Shown in pieces: positions 1-64,000 of a DNA stretch of 64,000 nucleotides. The stretch's first letter is position 1. Each line of letters opens with the position of its first letter. A program made the position numbers and the translations under genes. The notes beneath the pieces are model-generated. The model made no database searches, was not told the origin of the DNA, and saw nothing but the letters and a program-made list of their open reading frames with translations. Source of the DNA: Gammaproteobacteria bacterium (GTDB taxonomy: Bacteria > Pseudomonadota > Gammaproteobacteria > SZUA-229); the NCBI GenBank assembly GCA_029882215.1, contig JAOULC010000007.1:13546-77545 (forward strand). The letters run 5' to 3'.

Positions 1-687
1 AGTGACATCAATATCAGCATTGTTGAGGCTGCTGACAGAATTTTACCCGGCTTACCGCCCAAACTGTCACAGGCCACAGAAGATCAGCTCAGCAAGCTAA
101 ATATCAGCGTACTGAAAAACGAACGGGTTATTAAGGTCACAAAAACAGAGTTATTCACTGACACAGGGCGTATTATTCCCGCCTGCATTAAAGTATGGGC
201 TGCCGGCATCAAAGCACCCAGCTTTTTGAAAAATATCGACGGGCTTGAGACCAATCACATTAATCAGCTGGTCGTTAAACAGAACCTGCAAACCACCGTT
301 GATGAAAATATTTTCTCTATGGGTGACTGCGCTGCCTGCCCCTGGCCTGAGATGGATAAGAATGTCCCCCCCCGCGCACAGTCGGCTCATCAGCAAGCAG
401 CACTACTGGTCAAAACAATGAAGCGAAGACTGGCCGGCAAAACACTACCTGATTTCAAATATTATGATTACGGTTCGCTGGTTTCACTGGGTAAATACAG
501 CACAGTCGGCAATTTAATGGGCAACCTGACAGGCAGCGTAATGGTGGAAGGTTTTATGGCTCGAATGGTGTATTTGTCGCTATACAAACTGCACCAGTTT
601 GCTCTGTTTGGTTTTTACCGGACCATGTTTTTAAGCATTGCGCATTTATTTCGCGCCTCGGTTCACCCCGAAATCAAACTGCATTAA
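1..687 (+). CDS. ndh: Type II NADH dehydrogenase (Ndh), C-terminal part; 5' end lies outside the window
   Basis: Open frame from base 1 in frame with ORF 226..687. The translation (…VWAAGIKAPSFLKNIDGLETN…MGDCAACPW…) matches the C-terminal FAD/NAD-binding and membrane-anchor region of NDH-2. Stop TAA at 685-687 is followed by a hairpin terminator. Confidence 0.8.
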   Translation, partial: SDINISIVEAADRILPGLPPKLSQATEDQLSKLNISVLKNERVIKVTKTELFTDTGRIIPACIKVWAAGIKAPSFLKNIDGLETNHINQLVVKQNLQTTVDENIFSMGDCAACPWPEMDKNVPPRAQSAHQQAALLVKTMKRRLAGKTLPDFKYYDYGSLVSLGKYSTVGNLMGNLTGSVMVEGFMARMVYLSLYKLHQFALFGFYRTMFLSIAHLFRASVHPEIKLH

Positions 688-712
688 CCAACTATTTCCG
701 CACTAAAAAAAA

Positions 713-748
713 GGCCGTTAATCGCTTTGCAGCTTAACGGCCTTTTTA
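713..748. terminator. Rho-independent terminator, bidirectional (A-run / stem ggccgttaa…ttaacggcc / T-run)
   Basis: Seen in sequence: a 9-bp perfect inverted repeat at 713-721 and 734-742, flanked by A8 upstream and T5 downstream. It sits between the convergent ndh (+) and nhaD (-) genes. Confidence 0.75.
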
Positions 749-830
749 TTGTTACTATTCAGTTGCTCGGGGGCAGGCTGACAGTGATACATCACGGGCA
801 GCGTGATTATTAACAGCTATTGCTAAGTCA

Positions 831-2213
831 TCAGAACATGCTGCTATTAATCCACATATGCACCCAGATACTGGCAACATAACCCAGTGCAATCACCGGT
901 GCCCACTTCAGGTGTCCGAAGAACGTGTACTTACCACGAGCCTGGCCCATTAATGCCACACCGGCAGCCGAGCCAATGGATAATAAACTACCACCGACAC
1001 CGGCGGTTAAAGTCACCAACAACCACTGGCCCTGTGACATGTCAGGATTCATCGTTAAAACGGCAAACATCACCGGAATATTATCTACAATGGCTGACAA
1101 CACGCCCACTGCAATATTCGCCGAAGTTGCACCCCACTGGTTATACATAATCTCTGATGCCAGTGATAAATAGCCGAGGAATCCCAGCCCACCCACACAC
1201 AAAACCACGCCATAGAAGAACAATAAGGTATCCCACTCAGCGCGTGCAATCTTGCTAAAAACATCAAACGGCACGATATCACCCATACGTGCACCGGCGT
1301 CCTGATGCTGCGTTTTTTTGATGTAATAGCCAAACAACTGCAGATACGACAGGCCGGTTAACATACCGATAACCGGTGGCAGATGAATAAAGTTATGGAA
1401 ACTGACGGCGGTAACAATCGTTAACAGAAAAAACATAATGATGCGTTTGGCTCCACGCTTCATATGAATCATTTCACCACTGGCGGTAGGCTGCTCGTTG
1501 GGAATAGCAAAATGCATAATTACCGACGGCACCAGAAAGTTAACAGCTGCAGGTACAAACAAGGCAAAGAACCCCCAGAAATCAACAATGCCTTTTTGCC
1601 AGACCATCAGCGTGGTGATGTCACCAAACGGGCTGAAGGCACCACCGGCATTGGCAGCGATAACAATATTAATACACGATAAGCTGACAAATTTAGTATT
1701 GCTACCACCAACAGCCATAACCACAGCACACATTAACAATGCCGTGGTTAAATTATCGGCTACCGGCGAGATAAAGAATGCCAGTATACCGGTTAACCAG
1801 AACAACTGACGAAAGCCAAAACCCTTACGAATCAGCCATGAACGCAGTGCATCAAAAACCAGTCGTTCTTCCATCGCGTTGATATAGGTCATTGCCACCA
1901 GTAAGAACAACATTAGCTCGGAGTATTCTAAAAGATTGTGTCGTACGGCCTGCTCCGCTGTATGCGACATACCGTTATTAGCGTAGATAACACCAATCAT
2001 AGCCCAGATAATACCGGCTGCTAAAATAACCGGCTTTGACTTACGCAGATGGGTAAACTCTTCTGCCATGACAAACAAATAAGCAATCACGAAAATCAGT
2101 ATTGATGCATAACCCACTGCACTAGTGGTGAGATCAAGAGTTTGCGCAGCCGTTGTGGATGCGCTTGCAAGCATCGGCATGAACAGCAAACCGAGAATTG
2201 ACAAAAGTTTCAA
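831..2213 (-). CDS. nhaD: NhaD-family Na+/H+ antiporter (ArsB/NhaD permease superfamily)
   Basis: 460-aa polytopic membrane protein with an N-terminal signal-like segment. Its length and hydrophobic profile are typical of the NhaD family. The assignment is by recalled family resemblance, not a computed search. Confidence 0.6.
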   Translation of the reverse strand: MKLLSILGLLFMPMLASASTTAAQTLDLTTSAVGYASILIFVIAYLFVMAEEFTHLRKSKPVILAAGIIWAMIGVIYANNGMSHTAEQAVRHNLLEYSELMLFLLVAMTYINAMEERLVFDALRSWLIRKGFGFRQLFWLTGILAFFISPVADNLTTALLMCAVVMAVGGSNTKFVSLSCINIVIAANAGGAFSPFGDITTLMVWQKGIVDFWGFFALFVPAAVNFLVPSVIMHFAIPNEQPTASGEMIHMKRGAKRIIMFFLLTIVTAVSFHNFIHLPPVIGMLTGLSYLQLFGYYIKKTQHQDAGARMGDIVPFDVFSKIARAEWDTLLFFYGVVLCVGGLGFLGYLSLASEIMYNQWGATSANIAVGVLSAIVDNIPVMFAVLTMNPDMSQGQWLLVTLTAGVGGSLLSIGSAAGVALMGQARGKYTFFGHLKWAPVIALGYVASIWVHMWINSSMF

Positions 2214-2320
2214 AACACTTCCCCTAAGATTTAATTTTGAGAGTCCGCGCCTTGCCGTCCCTGGCAGTGCGGATTTGGGATGCTTTTACAAATTCAAAAT
2301 AATAGTAAGATTTATTATTT

Positions 2321-4294
2321 TTATAATTTTACGTCGAAAACTAAATTCATCATTACCATTAATACAATCAGGAACAGTACCGTCATGATACCGCCGGCTT
2401 TCATGAAGTCTGGAACCCGATAACCGCCCGGCCCCATGATCAGCGCATTCACCTGATGAGTTGGAATTAAGAAAGAGTTAGATGTAGCCAGTGCAACGGT
2501 CAAAGCAAACACCGCAGGGTTCGCACCGGCACCAATTGCAATGTTTACCGCCAGTGGCACCAGTAATACGGTTGCACCGACATTTGACATAACCAGCGTA
2601 AAGAACGTTGCCAGCACGGCAACTGCTAACTGAATCACCCAGATAGGTGCCCCGTCCATCAGTACTAGTGTCTGATCGGCAATCCACTTAGCGGTACCGG
2701 TTGACTCAACGGCAAAACCCAATGGTATTAAGCTGGCCAGTAAGAATACCGTTTTCCAGCTTACCGCTTCATAGGCTTCATCAATACTTAAAACACCCGA
2801 TAAAATCATGCCGATCGCACCTGTTAATAATGCCACCGATAAACGCAAATCAGTAAACAGCACCATAAACAGGGCAACCGCAAAGAAGAACAACGCAAAA
2901 CCCAGTTTATGCGGGCGGCTTTCTTCATGCGGGTATTCAGTGGTCACCACAACAAAGTTTTTAGTGTCTTTTTCTAAACGCGACAATGCATCCCAGCTTG
3001 TGTGGCAAACTAAGGTATCACCTGCCAGAAAAGGCAGATCACGCACGCCGGCGCCTTCACGGATTGTTTCGCCGCCACGGTGAATAGCCATAACAGCCAG
3101 ACCATAGGTTTTACGCATCCAGACATCAACTGCTGATTTTCCAATCAGGCTCGAGCCCGGTGCAATCACCACTTCAGCCATACCGCTCTTAGACGGGTCG
3201 AGTAGTTCCTTGAAGACAACCAGTTCGCTCGAAACATCTGCGCCAATCGCATCGGCCAGTGCTGTTACCTGTACAGAATCAGCTACCACGCCCAGCGTCT
3301 GACCTACTTCTAATTCAGTATCACGGTTCGGTAAAATTGGCGCAGGACTTCCTGCACATATTGCGACGATACGAACTTTATAAGCCCGCTCCAGTGTCAT
3401 CAGATTTCGGCCCAGTAACGGGCTGCCTTCCGTGACTTTAATTTCATACATATCGTAGTGAACGCCATATGTTTCTTTATAGTAATCCAGCGTATCAGTA
3501 CCTTCCGAGCCATCTGATTTAACCACTGGCAAAACAAAGCGACCGGCAATCACGAAGTAGGTAATACCAACCGTTACCATCACAATACCAATCGGGGTAA
3601 CTGAAAATAACGACCAGGTACCCATTTGCTGATCAGCCGGCAGCGCGGTATTTGATGTCAGAATCAGGTCATTCAAAAGAATTAGCGGACTAGAACCCAC
3701 CATGGTCATGGTACCGCCCAAGATCGCAGTAAACCCCATCGGCATTAATAAACGAGACATCGGCAAACCGGAGCGTGCAGAGATACGTGAGACAACCGGC
3801 AGGAACAACGCCGCGGCACCAACGTTTTGCATGAATGATGAAATAAAACCAACCGTTGCTGAAATAATTGGAATGATACGCGCTTCTGTCGTACCACCTA
3901 TTTGCAAGATAAACGCAGCCACTTTTGTCATCAGGCCGGTTTTATCCAGCCCCGCGCCTATGATCATAACCGCGACAATCGACATAACCGCGTTACTGGC
4001 AAAACCATTAAATAGTATTGAGGTGTCAACCAGACCTTTGTCAAGGCCCATATAAGGTGCCAGCAATGTTGTTAAACCCAGCAACACCATGACAGTAATG
4101 GCTGCAACATCAACATCAACCACCTCAAAAGCAAACAGGTAAATAGTCAGCAATAAAATCGCTGTTACCCAGGCAATCTGAATACTGGGAACAACCGTCG
4201 ACAGATAAACAGCTAACACAGAGAAAATGGCAGCGGCAACCAGCTGCTTTATGTTCTCTTTAGAATCAAAAAAATTTGCCACTATGGCCTCCAA
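2321..4294 (-). CDS. SLC13/DASS-type anion permease with two central TrkA-C (RCK_C) domains (YfbS-like)
   Basis: 657 aa. N- and C-terminal transmembrane halves flank two tandem ~80-aa RCK_C-like segments (EIKVTEGSPLLGRNL…; EVVIAPGSSLIGKSA…GDTLV). Confidence 0.65.
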   Translation of the reverse strand: MEAIVANFFDSKENIKQLVAAAIFSVLAVYLSTVVPSIQIAWVTAILLLTIYLFAFEVVDVDVAAITVMVLLGLTTLLAPYMGLDKGLVDTSILFNGFASNAVMSIVAVMIIGAGLDKTGLMTKVAAFILQIGGTTEARIIPIISATVGFISSFMQNVGAAALFLPVVSRISARSGLPMSRLLMPMGFTAILGGTMTMVGSSPLILLNDLILTSNTALPADQQMGTWSLFSVTPIGIVMVTVGITYFVIAGRFVLPVVKSDGSEGTDTLDYYKETYGVHYDMYEIKVTEGSPLLGRNLMTLERAYKVRIVAICAGSPAPILPNRDTELEVGQTLGVVADSVQVTALADAIGADVSSELVVFKELLDPSKSGMAEVVIAPGSSLIGKSAVDVWMRKTYGLAVMAIHRGGETIREGAGVRDLPFLAGDTLVCHTSWDALSRLEKDTKNFVVVTTEYPHEESRPHKLGFALFFFAVALFMVLFTDLRLSVALLTGAIGMILSGVLSIDEAYEAVSWKTVFLLASLIPLGFAVESTGTAKWIADQTLVLMDGAPIWVIQLAVAVLATFFTLVMSNVGATVLLVPLAVNIAIGAGANPAVFALTVALATSNSFLIPTHQVNALIMGPGGYRVPDFMKAGGIMTVLFLIVLMVMMNLVFDVKL

Positions 4295-4525
4295 ATACTA
4301 AAAGTGTGCTCAGACTGGCCGTTAGAAACACTCTTTCAGATGGCTCATAGACGGAAAAGCTGAGGAAAAAACAGACTCAATATATACTAAACCCGGTGCA
4401 ATTTGAAGCGACTATACCAAACAGGATATACCCGCTGTGCACTCAGACAGGACTTTTTATAAAATAATTTTGTCTCAGTAAGCCCGTCTTTTTATTTTAA
4501 CGACGGATACTTCACACGCTGCATT

Positions 4526-5989
4526 TTATTGCGGTTGCATTAACGGCAAGGTGAAATGAAAAATAACACCTGTCTGATCTTTGGCATTTTCTGCCCAGAT
4601 ATTGCCATGATGCGCTAAGATAATTTTTTTACTAACAGACAACCCCAGTCCGGCACCACCGGCGCCATCTTTGGTTTCGCTGCTCTGAACAAAGCTGTCG
4701 AAAATATTTGATACTTCATCATCGGGTATTAGCGGACCCTTGTTTTGAATCTGAAAGTGTATACTCAGCTCATTTATTACATCTTTTTTTATTATGATTT
4801 CAACCTTTGAGCTTGCCTCAGAAAATTTAGCTGCATTAGCTAACAAGCTCATTATCACTGTATAAATCCCTTTTAAATCAAATTCAGCAAGCGCTTCAAC
4901 ATCACTCTGCACTGAAACAACAAGCTGCTTTTCTTGCAACAACACCGTACTCTCATCACAACAACTATCAGTCAGTGTTTTTAAGTTATGCATTTCATAA
5001 AAAACTTCATAGCCGCCGGTCTCCAGCTTTGAAAGATCCAGCAGCTTATCAATTAAAACCATCAGCCTAATTCCTGACTTTCGTATCATGCTGAAATATT
5101 CGCTCTCACTCACAGAACAAGCCACCTTGTTCTCGCCAAGTTCTGAATAGCCAAGAATGGCGTGCATTGGTGTTCGTAGCTCATGTGATATGTTAGCAAT
5201 GAATTCACTTTTAGCTTTATTAGCAAACTCGGCCTTTTGCTTCGCTGAAAGCGCATCATCACGTGCGACTTTTAAGGCTTCAAAAGACTTGACGAGGTGC
5301 GAAGACATTGCATCAAAGCTTCGCGCCAGCTCACCGATCTCGTCCTGGCGATTAAATATATGAGGAGAAAACCTAACACCTTGCTCCAGTGTAAAATCCG
5401 CTGCTGCACGGGTGAGTTGTCTTATCGGCCTGATGATCTTATCCGCGATAATATAAACCCCAGCCATCAGCAGTAAACTGGCCATCAGCATAATAGCCAT
5501 TAAGCGATATAATTTTTCTTCATCATGATCGTGGCTAAAATCCATGTAATAAGCAACATGAGCATTAGCCAGATGTGTGTTTCCTGAGACAGCTGAAGAA
5601 ACAACCTCCGTCACTGGTCGCTGCTGATACATGCTTCTTTTTGTCACTTGTACAACAGGTTTTGCTTCGGTTACCATTTTTTTCCCGACTTCCGGCAAGT
5701 CTGTATGTGCCAGCACTTCTCCTTCTGGCCGCACCAGTGCTGCGTAAGCATAGCCGTCCTCTGGTAAGGACAAACTCACCCCCCGGTTCATCAGCTCATA
5801 ATTTTCTGCTACCAGTGCATCAATACTGCCTTCAGCCAGAATTTTAGCGTGATGCAAAGCCATACTTTTATGATGCTCATCCATGTTTTCATCAGCATCT
5901 TTAATGATCACTACTGCTGTCAGCCACAGAGCCACTCCCATTACAGTCAATAAGCTAATCATTAAGCGTAAGCGAATACTTATTTTCAT
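4526..5989 (-). CDS. Membrane sensor histidine kinase (periplasmic sensor domain, HisKA, HATPase_c)
   Basis: Two TM segments bracket a ~150-aa periplasmic domain. H-box ISHELRTPMHAILGYSEL and G-boxes (GGAGLGLSVSKKI) are present. No response regulator gene is adjacent. Confidence 0.9.
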   Translation of the reverse strand: MKISIRLRLMISLLTVMGVALWLTAVVIIKDADENMDEHHKSMALHHAKILAEGSIDALVAENYELMNRGVSLSLPEDGYAYAALVRPEGEVLAHTDLPEVGKKMVTEAKPVVQVTKRSMYQQRPVTEVVSSAVSGNTHLANAHVAYYMDFSHDHDEEKLYRLMAIMLMASLLLMAGVYIIADKIIRPIRQLTRAAADFTLEQGVRFSPHIFNRQDEIGELARSFDAMSSHLVKSFEALKVARDDALSAKQKAEFANKAKSEFIANISHELRTPMHAILGYSELGENKVACSVSESEYFSMIRKSGIRLMVLIDKLLDLSKLETGGYEVFYEMHNLKTLTDSCCDESTVLLQEKQLVVSVQSDVEALAEFDLKGIYTVIMSLLANAAKFSEASSKVEIIIKKDVINELSIHFQIQNKGPLIPDDEVSNIFDSFVQSSETKDGAGGAGLGLSVSKKIILAHHGNIWAENAKDQTGVIFHFTLPLMQPQ

Positions 5990-6266
5990 TTATTAAACCC
6001 TGCTGACTTCGCTAAACATTCTGCCACTCTTATTGCTAACTGTCTCTGTTATTACAGACATTTTTCATGCGTAAGCAGCCGGTTCTATTTTTTTAGCTGC
6101 AAAGTAAATACACGTATCAGCACAGCTATTGACGCTTTATTATTACAAACTGATACAAACACTGATTAAGTCTACTTCACTCTGACGACTAAATACCCTG
6201 AATTACTCCCTTTTAACGAGATTGTAACTCTACTGATCGGCGCACTTAATTTATGGCAAAAAAAAA

Positions 6267-6292
6267 GCCGGCATCAAGGCCGGCTTTTTTTT
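6267..6292 (-). terminator. Rho-independent terminator downstream of sulP (also a bidirectional A-run/T-run hairpin)
   Basis: Stem gccggc…gccggc with a 6-nt loop, preceded by A9 and followed by T8. It lies 18 nt past the sulP stop on the minus strand. Confidence 0.8.
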
Positions 6293-6309
6293 GCGGTTTA
6301 TGTGTTAAT

Positions 6310-8094
6310 TTACTTTAGTTTTGGATCTTCCTGACATTCTTTGAAAACGCGTTTATCGCAGGCTTTACATATGGTCTTGTCCAGCTTTTGATAAATACCT
6401 CTGATAGCCACTTCTCTGGACTGGAACACATTGCGCCCGCCCATCTCATCCAGACAACCACAAGCTTCCAGTGACTCCCATAAGCCTTCTTTAACGTGGA
6501 TCAGGTACATGTCCCCGCCAATGGCATGCCGGCGTTTGGCTTCTTTAACCAATGCAGAGCCACCTTGTATATCGGCAAAATTAATACCCTGTGCATTAAT
6601 TGCCAGATGTTTTTGCTCCGGATACTGGTCTTCTATTTTTGCAAATGCATCTGCTATGTGATTTGCTGAACCGAAGAAAACAGAGCCATCAATACGTAAA
6701 AAGTGTAGCTGGGGACACTGCGGCAGCCCCGGATCACTGGAGAACGCATGTTTCTCCAGACGAGGATCCGGTGTACGCGTTACGATGCGAGGCTTGGAAA
6801 CCTTCATCAGGTACAACATCAGCGATAATAAGACACCGGCGAAGATAGCAAATTCCAGCTCGAGGAATAAAGCACCCAGCAAGGTAACGCCCATAATACT
6901 GATTTCACTGCGGTTACTGTGCAGAATATGGCCTAACTCTTTAAAATCGATCAAGCCCCAGGCCACCAGAAACAAAATACCGGCCATCGCTGCTTTCGGT
7001 AAAAAGGCGGCATAAGGTGCTACCATAACCACGATCACAACCAGCATACTGCCAGCAAACACAGCCGCTAATGGCGTTTTTGCACCCGACTGATAATTCA
7101 GGCCACTGCGGTTAAATGAGCCAGTCGCCACATAACCAGAGAAGAAACTGCCGGCAATATTAGACAAGCCCTGACCGATGAATTCCTGATTACCATCAAT
7201 ACGCTGACCACTGCGCGAACCAATAGAACGACCGATGGATACCGCTTCGGTGAGTGCAAACAGGGTAACGGCGAGTGCGACCGGTGCCAGATCACGGATA
7301 ACACTTAATGTGAAGTTGGGTGATGATAACGGTGGCAAGGTATCCGGTAATGCACCCACCACAGCAATCTGAGTGACTTCGCTGCCAAACATCATATTCA
7401 GCACATAAGCCAGAGCACTACCGATTAACATGGCAATAATCATGTAAGGGAGTTTTGGAAACCAGCGCTTTATTGCGATACCGGATAATAAAGTAACCAG
7501 CGCCACTGCCGTGACGTAGATATTAATATTGGGAATCTGCTGGTAAAAACTCACCAAGACGTCATTCAGATGCCCGCCTCTTGGCATTTCCACACCAAAG
7601 AAGTTCTTTAACTGTTTGCTGGCAATTAAAATAGCTGCGCCAGCTGTGAAACCTACAATCACCGAATGAGAAATGAAGTTAACCAGCGCCCCCATTCTCG
7701 CCAGACCCATCACCAGCTGAATGATACCGACCATAAATGTCAGTGTTAATGCCAGCACCACAAAGTCCATTGAACCGGGCGCGGCATACACACTCAGCGA
7801 AGAAAACAGTACCACAGATGCCGCCGTGGTCGGACCCGACACCAGATGCCAGGATGAACCCCACAATGCCGCAACAATCGCCGGCACCATACCCGCATAA
7901 AGGCCATATTCAGGCGGCATACCCGCAATGGTTGCAAAGGCAACGCCTTGCGGCAACACCACAACGGCGCCGGTTAACCCGGCCATCAGGTCAATGCGTA
8001 AGCTTTGACCAGTGACCCGAGGCCACCATAAAAGAAAAGGAAAGACTTTATAAAACCAGTCAGGCTGTGATTTTTTGTTTTGCGTGTTCGTCAT
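6310..8094 (-). CDS. SulP-family inorganic anion (sulfate/bicarbonate-type) transporter with C-terminal STAS domain
   Basis: 594 aa. The conserved SulP N-terminal motif (…LMAGLTGAVVVLPQGVAFATIAGMPPEYGLY…) and a C-terminal STAS-like domain are present. There is an unusual Cys-rich tail (CKACDKRVFKECQ). Confidence 0.85.
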   Translation of the reverse strand: MTNTQNKKSQPDWFYKVFPFLLWWPRVTGQSLRIDLMAGLTGAVVVLPQGVAFATIAGMPPEYGLYAGMVPAIVAALWGSSWHLVSGPTTAASVVLFSSLSVYAAPGSMDFVVLALTLTFMVGIIQLVMGLARMGALVNFISHSVIVGFTAGAAILIASKQLKNFFGVEMPRGGHLNDVLVSFYQQIPNINIYVTAVALVTLLSGIAIKRWFPKLPYMIIAMLIGSALAYVLNMMFGSEVTQIAVVGALPDTLPPLSSPNFTLSVIRDLAPVALAVTLFALTEAVSIGRSIGSRSGQRIDGNQEFIGQGLSNIAGSFFSGYVATGSFNRSGLNYQSGAKTPLAAVFAGSMLVVIVVMVAPYAAFLPKAAMAGILFLVAWGLIDFKELGHILHSNRSEISIMGVTLLGALFLELEFAIFAGVLLSLMLYLMKVSKPRIVTRTPDPRLEKHAFSSDPGLPQCPQLHFLRIDGSVFFGSANHIADAFAKIEDQYPEQKHLAINAQGINFADIQGGSALVKEAKRRHAIGGDMYLIHVKEGLWESLEACGCLDEMGGRNVFQSREVAIRGIYQKLDKTICKACDKRVFKECQEDPKLK

Positions 8095-8351
8095 ACAGGC
8101 TCCGTATTATGAAAGTATATTCCGTTAACACTGCCGAGAAGATTTATAACGGAGACCGGCCTGAAGAGTATCCAGCAGAAAGCCAGTAGCCCGCAATATT
8201 AGCATAATCTAATAACCCTCTCAATCTGCTCAAACCGCTATAGCACTTAAAGCTTATTATCCGAGTGTTCTTTAATCTCTCTGAATGTACTAAAATAGCC
8301 TATCTGGCAGACCTTACTACCTATACCTTATCGTCATTCTTGTGGATTAAT

Positions 8352-9395
8352 ATGAGCAAACAATACAAAGCAGCCGCCCTGATATCAGGTGGCCTCGATT
8401 CTTTATTAGCCGCAAAAGTGATGCTGGAGCAGGGTATTCATGTTGAAGGCATTAATTTCTACACCGGTTTTTGCGTTGAGGGTCATACCGCCGCTATTCG
8501 CAAAAAACATCAGGACAAAGCCAAACGCAATAACGCACTGTGGTCAGCCGAACAACTAGGCATTAAGTTACACATTGTCGATATCGTTGAAGAATACAAA
8601 GATGTTTTGATCAATCCAAAACACGGCTATGGTGCCAATATGAACCCGTGTCTCGACTGTAAAATCTTTATGGTTAAAAAAGCCAAACAATGGATTGAAG
8701 AGAATGATTTCGATTTCATCATCACCGGTGAAGTCATGGGTCAGCGCCCGATGTCGCAGCGTAAAGAGGTCATGCCGGTTGTGGTAAACGAATCCGGTGC
8801 CGGTGATATATTACTGCGTCCACTGTGCGCAAAGAACCTGCCTAAAACACGGCCCGAAATTGAAGGCTGGGTAGATCGTGACAAATTACTCGCTTTTCAT
8901 GGTCGTAATCGCAAGCCGCAAATGGCACTGGCTAAAGAGTTTGGTTTTGAGGATTATGCCGCACCGGCCGGTGGTTGCTGTTTTCTCACCGATGAAAACT
9001 ATTCAACCAAGCTGGTTGACTTATGGCAGGCTCGCAGCAGCCGTGACTACGAAATGGATGACATCATGCTGCTTAAAATTGGCCGCCACCTACGACCCAA
9101 ACCTTACTTCAAACTCATTGTCGGTCGTGAAGAAGGTGAAAACAAATTCATGCAGGGCTATACCAAAACGTATACCAATATAAAAACCGTGAGCCATGCC
9201 GGGCCGCTTTGTTTAATTGACGGCCCCGCCGATAAAGATGACCTGCTATTTGCTGCGCAGATGGTTGCACGCTATAGTCAGGGGAAAAACGAAGACAATG
9301 TCATTCTCTCAATTAACCAGCCTAATGCTGAACCTTACGAAGTCAGCGTTAAGCCGCTAGCGGCCAGTGAAATTAAGCAGGAGTGGCACGTATGA
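8352..9395 (+). CDS. PP-loop ATP pyrophosphatase, ThiI-like sulfurtransferase domain protein (no THUMP or rhodanese; CxxC motif)
   Basis: The N-terminal PP-loop ALISGGLDS sits 10 residues from the Met at 8352. ThiI-like motifs are ITGEVMGQRPMSQ and ILLRPL. A CxxC is present (NPCLDCK), plus a GGCCF motif. The upstream in-frame extension to 8265 uses GTG and would push the PP-loop unusually far from the N-terminus, so the 8352 start is preferred. Confidence 0.7.
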   Translation: MSKQYKAAALISGGLDSLLAAKVMLEQGIHVEGINFYTGFCVEGHTAAIRKKHQDKAKRNNALWSAEQLGIKLHIVDIVEEYKDVLINPKHGYGANMNPCLDCKIFMVKKAKQWIEENDFDFIITGEVMGQRPMSQRKEVMPVVVNESGAGDILLRPLCAKNLPKTRPEIEGWVDRDKLLAFHGRNRKPQMALAKEFGFEDYAAPAGGCCFLTDENYSTKLVDLWQARSSRDYEMDDIMLLKIGRHLRPKPYFKLIVGREEGENKFMQGYTKTYTNIKTVSHAGPLCLIDGPADKDDLLFAAQMVARYSQGKNEDNVILSINQPNAEPYEVSVKPLAASEIKQEWHV

Positions 9396-9616
9396 GTGCG
9401 CACACACTGGATGTACGCCGGCTACTTTGCCCGATGCCGGTAATACGTACGCAAAACAAAGTGAATGAGCTGCAAGCCGGTGACACCTTAGTGGTCAGCT
9501 GTACCGACCCCGGTGTGCTAAATGACATCCCTGCCTGGTGCCGGATTAATGGCCATAAAATACTCAGCACTAAAGAACATGACGATGAAATTATCATTGA
9601 GGTTGAAGTCTGCTGA
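9383..9616 (+). CDS. tusA: TusA-like sulfur carrier protein (CPxP motif)
   Basis: 77 aa with an LCPMPV motif at the N-terminus. A good RBS (aggag) lies upstream, and the gene overlaps the PP-loop gene 3' end by 13 nt, implying co-transcription. Confidence 0.85.
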   Translation: MARMSAHTLDVRRLLCPMPVIRTQNKVNELQAGDTLVVSCTDPGVLNDIPAWCRINGHKILSTKEHDDEIIIEVEVC

Positions 9617-9638
9617 TTAATGCTCAGCAGACTTCAAC
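9602..9638. terminator. Convergent hairpin terminator (15-bp perfect inverted repeat) between tusA and the carbonic anhydrase gene
   Basis: gttgaagtctgctga / ttaatgc / tcagcagacttcaac, followed by gctttt. The hairpin overlaps the last codons of tusA. Confidence 0.6.
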
Positions 9639-9668
9639 GCTTTTACAGGTTTTCTGGCTGCTCCAGCT

Positions 9669-10298
9669 TTACTCTGGCAGGCCCTCAAAAAATATAACCT
9701 CGCCTGTCTCCAGCGAATATTCTGCACCGACGATTAACAGGCCGTCATTATCACTTAGCTTTTCGAGCAGGCTCGAACCATGCCTCAGCTGATTGGCAGA
9801 TGCGCGGACATTTGCACGCATCGACTGCTCAATCAGTTCATCATCATCGTGCCATAATTCAGTGACTTTAAACGGTTCGACCGATGGCCGAATTCGATCA
9901 ACAATGGATTTAATATTTTGTGACTGCTCGGCATTAGGCCGCTTTAGTTCATCGACAGTGGCGCGGATAGCACCGCACTGTGAGTGACCTAATACAACAA
10001 CAAGCCGGGTTTCAAACTGAGAGGCGGCAAACTCAACACTGCCGATTTGTGAGGGGGCGACAATATTGCCGGCCACGCGAATCACAAATAAGTCGCCCAG
10101 CCCCTGATCAAACACAATCTCTGCGGGTACGCGCGAATCCGAACAACCCAGAATAATGGCAAAAGGTGTTTGCCCGCCGGTTAGCTCATCACGTCGTGTA
10201 TGTGTTGTCATTGATTCAATTGAACGCAGCCCTTTCACAAAACGCTGATTACCTTCTTTTAATCGTTGTAACGCCTCTACTGCACCAATCATTATCAA
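9669..10298 (-). CDS. Beta-class carbonic anhydrase
   Basis: Zn-ligand motifs CSDSR and HSQCGAI are present, and 209 aa is a typical beta-CA length. Confidence 0.9.
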   Translation of the reverse strand: MIMIGAVEALQRLKEGNQRFVKGLRSIESMTTHTRRDELTGGQTPFAIILGCSDSRVPAEIVFDQGLGDLFVIRVAGNIVAPSQIGSVEFAASQFETRLVVVLGHSQCGAIRATVDELKRPNAEQSQNIKSIVDRIRPSVEPFKVTELWHDDDELIEQSMRANVRASANQLRHGSSLLEKLSDNDGLLIVGAEYSLETGEVIFFEGLPE

Positions 10299-10586
10299 AC
10301 TCCACGCTGAATAATTAACTTTTGTATCAATAACACCGTGCGCATTAAACCATACTGTCGCGAACGGCTAAAGATAATATTTTCCACACATCATGCTAAA
10401 AATCACCAATAAATTACCCTGTTCTGTGCTCTGCATGCCTTAAACTATAATAAAACTTAAGCTGACTGCTGCCGCTGGCACGACTGTGGTTTTGTCCTAT
10501 TTTTTTCAACATCATCACCTACTGATCTGAAAAAGCAATTTATTGACCTATACTGAATATATAATTAGCAATCCAGAGAAATATTC

Positions 10587-10949
10587 ATGGCTAAAGTACT
10601 ATGCGTTGATGATGCCCTCGTGATGAGACGGCTACTGAAGCAAATTCTTGAAAATCAGGGGCACACTGTCTTCACAGCGGCCGACGGCAATGAGGCAATG
10701 GCTATTGCACGTGATGAAACCGTTGATTTAGTACTTTGTGATGTCAACATGCCCAATATGTCAGGCACCAGCCTTGTGCCAAAGCTAAGGCGACTGGAGA
10801 CTTATAAAAGTACACCTATTGTTATGGTTACCACAGAATCGGATGGCTATAAAAAAGAGAAACTAAAATCCCTCGGGGCTAACGGCTGGTTAAGAAAGCC
10901 GTTTACCGAAGAGCAGGTGCTCAATATATTAAAACATTTTCTAAAATAA
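10587..10949 (+). CDS. Single-domain CheY-like response regulator (receiver only)
   Basis: 120 aa. It has the receiver-domain acid pocket (DD…D…K) and the typical ending LRKPF…L. Confidence 0.85.
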   Translation: MAKVLCVDDALVMRRLLKQILENQGHTVFTAADGNEAMAIARDETVDLVLCDVNMPNMSGTSLVPKLRRLETYKSTPIVMVTTESDGYKKEKLKSLGANGWLRKPFTEEQVLNILKHFLK

Positions 10950-11046
10950 GCCTGCGATCCTCCTATGATTTTGAAAACGACTTATACAAAAATAAATGAC
11001 CCGCTAACGGGCCATTTCTATGCTACAAATATTTTAACCGATATGT

Positions 11047-12633
11047 TTAAAACGCCCGGAAACTAATCACTTTTGGCTTCACTTTTTTATACTCTGGCAT
11101 CGTCATGCCAGCAGTTGCGTTGATATAAGTAGGATCAGTCACTACATAAGTCTTACCGTTGTGACGCACCTTATCACCATTTACATTAGCCTTAAACTCA
11201 ACTGCTGCAGCAATATGACCGGGGAAATCCAGCCCAACCACTTCAAGTCCGATTAAACTCCGTACTAGCCATGCAAATACAACCGAGCGATCTTCACAGT
11301 CTGAATACGGGTAATATAAAGTTTCTTCCGGGAACAGGTAGTTTTCTTCGCCAAACTGACCCTGATCCGTTTTATATTTAAACGCATTTTGCACAAATAA
11401 CAGAATAATATTAACGGCTTCTTCTTCAGATTTTCCGGCAACAATATCTTTCAACTGTCTCAGCACAGGATTGCCAATTTCCGCATTAACACGTGACTTG
11501 AAATACTGATCTATATCCATCTGCGGATAAGTACTCAAAAAATCAATAGTATTTTGATCATAACCCAGCATGACCTTATAGCGTTTATGATCATACGTAA
11601 AACTGACCTGACGACTTTTTTTACTCGCCCCAGTGTTCAGGCTTCTGTTAACTGACATATCCAGAGAGTTTTCTGCACCAGGATACTGACCATCATAAGT
11701 GAATACCTTGCCAGGTTTTGCTTTATTTCCATCCATCGCTAATGCGTAATAACGCTTACCACTAAAGGTAAAGTAAGCGACGCCATACAATGGCTGCTCG
11801 GTTGGCAGTAAAAGAAAAACTTTATTATCACTATACGCCAGACGCGCCTGATAACTTGTCTTAACCAGTAAAAACCAGGTAAATAATGACTGTTCATTTT
11901 TCTGCCCGGTATATATCGACTTCGCCAGCTCATTAACCAGTAAAGCATAGCTCCAGTCATTCAGTTGTAGCGGCTCACGCTGTTTCTTCAACTGCTCAAT
12001 TAAGCCATCATAATCCGCCTTACTTAAATCGGACCAGAAGTTACTGATCGTGTTTTCATTAATCGCACCGCGCATCTGAGCTTTTAATTTTGGGTCATAA
12101 TAAAAAAGTAAATCGCGTCCGTAATAATGTATTTTTGCTGCCCTGCCCTTTGGGGCATTTACTACAACCGGCAACACAACCGGTTTTTTTGCTATTGCCG
12201 GAGGGGTTTTAATCTCAACAGGTTTAACCACAATGGCAGGAGGCGTTTCCACTATCACTTTAGGGATGACAGGCTGCTCAGGCCTCTGCGTCTGAAGCGG
12301 TGTTTTCTCCGGATCTGGACGAGGTGTGACAGGATCTGCAACAGGAACCGGGGGCTTCTGTACGACTGGTTTAGGTTTAGGCTTTGCCACAGGCATCACC
12401 ACTGGTTTAGGCGCTGGGTCTCGTTTTATACCCCGGTCAACATCCAGCTCTTTCCAGTGAGACTGCAGAAAACTGGTAAACTCTTTATCCCGCAGATCTT
12501 TATATTCCTGGTATTCTGTTTGCTGTTGCTGCATCCACTCTGCAAAGCCACCCTCTGCAACAGAGCTGGCTGCCGGGATCATGCAAAGGCATATAACGCA
12601 AGCGGCAGCTGACCTGAAATCATTTGCACTCAT
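11047..12633 (-). CDS. Secreted Pro/Lys-rich protein with C-terminal transglutaminase-like (Cys-His-Asp) domain
   Basis: It has a signal peptide and a long PKPKP/PV-rich linker. The C-terminal core reads YSDCEDRS…FPGHIAAAVEF…YVVTDPTY, matching the transglutaminase-like cysteine protease catalytic triad spacing. Confidence 0.6.
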   Translation of the reverse strand: MSANDFRSAAACVICLCMIPAASSVAEGGFAEWMQQQQTEYQEYKDLRDKEFTSFLQSHWKELDVDRGIKRDPAPKPVVMPVAKPKPKPVVQKPPVPVADPVTPRPDPEKTPLQTQRPEQPVIPKVIVETPPAIVVKPVEIKTPPAIAKKPVVLPVVVNAPKGRAAKIHYYGRDLLFYYDPKLKAQMRGAINENTISNFWSDLSKADYDGLIEQLKKQREPLQLNDWSYALLVNELAKSIYTGQKNEQSLFTWFLLVKTSYQARLAYSDNKVFLLLPTEQPLYGVAYFTFSGKRYYALAMDGNKAKPGKVFTYDGQYPGAENSLDMSVNRSLNTGASKKSRQVSFTYDHKRYKVMLGYDQNTIDFLSTYPQMDIDQYFKSRVNAEIGNPVLRQLKDIVAGKSEEEAVNIILLFVQNAFKYKTDQGQFGEENYLFPEETLYYPYSDCEDRSVVFAWLVRSLIGLEVVGLDFPGHIAAAVEFKANVNGDKVRHNGKTYVVTDPTYINATAGMTMPEYKKVKPKVISFRAF

Positions 12634-12732
12634 ATCATCACCCGAAAATTAGACTTATCATTAGTTTTTTGAATTTTGTAGGCTGAGTCTTCAGACAAAG
12701 AAGCCGGTGTTAACCGGCTTCTTTAGATTGAC

Positions 12733-13317
12733 TTATTTGTTGTAATTTAAAATTTCAGCTGCCAGTTCGTCCTGGCTCTTCTTCGCTTTAAACTGCTGCC
12801 ATAAAGCTGCATCGTTATTCATACTTGACTTAAGTGCTGCTGCGCCAGCCTGCTTAACAGCACTCACATTCATGCCCATTAATACATAAGTGCCGCCCAT
12901 TGGAGACTGAGTCACTTTAATGACTTTTGCACCAACCAGTCTTTCACCAGTTATCTCTTTAGTTACAGAAGTATATACGCGGTCAACAGTCTGGGCATCG
13001 CCGGTACCGGTATTTTCAATATGTGCTTTAACCATATTGTTTACCTGCACACCAATCTCTTTGGCCAGCTTAACCCTTGCCTGTGTGGTCGCAATTGTTT
13101 CTGTTAAAGACGGACCAGCTGCTAATTTTTCAGAGAAACCAACTGCCGACGCTTCATAGCCCTGATGAACCCGGTCACAAATCCAAGCTGGCGCCGGAAT
13201 ATTTGGCGCATCTTTATGTGCACACTCTATCGCCACAACATTATCTTTTTTTCCACCACAAGCTGCCAGTGTTGATATCAACGCCACACCTGTCAGTAAT
13301 TTTAGTCCTGTATTCAT
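12733..13317 (-). CDS. LPP20-family lipoprotein
   Basis: Lipobox LAAC at residues 17-20, with PxW and conserved core motifs shared with the 14804..15187 paralogue. Confidence 0.55.
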   Translation of the reverse strand: MNTGLKLLTGVALISTLAACGGKKDNVVAIECAHKDAPNIPAPAWICDRVHQGYEASAVGFSEKLAAGPSLTETIATTQARVKLAKEIGVQVNNMVKAHIENTGTGDAQTVDRVYTSVTKEITGERLVGAKVIKVTQSPMGGTYVLMGMNVSAVKQAGAAALKSSMNNDAALWQQFKAKKSQDELAAEILNYNK

Positions 13318-13572
13318 AATATTTTCTCCGAAATTATAATTTTATTGCCCGGTTAGCGAGCTTGTTTTGTTACATTCGCCCAGGTCAGCTGATACACCCC
13401 ATAACCCAGTGCCGGTAAACTCTAGACTAAACATAGCCGAGAGTCATCTAATTCGCAATACCTATGTTGAGTATTATATTAGCCATTTCAGAAAACTAAT
13501 TTATTGAAGTTGATCACATTTCATGTATTTCAATATGCTAATCTTAAATAAAGAGTCAATACAGGTATAGTT

Positions 13573-14790
13573 ATGCACGCTCGTATCAATATATTATTTA
13601 TTTTAGCTTCTCTTAGCTTCACGCCTTCTTCATTATTAGCAGAGTCATTTTCTGATTATATGAAGCAACAGCAAGATAAATCGGGGCAGGAGTTTTTACA
13701 GTATAAGTCAGCCACCGATGATGAATTCGAGACTTACAAGAAGCAACTTCAGGATGCTTTCAAGCTATATAAGCAATCCGTAGCAAAAGTCTGGGGGAAA
13801 AATCAGACCACCCTGCCTACAAGCTTGCAAGACGTTAGCTATCGGGACAAGCTTAATCAACGCAGTATTATTGACTATAAAAGCGGCGAAATAACCGTTG
13901 ATATTATTTTATCACCTGATGAAACAACAAACACGAAGCGGGTTCAGGACAAAATGAAGCAGGCGCTTAAAACCACATTAAACAGAGGCAGTGATACCCG
14001 CTCCATAATAGACATTGCTAAGAAACCTGCTGTTGCCACCAATAATGGCCCTGCGCTGTTATCCCAACTTGTTCAGGACACTAACGGCAAACCATTAAAT
14101 CCCGCTAACAACAAACATTTCATTGAGCAACAGAGTCAAAAAATTTCGCTGATATCAACACGCGGTACGGATAACAGGCCACGCATCATCGCCAGCACAA
14201 GCTTCCCTATGATACCGGCTCACCTTGAAGTCAGAGCCAGAAAATACCTGGCGCCGGTTAAAAAGTATTCGAATAATATGAAGCTACCTCCTGAGCTGGT
14301 CTTTGCCATCATGGAAACGGAAAGTGCCTTTAACCCGAACGCACGTTCAAGTGTCCCGGCGTTTGGCCTGATGCAACTAGTACCCACTAGTGGTGCACGT
14401 GATGCGTATCGCTTACTATATAATCAGGACAAAGTGGTCAGTGACCGTTATTTATACAACCCGGATAACAATATAAAAATGGGCACTGCTTTTATTCATA
14501 AGCTTTATTATTCTTACCTGTCTGAAATAATCCACCCCGAGGCGCGTACATGGGCCGCTATTGCCGGTTATAACACCGGCGCAGGCAATGTCCTTATAAC
14601 ATTTGCAGGGAAATATCGTCGTTCAAAATTTGGCAATCGATCAAACTGGAAAAAACATGCATTTTCCATTATAAATAGTAAAACACCCGAACAGGTTTAC
14701 CGTTATTTACAACAGAACTTGCCACATAAAGAAACACAGCACTACATCAAAAATATAAGAACAAGAATAGATAAATATAAAGCACTTTAA
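13573..14790 (+). CDS. mltC: Membrane-bound lytic murein transglycosylase, MltC-like (SLT domain)
   Basis: Catalytic motif ETESAFNPNARS…GLMQL is present. The region PAHLEVRARKYL…KYSNNMKLPPELVFAIM is near-collinear with E. coli MltC. It has an N-terminal signal peptide. Confidence 0.8.
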   Translation: MHARINILFILASLSFTPSSLLAESFSDYMKQQQDKSGQEFLQYKSATDDEFETYKKQLQDAFKLYKQSVAKVWGKNQTTLPTSLQDVSYRDKLNQRSIIDYKSGEITVDIILSPDETTNTKRVQDKMKQALKTTLNRGSDTRSIIDIAKKPAVATNNGPALLSQLVQDTNGKPLNPANNKHFIEQQSQKISLISTRGTDNRPRIIASTSFPMIPAHLEVRARKYLAPVKKYSNNMKLPPELVFAIMETESAFNPNARSSVPAFGLMQLVPTSGARDAYRLLYNQDKVVSDRYLYNPDNNIKMGTAFIHKLYYSYLSEIIHPEARTWAAIAGYNTGAGNVLITFAGKYRRSKFGNRSNWKKHAFSIINSKTPEQVYRYLQQNLPHKETQHYIKNIRTRIDKYKAL

Positions 14791-14803
14791 GGCGAACCCA
14801 TAA

Positions 14804-15187
14804 ATGAAGATAATACTGATCAGTTTTTTATGTTTTTTAGCGATTGCATGCCAGTCTGGCACGATAAAAAAAGAAGCCAGACCTGGCTGGATACTTAATC
14901 CGCAAGAAGGCGCCGTGGGCTCATGTGGTACACACCTGATGGGCAGACATGCTCAGGAAGAAGTCGCTATTGGTCTTGCACGAACACGCCTTGCTGCCGC
15001 TATGGGTGTCACCATAGACCAGGTACAAACTGTTAATATCAATGCCAGTAATAATCACAGCAACATCATGCTGGACTCTGCATCGACACAAGTTTTAAAA
15101 AACAAAACGGTAAAGGCTCATGTCCGGGCTCTCTGGTATGACAAACCACGAGACCGCATCTGGGCCTGGCTGTATCCGGTCAAATAA
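14804..15187 (+). CDS. LPP20-like lipoprotein (short paralogue)
   Basis: Lipobox IAC. It aligns with the 12733..13317 protein (PGWI…; AIGLARTRLAAAMG vs TTQARVKLAKEIG). It starts 14 nt after the mltC-like stop. Confidence 0.5.
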   Translation: MKIILISFLCFLAIACQSGTIKKEARPGWILNPQEGAVGSCGTHLMGRHAQEEVAIGLARTRLAAAMGVTIDQVQTVNINASNNHSNIMLDSASTQVLKNKTVKAHVRALWYDKPRDRIWAWLYPVK

Positions 15188-15195
15188 GCAGGCAT

Positions 15196-15240
15196 TGGCA
15201 AGCTGTAATAGCTTGCCAGCCGCTTTTAAGCCGGCTAGGT
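15196..15240. terminator. Convergent terminator hairpins between the LPP20-like gene (+) and the GGDEF gene (-)
   Basis: 9-bp stem tggcaagct / gtaat / agcttgcca, followed by a second short GC stem with ttttaa. Confidence 0.45.
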
Positions 15241-17262
15241 AGTTCGACATCCCGCTACCACGCAACGATTCCTGCCCGACTTTTTGGCCTGATATAAGGC
15301 CTTATCCGCCCGTTCAAAAACTTTAGCCAGAGTATCATCTGTTCTAAAGCCGCTAATTCCGCATGAAATGGTTATATTCACCGCTTCATTTTTATAGTGA
15401 AACGCACAATCTTCTACTGCCTTGCGCAGTTCATTTGCCAGTCGTAATGTTTCTTCTTCAATAGTACCCGGCAATAACATAACAAACTCTTCACCACCAT
15501 AACGCGCAAGAAAATCAGTCTCACGGATACGCTTATTGAGAATCTGAGCGATGGCTTTTAGCACCTTATCACCTGCCTTATGCCCATACGTATCGTTTAC
15601 TGATTTAAATTTATCAACATCCCACACCGCAATAGACAACGGCGTGTCAAACCGTTTCCAACGCGCTATATCCTCTTTAATTCTTTTTTCATAAAACAAA
15701 CGATTAGGTATTTCTGTTAGGGCATCATACATTGCCTCTTTATTTTTTTTCTCAAGCCGGACTTTAAGTTCGTTTGTTTCATTCTCAAGCTGGATAATTT
15801 TATCCTGCATTTTTGCAACATTATCTTTAGCAGAATCAAAGCGGCCTTGCTCCAGCTGTCGATGCTGCTTCATAAATTCACCGATTGCATCCAGTCTGCT
15901 ATTTACCACTGACTGTAACGCCGGCAGTGTGGTAGCAGACTCTATACCCTGTCTCATATAATCTACTTCTTTCGATACTGCACGGTTAAATTCACTGCCA
16001 TTTTTTTCAGTTTTATCAATTTCCTCATTTTCATTCACTAAGAACTGCACCATCTCCTGCAAACGACGGGTAATTTCCTGCAGAAAATCCTCATAACCTC
16101 CATCTTCCTGATACTGATAAAACCTCACTTCATTAATAAAGTGAACGATTTTTTTCATTCCTGACTGCCAGTCTTTATCTTCACCGGCTTCAAGATAAGT
16201 CTTTAGCGTTTCAACTTTATTCAGCAGCGCCACTGGTACAACAAGCCGCTCAAGTAGCTGGATAAATATTTCACGCATTTTTGGCATACTGTCAGCCGTC
16301 ACATTTGCTTCACTTATCATCTCGATATCTGATACAGCTGACGGTGACAGGTTAATTAACTGTGATATGGCCTGCGCTAATAATGCAGGTTCATCATCTA
16401 GGTCTGTTAACGACAGTTCTATTGATTGCAGACTTTTGTGAGCTGGCTGGTTTTTTTTAAGATCTGCGACAAATTCACTGAGAGTATCTTTTTTTATGCT
16501 ATCCACATTGATGTTGCTTGTTTCCTCATCGCCGGCAGACAGCTTCGGTGTCTTATTTTCGCCCGCCGGTGACATTTGCTTAGCCAGCTTAGAAAAACTC
16601 TTTAGCAATTCATCAAAGTTTTCATTATCACTGCATTTAGCGATTGCCAAAGATAGTTTTTTGCTCTGGCTCTTCTGTGTTTCGGGCCATGCTATGGATG
16701 CAACAGCTTCTGACAGCAATAGAAGTGACTCTGACGATTCAGCTTTGTTTTTATTCGAAAATAGCTTTGCCAGCAACCCGCCGCTCTCCGCTGCTGAGCC
16801 TGCCTCTGCTATATCTTTAAATAAAGCCTGCAGTTCCACTGCAATTGATTTGATGGAAGCCGGGTTTTTCTTTAGTTCTTTGACTAGCAGGCTTTTCTTT
16901 TTATGTGCTTCTTTTGCCAGCTTAATTCCATCCAGCATATCAATGACAGCATCAAGCTCTACCTGCATTTTTTTATTTTTACTTGATTTTTTTTCTGTTT
17001 CTGTGACCAGCTTAAGCAGTTCAACCAGCACTGCTTCAACGCGGTAGAGATTAAATTTTTCTTTAAGAACCACCCGCAAGGCCTGCAAGTGGCTGTCGAT
17101 TTGAGGCTCAACCCCTTCGGCTAGAAGGCTGATACGGCTCAGTGCCGATGACAGTAGCTTTTCAGATTTAACCCAGTCAGACTGCTGCTTTTCAAATTTA
17201 TCCAGCAGTCCGTAATACTTCCCTTTCCACTTTTCGGCTTCAGGGCCTTCTATACTCGCCAT
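15235..17262 (-). CDS. Cytoplasmic diguanylate cyclase (long coiled-coil/Lys-rich N-terminal region plus GGDEF domain, GGEEF active site)
   Basis: The C-terminal ~170 aa carry RYGGEEF and KSVNDTYGH motifs. The N-terminal ~480 aa is predicted helical and coiled-coil-rich, with no TM segment. Confidence 0.85.
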   Translation of the reverse strand: MASIEGPEAEKWKGKYYGLLDKFEKQQSDWVKSEKLLSSALSRISLLAEGVEPQIDSHLQALRVVLKEKFNLYRVEAVLVELLKLVTETEKKSSKNKKMQVELDAVIDMLDGIKLAKEAHKKKSLLVKELKKNPASIKSIAVELQALFKDIAEAGSAAESGGLLAKLFSNKNKAESSESLLLLSEAVASIAWPETQKSQSKKLSLAIAKCSDNENFDELLKSFSKLAKQMSPAGENKTPKLSAGDEETSNINVDSIKKDTLSEFVADLKKNQPAHKSLQSIELSLTDLDDEPALLAQAISQLINLSPSAVSDIEMISEANVTADSMPKMREIFIQLLERLVVPVALLNKVETLKTYLEAGEDKDWQSGMKKIVHFINEVRFYQYQEDGGYEDFLQEITRRLQEMVQFLVNENEEIDKTEKNGSEFNRAVSKEVDYMRQGIESATTLPALQSVVNSRLDAIGEFMKQHRQLEQGRFDSAKDNVAKMQDKIIQLENETNELKVRLEKKNKEAMYDALTEIPNRLFYEKRIKEDIARWKRFDTPLSIAVWDVDKFKSVNDTYGHKAGDKVLKAIAQILNKRIRETDFLARYGGEEFVMLLPGTIEEETLRLANELRKAVEDCAFHYKNEAVNITISCGISGFRTDDTLAKVFERADKALYQAKKSGRNRCVVAGCRTT

Positions 17263-17283
17263 GTTTTTTTCTCATCATCGGTT

Positions 17284-17898
17284 TCATTTTTTTGATTCTT
17301 TGGCGATGAGATAATTAACGACATCAATCATTTGCTGATTACCACCTGCCATACTGCCACTGGTGATGTATTTGCCGTTAATTGCTAACTGGGGCACACC
17401 TTTGACTTCATAGTCTTTCATCATTTTACGGGCTTTATTTAGCTTGCCATTAACCGCAAATGAATTCATGTTTTTAGTAAACTGGTCGCGATCAACACCC
17501 TGTTGCACTATAAAGTCAGTTAATGATTTCTCATCGAACAAACGCATTTTTTTCATGTGTATGGCTTCAAAAATTTTCTCATGAAGCTTTTTTTGCATAC
17601 CCATCAATTCTAGTGCATAAAATGCTTTTGTGTGAATTTCCCATTTTTTATTCAGCGGTGCCGGTATCTGGATAAATTCAACATTTTCCGGCTTTTCAGC
17701 CAGCCAGCGATTCAGGGTTGGCTCAAAGTAAAAGCAGTGCGGGCAGCCATACCAGAAAAACTCTATCACTTCGACACGCTCCGGGCTGGCAGTAGGCTGC
17801 TGATTGATACTGCGGTACTCAAAACCGGCCGTGTAGTTTTCTGAACACGCGGTACCTGAAAACAAAAACATTACTGCTAACGCTACGATCTTTTTCAT
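17284..17898 (-). CDS. dsbA: Thiol:disulfide interchange protein DsbA
   Basis: Signal peptide, CPHC active site, and a length of 204 aa. Confidence 0.9.
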   Translation of the reverse strand: MKKIVALAVMFLFSGTACSENYTAGFEYRSINQQPTASPERVEVIEFFWYGCPHCFYFEPTLNRWLAEKPENVEFIQIPAPLNKKWEIHTKAFYALELMGMQKKLHEKIFEAIHMKKMRLFDEKSLTDFIVQQGVDRDQFTKNMNSFAVNGKLNKARKMMKDYEVKGVPQLAINGKYITSGSMAGGNQQMIDVVNYLIAKESKK

Positions 17899-17981
17899 TC
17901 TCTTAGTTTCTCCATATTTTTTATTTTTCAGGCATGGTTTCTGCTGTTATGTTAACCATGCCTCGTTTAATTATCCAGGCT

Positions 17982-19145
17982 TTAAAGCTCGCCGTATGAA
18001 TGCAGGCCTGACAGGAACATATTCACCCCGAGGAAAGCAAACAAGGTAACAAACAAGCCGATAATAGCCCACCAGGCCATTGGCGCACCGCGCCAGCCTT
18101 TAGTCAGACGCATATGCAGCCAGGCGGCATAATTTAACCAGACAATAAGCGCCCATGTTTCTTTCGGATCCCAGCTCCAGTATCCACCCCAGGCTTCAGC
18201 TGCCCACATTGCGCCAAGAATGGTTGCAATGGTAAAGAAAGCAAAACCCAGCGCAATCGCTTTATACATAATATCGTCGATGATCTGCAGTTCCGGCAGG
18301 CGCTTAACCACACTGTTATCAGCAAATTTTTCTTTTATCAGATAGGCCACACCCAGCATGGCACTCATCGCAAAAGCGCCATAGCCAACAAAATTTGCCG
18401 GTACATGAATCTTCATCCAGTAACTTTGTAGTGCAGGCACCAGTGGTTTAATGTCAGCAGCGCCTCTGGTTTCATACCAGAAAACAAAACCGACCGCAGC
18501 GGAAATAATCAGCAGAACAAAGCCGCCCATATTTTTGTTTTTATAACGCCCTTCATAATAAAGATACATAAGGCCGGTGATGATGCAGAACATGATGAAC
18601 ACTTCATACAAGTTACTCACCGGTATATGACCGTATTCCGGGTTATACAGGTATGACTCACGCCAGCGAACCATCAGACCAACAAAACCAAAACCTGTCG
18701 CTATCCAGGTCATGCGTGAGGCCACATTTAGTGCAAACTCTGAGTTAGCCATCAAACCAAGAAAGTAACTAGCTGTTGCAAGGAAAAACAGCGCACCCAT
18801 CCAGGCAAATGCTGACTGACTCGATAGTAAGAATTTGAGAAAAAAGTTTTGCTCACCGGCTGCCAGACTATCACCATATAACCAGATTGAGAACAGGCTA
18901 AAAATACCAACACACACAGCGTAAAAAATGCTGCTTTTCCAGTACCAGCCAACAAAAGCGGTTAGTACAGCCACACCAATCAATATAGCAACTTCATAGC
19001 CATCCATCATTGCGCCATACAATGTCAGCGTCGCAACACAGGCAATGGTTAACAGTCCAAACCATGCCCAGTCTTTGCTATTAATTAAGCTCAGAAGGGT
19101 TGGTTTATTGAGTTCACCAAATTTCAAGCTTTCTGCTTCCGACAT
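17982..19145 (-). CDS. ccsA: Cytochrome c-type biogenesis protein CcsA/ResC (System II haem-handling, WWD domain)
   Basis: A polytopic membrane protein with the motif WGGYWSWDPKETWAL. Confidence 0.85.
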   Translation of the reverse strand: MSEAESLKFGELNKPTLLSLINSKDWAWFGLLTIACVATLTLYGAMMDGYEVAILIGVAVLTAFVGWYWKSSIFYAVCVGIFSLFSIWLYGDSLAAGEQNFFLKFLLSSQSAFAWMGALFFLATASYFLGLMANSEFALNVASRMTWIATGFGFVGLMVRWRESYLYNPEYGHIPVSNLYEVFIMFCIITGLMYLYYEGRYKNKNMGGFVLLIISAAVGFVFWYETRGAADIKPLVPALQSYWMKIHVPANFVGYGAFAMSAMLGVAYLIKEKFADNSVVKRLPELQIIDDIMYKAIALGFAFFTIATILGAMWAAEAWGGYWSWDPKETWALIVWLNYAAWLHMRLTKGWRGAPMAWWAIIGLFVTLFAFLGVNMFLSGLHSYGEL

Positions 19146-19147
19146 AA

Positions 19148-21142
19148 CTACCTCTTGTTTTTATTCAAAGCGGCCTCAAAATCTGCTGCAGCTCTATCAA
19201 ACTGTTTATCAAAATCTTGTGTATGACGATGACTGACACCCGCCAGCAGGATTCTTGTTTTGTCATCTTTCCGCTCAAGCCACAACCAGTAACGCGTAGG
19301 GTTAATATAGAACAGGAAAAACACACCAATCATCAGTAATACACAACCAAAGTAGACAATATCCTGTCCGGGAGACTTAGTGATTTGAATACCGGCCGCC
19401 TGAATGTGTTCAAATGAGCTCAGCTCAACGTACATCGGTGAGCCATAGTATGGCAGTGTGTTCAGGGCCTGTAATGCAATATCAAACCATGCCCAGTCAG
19501 CATTGTTGACAGACTTATGACCCTGTTCCGTCAACATAGTTTCATACACTGTGCCAACGACACTCTGTAATAATTTCAGATAAGTCTCGATGACAGCCTT
19601 TTGTTTATCTTCAGGCACCCTGGCTTTAACATCATTAACGACGGCTTCATAACCACCGGCTATAAATAACGATACCAGATTAAGCATCGAACCACTGATA
19701 TCCGCAGCTAATGCCTGGTCCTTTAGCAAGGCGGCTCCCATGGTTCTGCTTACCGTCTCAATGGCCGCTTTTTCGACCTGTGCCTGATCCGACAGTCTTG
19801 CTAATAACTGCATAAACTGTTCAACACCATTCTCTGAAACCGGTAAATGTAAATACTGAAAAGGCTGAGTCGGGTCGGATCGGACACCACTGAGATAGGT
19901 GGTGACACCTTCAGATGTCACCGGCACCATGTAATTAACAAATTCTTTAGCAACGCCGGATTCATCTCTTAACTTGAAGGTAATACTTGGACCGATATTA
20001 GTCTGCTTAGTCGAACCATCCGGCTGCATAACCCCGTTAATATTAAACAGGCGGAAATCATTCATTTCCACACTCAAGGTTTCGTTGCTGGCGATTATTT
20101 TAAAATCATCAAAGATAGCGGTTTTTTTATTTAGCACCGTACCGGCTTTGTCTCTGACCGACCATAAATTGAGGTCAAGTTTTGTTCCGCCATCCGCAAA
20201 GCTGGCCTGATACAGCGCAAAGCCTCTGTAAATAAACGGATGATTAACGGCGATCGTCGCCTCAATCGGCTTTTCCAGCACATCGTCATGAATAATCAGG
20301 TCACTTTCAAATGACTTCGGGGCACCGGTTGAATAGTGCTCGACTCTGAAATCTTTTAATTCAATCGCAAACGGTAGTTCCTGTACCACATAACCATCAC
20401 GTATATTCAGAAATACAATGTTAGCCTTACCGCCTTCCGGTATTTGTACATTACCGCGAAATGACGCATTGCTCGGTGCAATACGGCTAATATCCGGTAC
20501 TTCTGAGGCTGATATATTCCGAGTTTCCGGCTTCAGATTACCGGACCACTCTGCCACCATCATTGGAATCTTGCTATCGAACAGCGCCCCCACACAGATT
20601 ATGATCACGCCCATATGGGTCAGGATATAACCCCAGCGATTAATACCGCCTTTTTTTGCGGCAATTAACTCATAACCCTCACCCGCCGACGTTCTTGATT
20701 TCATGCCAAGAAAATGAAAGAAGTTCGAGCCCATCGCCATAACATCCGCGACGCTATGTTCTGTTTGCCAATGTTGCTGATGTTTGAAGGTTTGTAATGA
20801 CTTTAACTGCACATTGGTACGAAAGCGTCTGGCTTCACGTAAAAAAACCGGTGCATTACGGTAAACACAAACCGAAGTCGATAAAATAAGGAAGGCCAGA
20901 ATAGACAGAAACCAGATCGCGGCATAGACATCGTATAAGGCTATTTTTTCAAAAAACTCGAACCAGAAAGGACCAAACTTTAAAATATAATCATTATAAC
21001 TCTGGTTCTGCTGCAGCACTGTTCCAATGACCGAGGCTATGGCTAATGCTGCAAGCAAAGTAATGGCCAGCTCCATTGAACCGATAAATTCAATAAACCG
21101 TTTAGCCCTTGATTTTTTTAGGTTTTGTACAACTTCGGCCAC
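19148..21142 (-). CDS. ccsB: Cytochrome c biogenesis protein ResB/CcsB (System II)
   Basis: 664 aa. N-terminal TM segments are followed by a large periplasmic domain and a C-terminal TM. It lies immediately upstream of ccsA with a 2-nt gap. Confidence 0.8.
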   Translation of the reverse strand: MAEVVQNLKKSRAKRFIEFIGSMELAITLLAALAIASVIGTVLQQNQSYNDYILKFGPFWFEFFEKIALYDVYAAIWFLSILAFLILSTSVCVYRNAPVFLREARRFRTNVQLKSLQTFKHQQHWQTEHSVADVMAMGSNFFHFLGMKSRTSAGEGYELIAAKKGGINRWGYILTHMGVIIICVGALFDSKIPMMVAEWSGNLKPETRNISASEVPDISRIAPSNASFRGNVQIPEGGKANIVFLNIRDGYVVQELPFAIELKDFRVEHYSTGAPKSFESDLIIHDDVLEKPIEATIAVNHPFIYRGFALYQASFADGGTKLDLNLWSVRDKAGTVLNKKTAIFDDFKIIASNETLSVEMNDFRLFNINGVMQPDGSTKQTNIGPSITFKLRDESGVAKEFVNYMVPVTSEGVTTYLSGVRSDPTQPFQYLHLPVSENGVEQFMQLLARLSDQAQVEKAAIETVSRTMGAALLKDQALAADISGSMLNLVSLFIAGGYEAVVNDVKARVPEDKQKAVIETYLKLLQSVVGTVYETMLTEQGHKSVNNADWAWFDIALQALNTLPYYGSPMYVELSSFEHIQAAGIQITKSPGQDIVYFGCVLLMIGVFFLFYINPTRYWLWLERKDDKTRILLAGVSHRHTQDFDKQFDRAAADFEAALNKNKR

Positions 21143-21253
21143 ACTATTAACCTTACTTCAAAACATTACGAGGCCGCATTATGCCATACACTGTTATCTT
21201 TATATCCATAATCTGACCACATCTCTCGTATAAAATTCGAACATAAAAAAAAG

Positions 21254-21276
21254 GGTGGCCAAAGCCACCCTTTTTT
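21254..21276 (-). terminator. Rho-independent terminator after the cytochrome c4 gene (bidirectional A/T-flanked hairpin)
   Basis: gggtggc / caaa / gccaccc with A8 upstream and T6 downstream. Confidence 0.8.
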
Positions 21277-21295
21277 AAAACGCTATTGCTTCGAC

Positions 21296-21907
21296 TTATT
21301 TAAGACCGGCAATAAACTGAGCTACTGCTTCAATCTCTTCATTGGTCATACGCAGCGCGACATTACGCATCATCTTTCCGGCATCGTTTTTACGATTATT
21401 ATCACGGAAGTCACGCAGCTGCTTTGCCGTATACTTGGCATGCTGACCTTTCAGAGAAGGGAACTTTGCGCCCGGGTTACCTGCACCGCTTGGAGAGTGG
21501 CAACCCATACATGCTGGTACACCTGAAGAGATGTTGCCACCACGGTATATGGCTTTACCTAAAGCCACCTGTTTTTCATCAGCCATGCCCGCTTTACCGG
21601 TTTGTGACGCGTAAAAGGCTGCCAGATCTTCCATATCTTGTGCCGATAAGGCAGCAACCATACCCAACATTGTTGGATCATTACGATGTGTTGCGGCTTT
21701 AAAGTCAGCCATTTGCTTCACAAGATAATCAGCGTGCTGGCCAGCCAGGCTTGGAAAAGCATCCGCAGGTGAATTACCGTCTGCACCATGACAGCCCATG
21801 CACATAGCCGACTTGTCTTTACCAGCTGCTGCATTACCAGCAGCAAATACAGAAACGTTAGAACCTAATAACGCGCATAATGCAGCAATTAATAACTTAG
21901 TTTTCAT
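21296..21907 (-). CDS. cc4: Dihaem cytochrome c4
   Basis: Signal peptide plus two CxxCH motifs (CMGCHG and CMGCHS), each followed by a Met ligand region. Confidence 0.9.
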   Translation of the reverse strand: MKTKLLIAALCALLGSNVSVFAAGNAAAGKDKSAMCMGCHGADGNSPADAFPSLAGQHADYLVKQMADFKAATHRNDPTMLGMVAALSAQDMEDLAAFYASQTGKAGMADEKQVALGKAIYRGGNISSGVPACMGCHSPSGAGNPGAKFPSLKGQHAKYTAKQLRDFRDNNRKNDAGKMMRNVALRMTNEEIEAVAQFIAGLK

Positions 21908-22084
21908 TCTCTACTCTCCGACAGGATGAAAATTCACCTTACATTCTATAAGGTGCAGAAAAATTTGTGCGGCGAGTTTACACCACCGCAGCGCTGGCAT
22001 CAAAGATATTTGCCCATAAATTAGTATATATTGATAAAGCAATAGATCTTCGCTAATAAAACCAAACCTTAGTATAATTCCCGT

Positions 22085-22705
22085 ATGAATACATATTACA
22101 AACGTCTGCGCTTTTTAATAAGCGCTGCTGCAAAAACACAATTTCCTGACACCGATACCGTTGAAATAGCCTTTGCCGGTCGTTCAAATGCAGGAAAATC
22201 CAGTGCAATCAACACCATAGCCGACAATAAAACCATCGCCCGCACCAGTAAAACACCCGGGCGTACACAGCTGATTAATTTTTTCTCGCTCGATGACACC
22301 CGCTTACTGGTTGATTTGCCAGGCTATGGCTTCGCTAAAGTCCCGCCCGCTGTTAAGGCACAGTGGCTGGCGCTGATGGAAAGCTACCTCACAGCACGAC
22401 CCAATATTGCTGGTCTGGTCATCATTATGGACATCCGCCACCCGCTGAAAGATTTTGACTGGAAAATGCTTGAATGGTGTGAACATTACAAAATTAAAGC
22501 CCATGTCTTACTGACTAAGGCCGATAAACTAAAAAAAGGCCCGGCAAAATCCACCATGCTACAGGTTGCCAAACAAATTAAAGAAGCCGGACTTGAAGCC
22601 AGTGTGCAGCTTTTTTCCGCATTAAAAAAAGAAGGCGTTAGTGAAGCCCACCAAAAGCTGGATCAGTGGCTGGGATTGAACACCTCAGCTAATACTCTGG
22701 ATTAA
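22085..22705 (+). CDS. engB: Ribosome biogenesis GTP-binding protein EngB/YihA
   Basis: G1 motif GRSNAGKSS with G3/G4 motifs present. It is divergent from cc4, as in pseudomonads. Confidence 0.9.
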   Translation: MNTYYKRLRFLISAAAKTQFPDTDTVEIAFAGRSNAGKSSAINTIADNKTIARTSKTPGRTQLINFFSLDDTRLLVDLPGYGFAKVPPAVKAQWLALMESYLTARPNIAGLVIIMDIRHPLKDFDWKMLEWCEHYKIKAHVLLTKADKLKKGPAKSTMLQVAKQIKEAGLEASVQLFSALKKEGVSEAHQKLDQWLGLNTSANTLD

Positions 22706-23762
22706 CTTCCAGCAAGGTCACAATGCAATTTCGGCCTTGCTCTTTGCCTTTATACAATAGCTGGTCAGCCTGTCTTAGCACACCCTCTATACTCTGCCGA
22801 CCATCCAACAGTGCCATACCAAATGTCATGGTCACCGGGATCTGCTCCTTATTGTGTTTGAAGGTATGTGTCGCAACCACCTCCCTTAACATCTCTATGA
22901 CCTGCCTCGCTCCGGCTACATCTGTCTCTGGTAATAACATGGTAAATTCTTCACCACCCCAGCGTGATAAAATATCCTGTTGGCGTAAAACCGAGCGCAT
23001 CAGTGCTGATATTTCTTTCAGCACATAATCACCACTATCATGGCCGTATCGGTCATTAACGGTTTTGAATAAATCAATATCGGATATAACCAATACACTG
23101 GTCTTAGCACTACGCTGCAGACGAACCTGTTCCAGCTCTATCATTTCCTGCATTTTGCGGCGGTTATATAACCCGGTTAAAGAGTCCCTTATCGCCAACT
23201 GCTCCATCTCCCATTCGGCCCTGACAGAAGAGCTTCTTAAGCCATAACCCAGCAGACCAATGGCTAAAAAGTTCACCGCAATATTTAAAAACTGAAAGCT
23301 TTCAATAACATCACTGTCAACGACAATTTGATAAGCTGCTCCGCTGGTGTTTATTAATAACCATAAATACACACAAAAGACCGTAAATACCTGCGCCCAT
23401 AGCATTAATAGAGATTGCTTGTGGTTAATAAAGACAAAAAGCACAAATGGCATAAAGTAATAATGAAAACCACTATCCCAACCCAGAAAATAGGTTGCGA
23501 CTATGGCATGAGAAAACACCTCAATCGAAACAAGAAGTACCGCCTCCACATGGCGCCCGTGTCGATTTAAAAGGTAAGCCGCCAGCCAGGCAGAAACGCT
23601 AAAAACATTAAAAATCGCAAGAAAATTTAGATTAATCCATAAGAACAGGGTGATAAACAACAAATGGGCCAAAAAACCAACATACGATACGAAATTAAGC
23701 ACAACAAACAGCCTATAATTCTCCCTCTCTACGTGCTCAGAAAATATAGTAGCTGCTTTCAT
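22689..23762 (-). CDS. Membrane-anchored diguanylate cyclase (6-7 TM N-terminal domain plus GGDEF, GGEEF site)
   Basis: RWGGEEF and KTVNDRYGH motifs. The hydrophobic N-terminal half is membrane-embedded. Its 3' end overlaps the engB 3' end by 17 nt (convergent). Confidence 0.85.
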   Translation of the reverse strand: MKAATIFSEHVERENYRLFVVLNFVSYVGFLAHLLFITLFLWINLNFLAIFNVFSVSAWLAAYLLNRHGRHVEAVLLVSIEVFSHAIVATYFLGWDSGFHYYFMPFVLFVFINHKQSLLMLWAQVFTVFCVYLWLLINTSGAAYQIVVDSDVIESFQFLNIAVNFLAIGLLGYGLRSSSVRAEWEMEQLAIRDSLTGLYNRRKMQEMIELEQVRLQRSAKTSVLVISDIDLFKTVNDRYGHDSGDYVLKEISALMRSVLRQQDILSRWGGEEFTMLLPETDVAGARQVIEMLREVVATHTFKHNKEQIPVTMTFGMALLDGRQSIEGVLRQADQLLYKGKEQGRNCIVTLLEVNPEY

Positions 23763-24144
23763 ATCGCTAAAACCCTCTCCCTAGATGCACAAAATCAATC
23801 CGCTTTATCTCTTTATAGTCATAAAGCCAAATAAAAACACAAAACCTATTGTATTTTTATAACCGCTCAAGTAATCTTTAGCACAGCTCAGGGAGCAAAT
23901 TAGAACAGGGGTTACTCTAAACTGGTAAACAATAACCAGAGAATTCCCCCCTGATCCTGCCTTCTCCTCTTAATGAGGAGAGGGTCATCTTTTTCCCGGC
24001 CGCTACTCACTTCTGTACTCTCCCGGCGACTCATACACTTTGTATTAATTTTGTCCACAGACTTTTGAAGCCCTCGGTTGCTCACACGCTTTTCATATAA
24101 TGACTATACTGAAGTTTTAATTGGTCACGGAAGAAATTTCAGGC

Positions 24145-24290
24145 AAAAAAAAGCCTCGGCCTTTGGGGTTGGCCGAGGTCAAGTAAGGGCCGGTTTGGGG
24201 AAACCAGACCCAATTTGTCCGCTCAGGGAGATGAACGGACTGCGCTGGGCTACAGCGCTGCTACAAAAGAAATCATAAAATGACTTACTG
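24145..24290 (-). ncRNA. Candidate small RNA or structured 3'-UTR element downstream of polA, ending in a strong intrinsic terminator
   Basis: Seen in sequence, minus strand: a putative sigma70 promoter (TTGACT, 16-bp spacer, TTTAAT) at about 24323-24296. It is followed by three successive stem-loops (agcgctg…cagcgc; gtccg…cggac; ggttt…aaacc) and a GC-rich 8-bp hairpin with U8 at 24179-24145. No ORF is present. The region has no obvious similarity to enterobacterial Spot 42, although the locus (polA-downstream) is syntenic with spf. Confidence 0.3.
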
Positions 24291-24429
24291 ACCTAATTAA
24301 AGACTATGACTAGCCTAAGTCAAAAGAGTTCCGATGAAAGGCAACATTCATTACATTGTTGTAACAATTGCAGCATTTTTCTTACAAAAAAGCCTCATTT
24401 AAAGTAAAAAGCACTTAAGTTTAACGGCT

Positions 24430-27174
24430 TTAATGTGCCTCATCCCAGTTTTTACCGGTATCGACTGAAACGATTAAGGGCACGGTCAGCTCGGCGGCTG
24501 ACTGCATTTTTTCAGTCACCATCGCGCTAAAATCGGCTAACTGACTGGTTACCACTTCAAACACCAGCTCATCGTGCACCTGCATAACCATTAGCGCGTC
24601 AAAGTCGCTTTTTTGCATCTGCTGATCAACCGCAATCATTGCACGTTTAATTATATCAGCCGCTGTACCCTGCATTGGTGCATTGATGGCCGTGCGCTCG
24701 GCATATTGACGACGCATGCCATTTCGGGAATTAATTTCCGGCAGATATAAACGACGACCAAACACCGTTTCAACATACCCATCATCATGTGCCTTGGCAC
24801 GGGTTTTATCCATATAAGCCTTAACACCCGGATAGCGATCAAAGTACACATCGATATAATCCTGCGCATCAAAGCGTGTAATACCGAGTTGTTTTGCCAA
24901 CCCAAATGCGCTCATGCCATAGATCAGGCCGAAGTTAATCGCCTTGGCGGCGCGGCGCTCTTCAGTGCCCACCTTATCTAACTCCAGACCAAAAACTTCT
25001 GCCGCGGTTGCACTGTGTACGTCAATATCATTTGAAAAGGCATGCAACAGACCTTCATCGGCTGACAAATGCGCCATGATACGTAATTCGATTTGTGAGT
25101 AATCAGCAGCCAGCATGATGCGACCGGTCTCTGGAATAAAGGCCTGACGAATTCGGCGGCCTTCAGCGCTGCGAATCGGAATATTTTGTAAGTTTGGATC
25201 CGAAGACGATAAACGCCCGGTTGCTGCCACCGCCTGATGGTATGACGTGTGTACACGTGCGGAATCGGCATCCACCATTTTAGGCAGCTTATCGGTATAA
25301 GTTGATTTGAGCTTTGATAATGAGCGTGTTTCTAATAATAGCTTCGGTAATTCATATTCTTCTGCCAGTTCCTGCAGTACATCTTCGGCCGTAGAAGGCT
25401 GACCTTTCGGTGTCTTACGGATAACCGGGATTTGCATTTTCTCGAACAGAATGTGCTGAATTTGTTTTGGTGACGCAAGGTTAAATTCTTCACCGGCCAC
25501 TTCATAAGCTTTTTCTTCCAGTGCCTTGATGCTAATGGCCAGCTCTTCGCTTTGCGCATTCAGCATAGCAACATCCACTTTCACGCCGATGTGCTCCATT
25601 CTTTGTAATACATCGAGCAGCGGCATCTCTATCTCACGATAGACTTTTTGCAGGCTGGCTTCTGCTGTCAGTTTTGCCTGTAACACCTGATGCAGGCGCA
25701 AAGTGATATCGGCATCTTCGGCAGCATATGGCCCGGCCTGCTCTAAAGGGACTTTATCGAAAGTGATTTGTTTTGCACCTTTGCCGGCTACGTCTTCAAA
25801 ATGAATAGTGGTCACCCCCAGATATTTTTGCGCCAGCGTATCCATATCATGGCGTGAGGTAGAATCCACCACATAAGATTCCAGCATGCTGTCATCGCTG
25901 ATGCCTTGCATGACGATGCCGTGGTTCATCAAAACGTGTTTATCGTATTTCAGGTTCTGACCGATCTTACCTTTGTTCGGGTCTTCCAATAAGGGTTTTA
26001 ATGCACCCAGTACCTGCTCTTCTGTCAACTGCTCTGGTGCGCCCTCATAAACATGAGCAAACGGCACATAAGCGGCTTTAAAGGCTTCCACGGCGAAGGA
26101 GACACCGACCACCCGAGCCTGCATGTATTCGAGACTGGTGGTTTCGGTATCAAACACAAAACTCTCAGCCATGTTGAGTTTTTCCAGCCAACTTTCAAAT
26201 TGTGCCAGCTCCAGCACGGTTTCATATTCAACATCGGCGCTAACTGCTACGACATGGTCAGTTGTATCTGCCTCATCATTGGACCCTTCACTGAGCTGAC
26301 GTAACCAGCTGTTAAATTCCAGTTCGCTGTACAGTTCTTTTAAACGCTCATTATCCGGCTGATGCAGTGCCAGCTCATCCAGTCCCAGTTCCAGCTCTAG
26401 ATTACAGTCGATGGTGGCCAGTTCATATGACAACGGTAAATGCGCCAGACTGTCGCGTAAGTTTTCCCCGATCTTGCCTTTAAACTTGTCGGCATTATCC
26501 ATGATCGCCTGCAATGAGCCATATTCCTTCAGCCACTTGGCAGCGGTTTTTGGGCCTACTTTCGGTACCCCGGGAATGTTGTCAACGGTGTCACCAATCA
26601 GCGCCAGATAATCAATGATCTGGTCGGCATTAACATCAAACTTTGTTACCACACCGGCCGGATCCATCAGGCTATTATTCATGGTATTAATCAGCGTTAC
26701 ATGCTCACTGGACAGCTGCGCCATGTCTTTATCACCGGTTGAAATCAGCATCTCTGAACCGGCATCGGTGGCTTTTTTTGCCAGCGTACCGATCACGTCA
26801 TCGGCCTCCACGCCATCAACAACCAGCATCGGAAAACCCAGCGCCTCGACCAGCTCATGCAATGGCTCGATCTGTTCTCTCAAATCATCCGGCATTGGCG
26901 GGCGATTGGCTTTGTAGTCCTGATACAAGTCATGGCGAAAGGTTTTGCCCTTGGCATCAAAAATCACCGCCATCGATTGCGGCTGATAATCGGCCTGCAA
27001 TTTTTTCAGCATATTAACCACGCCATAAACTGCACCGGTCGGCCTCCCCTTGCTATTAGTCAGCGGCGGCATTGCATGAAAGGCGCGGAATAAATAAGAA
27101 GATCCGTCGACCAGAATAATAGGTGGCTTTGCTTTGTTGCTGGATTTGGGGGCCATGAGTTGTGTATAGTCCAA
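24430..27174 (-). CDS. polA: DNA polymerase I
   Basis: Collinear with E. coli PolA across the 5'-3' exonuclease (ILVDGSSYLFRAFHA), 3'-5' exonuclease and polymerase domains (…RRAAKAINFGLIYGMSAFGL…QVHDELVFE). An alternative start at MAPK (27156) is possible. Confidence 0.95.
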   Translation of the reverse strand: MDYTQLMAPKSSNKAKPPIILVDGSSYLFRAFHAMPPLTNSKGRPTGAVYGVVNMLKKLQADYQPQSMAVIFDAKGKTFRHDLYQDYKANRPPMPDDLREQIEPLHELVEALGFPMLVVDGVEADDVIGTLAKKATDAGSEMLISTGDKDMAQLSSEHVTLINTMNNSLMDPAGVVTKFDVNADQIIDYLALIGDTVDNIPGVPKVGPKTAAKWLKEYGSLQAIMDNADKFKGKIGENLRDSLAHLPLSYELATIDCNLELELGLDELALHQPDNERLKELYSELEFNSWLRQLSEGSNDEADTTDHVVAVSADVEYETVLELAQFESWLEKLNMAESFVFDTETTSLEYMQARVVGVSFAVEAFKAAYVPFAHVYEGAPEQLTEEQVLGALKPLLEDPNKGKIGQNLKYDKHVLMNHGIVMQGISDDSMLESYVVDSTSRHDMDTLAQKYLGVTTIHFEDVAGKGAKQITFDKVPLEQAGPYAAEDADITLRLHQVLQAKLTAEASLQKVYREIEMPLLDVLQRMEHIGVKVDVAMLNAQSEELAISIKALEEKAYEVAGEEFNLASPKQIQHILFEKMQIPVIRKTPKGQPSTAEDVLQELAEEYELPKLLLETRSLSKLKSTYTDKLPKMVDADSARVHTSYHQAVAATGRLSSSDPNLQNIPIRSAEGRRIRQAFIPETGRIMLAADYSQIELRIMAHLSADEGLLHAFSNDIDVHSATAAEVFGLELDKVGTEERRAAKAINFGLIYGMSAFGLAKQLGITRFDAQDYIDVYFDRYPGVKAYMDKTRAKAHDDGYVETVFGRRLYLPEINSRNGMRRQYAERTAINAPMQGTAADIIKRAMIAVDQQMQKSDFDALMVMQVHDELVFEVVTSQLADFSAMVTEKMQSAAELTVPLIVSVDTGKNWDEAH

Positions 27175-27231
27175 TTAAAGAGCCCGAATTATCTCAGAGG
27201 CGTTCACCGATATGAAGCACCAAGGCCATAT

Positions 27232-27957
27232 ATGAAGAAAACAAATCGTCCGGATTTACCCGATGCTCCTGTTAATGCCGACGGCACACTGATCCGTGAG
27301 TCATGGAAAGTGTTTCAGATCATGGCAGAGTTTGTTGAAGGCTTTGAACGCCTCGCTACCATCAAGCCATCGGTCAGCATTTTTGGTTCATCACGCACAC
27401 TGTCCGATCACCCTGATTACCTTAATGCTGAAATCATTGCCCGCAGCTTATCCGATGCCGGTTTCTCGATTGTCAGCGGCGGCGGTCCCGGTATTATGGA
27501 AGCGGCCAATAAAGGCGGTAAAGCCGGCAAGTCGCCCAGCATCGGCCTGAATATCATGCTACCAAAAGAGCAGATGCCGAATGACTATCAGGAAATTGAG
27601 CTTAATTTCCGCCATTTCTTCACCCGTAAAGTCATGTTTGTTAAATACGCATCGGCTTATGTGGTGTGCCCGGGTGGCTTTGGTACACTCGATGAAATGG
27701 CGGAAATACTGACACTGGTAGAAACAGGGAAATCCAGACACATACCCATTATTCTGGTTAATCGCGCCTTCTGGAGCGGCTTACTCGACTGGTTTGAAAA
27801 CACACTGGTTAGACAGGGCATGATAAATGCTGAAGACCTGAAGCTCATCTCGATCGCCGAAACAGCCGAAGAAGTACTTCAGATTATCTTTGATCATTAT
27901 GAAGACCGTGACTTTGAACCGTCGCTGCAGGAACAGGAAATACTTTTACAGCTTTAA
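27232..27957 (+). CDS. LOG-family (TIGR00730) Rossmann-fold nucleotide-binding protein (cytokinin riboside 5'-monophosphate phosphoribohydrolase-like)
   Basis: Motifs VSGGGPGIMEAANKG and PGGFGTLDE. The ORF-track start at 27160 is TTG and overlaps polA, so the ATG at 27232 (MKKTNRP) is preferred. Confidence 0.75.
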   Translation: MKKTNRPDLPDAPVNADGTLIRESWKVFQIMAEFVEGFERLATIKPSVSIFGSSRTLSDHPDYLNAEIIARSLSDAGFSIVSGGGPGIMEAANKGGKAGKSPSIGLNIMLPKEQMPNDYQEIELNFRHFFTRKVMFVKYASAYVVCPGGFGTLDEMAEILTLVETGKSRHIPIILVNRAFWSGLLDWFENTLVRQGMINAEDLKLISIAETAEEVLQIIFDHYEDRDFEPSLQEQEILLQL

Positions 27958-28011
27958 CATGTGCGGGCAGGCTGCTAAAATGACGCACTAATCAAATAAC
28001 AAGTTATTACC

Positions 28012-28977
28012 ATGTCGGTTTATACCACCATCGAACAAGACGAGCTGCGAACCTTTTTATTACGTTATGACGTAGGCGAGCTGGTCTCCTATCAGGGCAT
28101 CAGTGCTGGCATTGAAAACACCAACTACTTTGTCACCACCTGCCAAGATGGCCAGCAAAACGAATTTGTGCTGACCATTTTTGAAGCCCATGATGCTGAT
28201 GAGATGCCTTACTTTCTCGATCTGATGGCTCATCTCAACGAGCACAAAGTACCGAGCGCACACCCGATTATCGACAGACAGGGGCGTATGCTACAGAATT
28301 TAAAAAATAAACCCGCCGCATTAGTCCAGAGATTAAAAGGCAGCAGCATTACAGAAACCACTGCCGAACACTGCTGCAAACTTGGCGCTGCTCTGGGTGA
28401 CTTACACAGCGCCGGTTTGAGCTTTGATCAGCAGCAGGAAAACACCCGTGGCCCACACTGGTGGCATGAAACCACAAACTTGCTGGAAAACAAATTAAGC
28501 AGCGATGACCTTGCTGTGTTACACGAAGAAATGAAATTTCAGGAAACACAGAGCCATGCCGATATACCCCGCGGCTTGATTCATGCCGACCTGTTCAGAG
28601 ACAATGCCCTGTGGCACGATAACGAACTGAGCGGCATTATTGATCTTTATTTCGCCAGCACAGACGCGCTTTTATATGATGTAGCGGTCACGGTTAATGA
28701 CTGGTGCAGTAACCCCGATGGCAGCCTGAATTTTGAAAAAACAAGCAGCCTGCTAAAAGCCTACCATCAGCACAGGTCTTTTACTGAGACAGAAAAGTCA
28801 CTCTGGCCGGTAATGCTACGCGCTGCTGCACTGCGTTTCTGGCTATCGCGTTTATATGCGATTCATTTTCCGAAAGAAGGTGAAATGACACACCAGAAAG
28901 ATCCTCAGGAATTCAAAACCATTCTGTTACACCGCAGAAACGAAAGCAGCAAAATTCTCGACAACTGGGTGCCATAA
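28012..28977 (+). CDS. thrB: Homoserine kinase, APH-fold type (Pseudomonas-type ThrB)
   Basis: 321 aa with an aminoglycoside-phosphotransferase-like fold (HADLFRDN catalytic region). It sits downstream of polA as in pseudomonads. Confidence 0.8.
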   Translation: MSVYTTIEQDELRTFLLRYDVGELVSYQGISAGIENTNYFVTTCQDGQQNEFVLTIFEAHDADEMPYFLDLMAHLNEHKVPSAHPIIDRQGRMLQNLKNKPAALVQRLKGSSITETTAEHCCKLGAALGDLHSAGLSFDQQQENTRGPHWWHETTNLLENKLSSDDLAVLHEEMKFQETQSHADIPRGLIHADLFRDNALWHDNELSGIIDLYFASTDALLYDVAVTVNDWCSNPDGSLNFEKTSSLLKAYHQHRSFTETEKSLWPVMLRAAALRFWLSRLYAIHFPKEGEMTHQKDPQEFKTILLHRRNESSKILDNWVP

Positions 28978-29239
28978 AATACAGTAAGCTACCCAGAGCG
29001 GTCAGCCTGATTAAATACAAAATCTGCCTCTAATGACCGTAAAAATGCAGCAGCCAGAGCCACTCAGAAGGCAAGACTGAAGCACAGAGCAGTACGTTTA
29101 TAAAACTGTTGCCCTGTGCTAACAGTTGCGCAAGCGTTTAACATTGATTTTTTTATAACAGAAAAGTGTCTGTAACTTTTAACTTCTCAGCTTATATTTA
29201 CATACTGCGGAAAATAATGCCCGGCCCAGCAAAGACAGC

Positions 29240-32200
29240 TTACTCTGTCAACTCATGATCAGGACTTAATATAGGTACTTTTTTAAGGTATTCGTTTAGC
29301 TGAAGCAGGTCCATTGCCTCACTAAAATAATGTCCCTGAGCAAATTCACATTTTATTTTTTTAAGTTCTATCAGCTGGCTTTCAGCCTCAACACCTTCCG
29401 CAATTATTTTAAATCCCATCACTTCAGACATGGCATGCATCATTTCACAGTGACGGCGTGCTTTATCACTAACCGCAAGCTGGTTAATCAAACGGGCATC
29501 CATTTTTACCCGGTCAAAACCTATATCCAGCAAAAGTGAGATTGGCGTCGATCCTTTGCCAAAATTATCAATTTGAAATTTCACACCTGCCTTTCTCAGT
29601 AGCTCAATTATCGCTATCTGATCATAGGACAGGCTGTGCATAGCTGATTCGTTCATATCCATCGCTATCTGACTGATCGATACAGATTCTTCATCGCATA
29701 CCTGTTGCAGAAACTCTAAAAAGTTTTCATCAAGCTGAAGCGCTGAAATATTGATAACAATTTCAGGGATAGTAGAACCGGCTTTCTGCAGGCGACTCAG
29801 TTCGGCACAAGCCTGTCTTATGACCCAGTCCCCTATTGCTACAATAAAGCCTGTGTTTTCTGCTTCAACCAATAATTCGGCCGGTTCCAGCAAACCTTTT
29901 TCAGGGTGCTCCCAGCGCAGTAAGACTTCAATCGCCGACAGGCTTTTTTCATTAACATTAAATTGCGGTAAAAAGAACAGCCTGAATTGATCATTCTTTA
30001 ATGCTTTGTGCAACTGGACTTCATAGTCCCACCATATCTTTGCCTTTTCGTTCAGTTCAGTGCTATACAGATGGTAATTACTGGCAGCTTGCAGTTTTGA
30101 CGCGAGCAGTGCAACTTCTGCTTTTTCTATCAGATCGTTCGCCTCAGCTCCGTCTTCAGGGAACAGGCTAATGCCTATAGAAAAGATCAGATCATACAGC
30201 TCATCGCCAACCTGATAGTTTTCAGACAGTGTGGATAATATTTTTTGTGCCACAATATTAATCTTATTAACGTCTACAATTTCCTCTAATAGCATAGCGA
30301 ATTTATCAGCCCCAAAATGGCTGACGTAATCACTCTCACGACTGACAAACTGCAATCGCCTGCCGACTGTTCTTAACAGCTGATCACCTACATCAAAGCC
30401 ATCGCGTTTATTCAGTTCATAGAACCGTCTGATATCAATAATAACAACAGCGATATATTTACCACTGCGCTTTGAACGTTTTAAAGCGTATTCCAGCCGG
30501 TCTACATAGTGATCCTTATCTGCCAGACCAATCATGTTATCACGGTGCAAGTCTGGAAGCTGCTGCTGAGAACTCCTGCTGTTTGCTCTGGTCATCATCA
30601 TGACATATTTTTTCTTATTATCCTCCAGGCTTTTTATCAGCTCTATATGTGTATTTACCGAGTAGCTTTCACCTGTTTTTCGCCGGTTCCATACAACACC
30701 TTTCCAGACACCGTTCGCTTCCAGCTCTGCACTTATCTTTTCTGTTATAAAAAAGTTTTTCGTATCGGCCAGAATAATCTCTGGCTTCTGACCGCTCAGT
30801 TCAGCCTCGTCATAACCACTCATTTGCAGCATTGCATCGTTAACTGATACTATTCTTTGTTCAGAGTCTAAAACCATAACGGATTCAGAACTGCTTGCAA
30901 ACATTCTCTGCGCCAGGTTAAGCTGGCTCACCACTTCTTTAGAGTCCGTAATATCGCGCACGATAACAAAGCGGAGTTCGCGTCCGTGTATTTCAATCGG
31001 AGCCTGACTGACTTCTACAAAACGCACATCGCCTCCGATTTTATGGGTCGACTCATATAACTTTGGCTTCACACTGTGTGTATTTTTTTCAGCAAAAAAG
31101 TCATCTTCACTCAGGCTTATCGTATTAAAATTTTTACCGACAAGTTCTTCTTTATTTTTTTTATAAAACTCAATCGCTGCTACATTTGCATCTTCGATAA
31201 TATTTCTTACCGGATCTATTACCAGCATAATTGAACTGTTATTTTCAAACATTGACCAGTAACGGTCTTCACTTTCACGGAGCGCCCATTCTGCCACTTT
31301 TCTTTCGCTAATATCTCTGACCACGTACTGATAGGCCAGCTTATTGCCGTACACTACCGTGTGTGCACTTATTTCGACAGCAACAACGTCACCCTGGTAA
31401 GTACACATTTCATGCTCAAACAAAATATCTTTATGTTGTGCCAGCTCAGACAGTTTTTCACGCGTAATTTTTTCCAGTCCGGCTTTATCAATGTCGTATA
31501 TCGACAAATTATTCAGCTCGCCCTCACCATAGCCCAGCCAGATATAAGCCAGCTCATTTGCATCGACAATCGCCAGTGTTTCAGGGTCTATAATAAAGAT
31601 AGCATCGTTTGCGTGATTAAATAAGGTATAGTAATTTTGCTTTGACCTGATCAGATCGTTTGTAGTCTGTTTATTTTCTGTAACATCCCGGAATATAGCG
31701 TGTAAATATGTATTGTTTTTTATTTCTACAACTTTAAAATGTGCTTCCACATCAAACACGTCTTTATTTTTGCTGATTAGCTGAATGCTTCTTATTCCGC
31801 CTTTATCTTCCACCAGTTTATTGATAAATTCCGTTATCTCCTGGCCATCCTCTGCCATGTACAGACCAAGCCTGGTACGAAAAAACTCGCCTCGCTTATA
31901 GCCAAGCATATCCAGTAATGCCGGATTAAATTCAGCCGCTAACGTGGTTTTAACATCAAGCATCATCGTCGGAAATGGTAAGTCATCGAACAGACGTTTA
32001 TATCGTCTGTCGAGCTCTTTATTCTTTGCTTCGAGACTATATTGCACCGATATATCGCGCCGGATTATATATAAACCAATCAGTTTTTTATTTTTATAGA
32101 GTGGTGTTTTTACTGTTTCATAGTGCCTTGTCTGACCGCCTACCATCAGCTCTTCTTCATGCTGATGTTGCTTTATTTCTGACAATACCCAGTCATCTTC

Positions 32201-32626
32201 CTGCTGGCACTTCATCACTTCAATTTCGTCCATGAAGCAGTCATCCATTTTTCCGGCAATATAATTTTTTGTTACACCAAAAATTTCACAAAAATAATCA
32301 TTTACGTATATATACTGACCTTTTATATTTTTAATGGCGACGGCGACACTGCTCTCATTCAATATTTCATGATAGACCTTCTCTGTTATATCCCTGTTGA
32401 GAGTAACAACATCAAAAATGACTAAGATTTCACGTATAAATGAGAATATTGCATTAAACACCAGGCCTAGCATCATACCACTGATAAACCAGTATGCATG
32501 CACTGCGTTTGCCGGTTCCAGCAGGCTGTCTACTACTTCCTTGCCGATAAATAACCACAACAAACCCAGCAGCAGTTTGAGTCCTGACACAACCAGCCGG
32601 TTTATATGTGTATTAACAATTGCCAC
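29240..32626 (-). CDS. Multidomain c-di-GMP signalling protein: N-terminal TM region, multiple PAS/PAC domains, GGDEF, EAL
   Basis: 1128 aa. It has several PAS-like repeats, a GGDEF-like domain (degenerate, …FGADKF…), and a C-terminal EAL domain (QPQ/EAL-type motifs, ELLRKAG, DNFGKGST). Confidence 0.85.
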   Translation of the reverse strand: MAIVNTHINRLVVSGLKLLLGLLWLFIGKEVVDSLLEPANAVHAYWFISGMMLGLVFNAIFSFIREILVIFDVVTLNRDITEKVYHEILNESSVAVAIKNIKGQYIYVNDYFCEIFGVTKNYIAGKMDDCFMDEIEVMKCQQEDDWVLSEIKQHQHEEELMVGGQTRHYETVKTPLYKNKKLIGLYIIRRDISVQYSLEAKNKELDRRYKRLFDDLPFPTMMLDVKTTLAAEFNPALLDMLGYKRGEFFRTRLGLYMAEDGQEITEFINKLVEDKGGIRSIQLISKNKDVFDVEAHFKVVEIKNNTYLHAIFRDVTENKQTTNDLIRSKQNYYTLFNHANDAIFIIDPETLAIVDANELAYIWLGYGEGELNNLSIYDIDKAGLEKITREKLSELAQHKDILFEHEMCTYQGDVVAVEISAHTVVYGNKLAYQYVVRDISERKVAEWALRESEDRYWSMFENNSSIMLVIDPVRNIIEDANVAAIEFYKKNKEELVGKNFNTISLSEDDFFAEKNTHSVKPKLYESTHKIGGDVRFVEVSQAPIEIHGRELRFVIVRDITDSKEVVSQLNLAQRMFASSSESVMVLDSEQRIVSVNDAMLQMSGYDEAELSGQKPEIILADTKNFFITEKISAELEANGVWKGVVWNRRKTGESYSVNTHIELIKSLEDNKKKYVMMMTRANSRSSQQQLPDLHRDNMIGLADKDHYVDRLEYALKRSKRSGKYIAVVIIDIRRFYELNKRDGFDVGDQLLRTVGRRLQFVSRESDYVSHFGADKFAMLLEEIVDVNKINIVAQKILSTLSENYQVGDELYDLIFSIGISLFPEDGAEANDLIEKAEVALLASKLQAASNYHLYSTELNEKAKIWWDYEVQLHKALKNDQFRLFFLPQFNVNEKSLSAIEVLLRWEHPEKGLLEPAELLVEAENTGFIVAIGDWVIRQACAELSRLQKAGSTIPEIVINISALQLDENFLEFLQQVCDEESVSISQIAMDMNESAMHSLSYDQIAIIELLRKAGVKFQIDNFGKGSTPISLLLDIGFDRVKMDARLINQLAVSDKARRHCEMMHAMSEVMGFKIIAEGVEAESQLIELKKIKCEFAQGHYFSEAMDLLQLNEYLKKVPILSPDHELTE

Positions 32627-32653
32627 AGCGTAATCCTTTATTGTGTTTCTTTT

Positions 32654-34813
32654 TTATAAGGAGGTCAGATTAGCATACGATATAACTAACCATTTGGTTC
32701 CTTCGAATTCAAAATTTACTTCAACTCTGGCGTGCGCACCCGTGCCTTCATAATTAATTACCATACCTTCTCCAAACTTGGCATGTATCACTCTCTGCCC
32801 TATGCTGAACTCTGATGAATCGTCCTGCGATAAAAAACTATTGCTCATAGTTGGTTCAGATACTTTTGTATGCAAGCGTATATCTGCTATTAATTCTGCC
32901 GGTATTTCACTGATAAACCTTGATGGCCGGGGATAAGTATCACGTCCGTACAACTGACGGTGCTCAGCATTACTGATGGTTAACTGTTCACGCGCTCTGG
33001 TAATGCCAACGTAGCAAAGCCGGCGCTCCTCTTCCAGTCTGGCCGCATCTTCTACTGATCGCTGATGAGGAAACAGGCCTTCTTCAACACCACAGATAAA
33101 GACCTGCTTGAACTCCAGCCCTTTCGCACTGTGCATCGTCATCATCTGCACGCAATCTTCCCACTCTTCAGCCTGGCCTTCTCCGGATTCAAGCACCGCA
33201 TACGTTAGAAAGGCTGTAATTTTTTCCATTTCTTCGGCTTCATCCTCAGGCATTGTAAAACTTTTTGCCGCGCCGACCAGCTCTTCCATATTTTCAATTC
33301 GCTGCTCTGCTTTTTCAGACTTATCTTTTCTAAAGTGTTCAATTAAACCTGACTTATGTACCACGTGATCAACCATTTCATGCAGTTCAATCTCCGACGT
33401 TGCTGCCTGCATTTCACTGATCAGGTCGATAAAATTTTGCAGTGCATTACCGGCCCTGGCGGTTAAAACTTTAGCTTCAATTAATTTCAATGCAGCATCC
33501 CACATTGTTATTCCCTGAAGCTTCGCCTGTTCACGTATAATGTCTATTGTTCTGCCGCCAATTCCCCGCGCCGGAACATTCACTATACGTTCAAAAGCAG
33601 TATCATCCAGCACATTATTCATCAGCCTTAAATAGGCAATGCAGTCTTTTATCTCGGCCCGGTCAAAGAAGCGCAGGCCGCCGTAAATGCGGTACGGTAT
33701 CTGCTCCGCATTCAATGACTGCTCAAACACCCGTGACTGCGCATTGGAACGATAGAGAATAGCCACTTCATCCCGCTGTTCTCCGTCATCAACCCATTGT
33801 TTTATTTTTTCAATAACATAGCGTGCTTCGTCATATTCGTTATATGCCTGATAATAAGTAATGGGCTCGCCATCACTGCCTGCGGTCCACAGTTTTTTAC
33901 CAAGTCGGTCGCCATTGTTACCGATAACAGCGTTTGCCGCCGACAGAATAGTGGCCGTTGAGCGGTAGTTTTGTTCCAGCTTTATAATTCTTGATGCGGG
34001 GAAATCCTTGCGGAATTTCTGCAGGTTTTCAACCCGTGCACCTCGCCAGCCATAAATAGCCTGATCATCATCGCCGACGACAAATATATTGTTTTTCTTG
34101 CCAACTAATAACCGTACCCAGGCATATTGTATTGAGTTTGTATCCTGAAACTCATCCACCAGTACATGTCTGAAGCGCTGCTGATAGTGCTGCAGCAAAT
34201 CATCATTATCTCTTAGCAGCTCGAGCGAGCGCAGCAGCATCTCCGCGAAATCGATCACTCCCGCCCGCAGACAAGCCGCTTCATATGCAGAGTAAATCCG
34301 CACTAACTGGCGCCGTACCATGTCACCATTATCGGCAATATGCTGCGGCCTTTCGCCTTCATCTTTGCAGGCATTGATAAAACCGCGAATCTGTTTCGGT
34401 TGCCACTGTGTTTCATCCAGTTCCAGTGACTGCACTACTTTTTTAATCAGCCGTAACTGATCATCAGAATCCAGAATCTGGAAAGTCTGTGGTAAACCCG
34501 CCTGCTTCCAGTGACTTCTTAATAAGCGATGTGCGATACCATGAAACGTACCCACCCAGATTCCGCTCATCGAGCGGCTGTGCATCGCTTCAACTCGCTG
34601 GCGCATTTCTTTTGAGGCTTTATTGGTAAAGGTAACCGCAAGAATACTGTGAGGTGACACATTCTCTACCGTCACCAGCCAGCTAATTCGGTGTACCAGT
34701 ACTCGTGTTTTACCGCTGCCAGCACCTGCCAGCACCAGCATTGCTGTATCTGGTGCGGATACAGCCTCACGCTGCATTTCATTCAAACCATCTAATATTT
34801 CTGTAACATCCAT
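32654..34813 (-). CDS. uvrD: DNA helicase II UvrD
   Basis: Collinear with E. coli UvrD from MDVTEILDGLNEMQREAVSAP through the C-terminal HAKFGEGMV motif. Walker A motif GAGSGKTRVL. The start is chosen at MDV (34813) rather than the upstream Met. Confidence 0.9.
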   Translation of the reverse strand: MDVTEILDGLNEMQREAVSAPDTAMLVLAGAGSGKTRVLVHRISWLVTVENVSPHSILAVTFTNKASKEMRQRVEAMHSRSMSGIWVGTFHGIAHRLLRSHWKQAGLPQTFQILDSDDQLRLIKKVVQSLELDETQWQPKQIRGFINACKDEGERPQHIADNGDMVRRQLVRIYSAYEAACLRAGVIDFAEMLLRSLELLRDNDDLLQHYQQRFRHVLVDEFQDTNSIQYAWVRLLVGKKNNIFVVGDDDQAIYGWRGARVENLQKFRKDFPASRIIKLEQNYRSTATILSAANAVIGNNGDRLGKKLWTAGSDGEPITYYQAYNEYDEARYVIEKIKQWVDDGEQRDEVAILYRSNAQSRVFEQSLNAEQIPYRIYGGLRFFDRAEIKDCIAYLRLMNNVLDDTAFERIVNVPARGIGGRTIDIIREQAKLQGITMWDAALKLIEAKVLTARAGNALQNFIDLISEMQAATSEIELHEMVDHVVHKSGLIEHFRKDKSEKAEQRIENMEELVGAAKSFTMPEDEAEEMEKITAFLTYAVLESGEGQAEEWEDCVQMMTMHSAKGLEFKQVFICGVEEGLFPHQRSVEDAARLEEERRLCYVGITRAREQLTISNAEHRQLYGRDTYPRPSRFISEIPAELIADIRLHTKVSEPTMSNSFLSQDDSSEFSIGQRVIHAKFGEGMVINYEGTGAHARVEVNFEFEGTKWLVISYANLTSL

Positions 34814-34898
34814 CAACTTAATCTTCTTGGGACATCTAAAGGACAAACTATTCAGTTAAACTTAATTTAACTCTATTTTATACTAATAACGATCAACC

Positions 34899-35291
34899 AT
34901 GCCGATACACACAACACCAGATCATCAGCAACATCTGCTACATACACGATGCACAGACATTGTTAGCGTTGATGAAGTCTGCGTTTATTTAAAAACAACC
35001 TGGCTTGATCCTGCTGTCTACGGCTATAACCAGCTGATTGATTATACTGCAGCTGACCTGTCGCAAATTGACTATGGCGGACTTATGACAATCGCTGCAG
35101 AATCTGCCAAAGTTTACTCACTGGATCCGGATTCCAGATGCGCCATGCTCATAGCTTCTGCTGAACAAAAAAGAATGGCAGACTTTTATATCAATGCGAA
35201 GTCGCTAATGACAGTGCCAACGCGTGAATACAAAAGTTTTACTTGCCGTGAAGAAGCCATCGAGTGGCTGACTGAAAAACATTCAACATAA
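34899..35291 (+). CDS. Hypothetical protein (130 aa), possibly STAS-like fold
   Basis: ORF with a good coding look but no recognisable catalytic motif. The C-terminal …REEAIEWL resembles STAS-domain ends. The assignment is weak. Confidence 0.35.
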   Translation: MPIHTTPDHQQHLLHTRCTDIVSVDEVCVYLKTTWLDPAVYGYNQLIDYTAADLSQIDYGGLMTIAAESAKVYSLDPDSRCAMLIASAEQKRMADFYINAKSLMTVPTREYKSFTCREEAIEWLTEKHST

Positions 35292-35301
35292 GACCAGTCG
35301 T

Positions 35302-36960
35302 TTAATCTTTCAGCCCAAAATAAATAATCACCGTACCAACTACCCCGCAAACCCATGATATAAACGGAGCACCCGCTATTAGCGCTCCGCTCACCGGGTT
35401 CAGACTGTATACAACAAACGCACTGATCAGCAAACTGGAGCCGACAATTGACATCACCGTTCGCTGGTTTGATCTGTATATTTCTTGTCTTAACTCTTTC
35501 ATTTCCAGCTGCTGTGCTTCATGGTTTTCACCTTCGGCTGCCCGCTTTAACGCGGCATAAATCAGACTCGGCAACTCCGGCATTTTTTCTGCAATATAGG
35601 GCAGGTTCTTTTTAAAGCCGCGCAACATGGCCTGCGCACCAATCTGTTCATCCATCCAGTTTTCAAGGAATGGTTTTGCTGTTTTCCACAGGTCAAGATC
35701 CGGATTAAGCTGCCGCCCGAGACCTTCAATATTCAGCAGGGTTTTTTGTAATAGCACCAGTTGTGGCTGCACTTCCATATTAAAACGCTGAGCTGTCTGG
35801 AACAGGCCGATTAAAACCAGACCAAATGAAATATCCTTTAACGGTTTTTCAAAAATCGGTTCACACACACTGCGGATAGCCGATTCAAATTCATCGACAC
35901 GGGTATCTGCCGGTACCCAGCCAGAATCTACATGCAGCTGTGCTACCCGCTGATAGTCACGTTTAAAAAATGCCAGAAAGTTTTCTGCCAGATAACGCTG
36001 GTCATCAACATTCAGGCTGCCGACTATGCCAAAATCGACCGCTATATATTGTGCGTTCTGCGGATTTTTAAGATCAACAAAGATATTTCCCGGATGCATA
36101 TCCGCATGGAAAAAATTATGTTTAAACACCTGGGTAAAAAATATTTCGACACCACGTTCAGACAAACGCTCAAGATTAACCCCGTGTTCGATTAATGCCT
36201 CAGTCTGGCCAATCGGTATACCGGAAATACGCTCCATCACCATGACATCACGGCGTACAAAATCCCAGTACACTTCCGGTATATATAAAGCAGCAGACTC
36301 ACTAAAATTGCGTCTCAATTGTGAGGCATTAGCCGCTTCACGCTGCAGGTTTAATTCATCGTGAATGGTTTTTTCATATTCGGCCACGACTTCAATCACC
36401 CGCAGACGACGGCCTATACTCGAATAGCGCTCGGCCAGCTGTGCAATCACATACATTAGTGCAACATCACGTTCGATGATTTTTTTAATGCCAGGCCGCA
36501 CGACTTTAACAATCACCTCAGTGCCGTCTTTTAATTGTGCGCCATGCACCTGCGCGATGGATGCCGAGGCAAATGGTTCATTATCAAAACGTAAAAAAGC
36601 CTCATTAACATTGCTCTTTAGCGATGCCTCAATAATACTTTTTGCCTGCTCAGGCGGAAATGGCGGTACATTATCCTGCAACTTCGCCAGTTCTTTTGCA
36701 ATATCGTCGGCCAGTAAGTCGCGCCGTGTCGAAAGCATCTGCCCCAGCTTTATATAAACCGGGCCGAGGTCTTCGAGTGCTTTTCTCAGTCGTTCACCTC
36801 TTGCCGCTCGCTTTCTTGGCAGCCAGTTCCATGGCATAAGAAATAAAAGAAAACGAAACGGTCTGAATAAGTGTATTTCAAATACGATATCATCAAGGCC
36901 GTGTTTCATCAGAACATAATTAATACGAAGCAAACGTAACAGCTGAGAGGGGCGAATCAT
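35302..36960 (-). CDS. ubiB: Ubiquinone biosynthesis protein kinase-like UbiB
   Basis: The N-terminal region is collinear with E. coli UbiB (…[19 protein letters not shown]…). It has an ABC1/ADCK kinase-like domain and C-terminal TM helices. Confidence 0.9.
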
Positions 36961-37598
36961 TGTTTTTTAGCCTTATTATCGGATGAGTCTTGTTTTTTTT
37001 GTTGCAGTTTTTTCAGCCGCGCTTCCAGCCTTGATACATCATCTCTTAACTTATCGACATCCTGCATAAACGCACCGGTTTCATTCTGTCCGGGCAGGTA
37101 ATGAATTTCTTCCTGTAAATACTCACCGATATTCATTTGCATGGAGTCGTTGTTTCTTTTTTTCCATGAGAATATCGAGCGTGAAATATTGCCCAGTGTA
37201 TGCGCCGCCATATCACCGGTGACTTTAGCTAACAGCTCTTCCCAGTCCAGGTCTAATGAAGCCAGTAAACGGTTAAATTGTCTGCCCAGTTTCAGATCGC
37301 CGGTAATGCTGACATCGCCGGCAAACATTTCTGCCTGACTGTCACTGGCCATACCCAGCCTGACGAGTGCCAGTGGAGTACCACTGATCGTGGTGTCGGC
37401 ATCCGCGTCAAAATCATCCAGTATCATCACGTCCTGTGCATCGGGGAAAAGATATAAGCGGATATTCAGGCCTTCGAATTGCAGGCAGATGATACGGCCT
37501 TCCATCGCGGCAAGTTGCGCGGCGGCTGCCGGCTCGAGTGACAATAAACGATTAAACGCGTTTTCTATGCCAGCAATAACAATCTGTGGTACTTTCAC
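36957..37598 (-). CDS. ubiJ: Ubiquinone biosynthesis accessory factor UbiJ (SCP2 domain)
   Basis: Lies between ubiE and ubiB with a 4-nt ATGA overlap with ubiB. SCP2-like N-terminus and a coiled-coil C-terminus. Confidence 0.75.
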
Positions 37599-37638
37599 CG
37601 CGCCGCTTCACTCTTTATAAATTTTTCGGAACTTCTGC

Positions 37639-38388
37639 TTAAAGTTTAAAACCTTTATGCAAGGCAACAATACCACCGGTTAGATTATGATAATCACAAC
37701 GCTCGAAGCCGGCCTCCTGCATCATTGATTTTAATGTATCCTGATCCGGATGCATGCGAATAGACTCAGCCAGATAGCGATAGCTCTCTTCGTCATTAGC
37801 AATGACCTTGCCCATCATCGGTAATAATTTAAATGAATAAAAGTCATACACAGGCGACAGGCCAGGTGCGACCGGCTTAGAAAATTCCAGCACCAGTAAA
37901 CGACCGCCCGGCTTTAAGATGCGCTGCATTGAACGCAGCGCCATGTCTTTATCCGTGACATTACGCAGGCCAAATGCCATGGTGATACAGTCAAAATAAT
38001 CGTCAGGGAATGGCAGGCATTCTGCGTTCGCCTGTACATAACGAATATTACCCGCCACGCCTTCATCGGTTAGCCGGTCGCGACCGTTTGAGAGCATTGA
38101 CCCGTTGATATCCGATAACACCACTTCACCGGAGTCGCCCACCATGCGTGACATTTTCAATGCCAGATCACCGGTACCACCTGCCAGATCCAGCACACGC
38201 TGACCGTTTTTCAGACCTGTTTGTGCCAGCGTAAAGCGCTTCCAGAGGCGATGTACACCAAACGACATGACATCATTCATAATGTCATATTTGTCTGCAA
38301 CCGAGTGGAAAACCTCGGCAACTTTACCGGCTTTTTCTCCGGCTTTGACTTGCTCAAAACCGAAATGTGTTTCTTCGTTACTTTTCAT
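37639..38388 (-). CDS. ubiE: Ubiquinone/menaquinone biosynthesis C-methyltransferase UbiE
   Basis: The N-terminal HFGF…VA.KYD.MNDV.S.G.HR.WK and the SAM motif LDLAGGTGD are present. Confidence 0.9.
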
Positions 38389-38426
38389 CTGAATTCCAAA
38401 TGGCTGCGCTGCCTTAGTCTCCGGGT

Positions 38427-38792
38427 TTAACTGGCTTCCGGATTCTGCCGTTGATGGCCGGCTTCTTTTAAGCGCTCTAGGTAATTATCCCACTTTTCCT
38501 GGTAGTTTACGCCTAAGTCGTAAAGATAATCCCAGGAATACAGGCCTGTGTCGTGATTATCACTGAAAGCCAGCTTCACGGCGTAGTGCCCAACAGCCTC
38601 AATACTGTCAATGTTCACACTTTCTTTATTCAGCTGCAACACTTCCTGACCCGGACCATGACCTGTGACTTCCGCAGAAGGTGAATACACGCGCAGGTAT
38701 TCACAGGGCAGCTTGAAAGTAGAACCTTCATCGAATTCTAATTCCAGTACGTGTGATTTTTTATGTAACATGATATTGGTAGGTTTTGGCAT
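38427..38792 (-). CDS. DUF971-family protein (gamma-butyrobetaine hydroxylase-like N-terminal domain)
   Basis: ~120-130 aa with a typical DUF971 length and composition. It is commonly found near ubiE and hslVU in pseudomonads. The ORF could extend to 38819. Confidence 0.5.
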
Positions 38793-38901
38793 TCTGTACT
38801 CCGATAAGCCCGCTAACACCGGCTTGTCTGTTAATTTAAAAAACTCGATAACTGATTATAAAGCAGCAATTGTTCAGAGTATCCGGACAAATACACCCTG
38901 T

Positions 38902-40230
38902 TTACAGTATGTAGCGACTCAGATCCTGATCCTCTGCCAAATTACCTAAAATGGCTTCTACATAGCTGGCATCAATACTGACGCTGCTGCCGGACTTATC
39001 CGCAGCCTCAAAAGAGATGTCCTCCAGCAATTTTTCCATTACCGTGTGTAAACGTCGGGCACCGATATTTTCGGTTTTTTCATTCACACTGAACGCCACA
39101 TCGGCAATCCGTGCAATACCATCGTCAGTGAAATTAATCTCCACCCCTTCGGTGGCTAACAACGCCTTGTATTGCACGGTTAGGGCAGCATCGGGTTCGG
39201 TCAGGATGCGGATAAAATCTTCCGCTTTAAGTGCATCCAGCTCTACGCGAATCGGCAAACGACCCTGCAACTCCGGAATCAAGTCTGAGGGTTTACTGAC
39301 ATGGAAAGCGCCTGAGGTTATAAACAAAATATGGTCGGTCTTCACCATGCCGTATTTTGTCGTCACCGTGCAACCCTCAACCAGCGGTAACAGGTCACGC
39401 TGCACGCCTTCGCGTGAAACATCACTTCCACTGGTTTCATTGCGCTGACAGACCTTGTCGATCTCATCAATAAAGACAATACCATTTTGTTCTGCATTGA
39501 TAACCGCCCGCTGTTTGAGGTCATCCTCATTCAGCAGCTTAGCTGCTTCTTCTTCCAGCAGGGCTTTTTGTGCCTGTTTAACCGTCATCTTGCGCATTTT
39601 TGTACTGCCAGTGGACATGTTCTGGAACATACCCTGCAGCTGGCTGGTCATTTCTTCCATGCCAGGTGGCGCCATGATCTCCACCCCGAGCTGCTGTGCC
39701 TGCACTTCAATCTCAATTTCACGTTCGTCCAGATCACCTAAACGCAGCTTGGTTCTGAATTTTTCTCGCGTACTGTTATCAGCTGACACTTCCGGGTTAC
39801 CAAAAGAATCACGCGATGGCGGTAACAAAGCATTTAAGATGCGCTCTTCTACTTTATCTTCAGCCTGTGAATGGACTTTTTTCATCTCAGCTTCACGCAC
39901 TTCTTTCACAGATAAATCGACAAGATCACGAATGATCGTATCCACTTCCCGGCCAACATAGCCTACTTCTGTGAATTTGGTCGCTTCTACCTTAATAAAC
40001 GGTGCTTGCGATAATTTCGCCAGACGGCGGGCAATCTCGGTTTTACCAACACCGGTTGGGCCGATCATCAGTATATTTTTAGGCGTAATTTCATTGCGTA
40101 GCTCTTCTGCCACCATTTGCCGGCGGTAGCGGTTACGTAAGGCGATAGCGACAGCACGTTTGGCTGAGCTTTGTCCTACAATGTGCTTGTCCAGTTCCTG
40201 GACAATTTCACGGGGGGTCATAGAAGACAT
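38902..40230 (-). CDS. hslU: ATP-dependent protease ATPase subunit HslU
   Basis: [20 protein letters not shown] is collinear with the E. coli HslU N-terminus, with Walker [16 protein letters not shown]. The upstream in-frame Met (40278) would overlap hslV, so the shorter start is preferred. Confidence 0.9.
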
Positions 40231-40252
40231 AGTGTTTGAAACCTTTAGTAAA

Positions 40253-40798
40253 TTATTCGTCGTTGCTGAGTTCTTCAATGGTCAGGTTTTTATTGGTATA
40301 AATGCAGATGTCACCGGCGATATTTAAGCTTTTCTCGACAATTTCGCGCGCTGATAAGTCGGTATTATCAAATAAGGCACGGGCCGCTGAACGGGCATAG
40401 TTTGAGCCTGAACCAATGGCTAACAAATCATCGTCGGTATCGATCACATCACCATTACCGCTGATAATTAATGAGGCTTCTTTGTCGGCAACAATTAACA
40501 TGGCTTCGAGGTTACGCAGCATTTTATCGGTACGCCAGTCTTTTGCCAGTTCGACCGCAGAGCGCACCAGCTGGCCATTGTGTTTTTCCAGCTGACCTTC
40601 AAAACGTTCAAAAAGTGTAAACGCATCGGCGGTGGCACCGGCAAAGCCGACGATGACTTTATTGTGGTAAAGACGACGGACTTTACGGGCATTACCCTTC
40701 ATAACCGTGTCACCTAAAGTGACCTGACCATCCCCGCCGATAACCACAGAGTTACCGCGGCGAATGGATATTATCGTCGTACCATGAAACGTGGCCAC
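40253..40798 (-). CDS. hslV: ATP-dependent protease subunit HslV (start uncertain)
   Basis: …[24 protein letters not shown]… is collinear with HslV. No in-frame ATG lies immediately before the catalytic Thr. The nearest starts are GTG (40798, giving MATFHG-TT) or TTG (40810). Confidence 0.8.
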
Positions 40799-40912
40799 AT
40801 GAATCTCCAAAAATATTTTTAACAGGGTGCGAATTGTACACGAAATACAGATATAAGCCCGAACAGGGCGCTTTTCAAGCGTAGTTATTGTTCTTTTTGC
40901 TTTGCGCGGGGA

Positions 40913-41152
40913 TCAGAACAGCTCAATGCCATCATCATCGCTGTCATTTTTCTTGCGTACGTTAACTTCTGCCAAAACCAGATCCAGCAAATTGGTTAAC
41001 TCGGCATCATCTAATGCTGTGATGTCGAGTGACTGAAAAGTTCTTTTCATGGACTGATTGGCCTGATAGCAGGTCAGGTGTGCAGGCCCCTGGCCCGGAA
41101 CTGAAATACCTTCTTCACCAAACACCGGGTGTTTACAAAAAATACATCTCAT
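40913..41152 (-). CDS. Small hypothetical protein with N-terminal zinc-ribbon-like motif (CxxC…HxxC)
   Basis: 79 aa. MRCIFCKHP…PAHLTCY and an acidic C-terminus. Confidence 0.4.
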   Translation of the reverse strand: MRCIFCKHPVFGEEGISVPGQGPAHLTCYQANQSMKRTFQSLDITALDDAELTNLLDLVLAEVNVRKKNDSDDDGIELF

Positions 41153-41167
41153 CTTTAATCGGCACTC

Positions 41168-41404
41168 TTATACTGGCTGCAAAACACCCGATAAATGTTG
41201 TAAATGCTCAGCGGCTATCTGCCCTCTTTCAGTTAAGTAGCCTCCGTCCTGCTGACTAACCAGGCCTTTTTCAAATAGTCTGGCGGCTGCCGCTATTTTA
41301 GCTTCGGTGGCATCGGAGTGAACTTTTATACCCGTTTGCAGGCTGTCCAGATCATAGCAGCTCAGCACATTCATCTCTTCAAGTAAGTCGTTATCAAATT
41401 TCAT
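41168..41404 (-). CDS. Small hypothetical protein (78 aa)
   Basis: Its 5' end overlaps the downstream GGDEF-EAL gene's 3' end by 11 nt. No recognisable motif. Confidence 0.35.
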   Translation of the reverse strand: MKFDNDLLEEMNVLSCYDLDSLQTGIKVHSDATEAKIAAAARLFEKGLVSQQDGGYLTERGQIAAEHLQHLSGVLQPV

Positions 41405-43499
41405 TATTTACCTCATTTTTCTCTAAGTTATTTCTTTTGTGATCATCACCAAACCACGGGGCTATAGCATCCAATCGCAATGGTTTACTAAAATAAAATC
41501 CCTGCACAGTTTTAGCACCTAATCGCCTCACCGTCTCTAACTCTTTTTCACTTTCAACGCCCTCAAATACATTGTCAATAGCTAAACCCCGACACATCGT
41601 AACGATTGCCTTGACGATGTCCTGTAAATTTTTCTTATGGTCAATTCCTGAAATCACCGAGCGGTCTATTTTAATAATATCTATCGGCAACTTCGCAAGA
41701 TATTTAAACGAGGTATAGCCACTGCCAAAATCATCCAGTGCAATCGTACAGCCCAGCTCATGAATACTGTTTAAAAAAGCTTCTGTTTTATTAAAGTCTT
41801 TGATCAGTACTGACTCGGTTATTTCAAATTCAATCTGTGCCGGGTTGACGTTTGACTGGTCAATATATTTTTTAATCTTTTCGCTGTACTGATTTACACC
41901 GCACTGCAGTGCGGATAAATTAATCGACACCTTGGCATTTCTTGCCTTGCCGGATTTTATAAACTGCAGCACCTCTTTAATGACCCAGTCACCAACCACA
42001 TAGATCATTCCTGTCTCTTCAAGCACCGGTACAAACACGGCCGGAGAGACCTGTCCAAACTCGGCACTGTTCCAGCGGATTAATGCCTCAAAGCCTGTTG
42101 TCGCATTGCTATGAATATCACATTGAGGCTGAAAAACCAGATAAAAGTCTTCATTTTCAACCGCCAGCCTTAACGCATTCTCCAGCTCCAGACGGCCCTT
42201 AATCCGGTTAGACATTTCACTGGAATAAAACTCAAAACTGTTACTGCCTACATCCTTTGCATAATACATGGCCGTATCTGCCATCTTAAGTAGATCCAGG
42301 GCATCGATACCGTCTATTGGGTAAGTCGCTATACCGATACTGGTTCCGATATGTACATCATGGCCATTAATTTCAAACAAAGCAGCGGTGCATGCAATCA
42401 GTTTTTCAGCGACAACAAAAGCACTTCTGACGTCGCTCATTTTCTCCAGAATTATTACAAACTCATCGCCACCATTTCTGGCAATAACATCATCTTCTCT
42501 TAATGCATTCTTTAAACGCACAGACACTTGTTGTATCAGCTGATCACCAACAGCATGACCGAGGCTGTCATTAATGGCTTTAAAGCGATCCAGGTCGACA
42601 AATAAAACAGCAAACAGCGTATCGTTTTTCTGGGCTTTTATAACAGCCGCTTTCAGTCTTTCAATTAACATAACACGGTTTGGCAAACCGGTCAGCACAT
42701 CATAATACGCAAGATGATGCAGGTCTTTTTCAACCTCACATCTTTTATCAATTTGTTCTTTTAAATCCAGATTAGCTTCCAGCAATTCACTGGTGCGTTC
42801 TTTTACCAAATCTTCCAAAACTTCCTGCGCCTGTTCCAGATTTAACTGCGCCTTTTTTCTGTTTTGTATTTCCGTTTCCATCTTATCAATCAGTTTTATA
42901 TTCTGACGAATTAACTGGCGTCCCTGCTTAAATTTCAGATTGGTATTTCTGGCAATGACAAACATGAACCATGAAAAGATAAACAACGACACTGTTACCA
43001 GCAGGTTATTATTTAATGCATTAATCACCATAAGACTAAGTATTTGCGGCAAACTGAAAGCGATATACGCTTTCATCCACATCGACAGCGACCCAACCGC
43101 TGCTGTGATTAAGCCCAGATTAACGATCGTTAAAAAAAAACGCAGCTCATCATTATTCAGATCATAGTAAGCAAAACTTAATAAAGCCCAGTCCAGACCA
43201 AGCAGCAGACTGGTAAGTACATAGTAATTTGCATATTGCTGATAACTTGTTGTTCTGTCTTTTTTGTTAAAGCGCCGGAGCAACAGCATGCGGGCGCTAA
43301 AACAACCGAGAAAAACAGCAAAAAACCAGCTGATATGCTGCACTTCGCCCTGATAAGTCAGTGAAAAAATAACCAGAACAGCGGCAGCCAGCATCGCCAT
43401 ATTGGCTGGGTATGCCTGACTAAAAAGGTACTCTATCTGGTCTTTTTTGAAAGAAACGATGTTACACGCCCCGTATTTCATCCATTGTAATAACGACAA
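41394..43499 (-). CDS. Membrane sensor diguanylate cyclase/phosphodiesterase (multi-TM N-terminus, coiled coil, GGDEF with GGDEF site, EAL)
   Basis: NGGDEF and KAINDSLGH motifs, and an EAL domain (EALIRW; DDFGSGYTS). The hydrophobic N-terminal ~190 aa is followed by a coiled coil. Confidence 0.9.
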   Translation of the reverse strand: MSLLQWMKYGACNIVSFKKDQIEYLFSQAYPANMAMLAAAVLVIFSLTYQGEVQHISWFFAVFLGCFSARMLLLRRFNKKDRTTSYQQYANYYVLTSLLLGLDWALLSFAYYDLNNDELRFFLTIVNLGLITAAVGSLSMWMKAYIAFSLPQILSLMVINALNNNLLVTVSLFIFSWFMFVIARNTNLKFKQGRQLIRQNIKLIDKMETEIQNRKKAQLNLEQAQEVLEDLVKERTSELLEANLDLKEQIDKRCEVEKDLHHLAYYDVLTGLPNRVMLIERLKAAVIKAQKNDTLFAVLFVDLDRFKAINDSLGHAVGDQLIQQVSVRLKNALREDDVIARNGGDEFVIILEKMSDVRSAFVVAEKLIACTAALFEINGHDVHIGTSIGIATYPIDGIDALDLLKMADTAMYYAKDVGSNSFEFYSSEMSNRIKGRLELENALRLAVENEDFYLVFQPQCDIHSNATTGFEALIRWNSAEFGQVSPAVFVPVLEETGMIYVVGDWVIKEVLQFIKSGKARNAKVSINLSALQCGVNQYSEKIKKYIDQSNVNPAQIEFEITESVLIKDFNKTEAFLNSIHELGCTIALDDFGSGYTSFKYLAKLPIDIIKIDRSVISGIDHKKNLQDIVKAIVTMCRGLAIDNVFEGVESEKELETVRRLGAKTVQGFYFSKPLRLDAIAPWFGDDHKRNNLEKNEVNNEI

Positions 43500-43511
43500 G
43501 CTAAACCGGTT

Positions 43512-44405
43512 TTATTTTTTTTTCGCCCTTGGATGGGCATCATCATAGACCTTTGCTAAGTGCTGAAAATCCAAATGGGTGTAGATTTGTGTTGTTGTTA
43601 AGTTTTCATGTCCAAGCAATTCCTGTACAGCCCTTAAGTCACCGCTTGACTCCAGAATGTGCGACGCAAATGAATGCCTTAACTTATGCGGATACAAATC
43701 ACTGTCTAATTGCTGTGTTATAGCCCATTTTTTCATGCGCTGCTGAATACTGCGCTGTTTTAACCGGCCACCCCGGCTGCTGACAAACACTGCCTGTTCT
43801 TCACTATCAGCTATCTGTGCCCTGACCTGAAACCATGCATCCAGTGCCAGCAGGGCTTTACCGCCATAAGGCAGCTGTCGCTGCTTATCTCCCTTGCCAA
43901 TCACTTCCAGTAACTGTTGTTTTTTATCCACTTTATTCAGGTCCAGCTTCACCAGCTCTGTCAGTCGCAAACCACAGCCATACATTAATTCCATAATCGC
44001 TTTATCCCTGATGCTCAATACATCTTGTTCTTTTATATTGAGCAACTGATCTAACTGATCAACTGTTAATAACTCAGGCAGTTTTCGTGATACCTTGGGT
44101 GCACGAACACCTTGAGCGGGATTAGTTGCCAGCAAGCGCTGCTTATTAAGAAAATTAAACAGACTGCGCAGCGCGGACAGCAATCGCTGTAAACTACGGC
44201 CACTCAGGCCCTGACGATGACGGCTGGCAACAAATGCGCGGATGTGCGCTGAATCTAAGGCGGAAAATTGTTTGATGGAATGCTGCTCACAATAGTTCAG
44301 AAATGAACCAATGTCGCGCTGATAACTTTTTAGGGTATGCTCAGAGTACTGTTTTTCTGATTGCAGATATTGGTAAAATCGTAAAACTTGTGACTGTAAT
44401 GTCAT
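43512..44405 (-). CDS. xerC: Tyrosine recombinase XerC
   Basis: The R…HxxR…Y catalytic set is present ([10 protein letters not shown], …TQIYTH). It lies in the conserved dapF-DUF484-xerC arrangement. Confidence 0.9.
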
Positions 44406-45106
44406 CAGTTTTGATAAGTAGCAATGGCTGCGCTCACCAGTTCACTGATTTGAGAAAGAAAGCTGGTCGCCATCCCCGGATTGAATCGATCGGGATGCTG
44501 CCCCCCCAAACCAATAAAACCAATATTGGCACCCGAGACCAGTGGTATCAGTGCGGCTGATTGTATGTCTTCATGTTCCTGTGTAAAGATACAGGCAATT
44601 TGTTGCTGACTTAAACGTCCGCAAAGCGGCTTATAGGCCTCTACGATTGAACTGATTGACTGATAACGCAGATCATCCTTATGTATATACCATTGCGGCA
44701 TTTGCTCACATAACTTCGTGTCATCTGTCACCAGATGCACGCTCGCATAATCCACCTGAAACTCGTGACGCATTGCATCAACCACGGCACTCAAAAGCGA
44801 CTCTAAATCATCACTCAAAAGTAAGTTAACGACCAGTTGTAAAATGTTACGGCTTAGCTGCTCATTTTCCCGGGCCAGAGAGACCAGCTCAACCAGTTTG
44901 TTTTCCAGCCGCATATTTTTATCACGCAATACAAAAACCTGACGTTCAATCAGGGAAATAGCCGGGCCGGTATCATGTGATAATTCCAGTTTGCTCAACA
45001 GACCGGCATGCCGGTCAAAAAAATCCGGGTGTTGATCCAGGTATTCTGCAACGGTCTGCTCATCGAGATCCGCTGTTATTCCTTTTGCTTCTGGTTGCTG
45101 CTTCAA
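44405..45106 (-). CDS. DUF484-family protein (YigA-like)
   Basis: 233 aa between dapF and xerC, with 1-nt and 4-nt overlaps to its neighbours. Confidence 0.75.
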
Positions 45107-45933
45107 TGTTCTATCTGTCCTTCGTATACAGTTGTTGCTGACCCCGTCATAAACACGGGAGTGCCCGCGCCTTGCCAGCGTATAATCAGCTGGCCACCGG
45201 GTAAGCTTACCTCGACTTCATCATCAAGCCAACCACGCACAATACCTGACACCACAGCAGCACAGGCACCTGTGCCACATGCCAGCGTCTCACCTGCGCC
45301 ACGCTCATAGACACGTAGCCGAATATGCCGGCGATCCACACATTGCATAAAACCAACATTCACCCGCCTGGGAAATCGCTCATGGGACTCCAATAATGGC
45401 CCGAGCTTTGCGACTGCGGCTGTATCTATATTATCTACCTTCAGCACCGCATGTGGATTACCCATTGATACGGCGCCAATTTCAAGCGTCTCACCCGCCA
45501 CATCCAGCAGATAAGTATCGGCTTGTTGTTCGGCAATAAATGGTAATGCAGCAGGAGCAAACACCGGCTCACCCATATTGACTTCGACCAGCTCTCCTTG
45601 CAGAACCGTCAGCGTGATTAAGCCTGAACTGGTTTCAACCGGAATCACTTTGGATGCCGTCAGTGCTTTTTCGGTCACAAATCTGGCAAAACAACGCGCG
45701 CCGTTACCGCACTGCTCGACTTCGCTGCCATCGGCATTGTAAATACGATATAAGAATTCTGCCCGACTGGTTTTAGGTCGTTCAACTAATAACAACTGAT
45801 CAAAGCCTATGCCAAATCGACGATCTGACCATTGCCTGATTTTGTCAGGCGTCAAAACCAGATTTTGATTAATGGCATCAATCACCATAAAGTCATTACC
45901 CAGACCATGCATTTTTGTGAATTTAACTATCAT
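45103..45933 (-). CDS. dapF: Diaminopimelate epimerase
   Basis: [13 protein letters not shown]…[11 protein letters not shown]…ACGTGACAA is collinear with E. coli DapF, and both catalytic Cys are present. The start is chosen at [10 protein letters not shown]. Confidence 0.9.
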
Positions 45934-46409
45934 GGCGAAAATATAACACATAAGTATTTGTTTTTATGAACAAATATCTCAACAGCGAGGATATTTTTCT
46001 TAGCGGCTTAGCTTTCAAAAAATAAGCGATGGATTCTTTAGCCGCAAGTTCAGGCGGCTGTATTTTTTGCTGCTTTGCTGACTAAATATCAGGCTACAAA
46101 TAAATCTGACAATAGCCGTCATTTTCGATAGCTGAACAGGCCTTTTTGATGCTGACTGATTTATACGGTAACTCATAGTCATGCCATAGCATTTTTATTG
46201 TATTACTAAAGAAAATAGCGATTTACTTTTATCCTTATTCTTTTTTGCTATATATAAAATCACAGCTAACAGATGCGACTTACTCTGTCAGCTCAGCAAT
46301 GAAAGTATATGGGGTTTTTCTAATATAACTTTGTCTACTTTTTAAAGACCAATAACTATTGGAAGATAACGATTTGCAATGGTATATTCATCTTCCACAC
46401 AAGACCATA

Positions 46410-46425
46410 ATTCATAATTATGAAT
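46410..46425. promoter_or_regulatory. Perfect 16-bp palindrome ATTCATAATTATGAAT in the dapF-dctP divergent intergenic region (candidate operator)
   Basis: Seen in sequence. It lies 78-93 bp upstream of the dctP ATG in a 550-bp AT-rich region. Confidence 0.3.
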
Positions 46426-46502
46426 AATAAAATTTTTGGTCATTCCTGCGGATTATCCGTATTGAGAGCCAATACAACCACAATTATCGAGGATTTTTCT
46501 AT

Positions 46503-47510
46503 ATGAAAATGTTATTTCGTACTTTATTAGCCGTTCCATTGGCACTTGCAAGCATGCAAGCTATGGCGGCTGATTACACCATCAAGTTGTCACACGTTGT
46601 TTCAGCTCATACACCGAAAGGTCAGGCGGCCGATCTTTTTGCTAAGCTCGTTGAAGAGCGCACTAAAGGCCGGGTAAAAGTTGAAGTTTTTCCTAACTCA
46701 CAACTTTATAACGACAATAAAGTATTAGAAGCCATGCGTTTAAGCGGTAGCAAAACTACCGGCATCATGGCTGCACCTAGCCTGTCAAAGTTTGTTAAAT
46801 TTTCAAAAACACTGCAAACATTTGATCTGCCTTTCCTGTTTAATAACACAGATGATGTGCATAAACTGGTCGACTCACCGCTTATGACGCGCCTGACTAA
46901 AGGCCTGGATAAGAAAGGTTTACGTGCCTTGACAGTTTGGGACAATGGCATGAAAGTTTTCTCAATCAAAGCGGATAAGCCACTGCGCAATATTCCTGCT
47001 GACTTTACCGGTAAAAAATTCCGTATCCAGTCATCTAATATCGCAGCCTCTATGATTGAGCATCTGGGTGGCACACCACAAAAACTACCATTCAAAGAAG
47101 TTTACACAGCATTAGGCCAGGGCGTTGTCGATGGTCAGGAAAATGCATGGTCGAATGTTCACTCGAAGAAGTTCTATGAAGTTCAGGATTACATTTCAGT
47201 AACAAACCACGCTTACCTGGGTTATCTGGTTGTTGTTAGTGATGAATTCTGGAGCAACCTGCCTGCCGATATCCGTAACACTGTCAGCGGTGCATTAAAA
47301 GAAGCCACTGAAGCTAACCGTAAATTTGCAGCGATTGCTGACAAAGGTGACCGCAAGAAAATCGAAGATGACAAGTACGCTAAAGTTGTTGAGCTGACTG
47401 ATGCAGAACGTGCTGCATGGCGCCAGGCAACTGCACCAGTATGGACTGAGTTCCGTGATGAAATCGGCGCTGAGCTGATTGATGATGTGAAGAAACTGCT
47501 GGGCCGTTAA
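46503..47510 (+). CDS. dctP: TRAP transporter substrate-binding protein DctP
   Basis: Signal peptide, 335 aa, DctP-family fold. Confidence 0.85.
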   Translation: MKMLFRTLLAVPLALASMQAMAADYTIKLSHVVSAHTPKGQAADLFAKLVEERTKGRVKVEVFPNSQLYNDNKVLEAMRLSGSKTTGIMAAPSLSKFVKFSKTLQTFDLPFLFNNTDDVHKLVDSPLMTRLTKGLDKKGLRALTVWDNGMKVFSIKADKPLRNIPADFTGKKFRIQSSNIAASMIEHLGGTPQKLPFKEVYTALGQGVVDGQENAWSNVHSKKFYEVQDYISVTNHAYLGYLVVVSDEFWSNLPADIRNTVSGALKEATEANRKFAAIADKGDRKKIEDDKYAKVVELTDAERAAWRQATAPVWTEFRDEIGAELIDDVKKLLGR

Positions 47511-47582
47511 TCTACCTTTCCAGTTACTGGAATCTCAGGGGGTGATTTTTTACCCCCTGACTTTTAAGCTAAAAAAAATACT

Positions 47583-48104
47583 ATGCTAACTTTAAATCGT
47601 TATATCGATCTGTTTGAAAAATACAGCATTACCATTCTCTTTGCTGTTGCCACACTGATATTATTTACTAATGTGGTTTTACGTTATTTCTTTGACACCG
47701 GTCTGATCTGGGCATTAGAGCTGGTTCAATACCTGTTTGCCTGGGTGGTTCTGGTTGGTGCTGCACATGGTGTTAAAGTCGGCATTCATCTCGGCATTGA
47801 TATTTTGCTGATTAAAATGTCGAAATCTCTGCGTAAAAAAACCCTGATAGTTGCTATCCTGTGCTGTATTAGCTTCGTTGCAATCGTCGATTACAATGCG
47901 TTTATCTATACCTTTAAAATTTATCAATGGGGCGACATTACTGAAGATTTACAAATACCACAGTGGATACCTTATCTTGCCATTCCGGTTGGTTTAAGCC
48001 TGATGTTGTATCACTTCCTGACTCTGGGCTGGGAAATCATTACCGATCAACGCGACACAATTCACACCAATGAAGCCGACGCCGCTATGGAAGAAATAGA
48101 CTAA
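47583..48104 (+). CDS. dctQ: TRAP transporter small permease DctQ
   Basis: 173-aa 4-TM protein between dctP and dctM. Confidence 0.8.
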   Translation: MLTLNRYIDLFEKYSITILFAVATLILFTNVVLRYFFDTGLIWALELVQYLFAWVVLVGAAHGVKVGIHLGIDILLIKMSKSLRKKTLIVAILCCISFVAIVDYNAFIYTFKIYQWGDITEDLQIPQWIPYLAIPVGLSLMLYHFLTLGWEIITDQRDTIHTNEADAAMEEID

Positions 48105-49381
48105 TGACAATTGCACTGCTCTTTATTGGCCTTTTAATCTTACTGCTGATTGGTGTACCGATTGCCGTCAGTCTGGGTTTAAGCAGCCTCTCATATTTAA
48201 TGCTGGCAACCGATGATTCTCCAACCATCATTGCACAAAAATTATTCGACACAATGGAACACACCACCTTACTGGCGATTCCATTCTTTATCCTGTCATC
48301 ACACTTCCTGACCACCGGCGGTGTATCAAACCGCCTGGTCGAGTTTGCAAAATCACTGGTTGGCTGGATGCACGGAGGTCTGGCGATGGCAGGTGTTGTC
48401 TCATGCATGCTGTTTGCCGCTATTTCCGGCTCATCACCGGCGACCGTTGTCGCGATAGGCTCTATCTTAATTCCAGGCATGATCAAAGCCGGTTATGACA
48501 AACGCTTTGCGGTAGGTGTTATTGCCACAGCCGGCAGTATGGGTATCTTAATTCCACCGTCCATTCCGATGATTGTATATGCCGATGCGGTGGAAGAGTC
48601 TGTTGGTAAGATGTTCATTGCCGGTATTTTACCGGGCATCCTGATGGGTGTTTTGCTAATGCTTGCAACCTGGGTCACAGCGCGTCATTTAAAGATGCCA
48701 CGTGAGCCCTGGCAGGGATTTTCTCATATCTTCAAGACTTTTCGACACGCCTTCTCGGGTTTGTTTTTGATCGTCATTGTGGTCGGCGGGATTTATGGCG
48801 GGATTTTCACGCCAACAGAAGCTGCCGCGGTCGCTGCCGTCTACTCGGCCTTTATTGCACTCTTTGTGCATAATGATATGACCCTGAAAGACGTACCACA
48901 AGTGATGCTCGACTCCGCCAAGATGACTTCTGTTATTATGTTTATCATTGCCTGTGCAATGATCTTTGCGCATGTTCTAACCGAACAACAAGTACCACAA
49001 ACCTTATCTCAAATCGTTATTGAACAAGACCTGAGTCCCGGTGCCTTCCTGTTTATGGTGAACGTCATTCTGTGGTTTGCCGGTGACTTTATGGAGCCTT
49101 CATCAATTCTGTTGATTCTGGCACCATTGTTCCATCCTATTGCACTGACGCTGGGCATAGACCCGATCCATCTGGGCATTGTAATGACCACTAACATGGA
49201 AGTCGGTATGATCACACCGCCGGTTGGTCTTAATCTTTATGTCGCAGCCGGCTTAACCGGTATGACACTGGGACAGGTAACACGTGCAGCCCTGCCTTGG
49301 ATGGGGGTCATGATCGTCGCCTTAATCATCATTACCTATGTACCCTGGTTTAGCCTCTATCTTGTGAACCTACTGTACTAA
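48104..49381 (+). CDS. dctM: TRAP transporter large permease DctM
   Basis: 425-aa 12-TM protein with a 1-nt overlap with dctQ. Confidence 0.85.
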   Translation: MTIALLFIGLLILLLIGVPIAVSLGLSSLSYLMLATDDSPTIIAQKLFDTMEHTTLLAIPFFILSSHFLTTGGVSNRLVEFAKSLVGWMHGGLAMAGVVSCMLFAAISGSSPATVVAIGSILIPGMIKAGYDKRFAVGVIATAGSMGILIPPSIPMIVYADAVEESVGKMFIAGILPGILMGVLLMLATWVTARHLKMPREPWQGFSHIFKTFRHAFSGLFLIVIVVGGIYGGIFTPTEAAAVAAVYSAFIALFVHNDMTLKDVPQVMLDSAKMTSVIMFIIACAMIFAHVLTEQQVPQTLSQIVIEQDLSPGAFLFMVNVILWFAGDFMEPSSILLILAPLFHPIALTLGIDPIHLGIVMTTNMEVGMITPPVGLNLYVAAGLTGMTLGQVTRAALPWMGVMIVALIIITYVPWFSLYLVNLLY

Positions 49382-49399
49382 TTAGCTACTTCATTAGCT

Positions 49400-49442
49400 C
49401 AACAAACCCGCTACTCGTCAGACTAGCGGGTTTGTTGTTTTT
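49400..49442 (+). terminator. Rho-independent terminator after dctM
   Basis: 14-bp perfect stem caacaaacccgcta…tagcgggtttgttg followed by T5. Confidence 0.8.
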
Positions 49443-49454
49443 GGATACATCGTT

Positions 49455-50198
49455 ATGCTGCTTGAATTTAGTGCTTTACAAATTTTTCTGACCGCACTGA
49501 TTTTTATCTGGTCTGGTTTTGTACGCAGCGGCCTGGGATTTGGTGGCGCGGCACTGAGCCTGCCCTTATTGCTCATCGTTTATGATCAGCCGATTTTCTG
49601 GATGCCCATTATTGGCGCCCATTTACTCCTGTTTTCTGCACTGACACTGCGGACCCGCCTGAGAAGCATCAGCTGGGAATACCTGTTACGTTCAATGCCG
49701 ATCATCTTACCGACAACCATCGCCGGTGTCTTCGGGCTTATTAGCTTGCCCAATAAAATCATACTTATTTTTATTTATAGCGTCACGCTGTTCTACGCTA
49801 TCATGTGGATGCTGCGCGTTACCATACACAGTTCAAACCGCTGGGTAGATCGCTTTTTACTGGCACTTGGCGGCTATATCGTTGGCACGTCATTAAGTGG
49901 CGCACCTTTGATCGTTGCGGTTTATATGAAAAATATCGCACCACAACATTTACGCAACACCTTGCTATTATTATGGTTTGTACTGGTTGGTATAAAAATG
50001 GCGACGTTCACCGTGTTCGACGTGGATTTACAGCTCGATAGCGCATTGATGCTAGTACCTGTTGCGGCTATTGGTCATATCATCGGTTTAAAACTGCATG
50101 ATATGATTCTTGAAAAAGATCAGCAGTTTAAACGTGTTATCGGCGTTGCTTTGCTGGTGGTTTGTGTACTCGGACTGTGGAAAATTTTAAATAGCTAA
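49455..50198 (+). CDS. TauE/SafE-family (DUF81) anion exporter-like membrane protein
   Basis: 247 aa, ~8 TM, with a Gly-rich N-terminal TM region typical of TauE/SafE. Confidence 0.6.
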   Translation: MLLEFSALQIFLTALIFIWSGFVRSGLGFGGAALSLPLLLIVYDQPIFWMPIIGAHLLLFSALTLRTRLRSISWEYLLRSMPIILPTTIAGVFGLISLPNKIILIFIYSVTLFYAIMWMLRVTIHSSNRWVDRFLLALGGYIVGTSLSGAPLIVAVYMKNIAPQHLRNTLLLLWFVLVGIKMATFTVFDVDLQLDSALMLVPVAAIGHIIGLKLHDMILEKDQQFKRVIGVALLVVCVLGLWKILNS

Positions 50199-50282
50199 AC
50201 CTTTTTATCAGCGTCACTGGCTTTGCAGCTGCTCAATATACTGAATAAAATATATTCTGTAGCTGAAAGCATTTGTATTTAT

Positions 50283-50885
50283 CTAGCTCATTTTCCATAC
50301 AAGTATTCTGTTATTGACCGGCATCTCAATATCTTCCTGCAAAACAAAACCGGCCTTTTCTGCAAATACGGTCAGCTCTGACATGTCTCTGATACCACTT
50401 GCCTCATCTCTTTGTTTAAGCCAGTGATCAAAACGCGCATTACTTTCACTGCTGAACCGACCATCTTTATTAAACGGCCCGTAACAACAAAACAAAGCGT
50501 CTTTATTTAATAGTTTACCCAGCCCTGCAAATAGTTTTTCTACATGCAAAATCGACATAATATGCAATGTATTGGCGCTAAACACAGCATCATAATCAGC
50601 TGTTAGTCCCCAGTGTTGCTGTGCAACATCGAGCACCAGCGGCGCTTCAATATTGTCTAAACCGGCATCTTCTACCCAGATATTAACTCCCGCTACATTT
50701 TCTGCAAGTTCAGTCGGCTGCCATCGCAGATGCGACAGGTGCCTGGCAAAGTGCACCGCATGCTGCCCTGTTCCGCTGCCTATTTCGAGCACACAGTCTG
50801 AATTTGCATAAAGCACCATTAATTGCTCGAGAATAACCGTTTTATTTTCTTCAGATGACTGTGAAAATGGCTTAGTAGATTTCAT
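50283..50885 (-). CDS. Class I SAM-dependent methyltransferase (DUF938-like)
   Basis: SAM motif LEIGSGTGQHA at the N-terminus, 200 aa. Confidence 0.6.
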   Translation of the reverse strand: MKSTKPFSQSSEENKTVILEQLMVLYANSDCVLEIGSGTGQHAVHFARHLSHLRWQPTELAENVAGVNIWVEDAGLDNIEAPLVLDVAQQHWGLTADYDAVFSANTLHIMSILHVEKLFAGLGKLLNKDALFCCYGPFNKDGRFSSESNARFDHWLKQRDEASGIRDMSELTVFAEKAGFVLQEDIEMPVNNRILVWKMS

Positions 50886-50899
50886 GACTGTCCTGTTTA

Positions 50900-52180
50900 T
50901 TAATGACGATAGACAGAACAGGCAAATAATCGTCGTTCTATATCGCGGATAACTTGAATATATTCTTCACTGCTTAAATTGCCATATTCAATTCTGAATT
51001 CTTCGGCCGTTAATCCTTCCTGCAGGCCACTGATATCCGCCATTATTTCATCTTCCGAACTTAGCTGACTCAGCCTGCTCTGTATTTCAACTGCTCTTGC
51101 CGGTGACTGTGCTAAGGTCGCCAGCTTATTACCGGCAATATCAGCCATCAGATCCACAAAACTAAACCCGCTGCCGCCGTTAGCATCTTTAAGCTCTTTC
51201 CTTAATCCTATCGCATTTGACCAGACAGAATCGCTCATCATATTAATGGCACTGCTGATAAGGTAGTGCTTTGTTAAATCACCACGGTCTTTCAGAGTAA
51301 GTTCAATTCTCGGGCGCACGGACAATGTCTCATCACTGACATATGACAGCGGATTTTTATTAATCGTATATGCTGCCAAAGTCAGTAAGGCAATTCGATT
51401 TTCTTCAACAGCCTGTTCATTTATCAGCGACCGCTTCTGTGCAAATGTAAAGATTGGCGCAACAACATTTATAACCGACTGTTCTTTTGTATCAAGCTCA
51501 CTAAGTATCCTGTCCATTTCAAGCGCATAAGCACTGATACGCTCTCGCTGAACATCATCGACTGCCACTTTTTTTATGACACTTCTCAGCTTACTGTAAT
51601 CGATGCGCTTAATCTGATAGTGAACTGTCATCGCAGAATCAGCGACATCAATACGCTTAACCAGTTTCCACAATAAATAATACGATGGATAGTGTTCTTT
51701 AATATAATCGGCAATGGCCGGTTGCAAATAATGCAGAACAACAGACGGCACCGATAAATGTCCTATGCTCATTTCATCAATCACAAAATATCTGGCATAA
51801 CCAACACTCATTGTCAGTTTAATATTAATAAACTTTCCCAGCGGATTTGATGGTAAACGGTAGGACAGATCTGAATATATGATTCCCTTTTTTAAATTCA
51901 CACTGGCGCGCAATTTGTTTTCTAAAAATTGATTTGCAAAGCGCAGCAAGTCATTCAGCTCACTGTCTGTTATTTGTAACTGCACCTTAGCAGCCGATAC
52001 TACTTTTGCCGGTGAATTTTCCGAAGCAAGCTGTCGTATCCTCGCAACATCCTGATCAGTCAGTGGCAGCGGTGCCGGTACTGAGGCGCTATCATCAACT
52101 GAAATAAACACAGCACCGGCAAGCAGAACTAGCAAGCATAAAATCGTTATTACAATTGTGTAGAGTAAAGTTTTGATCAT
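50900..52180 (-). CDS. Hypothetical membrane-anchored periplasmic protein (426 aa), third gene of the DUF2062 operon
   Basis: A single N-terminal TM helix and a large soluble domain. It starts 36 nt after the upstream gene. Confidence 0.45.
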   Translation of the reverse strand: MIKTLLYTIVITILCLLVLLAGAVFISVDDSASVPAPLPLTDQDVARIRQLASENSPAKVVSAAKVQLQITDSELNDLLRFANQFLENKLRASVNLKKGIIYSDLSYRLPSNPLGKFINIKLTMSVGYARYFVIDEMSIGHLSVPSVVLHYLQPAIADYIKEHYPSYYLLWKLVKRIDVADSAMTVHYQIKRIDYSKLRSVIKKVAVDDVQRERISAYALEMDRILSELDTKEQSVINVVAPIFTFAQKRSLINEQAVEENRIALLTLAAYTINKNPLSYVSDETLSVRPRIELTLKDRGDLTKHYLISSAINMMSDSVWSNAIGLRKELKDANGGSGFSFVDLMADIAGNKLATLAQSPARAVEIQSRLSQLSSEDEIMADISGLQEGLTAEEFRIEYGNLSSEEYIQVIRDIERRLFACSVYRH

Positions 52181-52216
52181 TTAATTGTCCATATAATCTG
52201 TTGATCACGAAAATAT

Positions 52217-53944
52217 TTATTTTTTATATTTATTTAATTTTTCAGTAATGTCTGTCTGCTTAGTATTAATCGATCTTTTAAGATCATCCAGGCCGGCAAC
52301 TGACTGCTCAATACTATCAATATCAGCTGCATACTTATTTTTAATTTTCAATGCCAGCTGATCTTCATAATCTTTTCTGATTTTTGCAAAGCTGGCACTG
52401 AGCTGTTTATTGATTTTATTATCAATATCAGAGTCGATCTTGATATCCGGTTTATTCAGCGTACCTTTCAGCTCGGCATTAATATTAAACTCGCTGATAT
52501 TCAGCATGGCGGCCGTCACTAATGATGAAAAACTTTTGTCCGACGGGTCTTTTGTGCTATCAAATTTTACTTTTTTAAACCGTGCATCGACATCAGCACT
52601 TAATTTACCCGACTGTAAACTGGCTTTCGACCGCATATCCAGCATCGCCGTTTCCATTACCAACGGCAAGCTTGTACCGGCAGAGACTTCATACTGTCTT
52701 ATATTTCGCTGATCAATATCATAATTTACAGCAAAGCGCGGAGCTTTCTTATCTCTAAGATCTAACACCGCACTCATTATCTCTGATTTGCTATGAATGA
52801 GATCTTTACCGCTTAGTTTTATCTCTGCCGGTTTATTATTGATTTTCTGATCAAAGGCAATATAACGGGCTTTGCCGTCAAACTTCCCTGCTGGCAGTCT
52901 TGCTGTAAAGCCCGCCTTTTTAATCAAAAACCCAGGCTGAGGGTCATTATCCTTAAATTCAACATACCTGCCCTGACCTCTGACAATCTGCTCCTCACTT
53001 GCTTCATCTGCTGCAACATAGGGGGCAATTTTTTTATACACATTTCTGGCCGATTCAATATAACCTGTAATCTCTTCACTAAAAAGAAGCCGGCTTATAT
53101 TTGCAACACCGCCTGAATTCAGGCTGATGGAAGATTTTATTTTTTGCAGATCTTTACCCGGCATTTTTTTAGCCTGCGCATATAAAATATTTAGCTCATC
53201 TGAATCTTTTTTTAGTTTGTCTTTATCTTTTTTTATTTCCCGCAGTTCATCTGACACTTCATTTTTTAAATCTTTGAAATCTTTAAGCGCCTGCAGTTTC
53301 TCTTTTGCACTGCCGCTTTTAATGTTTGTTTTAACGGTATTATAACGACTGCTATATCCATCCCACTTGTTTTTATCACTGACTCTTGACTCTATATCAG
53401 CCCAGCTTACTTTCGTTTGTTTTGCTTTTTCATTAACAGCTTTAAATGCATTCTCTGTATCCAGGCCTGTTTTATTAATGAGCTCATCCATATCCGGCAT
53501 CGTTAAAGATGAGGCACCCATAAAGCCGTTGCCCGCATCTGTTTCTGGCGTCTTCTCCTCTTGAGTCTGATCTTCTTCAACAAAGACTGCACCGGCCTGC
53601 ATTCGCTGAGTGGCAAACTGAATATTGTCCAGCTGTAGCTCATTAACAATAAAGCGTCCTCTTAACAGTGAGCGGGTATCGACTTCAAGCACCGCCTTAC
53701 TGATCTCCAGTGAATTCTCAAGCGGATTTTCATTATTAGTTACCTGAATCTTATCGAGTTTAATAACCAGGGGATTAAACGCGACGGCTGCTTCATTAAT
53801 ATTTACTTCTGCGCCATTTAGCGAGGACAACTGTGACTGCAGAATCATTTTGCTGATGCTGGCAGAGAATAACACCAGCGTTAAAACACTTAGCAATGCA
53901 AGGCTAAGTAGTATGATCAGGCCTTTTGTTCTTATCAGATTCAT
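52217..53944 (-). CDS. Uncharacterised envelope protein, TIGR03545-like / AsmA-like (N-terminal TM anchor, Lys/Glu-rich coiled-coil centre)
   Basis: 575 aa with an N-terminal TM. It is paired head-to-tail with a DUF2062 gene at a 1-nt gap. The family assignment is from recalled knowledge of the TIGR03545/TIGR03546 gene pair. Confidence 0.45.
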   Translation of the reverse strand: MNLIRTKGLIILLSLALLSVLTLVLFSASISKMILQSQLSSLNGAEVNINEAAVAFNPLVIKLDKIQVTNNENPLENSLEISKAVLEVDTRSLLRGRFIVNELQLDNIQFATQRMQAGAVFVEEDQTQEEKTPETDAGNGFMGASSLTMPDMDELINKTGLDTENAFKAVNEKAKQTKVSWADIESRVSDKNKWDGYSSRYNTVKTNIKSGSAKEKLQALKDFKDLKNEVSDELREIKKDKDKLKKDSDELNILYAQAKKMPGKDLQKIKSSISLNSGGVANISRLLFSEEITGYIESARNVYKKIAPYVAADEASEEQIVRGQGRYVEFKDNDPQPGFLIKKAGFTARLPAGKFDGKARYIAFDQKINNKPAEIKLSGKDLIHSKSEIMSAVLDLRDKKAPRFAVNYDIDQRNIRQYEVSAGTSLPLVMETAMLDMRSKASLQSGKLSADVDARFKKVKFDSTKDPSDKSFSSLVTAAMLNISEFNINAELKGTLNKPDIKIDSDIDNKINKQLSASFAKIRKDYEDQLALKIKNKYAADIDSIEQSVAGLDDLKRSINTKQTDITEKLNKYKK

Positions 53945-53945
53945 C

Positions 53946-54461
53946 TTAACTAACCCGCTCTGCCACTGCTGTTAACTTTCCTAACAGTTTCGACTGACTT
54001 ATGTACTGAAACAAGCGCGAGCTTTTCCAGTGTTTTTCAATCGCCACCCTGTATCGCTTAATCAAAAAATTTGAAAGTAGAAATAAAGGTATAAAAGCGG
54101 CCAGTGATATCACTAAACTGCCCATATTCAGGGTATTGTTAAACCGTAACAGGTACCAGAAACTATTGTTATACATCCAGCTAAACAACGAATTCAGTTC
54201 TGCAACTGATAACACTGCACTGCCAAGCTGAAGCAGCAGCGGATCTAACAGATAGGCAATAATGCTGATCAGTCCTGCTGACAGCATCAGCACCGACAGA
54301 TTCGCCCGCAAGATGATCAGCAAAACAACGGCCAGCAATGCTTGTATTGAAATCGCAGGCGACAACCCCAGTACAAAACCCAGACAGATCCCAAGACTCA
54401 ACTGAGCCGGCTCGATGTCTGAGCTCATTAGTCTAATTATCTTTGCAAAAGACGATATCAT
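53946..54461 (-). CDS. DUF2062-family small inner-membrane protein (TIGR03546-like)
   Basis: 171 aa with 3-4 TM helices. The N-terminal LSLGICLGFVLGLSP is typical of DUF2062. Confidence 0.5.
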   Translation of the reverse strand: MISSFAKIIRLMSSDIEPAQLSLGICLGFVLGLSPAISIQALLAVVLLIILRANLSVLMLSAGLISIIAYLLDPLLLQLGSAVLSVAELNSLFSWMYNNSFWYLLRFNNTLNMGSLVISLAAFIPLFLLSNFLIKRYRVAIEKHWKSSRLFQYISQSKLLGKLTAVAERVS

Positions 54462-54769
54462 TATTTATCCTCTGGTCTTATTAGTGAGTCTGCAGTGATT
54501 TATCAAAATACTAGAGTAAAAGCAGCTGATTATAATGCTTAATCTTAGACGACAGCTTAGTAAAGTAAACGCCCGCATTTTATCAGTTTGAAGCAGGGCT
54601 CTAAAGTGCATTATATACACCTGAAATTGCCGATTCCGATAACAGGGAGGTATTTTCCGATTATAACGACTAAAATAAGCTGATATCTCATATATAATTG
54701 ATCTTCAGAGGTCAATCCATCAGCTTGTTTTACAGACCATTTTTTTTGCCTGTCAAAGTGTATTTAGCC

Positions 54770-55288
54770 ATGAAGTTCTTACAATTTGTATTCACATTAC
54801 TCATCATTTCAGCAATCTCGCTTAACTGCCGGGCCGAAGAACTCTCTCGCGAGCAAATAAAAGGCCTTGATGAACAGGTACAGGACATTAAAAAAGATGT
54901 TCTGGCCATCTCAGCGGAATTAACCTTGCTGGAGGAAAAACTGCTCTATCCCTCTAATACACAGGTTTCCATTTTTATATCCGTGGCCAAAGACAGCCAG
55001 TATACCCCTGATGCAGTACAAATTAAGATCGACGATAAGGATGTTGCCCACCATATCTATAGCTATAAGGAAGTCGGCGCCTTACAAATGGGCGGCGTAC
55101 AACGTGTCTACACTGGTAATATCCGCGGTGGTGAGCATAAACTGGATGTGAGTGTCATCGGCCAACAGGCAGGGAATGACGCATATAACAGCAAAAAGTC
55201 ATTCACCATAACAAAGAAAGTGGGCGCAAAGCTGGTCGAAATACAGCTAGGCTCCGGTTCAGCCTTAATTCAAATTAAAGAAAGATAG
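54770..55288 (+). CDS. Secreted hypothetical protein (first gene of the TPR / TolQ-TolR / TonB-like operon)
   Basis: A classical signal peptide MKFLQFVFTLLIISAISLNCRA|EE. The upstream in-frame extension uses TTG and is rejected. Confidence 0.55.
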   Translation: MKFLQFVFTLLIISAISLNCRAEELSREQIKGLDEQVQDIKKDVLAISAELTLLEEKLLYPSNTQVSIFISVAKDSQYTPDAVQIKIDDKDVAHHIYSYKEVGALQMGGVQRVYTGNIRGGEHKLDVSVIGQQAGNDAYNSKKSFTITKKVGAKLVEIQLGSGSALIQIKER

Positions 55289-55291
55289 CTC

Positions 55292-57229
55292 ATGAATCGC
55301 TTCATGATGATGCTGGCCATGGTAACAGCCCCTGTTATAGGCGCAGCACAGGTCCCAGCTGCCGAAAAAACCGATTTATACTTTAGCGAAGGCCTGTATT
55401 ACGCCTATCAGGGCAATTATTTTGATGCCATCAGCCGGCTTGATGCTGAACTTGGCCAATACCACGGGCTTGATGAACCGGAATTAAATTCATTACACTA
55501 CTACATTAATAATGCCGAATTTTCCATTGGCGATTTCGAGCTATATTACCGTATGCATAAGCGGGCCGGGCGGGCCATCAAGTCCGTTATAGAAGGCGAT
55601 GTTGAAGACAGCATAAAAAATGAAGCCGCTTACCGGCTGGCAAAAATATTTCATGAAAAACAACAAGCTAAGGAAGCTCTGGACACTGTCCAGCGGATAA
55701 CAGGTGCTGTTCCGGACACCATTAAATACGACCTGGCTTTACTCAAAGCGCAGATTTATATCTCCAACAAACTCTTCAAAGAAGCCATCTCGTTACTGGC
55801 TGGTATTCAGCATGATACTGAAGTGGCCGGTTTTGCAGCCTACAATCTGGCGCTCGCTTTTATTGGTAATAATGAAATTGATAAAGGTTTGTCACAGCTC
55901 GACACCGTCGGCCAGATAAGCTCAAATGATCTGGCTGTACTGGGTATAAAGGATAAGGCCAATCTGGTTCTCGGCTATAAACTGATGGAAAACGATAAAC
56001 CCGAGCAAGCCAAGAAATACTTCCAGCGTATCCGTTTAAACGGCCCCTTCTCAAACCGCGCCTTGCTCGGTTTAGGCTGGGCTGATATAGCTGCACAAAA
56101 CTACAAGCGTGCCCTCGTGCCATGGACCATGCTGAGTAAAAGAGCACCGACAGAGTCATCGGTGCAGGAAGCCTTATCCGGCTTACCGTTTGCTTACGGT
56201 AAGCTAGAAGCGCATGGCAGGGCCGCAATTTTATACGGCAACGCACTTGAAACCTACAGTCAGGAACTCGTCAAACTGGATGCCTCCATCAAAAGTATCC
56301 GTGAAGGCAAGTTCCTCGAAGCCGTTGTCAGGGAGGAATTTAACAAGGATAAAAACTGGCTGATTAACCTGCGTGATTTACCGGACAGCCCGGAAACGCA
56401 CTATTTAATGCAATTGCTGGCATCAAACGACTTTCAGGCATCTCTAAAAAACTATTTTGACCTGGTCCAGCTCGGTAAAAAAATACTGTCATGGGATGGT
56501 TATCTGGACTCTTATGATGAGATCATTGCAAAACGTAAGAATTACCTGACACCATTATTCCCTTCGGTACAGGATCAGTTCCGTGCTCTCGACTCACGGA
56601 TGAAGCTGCGACTGACACAACAAGAAAAAATCACCAGCCGGCTCAATAACATGCTGATTGCACCAAGGCCTGATTTTCTGGCCACGGCTGATGAACGAAT
56701 TGCGATGAATAAAATATACGCGCTGGAAAAACAACTCGCTAAAACTAAATCCCCCGACAAACAGGCCAGCGAGCGACTACAGCGTTTAAAAGGCGTGATT
56801 AACTGGAACATTGAAACACAATATCAGGCCAGATTCACCGAAGCTTATAACAGCTCTCGCTCACTTGATGAGGGCTTTGTTAAATTAAACGGGATTTATC
56901 GCTCTTTTGTCAGAACCCGCCAGGCCGCCACACAAAGTTACATCGGTTATGACGCGAGCATCCGCCAACTACGGGTGCGCATCAAAGCCGCCGATGAACG
57001 AATTAAGTTACTGCTTTCCCGGCAAGGTTACATGCTGGAAAAAATGGCCATACAGGAATTACAGGTCAGTCGCAAACGTATCGAAGAACTGCAGATTAAA
57101 GCCCGCTTCGCACTGGCCGAAAGTTATGACCGTGCGCTTAAAGCCAAACAAAAAGCCGAACTTGAAAAAGCACTTAAAGAAAATGAAGCTCAGTCCGCAC
57201 CGGTTATCGATAAAGGTGAGAAAAAGTGA
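55292..57229 (+). CDS. Periplasmic tetratricopeptide-repeat protein (645 aa)
   Basis: A signal peptide, multiple TPR-like helical repeats, and a coiled-coil C-terminus. It has a 4-nt overlap with the next gene. Confidence 0.7.
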   Translation: MNRFMMMLAMVTAPVIGAAQVPAAEKTDLYFSEGLYYAYQGNYFDAISRLDAELGQYHGLDEPELNSLHYYINNAEFSIGDFELYYRMHKRAGRAIKSVIEGDVEDSIKNEAAYRLAKIFHEKQQAKEALDTVQRITGAVPDTIKYDLALLKAQIYISNKLFKEAISLLAGIQHDTEVAGFAAYNLALAFIGNNEIDKGLSQLDTVGQISSNDLAVLGIKDKANLVLGYKLMENDKPEQAKKYFQRIRLNGPFSNRALLGLGWADIAAQNYKRALVPWTMLSKRAPTESSVQEALSGLPFAYGKLEAHGRAAILYGNALETYSQELVKLDASIKSIREGKFLEAVVREEFNKDKNWLINLRDLPDSPETHYLMQLLASNDFQASLKNYFDLVQLGKKILSWDGYLDSYDEIIAKRKNYLTPLFPSVQDQFRALDSRMKLRLTQQEKITSRLNNMLIAPRPDFLATADERIAMNKIYALEKQLAKTKSPDKQASERLQRLKGVINWNIETQYQARFTEAYNSSRSLDEGFVKLNGIYRSFVRTRQAATQSYIGYDASIRQLRVRIKAADERIKLLLSRQGYMLEKMAIQELQVSRKRIEELQIKARFALAESYDRALKAKQKAELEKALKENEAQSAPVIDKGEKK

Positions 57230-60200
57230 AGCCGTTAAAAGCGACATTTATTTTCAGCCTGGCCTTTGTAAGCGCCTGCTCCAGCATTGATAAAAGAACC
57301 ATAGAAGGTCTGCTTGATGTTGAAATAGAAGTCAAAGATGTTGATATTCAGGGTGGCGCGCAAAAAGCCATGCAAAGCTATCAGCAGTTCCTCGAAAGCA
57401 CACCTGATTCGGCAATGACACCGGACGCCATACGCCGTTTAGCCGATCTTAATATCGAACAGGAATACGGTGTCATCAACGACACTGAAAAAACATCACT
57501 CAGCCAGCCTGAAATAGCAAAAATCAGTCCGGCAGAAGCGGCGACATCAAACCCAGCCACAGACAAAACTTCAACTGCCGAAGACAAAGCCGGTAGCACA
57601 AAAACGGCAGGTGACTCAGCAACTAAAGCAGCCATCACAGGCCCTAAAGAAAAAGACCAGCCGCTGATTCTTGCCGATGGTTCAAACCTTGAAGACCTGC
57701 AAACCGAGGGCGCACAAAAGGCCATAGCGCTGTATTTAAAGCTACTGAAGAAATTTCCGGACTACGAGCGCAATGACCAGGTGCTTTATCAGTTATCACG
57801 CGCCTATGAAGAAACAGGGCAGGTTGAAGAAGCCATGCGGGTAATGAACCGGCTGATCAAAGAATACCCTCTTTCACGGCACTTCCCTGAAGTTCAGTTC
57901 CGTCGGGGCGAATACTTTTTTACCCGCAAGAAATTACTTGATGCCGAAGACGCTTATAAGTCACTGATAGACACCGGTAAAGGCTCGGAATATTTTGCGC
58001 TTGCACTCTACAAGCTGGGCTGGACATTTTACAAACAGGAATTATACGAAGAAGGCCTGCATAATTTTATCGGCCTATTAGATTACAAACTCAGCACCGG
58101 CTATGACTTTGAATCCAGCACTAATGATGCTGAAAAAAAACGTCATGAAGACACTTACCGGGTTATCAGCTTAAGCTTTTCAAATCTCGGCGGCCCGGAT
58201 GCCGTGATCAGTTATTTCAATAAGTTCGGTTCCAGAAGCTATGAACATGAAGTCTACGCACAACTGGCTGAGCATTACCTGATCAAACGCCGTTATAGTG
58301 ATGCCGCGAAAACATATAATGCGTTTATCGAGCATAATCCTTTCAGTAAATCATCACCTCACTTTAGTATGCGGGTGATTGATATTTATCAGAAAGGCGG
58401 TTTCCCGCGGCTGGTTATTGAAGCCAAAAAAGCCTACTCTGTTACTTATGGTTTGCGTGCTGACTACTGGAAGTATTTCAACCCGTCACAGCATGAAGAT
58501 GTTATTGCCTACTTAAAGAAAAATATTATTGACCTTGCCAATCACTATCACGCACTCTATCAAAACAAACGTTTGCGGGACAAGCGACCGGCTAACTTTA
58601 AAGAAGCCTCACACTGGTACAGAGAATTTCTTCTTTCGTTTCCTAAAGATGAAGAATCCGCTGGTATTAACTACCAGCTGGCCGATTTATTCTTAGAAAA
58701 CAAAAACTTTTTACTGGCCGCCGTCGAATATGAAAAAACCGCATACGACTACAAGTTAAACGAAAAATCATCCGAAGCCGGATATTCTGCCGTTTACGCT
58801 TATAGCCAGCATTTAAAGGTTGTCTCTGCCTATGAAAAGCTGACGATCAAACGTCAGGTAATCCGTACCTCGCTTAAATTTGTAGATGTCTTCCCGCAGC
58901 ACAAAAAAGCTGTAAGCATCCTCGCAGCCGCTGCAGATTACCTGTATGAGCTGAAAGACTTTCAGCTGGCGATCAATGCCTCGCATAAGCTGATCAAGAA
59001 CTACCCGTCTATTGAGCAGAAGCAGTTACGCTCTTCATGGCTGGTTATTGCCTACGCCTCTTTTGATTTGCTTATTTACAATGATGCAGAAACCGCTTTC
59101 ATTAATGTGCTCGCTATCCGCCTTAAAGATGAAAGTAAAAAACAGCGCCTTGAGTTACAGGAAAACCTGGCAGCTGCCGTCTATAAGCAAGGTGAACAGG
59201 CCGTCAAACTTGAGGATTATGCACTGGCTGCCAGTCACTTTTTACGCGTTGGCCAGTTAGTACCGCATTCTAAAATACGCTCAACGGCAGATTACGATGC
59301 CGCGACCGCCTTTATCCAGCTAAAAGACTGGCCACGTGCCGCTGAAGTACTGGTTGCCTTCAGAAAAGCCTATCCAAGCCATAAGCTGCAAAAAGAAGTT
59401 ACCAAGAAAATGGCTTATGTTTATCAGGAGAATAAAGAATACAACAACGCCGCAAGAGAATATGAACGCATTGCGCGTGACACGCTCGATAATGACATTC
59501 GACGCGAATCACTATTAACTGCTGCCGACCTTTACCAGAAAGTACCTGACCAGCAAAATGAACTGCGTATATACATCAGCTTCGTTAAGCTGTTTCCAAA
59601 TCCGGTGGAAGACTCACTTGAGATCAGTAATAAAATTGCGACCATATATAAATCAACTAATGACCGTGAAAATTACTTAAAAACCCTTAAGCACATTATT
59701 GCCGTCGACGCGAAAGCCGGAAAACAACGTACAGATCGTACACGTTATCTTGCCGGCATGGCACAGCTGGCTGTGATAGAGCCGCTGTACACAAATTTTG
59801 TGGCACTTAAACTGGTTAAACCCTTCAAGAAGAATCTGAAGAAAAAACAAAACCAAATGAAAGCGAATATTAAGCGCTACAATAATCTGGTTGACTACGG
59901 TGTCGGCGATGTAACTGCTGCTGCCACCTATTATATTGCCGAGACTTATTACAACTTTAGCCGTTCACTGATGGAGTCTGAGCGTCCTGCCAAACTGTCG
60001 GATCTGGAGCTGGAACAATATGAAATCATTCTGGAAGAGCAGGCCTATCCGTTTGAAGAAAAAACGATAAATATCCACAAGAAAAACATCGAGCTCTTAT
60101 CGGTCGGCGTGTATAGCCAGTGGATAGATAAGTCACTGAAAAAGCTGGGGCAACTGGTACCGGGACGATATGCCAAATACGAAGAAAGTAGCGGCGTGTT

Positions 60201-60513
60201 GAACTCTATGCTGAGCTATACCTACATTGTTAAAAAATTAGCGCCGGTAAAACCCGCCACAGAGGCGCCCGTCACTGATAAGACGGACACGGCACAAAGC
60301 GGCGTTAGTGATAAGGAGCCAACTGCAGAGGTGAATCAACAAACAGCGGCTCCAGCTATTAATGAGCCCGTCAACGATGAAGCTAAAGTGCCAGCTGATG
60401 CCGCTGTTAACAATAACGCGACAAATGCTGAAACGGAAGTTAAAGCAGACGCTCCTGCAACTAAAGAGCCCGCAGCGACTGTCACTGACAGTCAGCAAAC
60501 CGATGAAAACTAA
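57226..60513 (+). CDS. Large TPR-repeat lipoprotein (1095 aa) with low-complexity Ala/Thr/Glu-rich termini
   Basis: Lipobox VSAC, extensive TPR-like repeats, and a C-terminal low-complexity tail. Confidence 0.7.
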   Translation: MKPLKATFIFSLAFVSACSSIDKRTIEGLLDVEIEVKDVDIQGGAQKAMQSYQQFLESTPDSAMTPDAIRRLADLNIEQEYGVINDTEKTSLSQPEIAKISPAEAATSNPATDKTSTAEDKAGSTKTAGDSATKAAITGPKEKDQPLILADGSNLEDLQTEGAQKAIALYLKLLKKFPDYERNDQVLYQLSRAYEETGQVEEAMRVMNRLIKEYPLSRHFPEVQFRRGEYFFTRKKLLDAEDAYKSLIDTGKGSEYFALALYKLGWTFYKQELYEEGLHNFIGLLDYKLSTGYDFESSTNDAEKKRHEDTYRVISLSFSNLGGPDAVISYFNKFGSRSYEHEVYAQLAEHYLIKRRYSDAAKTYNAFIEHNPFSKSSPHFSMRVIDIYQKGGFPRLVIEAKKAYSVTYGLRADYWKYFNPSQHEDVIAYLKKNIIDLANHYHALYQNKRLRDKRPANFKEASHWYREFLLSFPKDEESAGINYQLADLFLENKNFLLAAVEYEKTAYDYKLNEKSSEAGYSAVYAYSQHLKVVSAYEKLTIKRQVIRTSLKFVDVFPQHKKAVSILAAAADYLYELKDFQLAINASHKLIKNYPSIEQKQLRSSWLVIAYASFDLLIYNDAETAFINVLAIRLKDESKKQRLELQENLAAAVYKQGEQAVKLEDYALAASHFLRVGQLVPHSKIRSTADYDAATAFIQLKDWPRAAEVLVAFRKAYPSHKLQKEVTKKMAYVYQENKEYNNAAREYERIARDTLDNDIRRESLLTAADLYQKVPDQQNELRIYISFVKLFPNPVEDSLEISNKIATIYKSTNDRENYLKTLKHIIAVDAKAGKQRTDRTRYLAGMAQLAVIEPLYTNFVALKLVKPFKKNLKKKQNQMKANIKRYNNLVDYGVGDVTAAATYYIAETYYNFSRSLMESERPAKLSDLELEQYEIILEEQAYPFEEKTINIHKKNIELLSVGVYSQWIDKSLKKLGQLVPGRYAKYEESSGVLNSMLSYTYIVKKLAPVKPATEAPVTDKTDTAQSGVSDKEPTAEVNQQTAAPAINEPVNDEAKVPADAAVNNNATNAETEVKADAPATKEPAATVTDSQQTDEN

Positions 60514-60646
60514 ACATAAGGCCTGTTTTATCAGGAATATATGCATATTAGTCACTAATTACTCACATTAGAGTAATATCTAATATAATTAATTAGTTAC
60601 TGACCAAAAGTAACGATATGGACACCGACACACTTGAAACATCACT

Positions 60647-61261
60647 ATGCTTAGTTTAATTAAACATCGCCGTAAGCCACTCAGCCTGCTATTAATGACA
60701 AGCCTGCTGAGCGCCTGCATGGTCGCAGAAGTTAAGCAGGAAGCTGACGATGAACGTGATATCGTTATTTCAGAAGAGTACGGTGTTGATGCTGATGTCA
60801 CACAAAAATTTAACCAGGCTGTTGAACTCATTGGCCAGAAACAATACGAGAAAGCAGTTACTTTGTTAACCGATGTAACCGCCCGAACCGACAAGCACAG
60901 TGCCCCTTATGTTAATCTGGGTGTGGCCTATGCAAAACTTGGAAAAATTGATGAAGCCGAAGAAAACTTGCTAAAAGCTCTAAAAATCAACCCGCTTCAT
61001 CCGGTGACGAATAATGAGCTGGGCATAGTTTATCGTCAGCGCGGACGTTTTGAAGATGCCAAGAAGGCTTATCAAGCCGTCATCAGCCGTTACCCAAGAT
61101 TTCTTCCTGCTATCAGAAACCTTGGCATATTATGTGATATTTTTATGAATGATCTTGAATGTGCTATAGAACAATATGCTGCCTATTTAGAATATTCTCC
61201 GGATGAGAAAAATATTCAAATCTGGCTGACTGATCTTCAACGCCGCGCGGGTAAAAACTAA
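60647..61261 (+). CDS. TPR-repeat lipoprotein (204 aa)
   Basis: Lipobox LSAC and three or four TPR motifs (…AVELIGQKQYEKAV…; …LGVAYAKLGKIDEAEENLLKALKINP…). Confidence 0.7.
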   Translation: MLSLIKHRRKPLSLLLMTSLLSACMVAEVKQEADDERDIVISEEYGVDADVTQKFNQAVELIGQKQYEKAVTLLTDVTARTDKHSAPYVNLGVAYAKLGKIDEAEENLLKALKINPLHPVTNNELGIVYRQRGRFEDAKKAYQAVISRYPRFLPAIRNLGILCDIFMNDLECAIEQYAAYLEYSPDEKNIQIWLTDLQRRAGKN

Positions 61262-61530
61262 TGTCTTTAAAGCTGTTACCACTTTTCGCAGTTATTATAT
61301 CGCTGCTGACTGTTACTGCTCAGGCTGAGGAAGTAAAATCACTGTCCGGTATTTCCATAATCGGTAATAAAGATGCGCCTAAGTCGCTTTATATTGTGCC
61401 GTGGAGAAGTGCCGAATTAGGTATGGAGTCCGATTTGAACTCAAGTTTACTGAATGAGGGCCTGCATCCCATCGATAAAGACGTGTTTTTAAGAGAACTG
61501 GATTTTTATCAAATCAGTAAATCAAAATGA
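61261..61530 (+). CDS. Small secreted protein (89 aa)
   Basis: Signal peptide, and a TAATG overlap with the preceding gene. Confidence 0.45.
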   Translation: MSLKLLPLFAVIISLLTVTAQAEEVKSLSGISIIGNKDAPKSLYIVPWRSAELGMESDLNSSLLNEGLHPIDKDVFLRELDFYQISKSK

Positions 61531-61568
61531 TTTAACCTTATCTATTTAATATATTAAGAGGAATAAAG

Positions 61569-62213
61569 ATGGAGTTTATTAATACAATAATCTCATTCAT
61601 ACAGGACGGTGGTACTTTTATGTACCCGATACTGGTGGTATTTGCGATTGGCGCTGCAATTGCAATGGAAAGAAGTATCAACCTTTCTATTGTCAGAAAG
61701 AAAAACATTAAAGTTTGGGATGAGATTAATCCGGTAATGGCTGAGCATGACTTTGACAAAGCCAGAGAAATGACCACCGGTGATAATTCTGCCATCGCCA
61801 CACTGATCAGTATGGGACTGGCCAGAGAGGGCACTGTGCGCCGCCGTGACGATATCGAAATCGGCATGGAAGAAGCCATGCTGGAAATCACTCCGCAGCT
61901 GGAAAAACGCACCGCTTATGTTGCGTTGTTAGCCAATATATCGACCCTGCTGGGCTTACTTGGAACCATCATGGGACTGATCGAGGCCTTTACCGCGGTT
62001 GCTAATGCAAACCCGGCTGAAAAAGCGGACATGTTATCTGCCAGTATTTCGGTAGCGATGAACACCACGGCCTTTGGTCTGATTGCAGCGATTCCTTTAC
62101 TAATTTTTCATGCGTTCTTAATCTCCAAAACCAGTGATATTACAAATAGTCTTGAAATGGTTTCGGTAAAAACACTGAACTACATTACTGATTCTGCAAG
62201 ACGTCAGGGGTAG
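61569..62213 (+). CDS. MotA/TolQ/ExbB-family proton channel protein
   Basis: 214 aa with 3 TM segments. The conserved C-terminal TM region …TLLGLLGTIMGLIEAF… is typical of TolQ/ExbB. Confidence 0.85.
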   Translation: MEFINTIISFIQDGGTFMYPILVVFAIGAAIAMERSINLSIVRKKNIKVWDEINPVMAEHDFDKAREMTTGDNSAIATLISMGLAREGTVRRRDDIEIGMEEAMLEITPQLEKRTAYVALLANISTLLGLLGTIMGLIEAFTAVANANPAEKADMLSASISVAMNTTAFGLIAAIPLLIFHAFLISKTSDITNSLEMVSVKTLNYITDSARRQG

Positions 62214-62221
62214 GTACTGAT

Positions 62222-62725
62222 ATGTCCCGTGCTCGTCGTCGTAAAGGTCTGGATAAAGAACCACCGGAACTGGATATCACCACCTTCCTGAATCTGATGG
62301 TTGTATTGATTCCATTTTTGCTGCTTTCTGCTGTTTTCTCTCGCATCACGATAATGGAGCTTGATGTTCCAACAGCCGGTGTTGGTGGTGCTAAAAATGA
62401 AAAGCCCACACTGGAGCTGGAAGTTATAGTACGCAAAAAAGTGATCGAAATCAGTAACGGCAAAGGTGTTGTTGCCCGCATGGCCAACATTGACGAGAAA
62501 TATGATATTGAAAAATTATCGGACTACCTGCAAAAAATTAAAAAAAATTACCCCGATAAAACTGACGCTATCATCTTGATGGAACGCACGCTTGAGTATG
62601 AACATTTAATTACAATTATGGATGTTGTACGAAGTGCTTCTTATAAAGACATGACAAATCCGGCCTCACCAATGACCAAGCAAACCATTCTATTTCCACA
62701 TATCTCAGTTGGCGATGCCCCATGA
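62222..62725 (+). CDS. ExbD/TolR-family protein (paralogue 1)
   Basis: The N-terminal basic segment and single TM (ITTFLNLMVVLIPFLL) are typical of ExbD/TolR. 167 aa. Confidence 0.8.
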   Translation: MSRARRRKGLDKEPPELDITTFLNLMVVLIPFLLLSAVFSRITIMELDVPTAGVGGAKNEKPTLELEVIVRKKVIEISNGKGVVARMANIDEKYDIEKLSDYLQKIKKNYPDKTDAIILMERTLEYEHLITIMDVVRSASYKDMTNPASPMTKQTILFPHISVGDAP

Positions 62726-63219
62726 AAGTTTCCCGCCGCATGAAGCGGATGTCTTCAACCAACAAGCATAAAGCAGGAGGGCTAAGCCTTGTTTCATTAA
62801 TGGATGTATTTACCATACTGGTATTCTTCCTGCTGACCAACTCATCATCTGATGAAGTGTTAACTAACCCGAAAGAAATTGCCTTGCCGGAGTCGTCGAT
62901 AGAGACCAAGCCACGCACCACGATTGTCATCTTTGTCGGCGCTGAAACCATCCTGGTACAGGGTGAGATCGTGATGTTAACGGCGGATGCACTCGAGCAA
63001 AAAGCAGAAATTCTCAGGCCGGTAAAAGACAAACTACTGGCGCAAAAAGACAACGTAATTGGTGTCTCTACAAAGGCTATTGCCGAGAGCACCGAGGTTA
63101 CCGTGCTGGCTGATAAAAAGGTACCTTTCTATTTGCTAAAGAAAATTATGACGACAAGTACCAGTTCAGGGTATGAAAAAATCTCCCTGGCGGTAATCCA
63201 GAAAGCAGCTAAAAGCTAG
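62722..63219 (+). CDS. ExbD/TolR-family protein (paralogue 2)
   Basis: Single TM SLMDVFTILVFFLL, 165 aa, with an ATGA overlap with paralogue 1. Confidence 0.8.
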   Translation: MKVSRRMKRMSSTNKHKAGGLSLVSLMDVFTILVFFLLTNSSSDEVLTNPKEIALPESSIETKPRTTIVIFVGAETILVQGEIVMLTADALEQKAEILRPVKDKLLAQKDNVIGVSTKAIAESTEVTVLADKKVPFYLLKKIMTTSTSSGYEKISLAVIQKAAKS

Positions 63220-63228
63220 AGTGATATT

Positions 63229-64000
63229 GTGACGACCTTAGCTTCATCAAAACAACAGGACTTAGACAGCCAGATTCAGCAGGCTACACGTGAGCACGAG
63301 CAGTTAAAGCAAAAGCTGCTGACTGTAGAAACCGAGCTTGAAGACAAACTCGGCCAGCTTTCAGACTATCAGCAACTGATTGAAATCAGCAACCAGCTTG
63401 AACAGTTACACAGCTCCGGTGCCGGCCAGCTTTTCTGGGAAGGATTGTTTTCAAGCGAGCAGGAACTGATATCACATATTGCTGTACTGCGTAAAAAAGC
63501 AAGCGACTACGATGCCGCCATCGAAGCCATCAGACAGAAAAAACTGGACGTAGAACACAAGATTAAAGATGTCATTCACAAAATGGCATTTCTTGAGGAA
63601 GATCTCCAGTTACTGCAGGAACTGGAAGCTGACAAAGAAAATGACTTTAATGTTACCCGTGATATAGACAGACTCCCGCACCGGGAAACCATCATGCCAT
63701 GGAGCGGTACCAAAGAAGATCAGAGACGAATCCGCTCTTTTTTGTTGCTGGCCATTATATTCAGCATCTCATCCGCTCTGCTTATTCCTTTATGGACTCA
63801 GCCCATTCCTGATAAAGATGAAGTAGTTAAAATACCTGAGCGCCTGACTAAATTTATTGAGAAGAAAAAGGAAAAAGAAAAACCCAAGCCTGAAGCTAAA
63901 ACGCAGAAAAAGGCTGCCTCATCCGATACCAAGCCAACTGAAAAGGAAACCAAGAAAGCGCGTGAAAAAGCTGCTAATTCTGGCCTGCTGGCTTTCAAAA
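63229..64000 (+). CDS. TonB/TolA-like energy-transducer protein with long cytoplasmic coiled-coil N-terminal domain (3'-partial, continues beyond the window)
   Basis: Manual translation from GTG 63229: ~165 aa of heptad-rich coiled coil, then a single TM (FLLLAIIFSISSALLIPLW), then a Lys/Glu/Pro-rich linker (KKKEKEKPKPEAKTQKK…). No stop codon occurs before the window ends. Confidence 0.6.
   Translation, partial: MTTLASSKQQDLDSQIQQATREHEQLKQKLLTVETELEDKLGQLSDYQQLIEISNQLEQLHSSGAGQLFWEGLFSSEQELISHIAVLRKKASDYDAAIEAIRQKKLDVEHKIKDVIHKMAFLEEDLQLLQELEADKENDFNVTRDIDRLPHRETIMPWSGTKEDQRRIRSFLLLAIIFSISSALLIPLWTQPIPDKDEVVKIPERLTKFIEKKKEKEKPKPEAKTQKKAASSDTKPTEKETKKAREKAANSGLLAFK

Follow-up and report, generated by a model that had tools for sequence, protein, structure and literature searches.

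The distal end of the window, by which we mean the whole 64,000-nucleotide stretch analysed, carries a known envelope machine, for which comparison with related loci reveals new partners. Judged by its sequence, the region from g2 to g9 genuinely belongs to the Agl-Glt core complex, which Luciano et al. have already published as their Group B module (gltC, gltD, gltE, gltG, aglR, aglQ and aglS; 2011, PLoS Genet; PMC3169522). The Myxococcus gliding motor evolved from this core, whose own function is unknown in the literature (PMC3169522). New here are two conserved partners, a giant fibre protein and an OmpA-repeat protein, neither of which is in the published tables (PMC3169522). The giant fibre represents the first candidate cargo for this core machine, and it is reasonably probable that the core acts on this neighbour as a machine driven by proton-motive force.

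Organisation and assignment of the operon

The operon comprises the following features.

g1, 54770-55288, + strand: secreted protein, 172 aa counted from ATG
g2, 55292-57229, + strand: periplasmic TPR protein, 645 aa, GltC equivalent by position and size
g3, 57226-60513, + strand: TPR lipoprotein, 1095 aa, lipobox VSAC with Ser at +2, GltD equivalent
g4, 60647-61261, + strand: TPR lipoprotein, 204 aa, lipobox LSAC, short gammaproteobacterial GltE equivalent
g5, 61261-61530, + strand: secreted protein with signal peptide, 89 aa
g6, 61569-62213, + strand: 214 aa, PF01618 MotA_ExbB (E 2.3e-24), AglR position
g7, 62222-62725, + strand: 167 aa, PF02472 ExbD (E 3e-15), AglQ position
g8, 62722-63219, + strand: 165 aa, PF02472 ExbD (E 1e-12), AglS position
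g9, 63229-64000, + strand: TonB-like protein, GTG start, first 257 of 445 codons, running past the window end
Possible internal sigma-70-like promoter CTCACA-16-TATAAT, 60562-60589, + strand: in the 133-nt gap between g3 and g4 (7841-7868 of contig L001)

All nine co-directional genes of the preliminary description were found in place on the + strand, with the products it had proposed (secreted, three TPR, 89-aa, TolQ/ExbB, two ExbD/TolR and TonB-like proteins). Its gaps or overlaps of 0-40 nt hold everywhere except between g3 and g4, the spacing from g1 to g9 being 3, -4, 133, -1, 38, 8, -4 and 9 nt. The promoter candidate in the long gap is the best consensus match in a scan of L001 (10/12), and is weak evidence given that the scan returned fewer sites overall than shuffled sequence. 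ENA contig L001 matches window positions 52722-64000 with 0 mismatches over 11,279 nt and continues beyond them. It provides the full 445-aa g9, which ends at would-be window coordinate 64566, and a giant gene of 4344 aa that starts at 64947 on the same strand; the unit does not close with the TonB-like gene.

The core is reported from Gamma- and Betaproteobacteria, Geobacter and Fibrobacter, and Table S3 of Luciano et al. includes Marinobacter, Saccharophagus, Teredinibacter, Hahella, Cellvibrio, Shewanella frigidimarina, Thioalkalivibrio and Methylibium (PMC3169522). The tabulated order is GltC, GltD, GltE, an unlisted small gene, AglR, AglQ, AglS and GltG, with homologues of 550-692 aa for GltC, 933-1016 for GltD, 162-263 for GltE, 217-272 for AglR, 168-188 for AglQ, 162-185 for AglS and 321-535 for GltG (PMC3169522). 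Both order and sizes match g2-g9. The full g9 passes the NCBIfam model for the AgmX/PglI C-terminal domain (NF033768, 64.3 bits, cut-off 40), followed by the GltG and GltJ equivalogs, while canonical TonB_C and TolA stay under their cut-offs at E ~0.01 (TonB_C 16.6 vs 24.6 bits). This places g9 with GltG/GltJ and leaves it without a canonical TonB C-terminal domain. No TonB-dependent receptor is found in the 13 kb upstream or among conserved neighbours, and no TtpC-like channel protein of ~450 aa at the locus. Gene order and sizes, an AgmX/PglI-type g9 and the lack of a TonB-dependent receptor or TtpC nearby thus identify a module that is already known, as first proposed, with orthology to Myxococcus Agl/Glt resting on the published phylogeny, position and size, and NCBIfam models. 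A pair of ExbD paralogues alone is not diagnostic of the core. GltD and GltE had been named at the outset; the 645-aa protein, then left unnamed, corresponds to GltC.

Among the TPR proteins, g2 matches TPR_16 and TPR_19, has a signal peptide read from sequence, and has syntenic homologues of 43-67% identity in related loci. Homologues of GltC and GltD correspond to those of MXAN_2541 and MXAN_4870, respectively (PMC3169522). Matches of g3 include TPR_6, TPR_14, YfiO and BamD-type TPR, and its score exceeds the cut-off of the YbgF/CpoB TPR model TIGR02795 (104.3 vs 90.1 bits); a simple pattern search finds a lipobox in 44 of 64 of its homologues. Profile searches give many TPR matches for g4, which also hits the myxobacterial GltE equivalog NF033758, but weakly (37.7 bits, cut-off 225). 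In the small protein g1, a signal peptide at the N-terminus is combined with a long helix of coiled-coil type and an Ig/transthyretin-like beta-sandwich of 8 strands. The gene list of Luciano et al. does not include g1 (PMC3169522), which forms a ninth conserved gene ahead of the core genes in this lineage. Profile searches find no family match for g5, the mature part of which is strongly conserved in 73 loci (KeLSGISIiGNkEAPKSLyIVPWk). Table S3 skips one locus tag at this position in every gammaproteobacterial cluster, and the text mentions an additional core gene without homologues in Myxococcales (PMC3169522). To judge from its position, g5 is most likely that gene; it occupies the place of gltF in Myxococcus, after gltE.

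Within the motor genes, g6 is equidistant from solved ExbB and TolQ structures and its TM2/TM3 motifs are conserved in 73 loci. The transmembrane motif of g7, TtFLNLMVVL, has Asn in place of the canonical Asp in at least 90% of 76 homologues, while that of g8, SLMDVFTILV, keeps the Asp in at least 90% of 78. By these motifs one ExbD paralogue, g7, has lost the proton-binding Asp and g8 retains it. Full-length g9 consists of a cytoplasmic helical hairpin, one transmembrane helix, a Lys/Pro-rich linker and the AgmX/PglI domain, the last of these encoded past the window end, and the cytoplasmic coiled-coil domain spans 160 aa in the AF2 topology. As modelled, its C-terminal domain has a TonB-CTD-like fold, with TonB C-terminal domains as top Foldseek matches (5lw8, 7zc8, 6sly and 2m2k; E 0.004-0.01).

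A giant fibre and an OmpA-repeat protein accompany the core

The module is present in at least 561 species genomes. Our comparison set of ~160 related loci comprises 84 cluster loci and 80 loci anchored on the C-terminal tail of the giant, and all its members are of the long-GltG subfamily (~440-490 aa) rather than the short-GltG type known from Marinobacter, Saccharophagus and comparable genomes. The genes are colinear up to the contig edge in 84/84 independent loci, an arrangement which is therefore not due to chance, and all nine are present in 61/84. The survey of their surroundings returned neither TonB-dependent receptors nor polysaccharide genes as conserved neighbours but instead the giant-fibre gene, the only conserved direct neighbour in the 84 loci. 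It comes next after g9 on the same strand in 69 of the 70 loci with at least 1.5 kb beyond g9, and is itself followed by an OmpA-repeat gene in 63/66. The two products are the only conserved partners of the core. Both genes lie outside the window, and in this genome the giant alone is documented.

The giants range from ~1,300 to more than 4,300 aa, carry a signal peptide that predicts Sec export, and contain CLIPPER/DUF11, DUF7619, SdrD_B and TIGR04226 domains with isopeptide-type CLIPPER/Ig repeats. They are colinear orthologues, which goes beyond the mere sharing of common repeats; the N-terminus is variable (three types) and the C-terminal tail is conserved. CLIPPER domains build the stalks of fibrillar adhesins (Costa et al. 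2025; PMC12617251). The linkage also holds in the reciprocal direction. Both in Alkalilimnicola ehrlichii and on metagenome contigs this cluster is followed by homologues of the giant N-terminus, and with the tail as anchor, core genes occur within 10 kb in 38 of 80 metagenome loci, 14 of these 38 having the permuted order giant, OmpA protein, g1, g2, g3. Two exceptions are a cluster without a giant (L061) and a Desulfobacterales contig with a giant-like gene and no cluster within 4.8 kb (L087). The OmpA-repeat protein has ~1,700 aa and three peptidoglycan-binding OmpA domains. Its C-terminal 700-900 aa probably form an outer-membrane beta-barrel, as their sequence character suggests; this region has no Pfam or NCBIfam match and a sole PDB profile match at E 0.34. 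The conserved fibre neighbour strengthens the original proposal of an envelope machine working on a surface component rather than in siderophore uptake, although such genetic linkage would suit a motor that exports, anchors or moves the fibre as well as one that simply co-assembles with it.

A motor model for the fibre and its alternatives

We favour a model where g6 forms a TolQ-type pentamer around a heterodimeric TolR-type axle of g7 and g8. With g8 alone keeping the proton-binding Asp, the g6-g8 unit would turn proton-motive force into movement and pass it to the single-pass g9, the TonB-CTD-like domain of which may contact a TPR scaffold. This scaffold would consist of g2, g3 and g4, periplasmic and anchored at the outer membrane, joined by the two small proteins g1 and g5, and would act on the giant fibre and the OmpA-repeat protein, encoded by the two genes that come after the operon in almost all related loci. 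Proton-motive force might in this way be used to export, anchor or tension the giant fibre, presumably at the cell surface. The system would then represent a motor-coupled adhesin and a simpler ancestor of the Myxococcus focal-adhesion motor.

A rather unlikely alternative is a Tol-Pal-like tether that stabilises or remodels the link between outer membrane and peptidoglycan, the giant being a structural layer or strut in the periplasm, for which the DUF11-containing OmcB of chlamydiae would be a parallel. Consistent with this are the YbgF/CpoB match of g3, matches of g6-g8 to TolQ and TolR models and the conserved peptidoglycan-binding OmpA-repeat partner; the outer-membrane channel is only putative, and no known outer-membrane export signal was found in the giant besides its Sec signal. 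However, the TolQ and TolR scores are far under the equivalog cut-offs (for g6, 53 vs 221 bits for TolQ and 40 vs 206 for ExbB) and the cluster has no TolB-like gene. The giant's variable N-terminus and conserved C-terminal tail are the pattern of a cell-anchored, outward-directed adhesin, its CLIPPER and isopeptide domains are of kinds typical for surface fibres (PMC12617251), and the C-terminal part of the OmpA protein is barrel-like, all of which also argues against the tether. A self-contained surface motility system, in which the motor drives the giant adhesin along the cell like SprB/GldLM so that carriers glide, is quite improbable. The module is homologous to the Myxococcus gliding motor core (PMC3169522), the modelled coiled coil of g9 could couple to intracellular tracks and a giant adhesin is a conserved partner, but the Group A genes gltA, B, H, I, J and K are absent among the conserved neighbours and the three OmpA domains point to a fixed anchorage on peptidoglycan.

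We give very little weight to a machine for surface-polysaccharide transport or assembly resembling the Myxococcus Agl-Nfs spore coat system, in which the giant would be an accessory or a neighbour unrelated to it. In the proposal of Wartel et al. (2013), the core serves as basal transport machinery, with Nfs and Glt handling sugar polymers; however, no polysaccharide synthesis or export genes occur in the 13 kb upstream or among conserved neighbours of the 84 and 80 loci, and the sole conserved partners are two proteins. Finally, an ordinary TonB-ExbB-ExbD system that energises nutrient uptake across the outer membrane, and has two ExbD paralogues plus TPR accessories, is barely credible: it would agree with the Pfam assignments MotA_ExbB and ExbD, the fold of the g9 C-terminal domain and the reading of Fibrobacter homologues as serving cellodextrin uptake (PMC6851124), but the TonB_C, ExbB and ExbD scores are under their cut-offs (the two equivalogs far under), the g9 transmembrane helix lacks in its alignment consensus the His that TonB and TolA use within their SHLS motif, the cytoplasmic domain of g9 is absent from TonB, and both the window flank and the conserved neighbours lack a TonB-dependent receptor, TtpC being missing as well.

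Relation to known systems

The locus shares with the published Agl-Glt core its order, sizes, single co-directional cluster, small gene between GltE and AglR and GltG-type TonB-like protein, and differs in its extra first gene, its CLIPPER fibre and OmpA-repeat partners and its long GltG form of 445 aa, compared with 321-334 aa in most published gammaproteobacterial cores (PMC3169522). The Agl-Glt and Agl-Nfs machineries of Myxococcus xanthus have a similar TolQR-type motor with two TolR-like subunits, TonB-CTD-type transducers (GltG and GltJ), large TPR proteins (GltC, D and E) and, encoded after gltE, a small secreted protein; they ultimately couple to a surface adhesin, which by analogy is what we propose here. 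The locus does not amount to a full Myxococcus gliding system; the GltA/B/H/K barrels, GltI, GltJ and AglZ are missing from it. In addition, the GltE equivalent is half the size, the cytoplasmic domain of g9 is a coiled coil whereas the N-terminus of Myxococcus GltG is a predicted FHA domain, and the adhesin would be a giant Ig-repeat fibre rather than the vWA lipoprotein CglB.

Tol-Pal (TolQRA, TolB, Pal and CpoB) is likewise a 5:2-type proton-motive-force motor with a single-pass transducer ending in a TonB/TolA-like domain, and it too includes a TPR protein, CpoB, and an OmpA-type partner that binds peptidoglycan. Unlike Tol-Pal, the system described here has no TolB, has two different TolR paralogues, of which one lacks the Asp, scores far under the equivalog cut-offs and has a giant fibre partner with no counterpart. 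In Bacteroidetes, the GldLM motor of type IX secretion, also of the 5:2 type and driven by proton-motive force, is linked across the periplasm to the secretion and the movement of the giant repetitive surface adhesin SprB. Islam et al. draw an analogy with the GldLM-type motor system. For our locus this analogy is functional only; the components are non-homologous beyond the motor superfamily and neither a T9SS C-terminal signal nor Por/Gld genes are present.

CLIPPER fibrillar adhesins such as Acinetobacter silvestris B9T28_05395 resemble the giant in having a signal peptide, Ig domains of the CLIPPER/isopeptide type in tandem, and a C-terminal region that lies close to the cell and is linked to OmpA-type anchoring (PMC12617251). 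In the loci compared here a protein of its own, encoded next to the giant, carries the OmpA domains, and the adhesin gene is coupled to a proton-motive-force motor operon, a link not described by Costa et al. (2025; PMC12617251). The core of Fibrobacter succinogenes S85, Fisuc_1892-1897 in Luciano et al., equals FSU_2397-2403 and has an adjacent OmpA gene, FSU_2396 (PMC4619616). It belongs to another phylum, FSU_2396-FSU_2403 include no listed homologue of GltE or g1, and its adhesin partner is encoded elsewhere and is of a different fold family from the giant. The proteins of this cluster are located in the cell envelope and induced on cellulose, and a large fibro-slime adhesin was purified in one complex with the cluster's TPR and OmpA proteins (PMC6851124). 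This complex of cluster proteins and adhesin provides an independent experimental hint for a link between motor and adhesin.

The operon as an Agl-Glt core

By gene order, gene sizes and domain models, the nine-gene + strand operon at window 54770-64000 belongs to the published Agl-Glt core, the Group B genes gltC, D, E and G with aglR, Q and S of Luciano et al. 2011 (PMC3169522). Across the eight genomes of their Table S3, GltC (550-692 aa), GltD (933-1016 aa) and GltE (162-263 aa) are followed by one skipped locus tag and then by AglR (217-272 aa), AglQ (168-188 aa), AglS (162-185 aa) and GltG (321-535 aa). Genes g2 to g9 fit this order and these sizes one for one within a single co-directional cluster, with g5 occupying the place of the small gene skipped in the locus tags. 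As a module the core is already in the literature, and the preliminary description, which had likened the operon to it, was correct. Its nine reading frames and their sizes are also confirmed.

Genes of the operon, from window position 54770 to the window end
g1, + strand: 172 aa, signal peptide read from the sequence, no family assigned (Pfam, NCBIfam)
g2, + strand: 645 aa, GltC-like, TPR repeats (Pfam), signal peptide read from the sequence
g3, + strand: 1095 aa, GltD-like, TPR repeats (Pfam), lipobox
g4, + strand: 204 aa, GltE-like, TPR repeats (Pfam), lipobox
g5, + strand: 89 aa, signal peptide read from the sequence, no family assigned
g6, + strand: 214 aa, AglR-like channel, MotA_ExbB (Pfam)
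g7, 62222-62725, + strand: 167 aa, AglQ position, ExbD (Pfam)
g8, 62722-63219, + strand: 165 aa, AglS position, ExbD (Pfam)
g9, GTG start at 63229, cut by the window end, + strand: GltG-like, in-window part without family, full length 445 aa

The complete g9 is supplied by L001, an ENA contig that matches the end of the window over 11,279 nt with 0 mismatches and reads past it. The tight packing claimed for the operon holds at junctions of 3, -4, -1, 38, 8, -4 and 9 nt and breaks down only between g3 and g4, where a gap of 133 nt contains the best, though weak, promoter-like match of our scan. Scans for promoter and terminator consensus sequences scored the real sequence no better than shuffles. 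The small g4 reaches 37.7 bits against the GltE equivalog NF033758 (cut-off 225), a model built on myxobacterial proteins of ~410-470 aa.

In a scan that represents each species by one genome, at least 561 genomes contain a close relative of g9, and the 80 loci taken for comparison come from Microbulbifer, Thiohalomonadaceae, Thiotrichaceae, Ectothiorhodospiraceae, Acidiferrobacterales, Gallionellales and others. Colinearity extends up to the contig edge in all 84 independent loci, 61 of which hold all nine genes. The first gene is always g1, which is absent from the lists of Luciano et al. and belongs to a family of 3595 members, all unnamed; its model combines a long helix with an Ig/transthyretin-like sandwich and has no informative structural neighbour. 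A tblastn search of g3 against 72,556 plasmids gave no match. Among the metagenome contigs, L165 carries g1 and g2 upstream of g9 but on the other strand, and in L169-L171 the g9 relative precedes a short version of the giant gene described below, with no g6-g8 match at E 1e-8.

The genes upstream of the cluster vary between related loci. In the window they are:
50900-54461, - strand: three divergent genes, encoding a 426-aa protein without family, a 575-aa DUF748 protein and a 171-aa DUF2062 membrane protein
41394-50885: housekeeping-type genes (GGDEF-EAL, XerC-type recombinase, DUF484, DapF, TRAP transporter DctPQM, TauE-family exporter, DUF938)
The DUF2062 and DUF748 genes were considered as parts of the system and dropped, as they are not kept beside the cluster in other genomes.

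Motor and transducer

The channel protein g6 is equidistant from the solved ExbB and TolQ structures and falls far under the equivalog cut-offs of both families (ExbB 40 vs 206, TolQ 53 vs 221). Its two ExbD/TolR-type partners differ at the key residue. In g7 the proton-binding Asp of TolR/ExbD is replaced by Asn within the motif TtFLNLMVVL (at least 90% of 76 aligned homologues), whereas g8 retains the Asp in SLMDVFTILV (76-78 aligned homologues for the g7/g8 comparison). Read together with the published Myxococcus stator model, AglR5-AglQ-AglS, this difference implies that g7 and g8 would form a heterodimeric, asymmetric stator axle with one protonatable site.

When g9 is compared with GltG/GltJ and TonB/TolA profiles, as had been proposed, it matches the AgmX/PglI C-terminal domain NF033768 at 64.3 bits (cut-off 40). 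Next best come the GltG and GltJ equivalogs from myxobacteria, aligned locally to their C-termini. TonB_C scores 16.6 bits against a cut-off of 24.6, and TonB_C and TolA, each with an E of ~0.01, both lie under their cut-offs, so that the canonical TonB C-terminal domain envisaged as a counter-indication is not recognised in g9. In its AlphaFold model a cytoplasmic helical hairpin (7-137) leads into a TM helix (162-190), a Lys/Pro-rich disordered linker and an alpha-beta-beta-alpha-beta domain (352-441). Foldseek matches this domain best to the C-terminal domains of TonB proteins (H. pylori, FusB, HasB and others) at E 0.004-0.01, an equally weak but consistent structural signal to that reported for Myxococcus GltJ. 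The TM helix of g9, IRSFLLLAIIFSISSALLIPLW, contains no His, nor does the consensus of 12 sequences; the SHLS motor-binding motif with its conserved His, found in the TM helix of TonB and TolA (PMC12204202), is therefore absent. Taken together, the AgmX/PglI domain, the TonB-like fold and the absent SHLS motif point to a protein that would work as a TonB/TolA-type transducer and yet not be a TonB.

A giant fibre gene and its OmpA-repeat partner

Beyond the window end, the next same-strand gene on the organism's own contig encodes a giant protein of 4344 aa. A giant ORF is likewise the next gene after g9 on the same strand in 69 of the 70 loci that extend at least 1.5 kb past g9, most of these ORFs leaving the end of the locus after 2,000-3,300 codons, and it is the sole conserved neighbour of the cluster in related loci. 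In a reciprocal test, homologues of the giant N-terminus were found directly after the cluster in Alkalilimnicola ehrlichii and three metagenome contigs. Exceptions are a Desulfobacterales MAG (L087), where genes for sulfate activation precede a giant-type N-terminus and core genes are absent within 4.8 kb, and an Acidiferrobacterales MAG (L061), where the cluster is followed by a GH3 glycosidase gene and no giant. In Thiobacillus-like contigs a large ORF, truncated where the contig stops, comes after the cluster.

The giants are colinear orthologues (60% identity over 1663 aa; 42% over 2406 aa) that begin with a Sec signal peptide and end in a conserved tail of ~90 aa. Their domains comprise CLIPPER/DUF11, CLIPPER_2, DUF7619, SdrD_B and TIGR04226 'isopeptide-forming fimbrial', with PF01345 matched in up to 7 stretches, TIGR01451 6 times and TIGR04226 5 times. 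CLIPPER domains, a CnaA-like kind of Ig domain held by isopeptide bonds, build the stalks of fibrillar adhesins (PMC12617251). With a signal peptide, great length and tandem CLIPPER/DUF11 domains of predicted isopeptide type, the giant has the sequence features that define a CLIPPER-stalk fibrillar adhesin. The giants share their tail and C-terminal two-thirds, and the N-terminus is of at least three unrelated types:
Type A: L001, L008, L047
Type B: L030, L038, L033, L056
Type C: L023, L067, L010, L044
Some type A giants contain, ~2,800 aa from their start, a stretch that matches part of the type B N-terminus; the distal part may accordingly be gained or lost in modules. A variable N-terminus, a conserved tail and isopeptide-type domains would fit a cell-anchored, force-bearing fibre that points outward. 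The tail was also considered as a degenerate OmpA domain; the register of its profile alignment with the neighbouring OmpA domains was plausible, yet the match fell short of significance (probability 0.6%, E 0.097) and the candidate was dropped.

Several features of the locus are recorded here. An AT-rich gap of 380 nt separates g9 from the giant gene (L001:11846-12225, equal to window 64567-64946 if extended). It may carry a promoter for the giant gene, and no terminator-like site was found in it. The distance from g9 to the downstream frame can be much shorter in relatives (53 nt in L004). In two Microbulbifer loci (L069:11535-13690 and L070:4098-6304) the GltG-like gene is separated from the giant by two family-less genes of ~424-442 and 295 aa. 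Antisense ORFs of 200-1,400 codons are found repeatedly across from the giant and the OmpA-repeat gene (L008, L012, L024 and many more). Their grouping into families only reflects the homology of the sense genes, and they resemble shadow ORFs of repetitive, high-GC coding sequence rather than genes. A homology search with the N-terminal 450 aa of the giant returned 43 fragments of <800 aa and failed to return the 4344-aa protein itself, although it is called on three contigs. Because giant genes break most assemblies at the cluster locus, and because this search with its own N-terminus missed the 4344-aa protein, the prevalence of the giant is likely underestimated.

A metagenome scan anchored on the C-terminal tail of the giant yielded 80 loci. 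Some 27 nt past the giant stop codon, 63 of the 66 loci with enough sequence carry an ORF of median length 1704 aa, and an OmpA-repeat-type protein also starts after the giant in all four genome or contig loci that are long enough. The OmpA-repeat protein combines a signal peptide with three peptidoglycan-binding domains of the OmpA type and a C-terminal region of ~900 aa without Pfam or NCBIfam match, whose end is highly conserved (GYNFTDFSDDLTDLSY..G.FINLIGK-hydrophobic). From its sequence this region looks like an outer-membrane beta-barrel; the lone match of a PDB profile search, at E 0.34, was a designed transmembrane beta-barrel. Core genes lie within 10 kb of the giant tail in 38 of the 80 tail-anchored loci, upstream in 24 and downstream in 14. 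The latter have the permuted order giant, OmpA protein, g1, g2, g3. That the linkage is kept through a change in gene order argues for the core, the giant and the OmpA-repeat protein forming a functional unit.

Proposed function and comparison with known systems

Our results suggest a model in which a PMF-driven TolQ-type motor, formed by g6 with g7 and g8, would move g9, the GltG-like transducer, whose TonB-like domain and linker would engage a scaffold of the GltD-like lipoprotein with the GltC- and GltE-like proteins, g1 and g5. A similar arrangement is seen in the AlphaFold model of the periplasmic complex of Myxococcus, where GltG extends along GltD and where GltC, GltD and GltG are bridged by GltF. 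The target of the scaffold might be the giant fibre with its OmpA-repeat/barrel partner, the fibre being exported, retained or pulled.

Fibrobacter succinogenes offers a comparison. Its core, Fisuc_1892-1897 (FSU_2397-2403), adjoins the OmpA-family gene FSU_2396, and the TonB-like, ExbD and OmpA proteins were detected in cellulose-grown cells only (PMC4619616). All are up-regulated on cellulose, and one multiprotein complex contains FSU_2397, a TPR protein, and the OmpA protein FSU_2396 together with cellulases and the fibro-slime adhesin FSU_2502 (PMC6851124). The authors of that work read the cluster as a TonB uptake system. Taken with the synteny seen here, it may fit a role in an adhesion complex.

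The function of the core in non-gliding bacteria has been open since 2011, and papers of the Mignot group to 2020-2025 call it unknown while speculating on transport or secretion. In the searchable literature we found no functional work on the core, including its pairing with adhesins or giant proteins, DUF11, Marinobacter, Saccharophagus and Cellvibrio, and nothing on the locus tags adjoining published core clusters. Three features are new here, with no precedent found in that literature: the almost invariable pairing with a giant CLIPPER fibre and an OmpA-repeat protein, the conserved extra gene g1 and the one-Asp stator. The core is genetically locked to the fibre and the OmpA-repeat protein in ~130 loci, in either gene order, which makes the question of its function testable in carriers that can be cultured, Microbulbifer and Alkalilimnicola ehrlichii among them. 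We consider it possible, at slightly less than even chances, that the ancestral core is an unrecognised PMF-powered envelope machine for one cargo pair, from which Glt gliding and the Nfs spore coat arose later by cargo swap. Should the motor indeed export or tension the fibre, this would be a new way to energise protein handling at the outer membrane. It would also explain the route of Sec-dependent CLIPPER adhesins to the Gram-negative surface and provide the ancestral stage so far lacking in the evolution of bacterial focal adhesions.

Alternatively, the system could be a Tol-Pal-like tether with the giant in the periplasm. Among the Tol-Pal models, the one whose cut-off is exceeded is the CpoB-type TPR domain, by g3; the TolR score is 24 vs 127 and the TolQ score 53 vs 221. 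Tol-Pal has TolB and the Pal lipoprotein, whereas here there is no TolB-like gene and the OmpA partner, at 1,700 aa, is not a lipoprotein. A true gliding apparatus is a second alternative, to which the core genes themselves belong in Myxococcus. There the complete machinery also includes Group A genes, whereas gltA, gltB, gltH and gltK (barrels/lipoprotein), gltI and gltJ are found neither among the conserved neighbours of the 84 loci nor in the 13-kb upstream flank within the window. For a polysaccharide machine, the survey of neighbouring polysaccharide loci suggested in the preliminary description found none in the 13 kb upstream of the operon. The weakest rival to a fibre-handling machine is an ordinary TonB system: the adjacent TonB-dependent receptor that would have pointed to one is found neither in the 13 kb upstream nor among the conserved neighbours of related loci, and against the ExbD equivalog cut-offs of 153 and 216 of TonB-ExbB-ExbD systems the scores here are 16-21 bits. 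The cluster likewise differs from Vibrio TonB2/Ttp, in which a ~450-aa TtpC of the MotA/TolQ/ExbB family lies beside ExbB2; the sole MotA_ExbB gene here encodes 214 aa, in keeping with the distinction already drawn from the sequence.
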